DNA from: Leucoraja erinacea
Lineage: Eukaryota
Assembly (NCBI RefSeq): GCF_028641065.1
Contig: NC_073407.1
Span: 7,192,001 to 7,256,000 of the forward strand
Direction: 5' to 3'
Length of the DNA stretch: 64,000 nucleotides
This document shows positions 1 to 64,000 of the stretch, piece by piece. Below the pieces are notes generated by a model. That model saw nothing but the letters and a program-made list of their open reading frames with translations, made no database searches and had not been told where the DNA came from. Numbering within the stretch: the stretch's first letter is position 1; the number at the start of each line of letters is the position of its first letter. A program made the position numbers and the translations under genes.

Positions 1-1789
1 TGCCTGACCCTCTGAGCTATTCCAGCACTTTTGCCTTTTTTGTAAACCACCATCCGCAATGAAGAAACCTTGTCTCTACATTAGGAATGTATTACTTGAG
101 TTTTGGAAATTCATGTAGACCAGAATAAATTGAGTAATGCAATTTTTCTTGAATTTTGTTTAATTTTCCATTTTGTAATTTGAATATCATTAGCCTGAAA
201 TTGAATAATGTTGTATCATGCAGGGATATTAGTGAGGAATTTGCATTTCAAATGTATAGTAGACCTCAAAGAGTCCTCTGGTGGAGAGAACATGTAAAGC
301 AAGTAGATACCAACCACAACTTTTGAATACAAATAAGGATTCCATCAAAACAAATTTTTTAATGATTTTAATTACTACAAGCGTTTGTTGGTCACCTTAA
401 AGATATATTTACGGCTTTTGGAGAGAGGCTGATATTCCATTTGGACTCTGCCAGTCACCAACTGTCCCCCAAAACTGGGGCTGGAGAGATGAAAATGTAA
501 TGACATTAGAACATATTAACACAAACATAAAATACTCTATTTGACCTCACAGTTTTTCTGGGTATGGATTGAGCCCATGACAACTGAAGTAACTTTGTTT
601 GGTTTTCCCTAAGGAGTGGCCCCCCTTAAATGACATCTTTGTCTGTCACAGTTCTCAAAAAGAAAACTACAGTACGTATAAATTCAGTTTATACATTATT
701 CCTTTCATGAAATACAGGCTGGAAAGCTAAATTCCAAATAACTTTGTTACTTGCTCCATTTCTTTCTAATTTATCATTCCTTTATCAGTTTGACAAGGGA
801 TAATCAGATTACATCTCCTGGGTTATAAAGCATAAATTCTGTTTGACTCGGTAAACAAAGATGCACTTGGAAGCCTCATGGAGGGAAACTAGTCAACTGC
901 AAACCTTAAAAGACAGAAAAACATTGCACTGACTTACCAGAGAACCAACTAGTGAATGGTAAAAAAATGGTCAAGGAAGATAAATAGTTCTCTCAATGAA
1001 ACTTAGCTCAGATGATGATAACTTTATTTTGTCCATTCAAGAAGTTGGGAAAAGGAACATATTCTGTAAGTAGTAGATAGGAACTGCAGATGCTGGTTTA
1101 AACCGAAGATCTGTGGAGTTACTCCAGCTTTTTGTGTCTATATTCTGTGAGTAGAGATGTTACATGCCTGTTACTGACATGCTTGCTTGTATTTTTAAAA
1201 TACATTTACTTTAGAATTAAAGCTTAAAGAAAATATATAATGTGATGTTCCATTCTGAATGAGGTGAGAACACGTGTAAAAGAAGATTTCAGAGCCAAAA
1301 AGCAAACTTTGTTGTTGATTTCCTCATTACATTTTTGAAAGCTGACTTTAATCTCAACTTTTATCGAATGTGATAGCATTTCTCAAAAATTGATTCACAC
1401 TAATTAATAATATGTGAACTAAATGTGAAGTCTGGTAAGAAAGGCTCCAATATACCAATATTCATTTAGAGCAATTAAGCCTTGTGGCTCAGGGATAATT
1501 TGATTAACTAAAGAAGGTTTCCCTGAAAAAAATTTTGCTTAAAATTATGAAATTGAATGTTTGCAAATCAAGGAATACTTATACATTTCCTCAAGCAACA
1601 GGTTAAAATTTGTGGATTCTTCTTCTTATCGAATTAACACACAAGATTAGAAGTTGTGCCGCCAGAGCTGAACACACTTCTCGGTATCTGCATACAATGG
1701 TGTCTGTCTTACGCTTGTACATTTTGTGCGTGGTGATGGAAAGATTGGTAGAAACAGGGCCACGACGTGAACGCTCTTTCCTTGACCCC

Positions 1790-3410
1790 ATTTGTGCATT
1801 GTATGATATATATATGATGGGAGAGTGGGGAAAGAACTGGCAGATGGAATACAGTGTAGCAAAGTGTGCGGTCATGCCCTTTGGTATAAGGAATTAAGGC
1901 GTAGATTATTTTCCAAATGGGGAGAGGATTCTGAAATCAGAAGAGTGCTGGTGCAGGATTCCCAAAAGGTTAACTTGCAAGATAAATCGGCAGTAAGGAA
2001 GGTATATGCAATGTTAGCATTTATTTCGAGGGGACCAGAATATAAAAGCAGGGATGGAATGCTGAGGCTTTTTCCGGAAGTGGCGGCACTGTTGACAGCT
2101 GCGGCTCGCCTGCAGTCCGTGTGTTTTTACTTTTTTTGTTGTTTACTTTTGTCCTGTTTTAGTTACATTTTAGTTTATTAGTTTGTGTATATGTGTGTGT
2201 GGGGGGGGGGTGAAACATGTTTTTTTGTCTCTTCCTTCGGGGGAATGCAACTCTTCTTGTCGTATCCTCCTTCTCTGCCTCCGTCTGCGCTGAGGCCTAA
2301 TGGCGGAGCTGGCGGCCTCCAACTGCGACCGACCTCGGGACTCCGGAGGCAGAGCCAGCCAGGACTTACCAACGCGAGGCTGGTCGAATTCGGGCTGTGG
2401 CGGCATTCCGGCGTTGGTGGCCCGGCTTCGGGGATGAGGCGGCATTCCGGCAGCGGCGACCTGAGTTCGGGGCTCGGCCGTGGGCCCAGTGGACGACATC
2501 GTCGGGAGCTCGCAGGTCACAGGTTGGTGACCTGTTTTTCCGGAGCTCCCGCAACTACAGCTGCGTCCGCTGGACTGGAGGGCGGCAACTTCGACCACCC
2601 CGGGCCATGGAGCTTGAACTGGCCCGTTCACGGAGCTCGGTTGAGCCGCGGGACTTACTTACCATCATTCGGCGGGGTCACAACAATGGAAGCCTGGATC
2701 GCCTCAGCACAGAGGGAGAACAAGGAGGGAAGAGACAGAGACTTTAAGACTTTTGCCTCCACCACAGTGAGGAGGTGCCTGGTGAACTCACTGTGGTGGA
2801 TGTTAATTTGTGTTTATTGTATGTTTTGTTATTTATTATTATATGTATGACTGCAGGCAACGAAATTTCGTTCAGACCGAAAGATCTGAATGACAATAAA
2901 GGAATTTAATCTAATCTAAATCTTATAAGGTGCTGGTCAGACCACATTTGAAGAATTGTGAGCAGTTTTGAGCCCCATATCTGAGGAGGGGTATGCTGGC
3001 GTTGGAAAGGGTCCAGAGGAGGTTTACAAGAATGATCCTGGAGATGATTGGGTTAACATATGATGAGCCTTTGACTGCTCTGTGCTTGTACTCGCTGGAG
3101 TTTAGAATGATGAGGGAGGACCGCAATTAAACTTATTAAATAATGAAAGGCCTGGATAGAGTGGACGTGGAGAGGATGTTTCCACACAGGGAAGAGTCTA
3201 GGACCAGAGGCCTCAGAATGAGAGGATGTACCTTTAGATAGGAGATGAGGAGGAATTTCTTTAGCCAGAGGGTGGTGAATCTGTGGAATTTATTGCCAGA
3301 CGCCTGTGGCAGGAGAATGGGGTTGAGAGGGAAAGGTAGGTCAGCCATGATATTGAATAATGGAGTAGACTCAATGGCTGAATAGCCTAATTCTGCTCTT
3401 ATGAACATGA
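1790..3410 (+). mobile_element. Degenerate CR1 LINE 3' part, split by an insertion at 2069-2923
   Basis: WQMEYSVAKC and ANAMLAFISRG..YKSRD-type CR1 RT C-terminal remnants; the sequence resumes in register after 2923. Confidence 0.85.
2069..2923 (+). mobile_element. Non-autonomous GC-rich non-coding retroposon of unknown family; related copies at about 4590-5030(-), 8722-9230, 29195-29715, 38230-39040 and 56530-57165(-)
   Basis: Shared blocks: T-rich then poly-G near the 5' end, GC-rich core, cacagtgaggag...gtggatgtt...tatgactgc...aaatttcgtt...tgacaataaa, and a short tandem tail (aatct)n. Confidence 0.7.
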
Positions 3411-3585
3411 ACTTATTATCAATGACCTGATAAAAATGTGACTCATCCTATAAATTGGGGGCATAGTCACAGGGTGATCCAATGGTATATCTCACAATTA
3501 TATTAGTATTTATATTACTGCAGAGGCAGAATTTGTATTTTATTACATATTGAAATGACTGTGGTACAGGCTTATAAAGTAGACT

Positions 3586-3965
3586 CAAGAGTCAAGAGAG
3601 TTTATTGTCGTGTGTCCCAGATAGGACAATGTAATTCTTGCCTTGCTGCAGCACAACAGGATATTGTAGTCATAAATACAGATCAGATCAGTGTGTCCAT
3701 ATACCATAGAATATATATATACACACATCAGTAAACAGATAAAGTGCAATAGGTTGTTATAGTTCATAGTTTGTTTGAAGTTGTGTTTAATAGTCTGATG
3801 GCTGTGGGGAAGGAGATGTTCCTGAATCTGGATGTTGCAGATTTCAGGCTCCTGTACCTTCTACCCGATGGCAGCAGAGAGATGAGTGTGTGGCCAGGGT
3901 GGTGTGGGTCCTTGATGATGCTGGCAGCCTTTTTCAGGCAGCGACTGCGATAGATCCACTCGGTG
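3586..3965 (-). mobile_element. Rex1/Babar-type LINE 3' fragment
   Basis: [28 protein letters not shown]-terminal motif; (CTTGA)-type tail. Confidence 0.85.
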
Positions 3966-4099
3966 GTAACTTTCCTTTTCGACGGCTCAGTCAATATTTG
4001 CAGACTTGGAACAGCACTATCTCAGTTAATTTGTATCTCGTGGTGACAGTATTGGACTAATATTCAAACTGAAATTCATTTATATCTTATGCTTGCTCC

Positions 4100-4480
4100 A
4101 TATGACATGAAAGCCACAATATTAATCGATGGGTCTCCATCAAAACCAGCCTGTGTGAAGAACAGTGTCAAACAAGACTGCATCATTGCCCCAACACTTT
4201 TCTCAGTCTTTCTTGTTGCACTTCATCTCCAAAAAACATCCTGCTGAGGTGGAGCTAACCTTCAGAAGTAATGGAAAGCAGGTCAGACAGTTCACACACT
4301 AGGCCCAGGGTCATCCAAACAGTGATAATTGATGTGGAGTGTGCAGTTGACTCTTACAATGGCACAGGTCAGACGCAGGGTCCCTAGCCATTGCCAATAC
4401 TTTCACTGAACCATATAAGAGGCCTCACACTGAACATTCACAAGACAAAGACTTGCCCCACTGCACCACATCACTCTCCC
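4100..4480 (+). mobile_element. Highly degenerate RTE-type LINE RT fragment
   Basis: Remnant VKQDCIIAPTLFSVF, resembling the RTE GVKQGCVLAPTLF motif. Confidence 0.55.
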
Positions 4481-5207
4481 TCAATAACCAAGCAGCAATC
4501 CCTGTAATACTCCACGTGTTACAACCAAACCATTTATTCCCACTTTTTGCCTTTTGTTTGTTAACCAATTCTCAATTCACTAACCATGGAACCGCGAGCT
4601 CCACGATGTTAAGTCTGCAGTCTCCCTGTGTTGGAGCTCCCGAACATGATCCCTGATAAAGAGATCGCAAGCTCCACGATCTTAAGTCCGCAGGCTCCCA
4701 CGGTTAGAGCTCCCGAAGTCGATCCCTAGCAAAGGGATAGCCAGCTCCATGATGATAGATCGCAGTGCGGACGGAGATACGTTACGGAAAAAGTCGCATC
4801 GCCACATTTCTATTATCTAAAAACTTGTTTTTCACTTTCCCCTTTGGTAAAATATTTCAATTTCATCTCAGTTGTTTTTGCTTCAATTTCCAAGAGAATA
4901 CTGTGTCTCTCTTCAATCCCAATTCCACGTGTCTCTCCACAGTTTCCCCCACCCCTTACATAATACAAAACTAGAGCTACACTAAAACATACGTTTAACA
5001 ACAGACTAAAACAACAAAAGAAGAAAAAGATAACCGGTTGTGGAAAGGGGATCAGAAATGGGGGGGGGGGGGGGGGGGGGAGGGTTGGGGAGGGAGGGGG
5101 GGAAGTCATGGAGAGTGACCAGGGTGGGATGTCATTCAAAGGAAAGAGGATGTGATAACAAATTAACAAGGCTTCACAAACCACTGTATGAAAATAACCT
5201 GCAATTT

Positions 5208-5588
5208 GAAACATAGAAAATAGGTGCAGGAGGGCATTTGGCCCTTCGAGCCAGCACCAACATTCATTGTGATCATGGCTGATCATCCCCAATCAATAAC
5301 CCGTGTCTGCCTTCTCCCCATATCCCTTGATTCCGCTAGCCCCTCGAGTTCTATCTAACTCTCTTTTAAATGCATCCAGTGAATTGGCCTCCACTGCCCT
5401 CTGTGGCAGAGAATTCCACAAATTGACAATTCTCTGGGTGAAAAAGTTTTTTCTCAAATCAGTTTTAAATGGCCTCCCCTTTATTTTTAGACTGTGGCCC
5501 CCTGGTGCTGGACTCCCACAACATTGGGCACATTTTTCCTGCATCTAGCTTGCCCAGTCCTTTTATAATTTTATTAGTTTCTATAAGG
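5208..5588 (-). mobile_element. CR1 LINE 3' end
   Basis: [15 protein letters not shown] motif, 3' UTR and gaaacatag tail. Confidence 0.88.
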
Positions 5589-6635
5589 TTCTGTGTTTAT
5601 TCCGGGTTTTATTTTGTTATGTTGATCAGAAATTGGATAATTATTGAGAAAACAGGTACTATTTTTAGGTCTTTTTTTAATATAGCACCCATTACAAATC
5701 ATCCACTGGAGAAGGTAAACACCTGCTGTTTTCAGTTGAAAGATGACATCTCCAACAGCGCATCACTCCACCACGACTGCACTGGAAGGTGAGTCAACGA
5801 AATGTCACCTATTCCTTTTTTCCAGAGATGCTACCTGATCTGCTGAGTTACTCCAGCATTTTGTGTCTACTTAGGTGTGTCTTGATGTTGTGCTCAAGCA
5901 TCACCTCCCATTTCAGAGGTGAAAACAGTGCCATCTGTTAATGAAACATGCTGCTGCCATCCGTCTTGTCGAAACAAGTTTCATGCAACAGCAGACAACA
6001 TTCTAACTCCTATTCAATCTTATATTTCCTCATGTTTTGACCATTGCCACCCACGCCCCTTTATTCAATTTCGTTTGACTTTTGTTATTTAACTTTTGGC
6101 TCCCCTTTTCCCGTTCTTTAGCATTGATTCATTTCCATTATCCAAAAACCTGTTTTTCCCTTTCCCCATTTAATCTCAGTTGTTTTTGCTTCAATTTCCA
6201 AGAGAATACCGTGTCTCTCTTCAATCCCAATTCCACATGTCTCTCCACAGTGAAAAGACAACAATTTCACCACTGTTTTCCGACTTGCTCTTTAGTCCTC
6301 TAAGAACACAAAAAAATTTGCAGACGGTATTGCTTTAGCAAGTTTTAATTCCAATTTGAACCCACATTGCTGAAGACGATACCATCTAGTGGTAAGTCCA
6401 AGAACTGATCACATTGAGATCAAAAGCATCTATTCTATTCTATTCTATATTCTATACTACAATGTATTGCTAAAACGCTCATCTTGACCACTTCCGGTTT
6501 GCGGTTTTTTTAATTTGTGCAAAAACGGTAACCTATATCGTTAGGATTGTCTTTTGCCATCTTATTCACCGTTCTCCTCTGCTCCAAGCGCACCAAGTTT
6601 TGTTCCAATCGGTGAAATATTAGAAAAGTTATGAA

Positions 6636-7423
6636 ACATAGAAACATAGAAATTAGGTGTAGGAGTAGGCCATTCGGCCCTTCGAGCCTGCACCGCCATT
6701 CAATATGATCATGGCTGATCATCCAACTCAGTATCCCGTACCTGCCTTCTCTCCATACCCTCTGACCCCCTTAGCCACAAGGGCCACATCTAACTCCCTC
6801 TTAAATATAGCCAATGAACTGGCCTCGACTACCCTCTGTGGCAGAGAGTTCCAGAGATTCACCACTCTCTGTGTGAAAAAAGTTATTTTCATCTCGGTTT
6901 TAAAGGATTTCCCCCTTATCCTTAAGCTGTGACCCTTTGTCCTGGACTTCCCTAACATCGGGAACAATCTTCCTGCATCTAGCCTGTCCAACCCCTTAAG
7001 AATTTTGTAAGTTTCTATAAGATCACCTCTCAATCTCCTAAATTCTAGAGAGTATAAACCAAGTCTATCCAATCTTTCTTCATAAGACAGTCCTGACATC
7101 CCAGGAATCAGTCTGGTAAACCGTCTCTGCACTCCCTCTATGGCAATAATGTCCTTCCTCAGATTTGGAGACCAAAACTGTACGCAATACTCCAGGTGTG
7201 GTCTTACCAAGACCCTGTACAACTGCAGTAGAACCTCCCTGCTCCTATACTCAAATCCCTTTGCTATGAAAGCTAACATACCATTCGCTTTCTTCACTGC
7301 CTGCTGCACCTGCATGCCTACTTTCAATGACTGGTGTACCATGACACCCAGGTCTCACTGCATCTCCCCTTTTCCTAGTCGGCCACCATTTAGATAATAG
7401 TCTGCTTTCCTGTTTTTGCCACC
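6636..7423 (-). mobile_element. Young 5'-truncated CR1 LINE inserted in the Helitron
   Basis: Open 204-aa ORF ([14 protein letters not shown]...WNSLP), (aaacatag) tail, flanking atgaa direct repeat at 6631-6635 and 7424-7428. Confidence 0.93.
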
Positions 7424-7639
7424 ATGAAGGTTTAAAAATCGTGGGATCAGCAGATTGGTCTTCTCGCCTGTCATCACCATGAAGGTAACGCCCCTTGCAG
7501 CACCCGCGGAGAATACAGATTCCCCGGAGGCAGAGAGCCTCTGAGTGAAGTCGGAGTGGGACCTGGACTGGGAGCTGTGCTTGAGGCCGAAAGCTGAAGT
7601 TGCGGGGTGAGCAGAGTGCGAGCTGCGTCTGCTGCGACC

Positions 7640-7978
7640 ACCCTCCTTCCCCCCCTCCCCATACCCCTCCCCCCCACCCACACCTCCTCCCCCCACATCC
7701 CTCCTCCCCCACATCCTCCGCAACCCACCTCCCCCACCTCCCCCCCCCCTCCTCCCACAGCCCCTCCTCCCCCGCACCCCCCCTCCCCCACACACCCCCA
7801 CCCCTCCCTTCCCCACGCCCTCCCTCGCACCCCCACACCCCCCTCCCCCCCCCGCACACCCCCTCTCCCACACACCCTCCCCCACACCCTCCCTCTCCCA
7901 CCCCCCACAAACCCCCACTGCCCACACCCCCCACCGTTCACCCCCCCCACTCCCCCCACCACCCTCCCCCCACACACA
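7640..7978. repeat. C-rich low-complexity tract (G-rich on minus)
   Basis: Runs of C separated by A/T; source of the spurious Pro/Gly ORFs. Confidence 0.9.
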
Positions 7979-10581
7979 TGAAGGGGAAGGGGGGCGAGTG
8001 CTGGATATGAGGGGAAATGAGCCGCGCCTGCGCTGTTAGAGTCTACGGGTCAGTTGTGGAATATTGCTTTGGGGGAACGGGTTGCATTGGGGGGACCAGG
8101 ATTCCCGTGTGACTGGGACTCAACGGATCCCACTTAGTCTAGTATTTCTTATCAGGGAAGCTGCAGAGTCACCGCAGAGCTATGCAATACGGAAACAGGC
8201 CCTTCAGCCCAACTGGTCCATTCAGTTAAACCGAGCTAGTCCTACTTGACTGTGCCTAACTCTCCAAACAAGTAAGTATTTCATTGTTCTGCCTGGGACA
8301 AATTACAATAAAACACTCTTGACTCTTAACCTTTCCTATTGATGTACCACTCCAAGTGACCTTTAAAGCTCGTAATTGTCCTTGCCTCTACCACTTCCTC
8401 TGGCAGCTCATTCCACATATGCCGCACTCTGTGTGAAACCCCTTTAAAAATCTTTCTCCCCTCCTTTTAAACTTAAGTTCTCCAGCCTCAGACTTTCATA
8501 TAAAAGGGAAAAGACTGTGGCTATCCACCTTATCTGTGTCCCTCAGGATTTTATAAGCCCGTGCAACCTCTCCCTATGGATAAGGTTCCCAGGTCCTGGA
8601 AGCAACCTGATTAATCTTCCCTACAATCGTTCCAGCTTAATAGCATCATTCCTTTAGCAGGTGACCAAAACTGAACACAATATTCCAAATGCGGCCTCAC
8701 CAATATCTTGTACAATGTACATTAGGTGGTGCTGTGCGATGGCAGTCTCGCCATCGGTCTGTCTTATCCGTTTCTTCTTTTGTTGTTTTTTGTCTGTCAT
8801 TAAACGTATGTTTTAGTGTATCTTTACTTTATGTGGGGGATGGGGGAAACTTTAAATCTCTTTCCTCGACAGAGATGTGACTTTTCCGTATCGCATCTCC
8901 GTCCACACTGCGATCTAACATCGTGGAGCTGGCGATCCCTTTGCTGGGGATTGACTTCGGGAGCTCAAAGCCGCAGGAACTTCGACCGCTGCTGCTGTGG
9001 GAGCTTTGATTGCCCCGACTGAGGATGGTTCGACTGCCCCGACCACAGGAGAAAAGGGGGGAAGAAGACAATACGTTATTGCCTTTCGTCACAGTACGCT
9101 GTGGTGGATGTTTATGTTAATTTTCATGTAGTTGTGTGTCTTGTGGCTTTTTTGGTATGACTATATGGCAAAGCAAATTCCTTGTATGTTTTTACATACT
9201 TGGCTAATAAACTAATTACAACACAATACATAACGTCCCAACTTAATACTCAATTTCATGACTGATGAAGGTCAGAGTGGCAAAAGCCTTCTTCGCTACC
9301 TTATTTACCTTAAATACCACTTTCCGGAACCAGGCACTAGTACGCCCAGGTCCCTCTGCTCTGCACTGCTCCCCAGTGCACTACCGTTCATTGTGAAGGT
9401 CCTGTTCCAGTTTGACCTCAAAATGGAACATTTATCTGAATTAAACTCCATTTGCCATTCCTGGGCCCACTTGCCAATTGCAGTTACTGATCTACACTGA
9501 TCTACATAACCATCTACACTGTTTAAAATATCACCTATTTTGGTGTTATCTGCAAAACCTACGCATATTCTCGCAGCCTTTTTGTCTAATTTTCATCTCT
9601 GGACTTTATCCGCCCATCTACTTATCAACCCTCTTCACTCGGCATGTTTTGTCCCATCCCCAACACTCTTCCAATCCCTCCTCGTCCCCCCACTACAATC
9701 GGTTTGAAGATGGGTCCAACCCAAAATAGTGCCTTTCAATGTTCTCAATGTTGCCCAATTTATAGAGTGATTGGCTAGTTAGAATCAGAGTGGATATTTC
9801 CTCTGGCTAGGAGTCCAGATCTACGAATCACAGTCTCAGATATAGGGAAACTGATATGAGGAGTAATCTTCTTGTTCAAAGGGTATTGAATCTTTCGAAT
9901 TGCTCACTTTGGGCTATGGAGGATCAATCATCAATTGAGATTAATCAAAAGAGGTACAACGGTATTTTATTTATCACATTAATAAGAAGGAGGTGCATGG
10001 GAAGCTAAAAGGGCTGAATGTGGAAAGGTCATCTGGGCCGGATGGACTACACCCTAGCATTCTGAAGGGACAAATTTGCTGGAATTCTGTGAAGATGTAA
10101 ATAGCAGGCCAAAGGAGAGTCAATAGATGTTGTTTACTTAGATTTATATAGAAAGTCTTTGATATGGTGCCACATGTTACGCTGCTTAGGAAGATGAGAG
10201 CCCACGGTATCAAAGTGCAGAAACTAGCATGGATAGCAGGTTTTTTGGGGTTTTTTTTTAAATCAAAAAATGTATTCAATTATTAAAAATAATATTTACA
10301 GTACAATAAAACAAATCAGAACCCATCACCATAATTACCTATCTATATTACTAAAAGTCTGTTCTTGACCGGTTTTGGCTTTTTGTGCTGCGATTTCCGA
10401 GAGTACGCCGCCACCTACGGCTGTCATTTTTGTCCACCTCGCTCAGAGCTCCCCTCCGCCGCATGTGTGCCGAGGATTTTTCCCGTCGATGAAAATTGAC
10501 CGAGATATTAATGTTTTTACAAAATTCCCCATTCTCTCTGCTACCCCTGCTGGAGGGAGGGGGAGGGACTATAAAACCAGG

Positions 10582-10660
10582 AAGTGGTGTGCCTCAATCA
10601 GTCTATGCAAATGGTGTGCCTCAATCAGTCTCTGCAAGTGGTGTGCCTCAATCAGAGCTC
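10582..10660 (+). repeat. 27-bp tandem repeat x3 inside the Helitron
   Basis: aagtggtgtgcctcaatcagtc(t/a)tgc units; visible as repeated KWCASISLC in the ORF track. Confidence 0.9.
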
Positions 10661-10792
10661 TGAATGACACTGACAAATGTCTACAGCACTGTGAGCACCC
10701 TTAATTTGGTTTGAAAATGAAAATATGGTTAGAGGTAAAAAAGCACTGCCTGCAAATGGTTGTTTGGGTTTGGGTTGAAGTAAAAAGGCAAT

Positions 10793-11330
10793 CTCTCTCC
10801 CCCCCCCTCTCCCTCCTCTTCCCCCCCACCCTCTCCTCTCTCCCCCCCTCTCCTCCCCTCCATCCCCTCCCTCGACAGTCCCTCCCCTAAAGACCACTCC
10901 CCTCCACACACTTCTCCCCCCCCCCCCCCCCCTCCTCCCTCCACCCTCCTCCCCCTCCCTGCTCCCCACCTCTCCCCCTCACCTCACCCCCTCTCCTCCT
11001 CCCCTCCCCGACCCTCTCCCATCCTCCCCTAAATCCCCCCCTCCCCCACACCCCCCTCCCCCCCCTCCCCCTTCCCTCCCCCCTCCCTCCCACTCCCTGC
11101 TCCCCACCTCACCCCCTCTCAGCACCCTCTCTCTCCCCTCCCCCTCCCCCTCACCCTCTGTCTCTCCTCCCCATCTCCCCCACCTTTCCCACCTCACCCC
11201 ACCCTCCCTCTTCTCCTCCTCTCCACCCCTCATCCCTCTTGCCCTCTCTCTGTGTGTCTCTCTCTCTCTGTCTCTGCCCCTTCTCTCTCTGCCCTCACTC
11301 TCTACACCCCCCTCTCTCTCTCTCTCTCTC
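10793..11330. repeat. C/CT-rich low-complexity tract inside the Helitron
   Basis: Polypyrimidine C-runs followed by (CT)n. Confidence 0.9.
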
Positions 11331-13379
11331 TAGATGTGACTGCAAGTTGGGGGCTATGCGTCAGTAGATAGGGTGGTTATGGGGTAAAAGGAGCAAATTA
11401 ATAATTTAATATAATATCAAGGGGGGTAATTAGCGTGAGTGCGGGGGGGGGGGGGGAATAGTTAGTGTGTGTGACGCTGCATGTCGCCTCCCCCCCACAA
11501 CCGCACGTTGGGGGAACAGACCCAACGGGTCTGCACATGGTCTAGTACCAAATAAACTACTGTACAGCTATGTTACAATCCTTGTCCAGGATGCATTCAA
11601 CCTCCCGCGGTGCCCAGCTGTCCTGGAAATCCCCCGGGGTGCTCGTGTACAGCGTATAGTCCATCTCTAACAGCACCCAGGCACGGACGTAACCCCGGAA
11701 AAGGGGCAGGCAGCCGGTTCGGCAGAGCCCTCTTCCGCCTGACGCCGTGACTCGCGGATGGCCAGCTTGGCCAGGCCCAGGAGCAACCCAACCAGGACAT
11801 CTTCGGCCCTACCCTCTCCCCTACGCACAGGGTGTCCAAATATGAGGATAGTTGGTGAGAAATGCAGCCAGAAGGCAAGGGAGCAGCCCCTTTAGATAGT
11901 GGAACAGAGGCTGCAGCCTCACACACTCCATATACATGTGGTACACAGACTCTTCCAGCCTGTAAAAATGGCAGGCGGCTGGCAAGTCTGTGAACCACGA
12001 GAGAAACAGGTTGCAGGGGAAGCATTGGTGCATTACCCTCCACCCCAGGGCCCCGATGTAGAGGGGGAGAGCATGGATAGCAGGTTGGCTGGAACGTCAG
12101 ACAAAGAGTGGCAATAAAGGGGCTTTTTCTGGTTGGCTGCCATTGATTAGCAGAGTTCCACTGCGGTCGGTGCTGGGTCGATGCTCTTCACGTTGTATAT
12201 TCATGATTTGAACGAGGGGATTGAAGGATTTGTGGCTAAATTTGCGGATGATGCAAAAATAGATGGAAGGGCAGGTAGTGTAGAGAAACCAGGGACTTTT
12301 CAGAAGATCTTGGACAGGTTGGGAGAGTGGGCAAAGAAGTGATAGATGGAATATAGTAACAAAGTTTGGAGTCATGCATTTTGGTAGTAGGAATAAAGGC
12401 GTATGGTATTTTCTAAATGGGGTGAGAATCCAGAAATCAGAGGTGCAAAGGGACTTGGGAGTGCTGATGCAGGATTCCCAAAAAGTTAATCTGCAAGTTG
12501 AATCGGTAGTAAAGAAAGCAAATGCAATGCTAGCATTTATTTCAAGAGGGCTGTATAGAAAAACAGGGATATAATGTTGAGGCTTTGTAAGGCCCCATTT
12601 GAAATATTGTGAGCAATTTTGGGCAACATTTCTGAGGATGTGGTGGCTCTAGAGAGAGTCCAGAGGAGGTTCACAAGAATGACCCCAGGAATGAATAGGT
12701 TAACCTATGATGAGCGTTTTTTGGCACTGTTCTTGACCTGACCATGAAGGACTGTCGCCCTGGTGGCATTGCAGGATCGGCCTGGCCAAACGTGGCCGTT
12801 GGAGTAAGAAAGTCTAAAGCAGTGTCATGACCCAAAACATCAGTTATTCATATTCTCCAGATGCTGCCTGAGTTATTTCATCACTTTAGATTAAGAAAGT
12901 GGTGTTTGAAGCAATATCAGCAACGATCTTGCCTTATCCTGTGTCAGAATAGCCCAAAGGGTAAATGGCCTACTCTTGCTTCTATTTCATCTGTTCTTAA
13001 TTAAGGCTATGTAGGTATCAAGGTAGACTAGAAAAATCACTGGGAAAGGAAATGGCGCATCCGGAGGATATGTATGAGAATTTTATTTGCTATTTGAAAT
13101 ATTTAAGGACTTTTGGGGGGGTGGGGAGAGGGTGAAGAAACCAGTGCAAGGTTATCCATGGTTCAGAGTAGGGAGTCGGGGGCAAAAGGTAAGGGAAGGA
13201 GGGCTGGTGATTTTGCGGGGAGACAGGAAGGGAAAGGTGTTTGTAGAAGTTACCTGAAATTGAAGAATTCAATGTTCATACCCTTGGGTCATAAGGTACC
13301 CAAACACAATACAGTATGAGGTGCTGTCCCTCCAATTTGTATGTGTTTTCATTCTGGCAATGGACGAGGCCGACAACAG

Positions 13380-15075
13380 AAAAGTCAAGTCAAGTCAAGA
13401 GAGTTTATTGTTATGTGTCCCAGATAGGACAATGAAATTCTTGCTTGCTGCAGCACAACAGAGTATTGTAAGCGTAAATACAGTACAGTTCAGTGTGTCT
13501 ATTTTGCATAGACCATATATATACACACACATAAATAAACAGATAAAGTGCAATAGGCTGTTATAGTTCAGAGTTTGTTTGATGGTGAGTTTAATAGCCT
13601 GATGGCTGTGGGGGAGAAGCTGTTCCTGAACCTGGATGTACCCGATTTCAGGCTCCTGTACTTTCTACCTGATGGCAGCGGAGAGATGAGTGTGTGGCCA
13701 GGATGGTGCTTGATGATGTTGGCAGCCTTTTTGTGGCAGAGACCGCGATAGATCCCTTTGATGGTGGGGAGGTCAGAGCCGATGATGGACTGGGCAGTGG
13801 TCACAACTTTCTGCATTCTTTTCCGCTCCTGGACGCTCAAGTTGCCAAACCAAGCCACGATGCAACCAGTCAATATGCTCTCTACAGTGCACCTTTGACA
13901 TACCGACTCTCCGTAATCTTCTCAGGAAGTAGAGGTATGATTATGAATTATGAATTATGCTTTCTTTATAATTGCATCTGTGTGCTGGGACCAGGAAAGA
14001 TCTTCGGAAATATGTACGCCCAGGAATTTGAAGTTCTTGACCCTTTTCACCATCGTCCTGTTGATATAAACGGGATTGTGGGTCCCTATCCTACCCCTTC
14101 CAAAGTCCACAATCAGTTCCTTGGTTTTGCTGGGGTTGAGAGCCAGTAATTCGTCCCACAACAGTGGTATCGTTGGCGAACTTGATGATGGAGTTCACAC
14201 TATGATGATGGAGTTCACACCAGCTACACAATCACGAGTATAGAGTGAGTACAGCAGGGGGCTGAGCACGCAGCCTTGAGGTGCTCCCGTGCTGATTGTT
14301 ATCGAGGATGACACATTGTCACCAATACGGACAGACTGTGGTCTGTGGATGAGGAAGTCGAGGATCCAATTGCAGAGGAATGAGCAGAGACCCAGATCTG
14401 AGAGCTTGGTAACCAGCTTGGAGGGGATGATGGTGTTAAACGCCGGGCTGTAGTCAATGAATATCAGCCTAACATATGAGTTTCTGTTGTCCAAGTGGTC
14501 CAGGGCGGAGAGGAGAGCCAGTGAGATCGCATCCACCGTTGATCTGTTGTGGCGGTAAGCGAACTGCAGTCAGTCGAGGTTCTTATTGACGTAGGAGTTG
14601 ATATGCGCCATAATCAACCTCTCAAAGCACTTCATCACCACAGACTGTAGTGTCACTGGTCGATAATCATTTCACGTCACCTTCCTCTTCTTGGGCACCG
14701 GTATTATTGATGCCCTTTTAATGCAGGTGAGAACCTCAGATCTCAGAAGTGAAAGGTTGAAAATGTCCGTAAAAACGCCAGCCAGTTCGTCCGCACAGGT
14801 TTTTAGAACACGGCCAGGTATACCATCAGGTCCAGGTGGTTTCCAAGGGTTCACCCCCCTGAAGGATCTTCTGACGTTGGCCTCTGAGACTGTGACTGAA
14901 ATATCATCACGGCGAATGGGGGCTCGGGAAGGCACATCAGTGTTCTCCCTATCAAATCATGCGTAAAACGCATTGAGCTAGTCAGGGAGTGATGCTTCGC
15001 TGACAATTGAGCTGCCTCCTGATTTCGCCTTGTAGGAGGTGATGGCATTCAAGCCCTGCCACAGTTGCCGAACAT
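13380..15075 (-). mobile_element. Rex1/Babar-type LINE, 5'-truncated and frameshifted
   Basis: [40 protein letters not shown] and FKFLGVHISEDL motifs; (cttga)n tail. Confidence 0.9.
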
Positions 15076-15084
15076 GCCGAACAT

Positions 15085-15235
15085 GTGGAAATGGGGAGTT
15101 AAAATGATTAGCAACCGGAAGATCCAGTAAACCTCGGTGGACTGAGTGTAATTGTTTAACAAAGCGATCACCGAATTTACACTTGGTCTCGCCGATGTCA
15201 TAGAGGCCACATCGGGATGCAGTGGATGAGGTTAG
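15085..15235 (-). mobile_element. Penelope-like element GIY-YIG endonuclease fragment
   Basis: Minus-strand remnant IGETKCKFGDRF...DLPVANHFNSP. Confidence 0.65.
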
Positions 15236-15241
15236 TTATTC

Positions 15242-16049
15242 CAGGGCTCGAAATTAGCGGTTGCCCGGATGCCACTGACTACCCAAAGTGCCGCCGGGCA
15301 ACCTAAACGGCGAGTCATTTTGCCCGGCTTGGCAACTTGGTTTATACCTAACATAGACACAAAAAACTGGAGTAACTCCGCGGGTCCGGCAGTATCTCTG
15401 GAGAAAAGGAACGTGACGTTTTGTGTCGGCGGCGGTTGTGGGAAAGATGCTAAGTGTGACGTGACGGAGGGTCGGAGCGAATCACGGGCCCCGCACAGCA
15501 GTGGAGGCGGTTCCATCTCCTCCTCCCGCACCCCGCCCGGCCCGATAAAGGCCGCTGCTGCCATTCCGCCAACGGCGCTTTCAAAACAGATCCTGTTTTG
15601 TGAATGCTTCATTGAGCATATTCCGACTGGTAACTACGCACTTTGTCCGAACACGCGTCATGCAAGCCATCTTAAATGACCACCTAAACTGTCATTTGGC
15701 AACCTGAAAAGCTGCCAAGGTTACACAGAAAAGCTGGAGAAACTCAGCGGGTGCAGCAGCATCTATGGAGCGAAGGAAATAGGCAACGTTTCGGGCCGAA
15801 ACCCTTCTTCAGACGCGTTTAAGATGGCTTGCATGACGCGTGTTCGGACAAAGTGCGTAGTTACCAGTCGGAATATGCTCAATGAAGCATTCACAAAACA
15901 GGATCTGTTTTGAAAGCGCCGTTGGCGGAATGGCAGCAGCGGCCTTTATCGGGCCGGGCGGGGTGCGGGAGGAGGAGATGGAACCGCCTCCAAAAGCTGC
16001 CAAGGTTGCCCGGCTGGCAACAGGGAAAAAAGGTTAAGCGAGAGCCCTG
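15242..16049. mobile_element. Non-autonomous DNA transposon with short TIRs (hAT-like ends)
   Basis: Ends CAGGGCTC...GAGCCCTG, subterminal ggttgcccgg motifs at both ends, flanked by TATTC on both sides. Confidence 0.6.
15785..15814 (-). ncRNA. Putative minimal hammerhead ribozyme motif in a Penelope-derived terminal repeat
   Basis: Minus strand GT-CTGAAGA-A-GGGT-TTCG-GCCC-GAAA-CG-TT-GC: CUGANGA and GAAA core boxes, helix II with a UUCG loop, and a vestigial ACGU helix III. Confidence 0.6.
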
Positions 16050-16283
16050 TATTCCCACACTGACCTTTCTGTCCTGGGCTTCCTCCACAGCCATACTACT
16101 TCTCTGACCAGTTTGACTGTCCTGATAAAATTTTATCTTTTTATGCTTCGTTGTAAACTTCCTCTAGCTAACTTGAACTTCGTCCCCTTTGATGTCTCGT
16201 TTTCACACCTTACACTTCCCTATCTCTGTGTCTCCCTCTCCTCTGACTGTCCGTCGGAAGAAGGGTCTCGACTCAAAATGTCA

Positions 16284-16505
16284 AGGGCCTGCCCCACTTG
16301 ACGATTTATTCGGCGACTGCCGGCATCATTGACTGACAATCAGGTGACCGAAAAAGCTGCGGCGTGATGACGTATTGACGCAGTGTTTTGCAAGTGTCGC
16401 AACATTTTTTTTGTCGCCCCTGGATTTTGAAATGTTCAAAATCTTTTGGCGACCCTGATATGACGCCAGCAGTCGCCGTAAAAAATCGGCAAGTGGGACA
16501 GGCCC
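16284..16505. mobile_element. MITE (PIF/Harbinger-like) inserted into a Penelope repeat
   Basis: TIR gggcctg(c/t)cccacttg.cgatt...aatcggcaagtgggacaggccc; tca duplicated at 16281-16283 and 16506-16508. Confidence 0.72.
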
Positions 16506-16899
16506 TCACCCATTCTTTCTCTAGAGATGCTGCCTGTCCCACTGAGTTATTACAGCATTTTGTGTTTAGCTCCATTTGTTCGCCTCGTACTTTACTCGAA
16601 TAATTACTTTAAATTCCTCATTTAATTTAATTTAATCCCTTGAAAAAAGATATTTTCTGGATCTTGTTTATTCCGTCCTTCTGCCATTTATTTCTTATTA
16701 TTAATTCCCCCTGCTTCTCCAGGGGACCACTAGTTAGTCATGCTGTTAATTTCCTTTTTATACATGAAGAAATCCGTATTTAACGTTGTATAACCTTTCC
16801 CTGCTCACTCTACTCCAAGTGCTGACTATTGATTGAAAAATGATAAGCTTTTACCACACAAAAGGTGAAAATTCCAGAATGGGGTGGAGGCGGGAGGCA

Positions 16900-17230
16900 T
16901 GACGCACGGCCGGTGAAACCTCCGATCGACGTGGTGACGTGTGAGGGGACTGCCGCGACGTCTGCACTGATTGACATCCAATGGGAGCGGAAGGTGGAGG
17001 TGAGCTGGCCGGCGACGTGTGGCCTGGCCAATGGTGCGGGAGGGAGTGGGCGGGACATGGGGCGGGCTGTGACGCGACTGTCCGGAGCCGGTACGTGTCA
17101 GCCACCGGAGTGGCCAGCGCCAACCCGCCGCCCAATCAGCCGCCTCCAACGCGGGCGCCGCCGGCCAATGGCAGCGCTCCACGACGAGGAAGTGGCTGGT
17201 CTATATAAAGCGCGGAGCGGCGGGCGCGGA
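16900..17230 (+). promoter_or_regulatory. HSPA5 promoter: CpG-rich, with ERSE elements, CCAAT boxes, CRE/ATF-like site, GC boxes and TATA
   Basis: Perfect ERSE CCAAT-N9-CCACG at 17165-17183; ERSE variant CCAAT-N9-CCAAC at 17132-17150; further CCAAT at 16978 and 17028; TGACGTG at 16935-16941; TATATAAA at 17202-17209. Confidence 0.92.
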
Positions 17231-17231
17231 C

Positions 17232-17280
17232 CGGCACATCAGTGAAGCGGCGGAGGGAGCAGTGAGTGGCAGGTACAGCG
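17232..17280 (+). other. Probable non-coding first exon of HSPA5 (start approximate), spliced to the acceptor at 18063/18064
   Basis: Lies about 25 nt after the TATA box; donor gcg|gtgagt at 17281; polypyrimidine acceptor tttgcctctttag ends at 18063, 38 nt before the ATG. Confidence 0.7.
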
Positions 17281-18101
17281 GTGAGTACATGCACCCGGCA
17301 CCTGGGTGGCAGCTTGCGGTCTGACTCCCGGGGGAGCAAGGGGTAACCTGGACACCTGCAGGCCGGCACCGGGAGGGGGAATCCTGGGCACCGGTTCATT
17401 GATGATCCGCTTCATTCCCCCCACCCCCCCGGTCCTAGACCGGCCTGTCTTTCGACCAATGCCCTCGAGTCCTAAACCAACGTTACATCTTCGGGGGAAA
17501 TCTCCGAGAATTGGCCAGGCCCACGGTGTCGATGGATTCGCCCCCCCAGGCGTGGGCCCACCATTGCGCGGGGAGCCCGACAACGCATGTGGCGCCTAAC
17601 GTGGGCTGCTCATAAAATGGCTTCCGGAGCGCTGCGCCGCTGCAGCCCCATTGAGCTTTTGTTCAAGGCTAGAGGTTGACTGGTGCCCGCTCACTCAATG
17701 GCCCAATCGTTGCAGTCACGACGTGATCAACTAACATGTATGGGTCTGTGTAGACAAGGAATGTTAGTTTGAAATCTCCCTGTTGTGATTGGCAGGTTGT
17801 CTTTACCGGCTCGCAGGCTGTGTTGGTAATTGAGCAGGTTGTCTTTTCAAACCTAGTTATTCCATTTGTGATTCCACCATGACGTCGAGACTGGGTAGCG
17901 ATCAGATTGTCGTCAATGAATGAACGAACCAGACGCGTTTTAACTATATAATAGATCATTGGCAAACTCTTCTGGTTTCAAGTTTTATTCCACGTATGTT
18001 TAAGAACAATTGCTTTTGGAAAATTATAGACATTTGCTGAGTTGTTTCTTTTTGCCTCTTTAGATTTTTCACACTACATTAGAGTAGTAAATTCGCTCAG
18101 A

Positions 18102-21945
<3,844 letters not shown>

Positions 21946-22251
21946 TAAGGACTCTAATTTTGTAAATAATGGATTTGAACTTTACTGTTTGGAGAAAAAA
22001 AAATATCAGAATGATAAGGACTAACTCTTGAATGTATGTGCAGAATTTTTCGCTGAATGGCGAGAACATTTGAAATGATCTAGAACTTCCATTGCAGTTT
22101 CAGTATCAATTATCTGGAGGGAGAACTTAATTGGGAGAAAATAGACGTCAAGGGTTCCGAGTACAATGTTCTCCAAATGCACATTTTTCTATTTATTTGA
22201 AATCTCATGTTTGGTCTGTGTAAGTGTAGAAAACATTTTCTACTGGTGACC

Positions 22252-22257
22252 AATAAA
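22252..22257 (+). terminator. HSPA5 polyadenylation signal
   Basis: AATAAA about 310 nt after the stop, followed by T/GT-rich sequence. Confidence 0.7.
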
Positions 22258-22631
22258 TGTTATGTTTGATATTAAAATTTCTCAAGCTTCTTGACTTGAG
22301 GTTAAAGACCATCACCATCTGCAATTTTGGGGTTTGCATTGCTAAAGTTAATTAACCTACAGCCTAATTTAAATTTGATTTGGAATATCTAGTGAGGTTG
22401 CACACTACATTTTACAGATTAAGTATCTGCAAATGGCAATGGGACAACTGCCTTGGGTTGAGACTATTTCCCACCACTGATACTGCCACCTGCTGGAGTC
22501 TTGAGCAAGAATGCCTTGTCTGCAAACAAGTTTAGCCTCTGATCTGAGCTTTGGCAACTTCAGTTGAACGATCTAGGTCAAGAAGTAAAGAATGCTATTG
22601 GGGCTTTCTGCATCCACCACAAATGCACTGC

Positions 22632-22918
22632 AAGACGACCGGAAGGTAGCCAGTTCGAATCCCGCTTGGAGTGCATACTGTCGTTGTGTCCTTGGGGAAG
22701 ACACTTCACCCACCTTTGCTTGCGTGTGAATGTGTGAGTGATTGGTGGTGGTCGGAGGGGCCGTAGGCGCAGATTAGCAGCCACGCTTCCGTCAGTCTGC
22801 CCCAGGGCAGCTGTGGCTACAGAAGTAGCTCACCACCACCGAGTGTGACTGAGGAGTGAATGAATAATGCGATGTAAAGCGCCTTGAGTATCTAGAAAGG
22901 CGCTATATAAATCCCATC

Positions 22919-22950
<32 letters not shown>
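22632..22950 (+). mobile_element. 5'-truncated tRNA-derived SINE with an L2-type 3' end (AFC-like)
   Basis: B box GTTCGAATC at 22653-22661; core gtcagtctgccccagggcagctgtggctac; tail tgtaaagcgccttgag...aggcgctatataaat followed by (TTA)n. Confidence 0.75.
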
Positions 22951-22951
<1 letters not shown>

Positions 22952-23451
22952 ATACCCAACAATTGTTGGTATAATGGTTTTAAATCAGAACAACAGAGCT
23001 CAAGTGCCTCTTTCTATGCTGTGTCTTTAATTCAGTTACAAACATATCCAGGTTATCATATGATGAAATTAGGTAATTGTATGGTCTGTAAGGTAGTCTT
23101 ATTGCAGCTATTCCACTAAATGCAAAATGGGAAGAATCGATAATGGTAAATTTTCCATTTTTTAAATCACTTGTACATTAAATGCAGTCTTCTGCCTAAT
23201 GCCTAACTCCAATCATTTGGTTGCCCTGATGTGACAAATTGCATTTTGCACTACCAGAACCACTATGATCAAATTATTTATGATACAGATTAACAGACAT
23301 TTAAATGATAAATGCAGTAATGTACCGAGTTAATTTCTTATGTTAGTTTGAGCAGTACATTCATCAGAATTTGATGCGAAATTAAAGCAGGTAGATTTAG
23401 ATTTATACTTTCGGCCATCCGACAGTGACTAGGAAGGGTTCATCAGGAAGT

Positions 23452-23457
23452 TTTATT
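23452..23457 (-). terminator. Candidate RABEPK polyadenylation signal
   Basis: TTTATT on + (AATAAA on -), about 400 nt after the stop. Confidence 0.45.
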
Positions 23458-23856
23458 GATATAAATGTTACAAAACATGATTTAAAAAAAAACAAAAAAA
23501 AACTGAGAGGGTCATAAAGCGATGGGTGATCTGGTCTATAATGCATTGTGACAGCAAAATAGCCAAATGATGTTGGCGCATTACCATGTGTTCTCACTGC
23601 AATTGACAAGTTGAATTCTGGCTCCAAGGAGCCACTGCAGATGCTGGAATTTTGAGAAAAAAACAAGTGCTGCAGTGACTAGGGGTCAAGCAAAATCTAT
23701 GGAAGGAGTGGATATACTCAAAACACCCTGACCTGAAATGTCAGTCCACTCCTTCCCCCCCCCCCCCCCCCTTAAGCAGTTTGTTTACAAGACTGCTGCA
23801 GAACACAAGGATGGGAAGAGGATACAAGACAAGTTGGACATCTGAAAAATATGCTG

Positions 23857-24167
23857 TTAGCAGCCCTTGAGAAGAGTTACAAAGCAGTCGTTGAAAATTT
23901 CACCTTGAGTGTCCATACCACCAAATACCAAGCACAGGTGCACAATGCTCTTTGTCTGACTTTGAATTGCTGAGCAATTCATAGAGGTGGGATGTAGGTT
24001 GTTACCACTGGTACATTCCTCGTTTTCTTCAGCTGGTAGTTTCTCATTTGTTCCTGGAGTATCTGTTTCTGCTTTCCTTATTTTCCAGGGTATAATGCAC
24101 ATGGCATGATCCAATCTTTTTGTAGGTAGAGAAGAGTCGAATTCTAATAAGGTCCAGCATTGTGTCT
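23857..24167 (-). CDS. RABEPK: RABEPK last coding exon
   Basis: ETQCWTLLEFDSSLPTKRLDHAMCIIPW...CLVFGGMDTQGEIFNDCFVTLLKGC stop. Confidence 0.93.
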
Positions 24168-27100
24168 CTGGTAAAAATGAAATTGATATGTACTTGAATA
24201 ATTTGTCATTATTCTGAAGTTCCAATCCAATTATCTGAATTATTGTTGAGCAAGCTTTATATTATTATACAATTTACTGGGAAGTGTCAGAAATAATTGT
24301 GATGATTAAGGAGCCTTGCAAAAGGGAAAACACAGGCTTGTCTTTACACAAGACCAATGCCCACTCATTTAACTCCATATTTCTTTTAAATATACTTGGT
24401 AACCAAAAACAGGTTAACTGGAGCTGGAGTTAACTACTGCTAACTCCTGACCCCCAATGTACATTTGGTATAACTGATTCACCCAGCTAGTGAATAGTAC
24501 AGGGGTCAGGTCGAAAGGAGGGCTACTAAAAAAAAGTGTGCTAAAGAGCAGGAAAACAAAAACTAAACTAAGGGGTTCACTAGCAAAAGAAGTGCTCTCC
24601 TTTGAATTTTACTGAATAATGAAGCATGGTTCATTTTCTTAAAGTTATTGGGACTAGCTTCTTGGATTGATTTTCAAACTGATATGCCCATTGAGCGACT
24701 TGTGCTGAGGGTATTGTAAGGACTTACCGATATGATACTTGTACATGGTGTTCAGTGCTCCAGTAGCATCCAAACCACCAAAGATGAAAATATACTTTTC
24801 ATGGGAAACTGCAGAATGAGCTGCACGTCCATCTGGGATATCACCCTTCATGTTTATTTTTTCCCACATCATATTAACGGCAGCTGTTCATCACAAAAGA
24901 TGTTGTCAATGCATACTTCATAATGGCAATTTACTTTCATGTTTACCTAAGAGCAGAGTTCTACAATGCATGTTATTTTCCTTTATCATTTTTTTGTTGA
25001 ATTTAGTGTGCATAACAATGTCCACAAATGCAATCCACCATCAAATCTCTGCACAGAACTTACCTGTATCAATGGTATACATATCATTAAAAAAACGGTC
25101 TCCTGCTAGTCCTCCATGAATGAATAGCTTGCTACCAACAGCAACCATCACATGGCCGTGCCTTGGGGCTGGTGGTTTTCCTTCTGTTGATTTTTGGGAC
25201 CAGCGGAGTGTAGCTAAAAATATACAAGGGGCAAGGTAGATATATGTGCATTAGATATTAACTAACATGTTTATTTTTTAAACATAAACTGACCAAGTTA
25301 ATCACCTGATCTGAACCCAATTGATAATGCCTTTTATATGCTGAAGGGGACTAGCCCCCAAAACAAGCATAAGCTAAAGATGGCTACAATACGGTCCTGG
25401 CAAAGTATCACCAGAGAAGACACCCAGCAATTGGTGATGTCCATGAATCGCAGACTTCAAGCTGTCATTGCATGCAAAGGATATGGTCTCGGCTCAGTCC
25501 TTTTATGAGGAGCTTTACGATAACTTTATAAATGTTGTTTTCTATCATTAAGATTACTTGAGGGTCCCAACCCGAAACGCCACCAGTGTATTCCCACCAT
25601 AGAAACTACCTGACCCTCATGAGTTCATCCAGCACTGTTTTAATTAAAATCAAAAGTGTCAAATTTAAAGTATTTTAGAAAATCCAATATCAACAATTTT
25701 TGTTTTGGTTTTCACCTGCTCAAAATCTTTTACTTGAGGATGTTTAATTCTACCTTTATCAAATGCATGGAGTTGTGGATCTTGTACGGGCTCCGCTCCC
25801 TTGTCTCCTCCACCAAAAACATAGAGGCAATTTCCAACAGCTGCAGTAGAACCGTGACATGTTCGAGGTGAGGGTGGCGTCCCATTTGTGATTGGACTTC
25901 TCCATTCTCCAGTTTCTGGTTTAAAAAACGGAATAAAATAATATTATTTTTGACTAATAACCAACTGGTTTCCTTTTTGGAGAAGGAAGTAAATCAGTGA
26001 AGCTGGGGTACGATTCGGGTTGAGACCATTCTTCAGAGTATACCATCTTTGGTATCCTTTTCTAATAATTCTTTATTAAAGGCAGCAATAATAAATTTTG
26101 TTTCATTGACAGAAGTATTCAAAATTATAACGTTTGCACTATTTGTAGCTGACGAGTGGCAAGGGAATCAAAGTAGTAAAGTAAAGCAACTTTACCGAAG
26201 TTCAAAACTTGGATACAGTTTCTGTTGCCACATTCATCTGCTCCGCCAAAGAGCCATAGCCCAGTGGGTGTAGTGACTGGAACAAAGCTGGCGTGCTCAT
26301 AGCGAGGCAGTAATCCCTTCCACTTTGGCGCATCCCATTCATGTCTGTCTGTTTAATGGGGAACAAAATTAGCCACTGTACAATAATAGTCGCAATCTTG
26401 CAAAGAGAAATAATCTTAAAGTGAAATCTGATACAATGTTAATTATTATCTAACTAGATTTACAAACAAGGAACGGTTTGCTCGATGAGGTTTCTGGCAC
26501 ACACAGGATCTATGAGCATATGACATCAAATGCAGCTCTGAAAATATAATTAAAGGTGACTTACTGAGTTGGAATTGGAGCAGAAAATAAGAAAGGGTTA
26601 GAAACATTCCACATTACATAATTGGATGCGTATATTGCACAAGGACTCCAGAGCCCCATCATTACATCAACACCCTAATTGGATAATTTGAGAAACTCAC
26701 CCATTTAGACTAGTCTGTGTTCTTGTGAAATTTTCAATGATAAGCTCAATGGATATTGTATTATTTTAAATTATTTTAACATCACATATATTAACCATCA
26801 GTATAGTAGGCATACATTTTGTTTACAGATGTTACAACTTTAGCAACTAACGTCAATGTTAATTAACTACGTGATCCTCACCATTACATGCACATTTGAA
26901 ATCTATGATGTGACTCATTCACATGTGAGACTCACTTAAGGAAAGGCAAGACTGCATATGTCTTCAGGGTAATCCACTGTACATATATGCTAGAGGACCC
27001 TGAGCTCCGTTCAGTGTCTTTTCTGTTATGCTCAAGCTATTCTTCCCTAACTAATCAGCATCGGCGGTCACTCGAAACGAGTGACTGTCCTCTCCATAGG

Positions 27101-30100
27101 GTCGTCTACTGGTCTGCAGATGTCTGTAGAGGACGATCTGCGATCCACACACCTTAGTGCAACGTGGGCAGTGGAGACTGGCGGTGGATGGTAGTCGTCG
27201 CAGCTCCTTCCTGCACAGATTTCCTCCAGGAGTGCCTGTCCAGTGCAATGTGCTCCCAGTTGCTTGATGTGATGTGGAATTTCTTCAGACTGTTCTTGAT
27301 GTTGTCCTTGAAGCGTTTCTTTGGCTCACCAACCTTCCTTCAATTGAGAGTACAGGATTTGTTTAGGGAGACGTGTGTTGGACTTGCGGATGACATGGCC
27401 AGTCCATCGAAGTTGGTGCTGCATTATTGTGGTGGTTATGCTGGTCATGTTGGCTTCCTCCAAAATGCTGATGTTGATGCTTTTGTCCTCCCATCTGATC
27501 CTCAGAATCTTTTGTAAGGATCTTTGATGGTATTGTTCCAGGGCTCTCAGGTGCCTGCTGTAGGTGGTCCATGACAACAGCTCTGTAGACCAGCAGTTTT
27601 GTTAGAGCCTTTAGGTCTCGGTCTTCAAAGACTCTTTTCCTGAGTCTGATGTAGGCTCCGCTGCCACAACTCAGGCGATGGTTTACCTCAGAGTTGATGT
27701 CACCTTTTGAGGAAAGAATGCTGCCAAGGTAGGGGAAGTGGTCAACGTTTTCAAGAGTGGTATCGTCCACCTTTATGGTTGGCTGGGTAGATAGCTGGTT
27801 GGGTGGAGGTTGATGTAGGACCTCGATCTTCTTGATATTTAAGGCTAGGCCATTCAGGATGCCCTGGAGGTCTTCTGCAGAGTGTGCTGCAATTGCGCAG
27901 TCGTCTGCGTACTGAAGCTCTATGATGGTGGTGTTACTGACTTTGCTCTTGGCCGTAAACCTATTAAGGTTGAAGAGCCCACCGTCAGTTCTGTAGAGGA
28001 TTGCGATCCTCCGTGGCAGCTCTTCACCAATGAGGTGAAGTATGGCAGCAATGAAGACGACAAACAGGGTGGGTGAGTCGACAGTGAAGGGTTCGGACTC
28101 GGAGACGCAGTTGCTGAGCACTGTGACCGACATGCCATCATGCAGAAGCTGCAATATTCTGATGTACTTGTCGTGACACCCGTACTTTGATAGTATGCTC
28201 CAAAGAGCCTGGCAGTCTACCGAGTCAAAAGCTTTTGTCAGGTCTATGAAGGCCATGTACAAAGGTTACACAGCATTTTTCCTGGAGTTGGCAAGCTGTG
28301 AATATTATGTCTGCTGTACCTCTGGATGGGCGTACACGAGCTAGGAATTTGCCTGTTGTTGACAGGAGCGAGATGCCCTGTAGTTTCCACATTCAGCTTT
28401 GTCCTCCTTCTTGAAAATGGTCACTATTAAAGCATCCCTGAGTTCTGAGTGAAGTTCTTCTTTTTCCCCAGACCTTGAGGAGTAGGGCGTGGATGTGGTA
28501 CAGGAGCTCCGGTCCACCTTCCTTTAAGATCTCAGCTCGGATTCCATCTGGACCGGTGGGCTTGTTGTTCTTAAGGCTCTTGATGGCATCTTGAACCTCT
28601 GTCATAGTGGGAGGTTCTTCCATGTCTTCTCTGATGGGACTCTGGGGCATGAGGTGGGTAATGTCTGGTTCAGTTGTGCTGTCACGGTTGAGGAGTTCCT
28701 GGAAGTGCCCATTCCATCGGGCGTTAATGGACTCATTGTCCTTCAGCAGTTCTTGTCCTTCTTTTGAGCGCAGGGGGGTTAAGCTGTGGTAGCTTGGACC
28801 ATGGATGGCCTTAGTAGCACTGAAGAAGCCTCTGGTGTCACCCGAGAGCACTTTCCTTTGATTGGAGATGAGCTGTTCTATCTCAGTGTCGTTCTCGTCA
28901 AACCAGTCATGGTGTTTTCTGGACTTGCACCCAAGGATGTTTTTACAGGTATCAAGGATGGTGGATTGAGCCAGCTCCAGTGCCCTTCAATATCATCAGG
29001 ATATTCCTGTTGGAGGCTTTCCCCAAGAGAAGCCTTAAGTTGCGGCTGGATGACAGTTTCCTCCAGGCTTTCGAGCCAGATCTGCTTTGTTTGAATCCTC
29101 CTCTTCCTCTTGAGTTTGATGGGCATCATGGAGCGGATGAGGAGATGATCTGTCCAGCAGTCATCTGCATCGATCATGGCCCTTGTGATGTTCACGTCCT
29201 GGCTCGTACAATGACACAGTCAATAATATGCCACCGACCTGGGGCTCCAGTCGCGGAGCCTGCGGACCTACTACCATCGCGGTGCTGGCCGAGTTCGGAG
29301 CAGGAGGAGCTGTGGTGACGCGCTGTTGCGGCCCGACCCCGGAGATTCGGATGCTCCAGCCGCAGGTCTGGTGGACGGTGACACCGGGAGCCCGCGGGTC
29401 CCTGGTGGGAGACCGCTTTTCGGGGCTTCCGCAACGGCGACTTCTCCCGCCCGAGTTGCGGGGATAAGGATGTCCTGGAGCAGGGTCTTACATCGCCTGC
29501 CGCGGCTTTAATGGCCGCGGGACTTACTTACCAACGCCCGCCGGGGGCTTTGACTGACATCGGGAGGAGAATGGGGAGTGCAGGGGAGAGATAAGACTTT
29601 GCTTTCCATCACAGTGAGGAGATTCGCTTTGATGGATGTTTGTGTAAATTGTGTTGTGTCTTGGTTCTTCTACTTGTTTGTATGACTGCAGAAACCAAAT
29701 TTTGTTTGAACCTCTGTTCTTTCCTACGGTACCCTTCCAGTGGTGTTGGTCCCGGCCGACCCTGGAGTTGAAGTCTTCTAGGAGAATAATCTGGGGATTT
29801 TAGACAGTGTCTCATCCAAGCAAGTGTCAAAAGGTCTCTTTTACTTCCTCTTCAGAAGCTAAAGTAGGGTCATAGGCACTCACAACTGTTGCCATCTTGT
29901 TGTTGGCAAGCACCAGACGGATGGTCATGCGACGCTCACTGATTTCCACAGGAAGTTCAGAGAGGTGGCTGATGAGCTGGTTCCTGATGGCAATAACACA
30001 TTGTGAATTCACAATGTATCACCATTTAGCCTTAACAAAACCATATCAGCAATTTATCTTAATGTTTTTACTTAATACTTTTTGTTATATTTTGTTCAAA

Positions 30101-33100
30101 CAACTTCACAGACAATTATGTTTGTATAGCAAAAATCTAGAAAAAGTGGAAAAAGAGAAACAGATAGTTTTGAAAAATATTGGAATTTAATAAAAAACAG
30201 AAATGTTGAATTCAGTCTGAAGAACGGTGCCATCGCAAAATGTCACATATCCATGTTCTCCGGGCATGCTGCCTGACCTGCTGAGTTACTCCAGAACTTT
30301 GTGTCTTCTGGTGAACATTTCTATTTGACATGAACTATTAAAAAATGTGTTGTTACCCAGTTCTAAGACGTAGGCATCAGAGTAGCTTCCGTTAGGATTT
30401 GCTCCTCCAACTATAATGACCTTCCCTTTTCCCGATTTATCTGGAATATATGTGAGAGTGTGGCCAACACGAACATCTGGACTCTCTCCACTGGGCACAA
30501 AAGCGTACCTGTGTACACAAGGATGGGAAACAATTCAAACAATATTGGACACTGATCCAAGAAATTCAATTCATTTTCTGCAAATCAAAAGTAAATACTG
30601 ATGTTTTAGATCATTTGAGTAATTCTTTAAATTATACTAAAGACTCACTGACAAAATTCAATTTCTCATTATCTGCATTCTGTAAAGATCATTGAATGTA
30701 TAATAGTGCACCAAATATTTTCTCCACCAGACTTTATCTTCTGCCCTCTTTAGGTCACTTTACAAAAGCATCTGACTGCAGTGAAATACACTGATAGCAT
30801 GACATTTGCCAATACCACCAAAATGTAAATCTGATCCATTCAACAGTGATCAGCAAATTTGTCAATAGAGTAACATAGAAACATAGAAAAAATAGGTGCA
30901 GGAGTAGGCCATTCGGCCCTTCGAGCTAACACTACTATTCAATATGATCATCCAAAATAAGTACAGGTGCACAACCTTTTATCCGCAGATCCAGATAACG
31001 AAAACCTCCGAATAGCGGACATTTTTTCGGTCCTTGAAGAAAGGTCCTTGAAAACGTTCACTGAGGGCGGCCCGCAGAGGTGACAGCGGAACCTCCGGTC
31101 GGTCCTTGAAGAAAGGGGAACTAAATCCCCATTCATAAAAGAGAAGGTGAGGGTATATTGCGCGGGAGGGTTAATAATTGACAACCTGCTGCTCCCTGCC
31201 CGCTGAGTTAAAAAGTTCCCACGGTAGACTCACGATACACAGTGTATCGTGAGTCTTGCGTGGGAACTTTTTAACTCAGTGGGCATGGAGCAGCAGATTG
31301 TCGCTCCCTTCAGTTTCACCCCACCTACACCCCTCTGCTTCCCGGCCATGTGTGTGACCCCTTCCCTCCCCTCTCCAGCTCCCCGCCCATTGCACCGGCG
31401 CGGGAGCTTTGCACAGTCTTCACGTCGGCGATGCCAGCATACAATGCCAGTCACCAGAGACGTCAGGACCAACGGGACACCGACCCCCCAGGCCCACTGC
31501 AAGCACGGAGATCCCAGAGACCCACAGCCAGCAGCAACCCAGCCCTGTTCCAACTCCAGAGGAAAACTGCAAACTGGCCGGAGACGTCAGGACCACCAGA
31601 AACCGCTCCCCGATGGGCCGCTACGGCGACAAGTGGCAGTTCGCCCACAGCCCGAGCTGTTCCCCCTCATCGGGACACCGACCCCAGGCCCACTGCAAGC
31701 ACGGAGATCCCAGATCAGCAACTCCAGCCCAGCCCCGCTCCAACTCCAGAGGAACACGCTCCCCGTATGGGCAGAAGCTGATCGGTACGTCTTGCAAGGT
31801 ACGTCTTGTTCTTGGGGTCGCGCAGCTCGGGCTGTGGGCGAACTGCCACTTGTCGCCGTAGCGGCCCATCGGGGAGCGGATTCCTCTGGAGTTGGAGGGG
31901 GAGGGGGGTATTGTGCTGTTTGATCGCCCCCTGCTATCCCAGGGACAGGGAGACAGGACGTTCACCGAGGGCGGCCCGCAGAGGTGACAGCGGAACCTCC
32001 GGTCGGTCCTGGAAGAAAGGGGAACTAAATCCCCTTCATAAAAGAGAAGTGGAGGGTATATTGCCCGGGAGGGTATATCGCCTACCTGGAAGAAACCGGA
32101 CATTTTTTCCAGGATGTCGTCTGCACACCAAAGCTCACCAAAGCTCACGTTTGGCGCCAAACGCACGTCGCCTCTGCTGCACACGGATATAAGAGTGTGA
32201 AAATGTCGCCTTAGGCCGCCTAAGGGCATGTAGCCCCGCTAGGGTGACATGAGTGCGAGAGGTGATTCAATGCTGCGGTCACATTTACAAATTCAGGAAT
32301 TCATTCAACACACTGCATTTCATACAGACATTTATTCTGCAAGAAAAAACTACATTGAAGACTCAAACTCGCGACCGAGGAACTGCCGGGATCAAGGCGC
32401 AAACTCGCGACCTTGCGGATATGAGCCGAGCACTCTACCACTGAGCCAGCCATTAAAATCTACCCTAAAAAATTTCCATTCCGAAGGCCGACAAATTCCG
32501 AATTACGAAAAGTGTCTGGTCCCAAGGCTTTCGGATAAAAGGTTGTGCACCTGTATCCCGTTTCTGCTTTCTCCCCATATCCCTCAATTCCGTTAGCCCT
32601 AAGAGCTATGTCTACAGTAACTCTCTTGAACACATCCAGTGAATTGGCCTCCTGTGGCAGAGAATTCCTCAGATTCACAACTCTTGTTCTTTATATATTC
32701 TTTATAATAATGGTCAAACTTTTTCCATTCTCATCAGAAAGCTTTAAAATGTTACAAGGAAGCTTAAATGACCATATCATTCCCAGTAATTCATAGAATT
32801 TGTGGAATAATGTGTGGATGGATTCCAAGTGAGAACTGAATTATTCTTGGTTCTGGCAGCCTTTATGGTGGAACCATTTGTTGCCATGCTTTTTCTTGAA
32901 AAGAGGCTGAGAGATCATCTTGGAGAAGTAGTAGAGGGTGCTTCCCACTATTTAGGATAAAGCATTTACAGCAGAAACTGGTGAGATATTATAAGGCAAT
33001 TGATATTTATGGAAAAATGTACTGGTGTAATATTTCCAAAGAAGAAGAGAAAAAAAGTACTACAAATTACAAGAGGGATGGGTCAAATGGAATCTATCTA

Positions 33101-34094
33101 TGCAGAACTTAGCCTATCAGATTAAATTCTGCACAGTTTATCCGTTTCAAAACTGCTTCTTTCCTCTGTAGTGGTCATTTGGCTTATTTTGTGTGTCATA
33201 ATTATGGCATTAATCCATTTGACCCATTCCTCTTGTAATTTGTAGTACTTTTTATATTTTAAATTGCCCATAATTATGTGGGTGGGATTTATTACGTACT
33301 CAAGGGCGTGTTTGGTGTTGGGTTTCTTGCGCTGAAGTTTAGTTTTAGTTCAGCTCGGAGTTACATGGGGAAGGTATACCCTTCAACCGTGTGAAGTTTA
33401 ACCGAGACACATGGAGTTTGCTAACGGTTAAAGCGATATGCTGGAGTTTGAACAAGATTAAAGTGTACCAGTCGGAGAAGAAGGTCGGATGTATATCTTA
33501 TTGTTTTTCTTCAACAATAAAGAAACTATTAATCAAAAGACGGTGGTGTTATGAAGATTTATTTGTGAAGAAGCTCTGAAGGTCTCACGGAGAGTTCACA
33601 TGCGTATTACGACATTCTCCTTAAACCATGTAGTCTCTTTAGTGGCTAGAGGGAGTAATCTATTGAATGATATAAAAATCTGCTGCTACATCCTCTTCCA
33701 TCCAAGTGGAAAAACCCTCTCAATCTAGCCCATCAAAACCTCTCTTTATCTCTCCTACTTCTCAGAGATAATATCTCAGCTTCTTTTCAAGAGAAAACAT
33801 GGCAACAATGGTTCATTCTTTTCATTTGTATAACCCTACAACTGCAGCATGCATGGCAATTTTCCCACTGTCTCCATTTCCTCAGCGTTCTTTCATTACA
33901 GAGATGTTAATTGTACATATTATTCAAAAACTTGTTTTGAATTAGTTGTAACCATTTAAGAAGAAATTACATCGCATAGAATCACTTGATAATAATGTTA
34001 CCCGTTGATAGTCAAACTTTACATATGCATTGAGATCCCACCATGTTGCTGTATGGGGACTTTCCTCTGGCTCCAACACACACAGCAGTTCCAT
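23857..34094 (-). CDS. RABEPK: Rab9 effector protein with kelch motifs (p40); 7 coding exons, 378 aa
   Basis: Minus-strand coding exons 34094-34042, 30508-30357, 26348-26196, 25915-25754, 25213-25064, 24883-24728, 24167-23857. All introns are GT-AG and the exons sum to 1137 nt. Peptides MELLCVLEPEESPHTATWY, RVGH...IVGGANPN, GLLPRYEHASF, PPSPRTCH, PRHGHVMVA, LDHAMCIIPW and CLVFGGMDTQGEIF match RABEPK kelch repeats. The gene is syntenic with HSPA5 and PPP6C. Confidence 0.95.
24728..24883 (-). CDS. RABEPK: RABEPK coding exon 6
   Basis: AVNMMWEKINMKGDIPDGRAAHSAV...IFGGLDATGALNTMYKYHI; acceptor placed at gaacag (24885-24884). Confidence 0.85.
25064..25213 (-). CDS. RABEPK: RABEPK coding exon 5
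   Basis: TLRWSQ...PAPRHGHVMVAVGSKLFIHGGLAGDRFFNDIYTIDT. Confidence 0.93.
25290..25485 (+). mobile_element. Tc1 transposase fragment
   Basis: SPDLNPI remnant; homologous to about 62720-62920. Confidence 0.8.
25754..25915 (-). CDS. RABEPK: RABEPK coding exon 4
   Basis: TGEWRSP...PPSPRTCH...LYVFGGGDKGAEPVQDPQLHAFDK. Confidence 0.93.
26196..26348 (-). CDS. RABEPK: RABEPK coding exon 3
   Basis: RHEWDAPKWKGLLPRYEHASF...LFGGADECGNRNCIQVLNF. Confidence 0.93.
27050..30005 (-). mobile_element. RTE-clade LINE (endonuclease + RT, frameshifted), interrupted at about 29195-29715
   Basis: FIDLTKAFDSV, LQYADD, FPYLGS, QLRWTGHV, CWTDH, TGPDGI and VSAYxPTL motifs on the minus strand. Confidence 0.9.
30357..30508 (-). 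CDS. RABEPK: RABEPK coding exon 2
   Basis: YAFVPSGESPDVRVGHTLTY...IVGGANPNGSYSDAYVLEL. Confidence 0.93.
30873..32690 (-). mobile_element. CR1 3' end fragment split by a TIR element
   Basis: aacatagaaacatag tail at 30872-30890; the CR1 3' UTR resumes at 32554. Confidence 0.8.
30964..32553. mobile_element. Non-autonomous Tc1/mariner-superfamily (Tigger/pogo-like) element
   Basis: Perfect 22-bp TIR caggtgcacaaccttttatccg at 30964-30985 and 32532-32553; TA TSD; no transposase ORF; internal direct and inverted repeats. Confidence 0.88.
34042..34094 (-). CDS. RABEPK: RABEPK first coding exon (exon begins at 34109)
   Basis: ATG at 34094, MELLCVLEPEESPHTATW; acceptor ttttattccag and donor tg|gtggg on the minus strand. 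Confidence 0.88.
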
Positions 34095-34227
34095 AATCAC
34101 TTGATAAAGCTGGAATAAAAGAGACAGATTTAGCAATTACTCCTTCATGTTATGTATATATAACTGCTTCATAATTTCTAAAGGTTGTATTAATATATGA
34201 AACTGAAGAAAGTGTAACTTAGAGACC

Positions 34228-36178
34228 TATGGCTGCTGAAGGTACTGGCTCATTTATCTTCTTTGATGATACAACTGCTGATGGTAGTAGCATAATGAAT
34301 TCGAAGTGTATAGACACATCCTATCTGCTCAAGTTCAAACAAATGCCTCAAAACGCATTAGCCGGCAGTTTATTCTACAGCAAGGTAATGATCCCAAACA
34401 TACTGCTAAAGCAACAAAGGAGTTTTTCAAAGCTGAAAAATGGCCAAATGGCCAAGTCTATCACCCGATCTGAACCCAATTGAGCATGCCTTTTATATGC
34501 TGAAGAGAAAACTGAAGGGGACTAACCCCCAAAACAAGCATAAGCTAAAGATTGCTGTAATACAGGCCTGGCATAGCATCACCAGAGAAGACACCCAGCA
34601 AATGGTGATGTCCATGAATCTCAGACTTCAAGCAGTCATTGCATGCAAATGTCATGAAATAAAATAATAAACATGATTACTTTCATTTTTACATGACATT
34701 GCTGTGTCGTAAACAATATGGTGCCCTGAAATGAGGGGACTATGTATAAACATATAAACATAGAAAATAGGTGCAGGAGTAGGCCATTCGGCCCTTGGAG
34801 TCTGCACCGCCATTCAATATGATCATGGGTGATCATCCAACTCAGTATCCTGTACCTGCCTTCTCTCCATACCCCCTGATCCCTTTAGCCACAAAGGCCA
34901 CATCTAACTCCCTAATATAGCCAATGAACTGGCCTCAACTACCTTCTGTGGCAGAGAATTCCAGAGATTCACCACTCTCTGTGTGAAAAATGTTTTCCTC
35001 ATCTTGGTCCTAAACGATTTCCCCCTTATCCTTAAACTGTGACCCCTTGTCCTGGACTTCCCCAACATCGGGAACAATCTTCCTGCATCTAGCCTGTCCA
35101 ACCCCTTAAGAATTTTGTAAGTTTCTATAAGATCCCCCCTCAATCTTCTAAATTCTAGCGAATACGAACCGAGTCTGTCCAGTCTGTCTTCATATGAAAG
35201 TCCTGACATCCCAGGAATCAGTCTGGTGAACCTTCTCTGTACTTCCTCTATGGCAAGAATGTCTTTCCTCAGATTAGGAGACCAAAACTGTACGCAATAC
35301 TCCAGGTGTGGTCTCACCAAGACCCTGTACAACTGCAGTAGAACCTCCCTGCTCCTATACTCAAATCCTTTTGCTATGAATGCTAACATACCATTCGCCT
35401 TCTTCACTGCCTGCTGCACCTGCATGCCTACTTTTAATGACTGGTGTACCATGACACCCAGGTCTCATTGCATCTCCCCCTTTCCTAATCGGCCATCATT
35501 CAGATAATAGTCTACTTTCCTGTTTTTGCCACCAAAGTGGATAACCTCACATTTATCCACATTATACTGCATCTGCCATGCATTTGCCCACTCACCCAGC
35601 ATATCCAAGTCACCTTGCAGCCTCCTAGCATCCACCACACAGCTAACATTGCCCCCCAGCTTCGTGTCATCCGCAAACTTGGAGATGTTGCATTCAATTC
35701 CCTCGTCCAAATCATTAATATATATCGTAAATAGCTGGGGTCCCAGAACTGAGCCTTGCAGTCACTGCCTGCCATTGTGAAAAGGACCCGTTTACTCCTA
35801 CTCTTTACTTCCTGTCTGCCAGCCAGTTCTCTACCCACATCAATACTGAACCCCCAATACCGTGTGCTTTAAGTTTGTATACTAATTTCTTATGTGGGAC
35901 CTTGTCGAAAGCCTTCTGAAAGTCCAGATATAACATATCCACTGGTTCTCCCTTATCCACTCTACTAGTTACATCCTCGAAAAATTCTATAAGATTCGTC
36001 AGACATGATTTACACTGCTGTAATTTCTACATGGTGAAATCAAATGTATAAAATGTCCTTTATTAAAATCTGACAATGTGCATTTAACCATATGTGAATT
36101 TTTCTATTACAAATCTCAAATTGTGGAGTACAGAGGCAAATAAATAAATGATGGGTCTTAGTCCCAAACATTATGGAG
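34228..36178 (+). mobile_element. Tc1 3' half (transposase end + right TIR) split by a CR1 insertion
   Basis: WPSLSPDLNPIEH motif; 34228-34752 and 36014-36178 are contiguous in the copy at 62500-63188. Confidence 0.88.
34753..36013 (-). mobile_element. Young 5'-truncated CR1 LINE
   Basis: [22 protein letters not shown] and [14 protein letters not shown] ORFs; near-identical to 6636-7423 and 52311-53800. Confidence 0.93.
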
Positions 36179-36689
36179 ACAAATGTTTCTCCTGTCCCCT
36201 ATTTGCCCTTCATATTTCCTTTTTTACTTTGATCCTTATTTCCCGAAACTCATCCAGTGATACAGTTGATCCCAGCTGTCTATACCTGTCCCATCGCTTG
36301 TGTTTTGCACATAATCTTTTACTTTTCATTATCGTTGTGCAGAACTTTTGATTGATGTATAATTGAGGTTACATTAATGTTGTCTGAGTCTATACGCCTG
36401 TGTGACGCTGCTGCAAGAAAGATTTTCATGGTACCTGTACCTCGGCGTGCCAGTGCAGATGACAAGAAGCTGGCCTCGGGCAGCTGGAGGCACCAGGGCC
36501 GTCCCACACGCTGCTCTCACACGGTGCCGGTGTCGACGCCGCCGCCCGCTCGCTCGCCCGGCGTTGCTGAGGGAACCCGCTACCCCTGACCTCTCACTCG
36601 GGAGGCGCTCAGCGCGGAGCCAATGAGAGCTCAGTGTGAGGCGGAGACGCTGAAAAGGGGAAGGCGGCCATCGCTGTGGTGATCGGCGG

Positions 36690-36812
36690 ACGGGAGGGAG
36701 AGAGGGGAAGGAATAGAGAGAGAGAGAGAGAGAGACGGAGAGGGAGGGGAGGGGAGAGGAGAGGGAGGGAGGGAGGGGGAGGGGAGAGAGAGAGGAGCGG
36801 GGACGAGAAAGG
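36690..36812 (+). repeat. GA-rich polypurine tract upstream of the PPP6C ATG
   Basis: (GA)n and GGAG/GGGA runs. Confidence 0.85.
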
Positions 36813-36896
36813 GGACAACCGAGCGGAGAACGGCGGGCTTGTCAGGCACCGGAAACGCGTCACTGGCCCGGGGCCGCGTCCAGTCAGTGTCCCAAA

Positions 36897-63500: not shown

Positions 63501-64000
63501 GGTGTTCTTTCGAGGATAGCAATTTTGTAGGTCTCATTTCCCCACTCTTTCCTCCGGGACCTGTAAATCCTCTCTCATATGCCTACTAATTCCATTTTGA
63601 GGCACTGATTGAATTTTGATTCCACCTCAACAGTAATTAATAGTCACACAATCTAATATCCCCCCCCCGCTTAAAGTTGACCAATCCAAAAGCAGATATT
63701 TTGGCTCTAACCAGTGATTATGTTCCTTCATTAACCTCCTTGACGGGAGGTTTAAATCTGTGATATACAGCTTTACATTATTGGACTTTAATAGTCTGTG
63801 TAACAGAGCACTGTGACTCACCAACTGAGCCCTGCCGTTTCCCCAGCTGAAACCTAGACTAAAAGATTTCTCGCCAGCAATTTCAAATGCATTCTATCTT
63901 CTCAGCACCTTAAATTATTCCAAAAAAAAAAAATCACAGACTGCATCCTCTCGATGTTGCAAAGTTATAGTGCAGAAGCACACTTTCTTTTCTCACGCAA

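What the first reader, a model, noticed from the sequence alone, without database searches (positions are those of the whole stretch)
15785..15814. Minimal hammerhead ribozyme core in the most abundant short repeat of the window
Seen: the repeat gtctgaagaagggt(c/t)tcg(a/g)cccgaaacgt(c/t)(a/g)cc...ctccagagatgctgcctg...gagttactccagc recurs about 20 times. Examples are 9700, 15785(-), 16255, 19618, 25560, 26010(-), 30213, 40225(-), 45165/45193, 47975, 54795 and 55408. The best copy reads CUGAAGA-A-GGGU(UUCG)GCCC-GAAA-CG-UU, with 5' GU pairing to the GC/AC after the cleavage triplet. Established: Penelope-like elements carry minimal hammerheads with an almost absent, palindromic (here ACGU) helix III that cleave as dimers. 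At 47555-48055 the repeat is contiguous with a GIY-YIG remnant, tying it to Penelope. Inference: introns of all three genes are seeded with ribozyme relics, and intact sense copies could cleave pre-mRNA in tandem or in trans.
Basis: partly seen in the sequence, partly recalled or inferred. Interest (0 to 1): 0.7.

Follow-up and report, generated by a model that had tools for sequence, protein, structure and literature searches.

The report
Penelope hammerhead seeds abundant short repeats
The motif is a real minimal hammerhead-ribozyme sequence at the front end of a young Penelope-type jumping gene, a known arrangement; most copies are short pieces that likely came from uncut RNA, and nearly all copies in this window are broken, so cutting of host gene transcripts is unlikely.

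Summary
Confirmed: 15785-15814(-) has every letter of a minimal type I hammerhead. The repeat has 24 copies in the window and 22,457 exact cores in the genome. It is the first ~95-135 nt of a young Neptune-like Penelope element (RT, Cys linker, GIY-YIG; start codon 166 nt in). This class was described in 2014, and the scan noted it before in three other genomes. The host-cleavage idea is not supported: 1 of 24 window copies is intact, and it is intergenic, 1.4 kb upstream of HSPA5. Intronic copies are broken (9 sense, 6 antisense), and the hammerhead fold is predicted 4-11 kcal/mol above an inactive fold in five of six constructs. Extra result: of 126 copies picked by sequence downstream of the cut site, 90 start within -7..+13 of the core, at an initiator-like TCAGT, and 1 at the cut site. 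Most copies are therefore likely run-off copies of the uncut 5' leader, primed at the internal 'tail' sites. A weak excess of ends exactly at the cut site (about 1% of copies, 2-3 times neighbouring positions) may record rare cleavage in vivo.

The parts
15783..15814 (-). Intact minimal type I hammerhead: helix I 5' strand 15814-15813, core CUGAAGA 15812-15806, unpaired A 15805, helix II 15804-15793 with UUCG loop, GAAA 15792-15789, palindromic ACGU 15789-15786, predicted cut between 15785 and 15784, helix I 3' strand 15784-15783
   Evidence: sequence; descriptor check
15719..15814 (-). Short insert of the young subfamily: begins 2 nt before the core and ends at the first of the two usual 3' end points, without the ~35-nt tail
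15708..15722 (+). 15-bp target-site duplication, left copy; its last 4 bases overlap the insert's 3' end
   Evidence: empty-site joint 15706>15992 in reads and contigs of other copies of the host repeat
15993..16007 (+). 15-bp target-site duplication, right copy
15818..15992 (.). 175-bp inverted copy of nearby flanking DNA (15502-15676), 100% identical, lying inside the duplication at the insert's 5' junction; shows a very recent insertion with a templated addition (mechanism inferred)
47547..47810 (+). Broken C-terminal part of the Penelope GIY-YIG endonuclease (stops and frameshift)
   Evidence: longer relatives match Pfam GIY-YIG below the curated cut-off
47974..48055 (+). Older-subfamily repeat downstream of the endonuclease remnant; hammerhead destroyed by a deletion
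55406..55467 (+). Near-intact older copy (core complete, helix II 3 of 4 pairs), sense strand of a PPP6C-like intron
45104..45277 (.). Inverted pair of copies, both starting inside the core
1..55888 (.). The other 19 decayed copies start at 1, 1088, 5798, 9699, 12811, 15354, 16250, 16506, 19617, 23663, 25561, 26004, 30212, 40161, 42951, 43238, 54786, 55752 and 55834
17165..21960 (+). HSPA5/BiP-like gene with an ER-stress element at 17165 and spliced exons (context)
   Evidence: gene name inferred from the Hsp70 match and C-terminal KDEL
23860..30534 (-). Kelch-repeat gene exons, RABEPK-like (context; limits approximate, name from recalled gene order)
36897..57720 (+). Protein phosphatase gene, PPP6C-like (context)

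Best explanation
The motif is the minimal hammerhead at the 5' end of a young Neptune-like Penelope element, and the many ~95-135-nt copies are likely run-off cDNAs made from the element's uncut RNA leader. Shown: the unit reads TCAGT, hammerhead, first 3' end point, ~35-nt tail, ATG 166 nt after the A, then an RT-linker-GIY-YIG frame and a ~115-nt pyrimidine-rich 3' UTR followed by the next hammerhead; short copies have sharp 3' ends at two points and 5' ends clustered at the TCAGT. Inferred: transcription starts at or near the initiator-like TCAGT; the element's protein primes reverse transcription at the two internal sites, as shown in vitro for the anole element; priming in the 5' leader runs off after ~95 or ~135 nt, while priming in the read-through copy gives the longer pieces with 3' UTR and endonuclease; priming on both strands gives the inverted pairs. 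The ribozyme is predicted to sit in an inactive fold and would cut only rarely, with protein help or as a dimer. After insertion the copies decay and likely do nothing to host transcripts.
For: Element link: hammerhead ~120 nt after the stop of RT+GIY-YIG frames in 19 of the 20 long-frame loci whose output was in view or partly in view (part of the output was cut), Pfam RVT_1 E 3.8e-06 and GIY-YIG E 0.0055, both below cut-off; conserved ATG frame after the tail in 26 of 29 loci. 5' ends: 126 copies anchored downstream of the cut site: 31 run on upstream, 56 end at -7..0, 34 at +1..+13, 5 at +20..+28 (p 1e-14 against uniform). All 34 upstream-running copies tested share 122 nt or more with another copy. 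Genome-wide: 22,457 exact cores, 14,855 keep AGT, 12,494 keep CAGT. Older subfamily: 10 of 16 truncated copies end at -7..+1 (27 copies, 11 extended). Copies that continue into the body: 12 tandem, 7 start at -7..+2, 2 scored at +28, 8 start further 3' or are rearranged, of 29 scored. 3' ends cluster at +60..+68 and +101/102 after the cut site. 42 of 95 truncated copies carry an inverted piece. PMC11167929 shows internal priming at two sites that define the tail, uncut RNA as the main template, and protein-assisted cleavage. Active fold 4.3-10.8 kcal/mol above the minimum in five constructs and 2.2 in the shortest. Decay: 5 of 107 copies intact in 264 kb; changes at helix II position 4 are uncompensated.
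Against: No transcription start was mapped: RNA reads show no pile-up of ends on the element. No cap-derived G excess before the A (G 32, A 42, T 26 of the first 100 listed; p 0.12). The 5' ends spread over about 8 nt and a few reach -7. The initiator reading rests on recalled consensus. In D. virilis Penelope the start lies 46 nt plus a 75-nt intron upstream of the ribozyme, so the layout differs. The young-family sample comes from the first 5.6 Mb of one contig, and end calls are from ungapped extension, which misplaces copies with small indels.
Confidence: 0.62

Rival explanations
1. Same element and ribozyme, but the 5' boundary is a reverse-transcription stop or joining hotspot, caused by RNA structure or by the small palindrome TCAG-T-CTGA, on templates that extend further upstream.
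For: The predicted fold pairs the 5' part of the core with sequence after the cut site, so a long hairpin ends near this boundary; inverted junctions use the palindrome; no cap signature.
Against: The clustering also holds for copies without inversion (35 of 53 at -7..0) and for the older subfamily. Polymerases usually stall on entering a hairpin, not on leaving it (general knowledge). The boundary is also the start of the unit that carries the ATG.
Confidence: 0.22
2. The short copies are a separate non-autonomous SINE-like family with its own master genes.
For: Very high copy number (53,582 exact 29-mers), narrow length, target-site duplications.
Against: Short copies and full elements share the same subfamily sequence and end points; no private 5' head was seen; the apparent GCG start in my first search was an artefact of the query (58 matches).
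Confidence: 0.1
3. One reading: intact sense copies cut host pre-mRNA in tandem or in trans.
For: Repeat RNA is abundant as a passenger in transcripts, on both strands (14,223 of 12.9 million reads in one run, 94% running on into unrelated sequence), so partners exist; about 5% of copies are intact. A preprint reports retrozyme depletion from introns in Xenopus.
Against: No fully intact intronic copy in this window; 9 sense versus 6 antisense; helix I has only 2 pairs; double-hammerhead dimer is predicted far above the alternative dimer fold; published minimal hammerheads cut weakly even as dimers.
Confidence: 0.06

Closest known systems
Minimal hammerheads (min-HHR) in pLTRs of metazoan Penelope-like elements (Cervera and De la Pena 2014, PMC4209133)
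   Same: [quoted passage not shown]
   Different: Helix I has 2 pairs (as in D. virilis) and helix II 4 pairs; 22,457 exact cores against about 4,000 and 9,000 motifs reported for coelacanth and Xenopus. The parts read do not describe a sharp 5' boundary at the ribozyme.
Anole Poseidon element PAc (Frangieh et al. 2024, PMC11167929)
   Same: Hammerhead at the pLTR-ORF junction, two internal end points that define a tail, uncut RNA as template.
   Different: In PAc the frame starts inside stem II and the priming sites lie in the ORF; here both lie in a 166-nt leader before the ATG, and the protein has the Cys linker that Poseidon lacks.
Neptune clade of Penelope-like elements (features as given in Craig et al. 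2021, PMC8557442)
   Same: RT followed by CX2-5CxxC linker and C-terminal GIY-YIG; 5' truncation, partial tandems, inverted 5' pieces, 30-40-bp tail.
   Different: No tree was built, so Nematis is not excluded; clear 10-16-bp target-site duplications were seen and no microsatellite preference was noticed (not counted).
Non-LTR retrozymes (bioRxiv 10.64898/2026.07.22.740005)
   Same: Short hammerhead-bearing repeats derived from Penelope pLTRs in vertebrates.
   Different: Those are tandem arrays with a ribozyme in each unit; these are dispersed single or inverted inserts that start before the core, not at the cut site.

Membership tests
Minimal type I hammerhead of PLEs | CUGANGA and GAAA boxes with a U-H cut site | tested here: met
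   boxes are the majority in three subfamilies
Minimal type I hammerhead of PLEs | Extra nucleotide before helix II and G10.1-C11.1 pair | tested here: met
   A at 15805, G15804-C15793
Minimal type I hammerhead of PLEs | Palindromic, loop-less helix III | tested here: met
   ACGU in all subfamily majorities
Minimal type I hammerhead of PLEs | Helix I and II pairing kept across variants | tested here: inconclusive
   Two one-sided changes keep pairing (U-G 135 of 153 young; U-A 72 of 83 older; same switch at 2.1-1.1); no two-sided change
Minimal type I hammerhead of PLEs | Located in the pLTR of a PLE | tested here: met
Minimal type I hammerhead of PLEs | Self-cleavage as dimer or with protein | not testable with these tools
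   only an indirect, weak excess of copies starting at the cut site
Rfam hammerhead families | Match at gathering score | tested here: not met
   0 hits in the window
EN+ Penelope-like element | Single frame with RT and C-terminal GIY-YIG | tested here: met
   698-aa open frame in L153 with both (Pfam scores just below cut-off); no copy with a fully open frame from the ATG was seen
EN+ Penelope-like element | pLTR from partial tandems, inverted 5' pieces, 30-40-bp tail | tested here: met
Neptune clade | CX2-5CxxC linker between RT and endonuclease | tested here: met
   C-x4-C-xx-C before the GIY-YIG domain; feature from PMC8557442
Neptune clade | RT phylogeny | not tested
   no reference sequences were fetched
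Non-LTR retrozyme | Head-to-tail tandem units each with a hammerhead | tested here: not met
   window and sampled copies are single or inverted; arrays elsewhere in the genome were not searched

The most novel reading that the evidence does not exclude
The most abundant short repeat of this genome (one per 2.5 kb in the 264 kb counted) is the 5' leader of a Penelope element copied by run-off from an initiator directly in front of the ribozyme, so promoter and ribozyme share one sequence, and the ~1% of copies that begin exactly at the cut site are a fossil record that the minimal hammerhead does cleave in the germ line.
Probability: 0.25. Interest if true: 0.6.

Novelty: new member of a known kind. 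Interest (0 to 1): 0.35.

Why it matters
The class is known, so the motif alone is ordinary. The value lies in numbers: tens of thousands of young copies let one read the transposition cycle from the genome. The end maps agree with the only in vitro Penelope system (internal priming, uncut template) and give a direct way to ask the open question whether these weak ribozymes ever cut in vivo.

Tried and rejected
Rfam at gathering thresholds: 0 hits. A 'GCG-start subfamily' seen was a query artefact (58 versus 53,582 matches). Cap-derived G: not found. A 3' splice site at CAG before the core: rejected because many truncated copies keep the CAG and share no upstream exon. A splice donor after the tail: rejected, the GT is not kept in the youngest copies and the next bases are the ATG. 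Compensated helix II subfamilies: none among the first 100 of 2,644 matches. Folding z-scores of the unit are not significant (-0.93 to 0.34). Sequencing-run search: no RNA holder listed; raw reads were laid from runs added by species label or study, whose organism relative to this genome is unknown. Pfam found nothing on the two short window fragments. Only the 150 largest of 387 non-repeat frames were scanned for genes. Lunse et al. on dimer cleavage was not held. A genome-wide count of copies extending 10 nt upstream was not obtained; the local sample stands in for it.

Full report
Observation. The minus strand at 15814-15783 reads GU-CUGAAGA-A-GGGU(UUCG)GCCC-GAAA-CG-UU|GC. A profile from 206 genomic copies finds 24 copies in the window and 0 in five controls. 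Only 15785(-) is fully intact; 55406(+) has the core with 3 of 4 helix II pairs. In 264 kb of contiguous DNA, 107 copies were found, 18 with the core letters and 5 fully intact. Rfam has no hit. The genome is 2.19 Gb; that it is a cartilaginous fish is my recollection from the look of the repeats and was not tested.

What the repeat belongs to. The remnant at 47547-47810 translates to the C-terminal part of a Penelope GIY-YIG domain with 43,519 first-look candidates in the genome. Long-frame loci show RT, thumb, a C-x4-C-xx-C linker, GIY-YIG, a stop, about 115 nt of pyrimidine-rich 3' UTR and then the hammerhead (Pfam RVT_1 E 3.8e-06, GIY-YIG E 0.0055, both under the curated cut-offs). The linker marks Neptune and Nematis (PMC8557442). 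Copies that continue past the tail reach a conserved ATG about 166 nt after the A of TCAGT (ATG in 26 of 29 loci), and in L160 this ATG lies 3,766 nt before the next hammerhead. The repeat is therefore the 5' leader of a ~3.9-kb unit, which also appears at the 3' end as the pseudo-LTR. The young subfamily has 53,582 exact matches of a 29-mer behind the cut site and 22,457 of the 27-nt core.

Ends of the short copies. I took 126 copies found by the sequence behind the cut site in 84 loci from the first 5.6 Mb of one contig. Counting from C3 of the core: 31 run on into the 3' UTR, 56 end at -7..0, 34 at +1..+13 and 5 at +20..+28, one of them at the cut site (+28). All 34 upstream-running copies tested (this set plus three more under a slightly different filter) share at least 122 nt upstream with another copy, so the loss of ends is concentrated at the TCAGT. 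Genome-wide counts agree: 22,457 cores, 14,855 with AGT and 12,494 with CAGT in front (point mutations inflate the loss somewhat). The older subfamily shows the same (10 of 16 truncated copies at -7..+1), and so do copies that continue into the body (7 of the 17 non-tandem ones at -7..+2). The 3' ends cluster at +60..+68 and at +101/102 after the cut site, the known tail pattern. 42 of 95 truncated copies carry an inverted piece. The 15785 insert fits this: it starts at -2, ends at the first 3' point, has a 15-bp target-site duplication and carries a perfect 175-bp inverted copy of neighbouring DNA at its 5' junction; other copies of the host repeat show the empty site.

Mechanism. PMC11167929 showed for the anole element that reverse transcription starts at two internal sites that define the tail, that both strands are cut and extended, that uncut RNA is the main template, and that the ribozyme cuts only with the protein. 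Adding a transcript start at the initiator-like TCAGT (inferred; consensus recalled; an internal promoter in the pLTR is shown for D. virilis Penelope, PMC2377424) explains the short class as run-off from the 5' leader and the long class as priming in the read-through copy. Against this: no cap-G excess, no pile-up of read ends, ends spread over about 8 nt. A structure- or palindrome-induced stop remains the main rival.

Does it cut? All defining letters are present. Between subfamilies two positions change and both keep pairing on one side (U-G versus U-A in helix II and helix I), with no two-sided change. The active fold is predicted 4.3-10.8 kcal/mol above the minimum in five constructs and 2.2 in the shortest, because the 5' strand of helix II pairs instead with the bases behind the cut site; the double-hammerhead dimer gains nothing over monomers. 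To look for cleavage in vivo I counted copies with a non-consensus base at five adjacent positions and classed the first 30 loci of each. Estimated true 5' ends (two-letter classes): 165 (47-381) at +26, 113 (48-205) at +27, 339 (212-466) at the cut site, 63 (13-167) at +29, 152 (65-276) at +30. The excess is 2-3-fold and concerns roughly 1% of copies. It is weak: 8 of the 15 ends at the cut site are inversion junctions that a GC palindrome could favour, and without inversions the estimate (about 158) equals that at +26 (165).

Host genes. Pfam on the 150 largest of 387 non-repeat frames gives an Hsp70 gene (+), a kelch gene (-) and a phosphatase gene (+), read as HSPA5, RABEPK and PPP6C (names partly from recalled gene order). 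HSPA5's promoter is at about 17165-17235, and the next gene upstream, GAPVD1-like, has its first coding exon 47.6 kb before the window and a CpG island at about -38 kb. The intact copy and eight others are thus most likely intergenic. Of 15 copies inside genes, 9 are sense and 6 antisense, none fully intact. Repeat RNA is common as a passenger on both strands. Pre-mRNA cleavage here is unlikely.

Literature. PMC4209133: parts 1-2 of 4 of the text (abstract, results, discussion). PMC11167929: parts 1-2 of 4 (whole main text). bioRxiv 10.64898/2026.07.22.740005: parts 1-2 of 5 and passages; it includes one cartilaginous fish. PMC8557442 and PMC2377424: passages. PMC6765202: passages and half of one section. 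Lunse et al. on dimer cleavage: not held, known only through that review. Searches for this 5' boundary or for cartilaginous-fish Penelope hammerheads returned nothing specific, but the library lacks most subscription papers and repeat databases. No supplements were opened; the motif alignments of PMC4209133 and the genomic coverage figure of PMC11167929 may already show such motifs or this boundary. The scan's own notes list the same class in three other genomes (unchecked AI notes).

Verdict. A correct catch of a known kind of element. New member of a known kind, interest 0.35; the end map is a modest addition that makes the in vivo cleavage question testable.

Noticed in passing
window 15818-15992 and 15502-15676: A perfect 175-bp inverted duplication of flanking DNA lies inside the target-site duplication of the insert, likely a template switch at the 5' junction.
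   Followed up: partly
window 15813-15809 region and all young copies: In full copies the boundary sequence TCAG-T-CTGA is a palindrome around the first core bases, and the ACGT of helix III lies at +27..+30 from the A, where Drosophila LINE-type promoters have an ACGT-containing downstream element; shared use by promoter and ribozyme is a guess.
   Followed up: no
window 17165-17183: A perfect CCAAT-N9-CCACG ER-stress element and a TATA box precede the HSPA5-like gene (motif identity recalled).
   Followed up: partly
window 36500-37000: CpG island shared head-to-head by the kelch gene and the phosphatase gene, likely a bidirectional promoter.
   Followed up: no
window 27366-28265 (-): 300-aa open reverse-transcriptase frame in an intron of the kelch gene, not masked by the sampled repeats.
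   Followed up: no
window 61990-62529 (+): Tc1/mariner-type transposase fragment (Pfam HTH_Tnp_Tc3_2).
   Followed up: no
window 15240-16100: The insert sits in a high-copy repeat whose empty form appears in RNA reads and DNA contigs; it looks like a small non-autonomous DNA element.
   Followed up: partly
L096:4926 and 5665-5670: Single-cell reads join the element's first 3' end point to a position 740 nt upstream in the same element; probably one tandem genomic copy.
   Followed up: no
L160 (minus strand, about 1.9 kb after the ATG): The element's frame has a long proline-rich, repetitive stretch between the N-terminus and the RT, making the protein about 1,200 aa.
   Followed up: no
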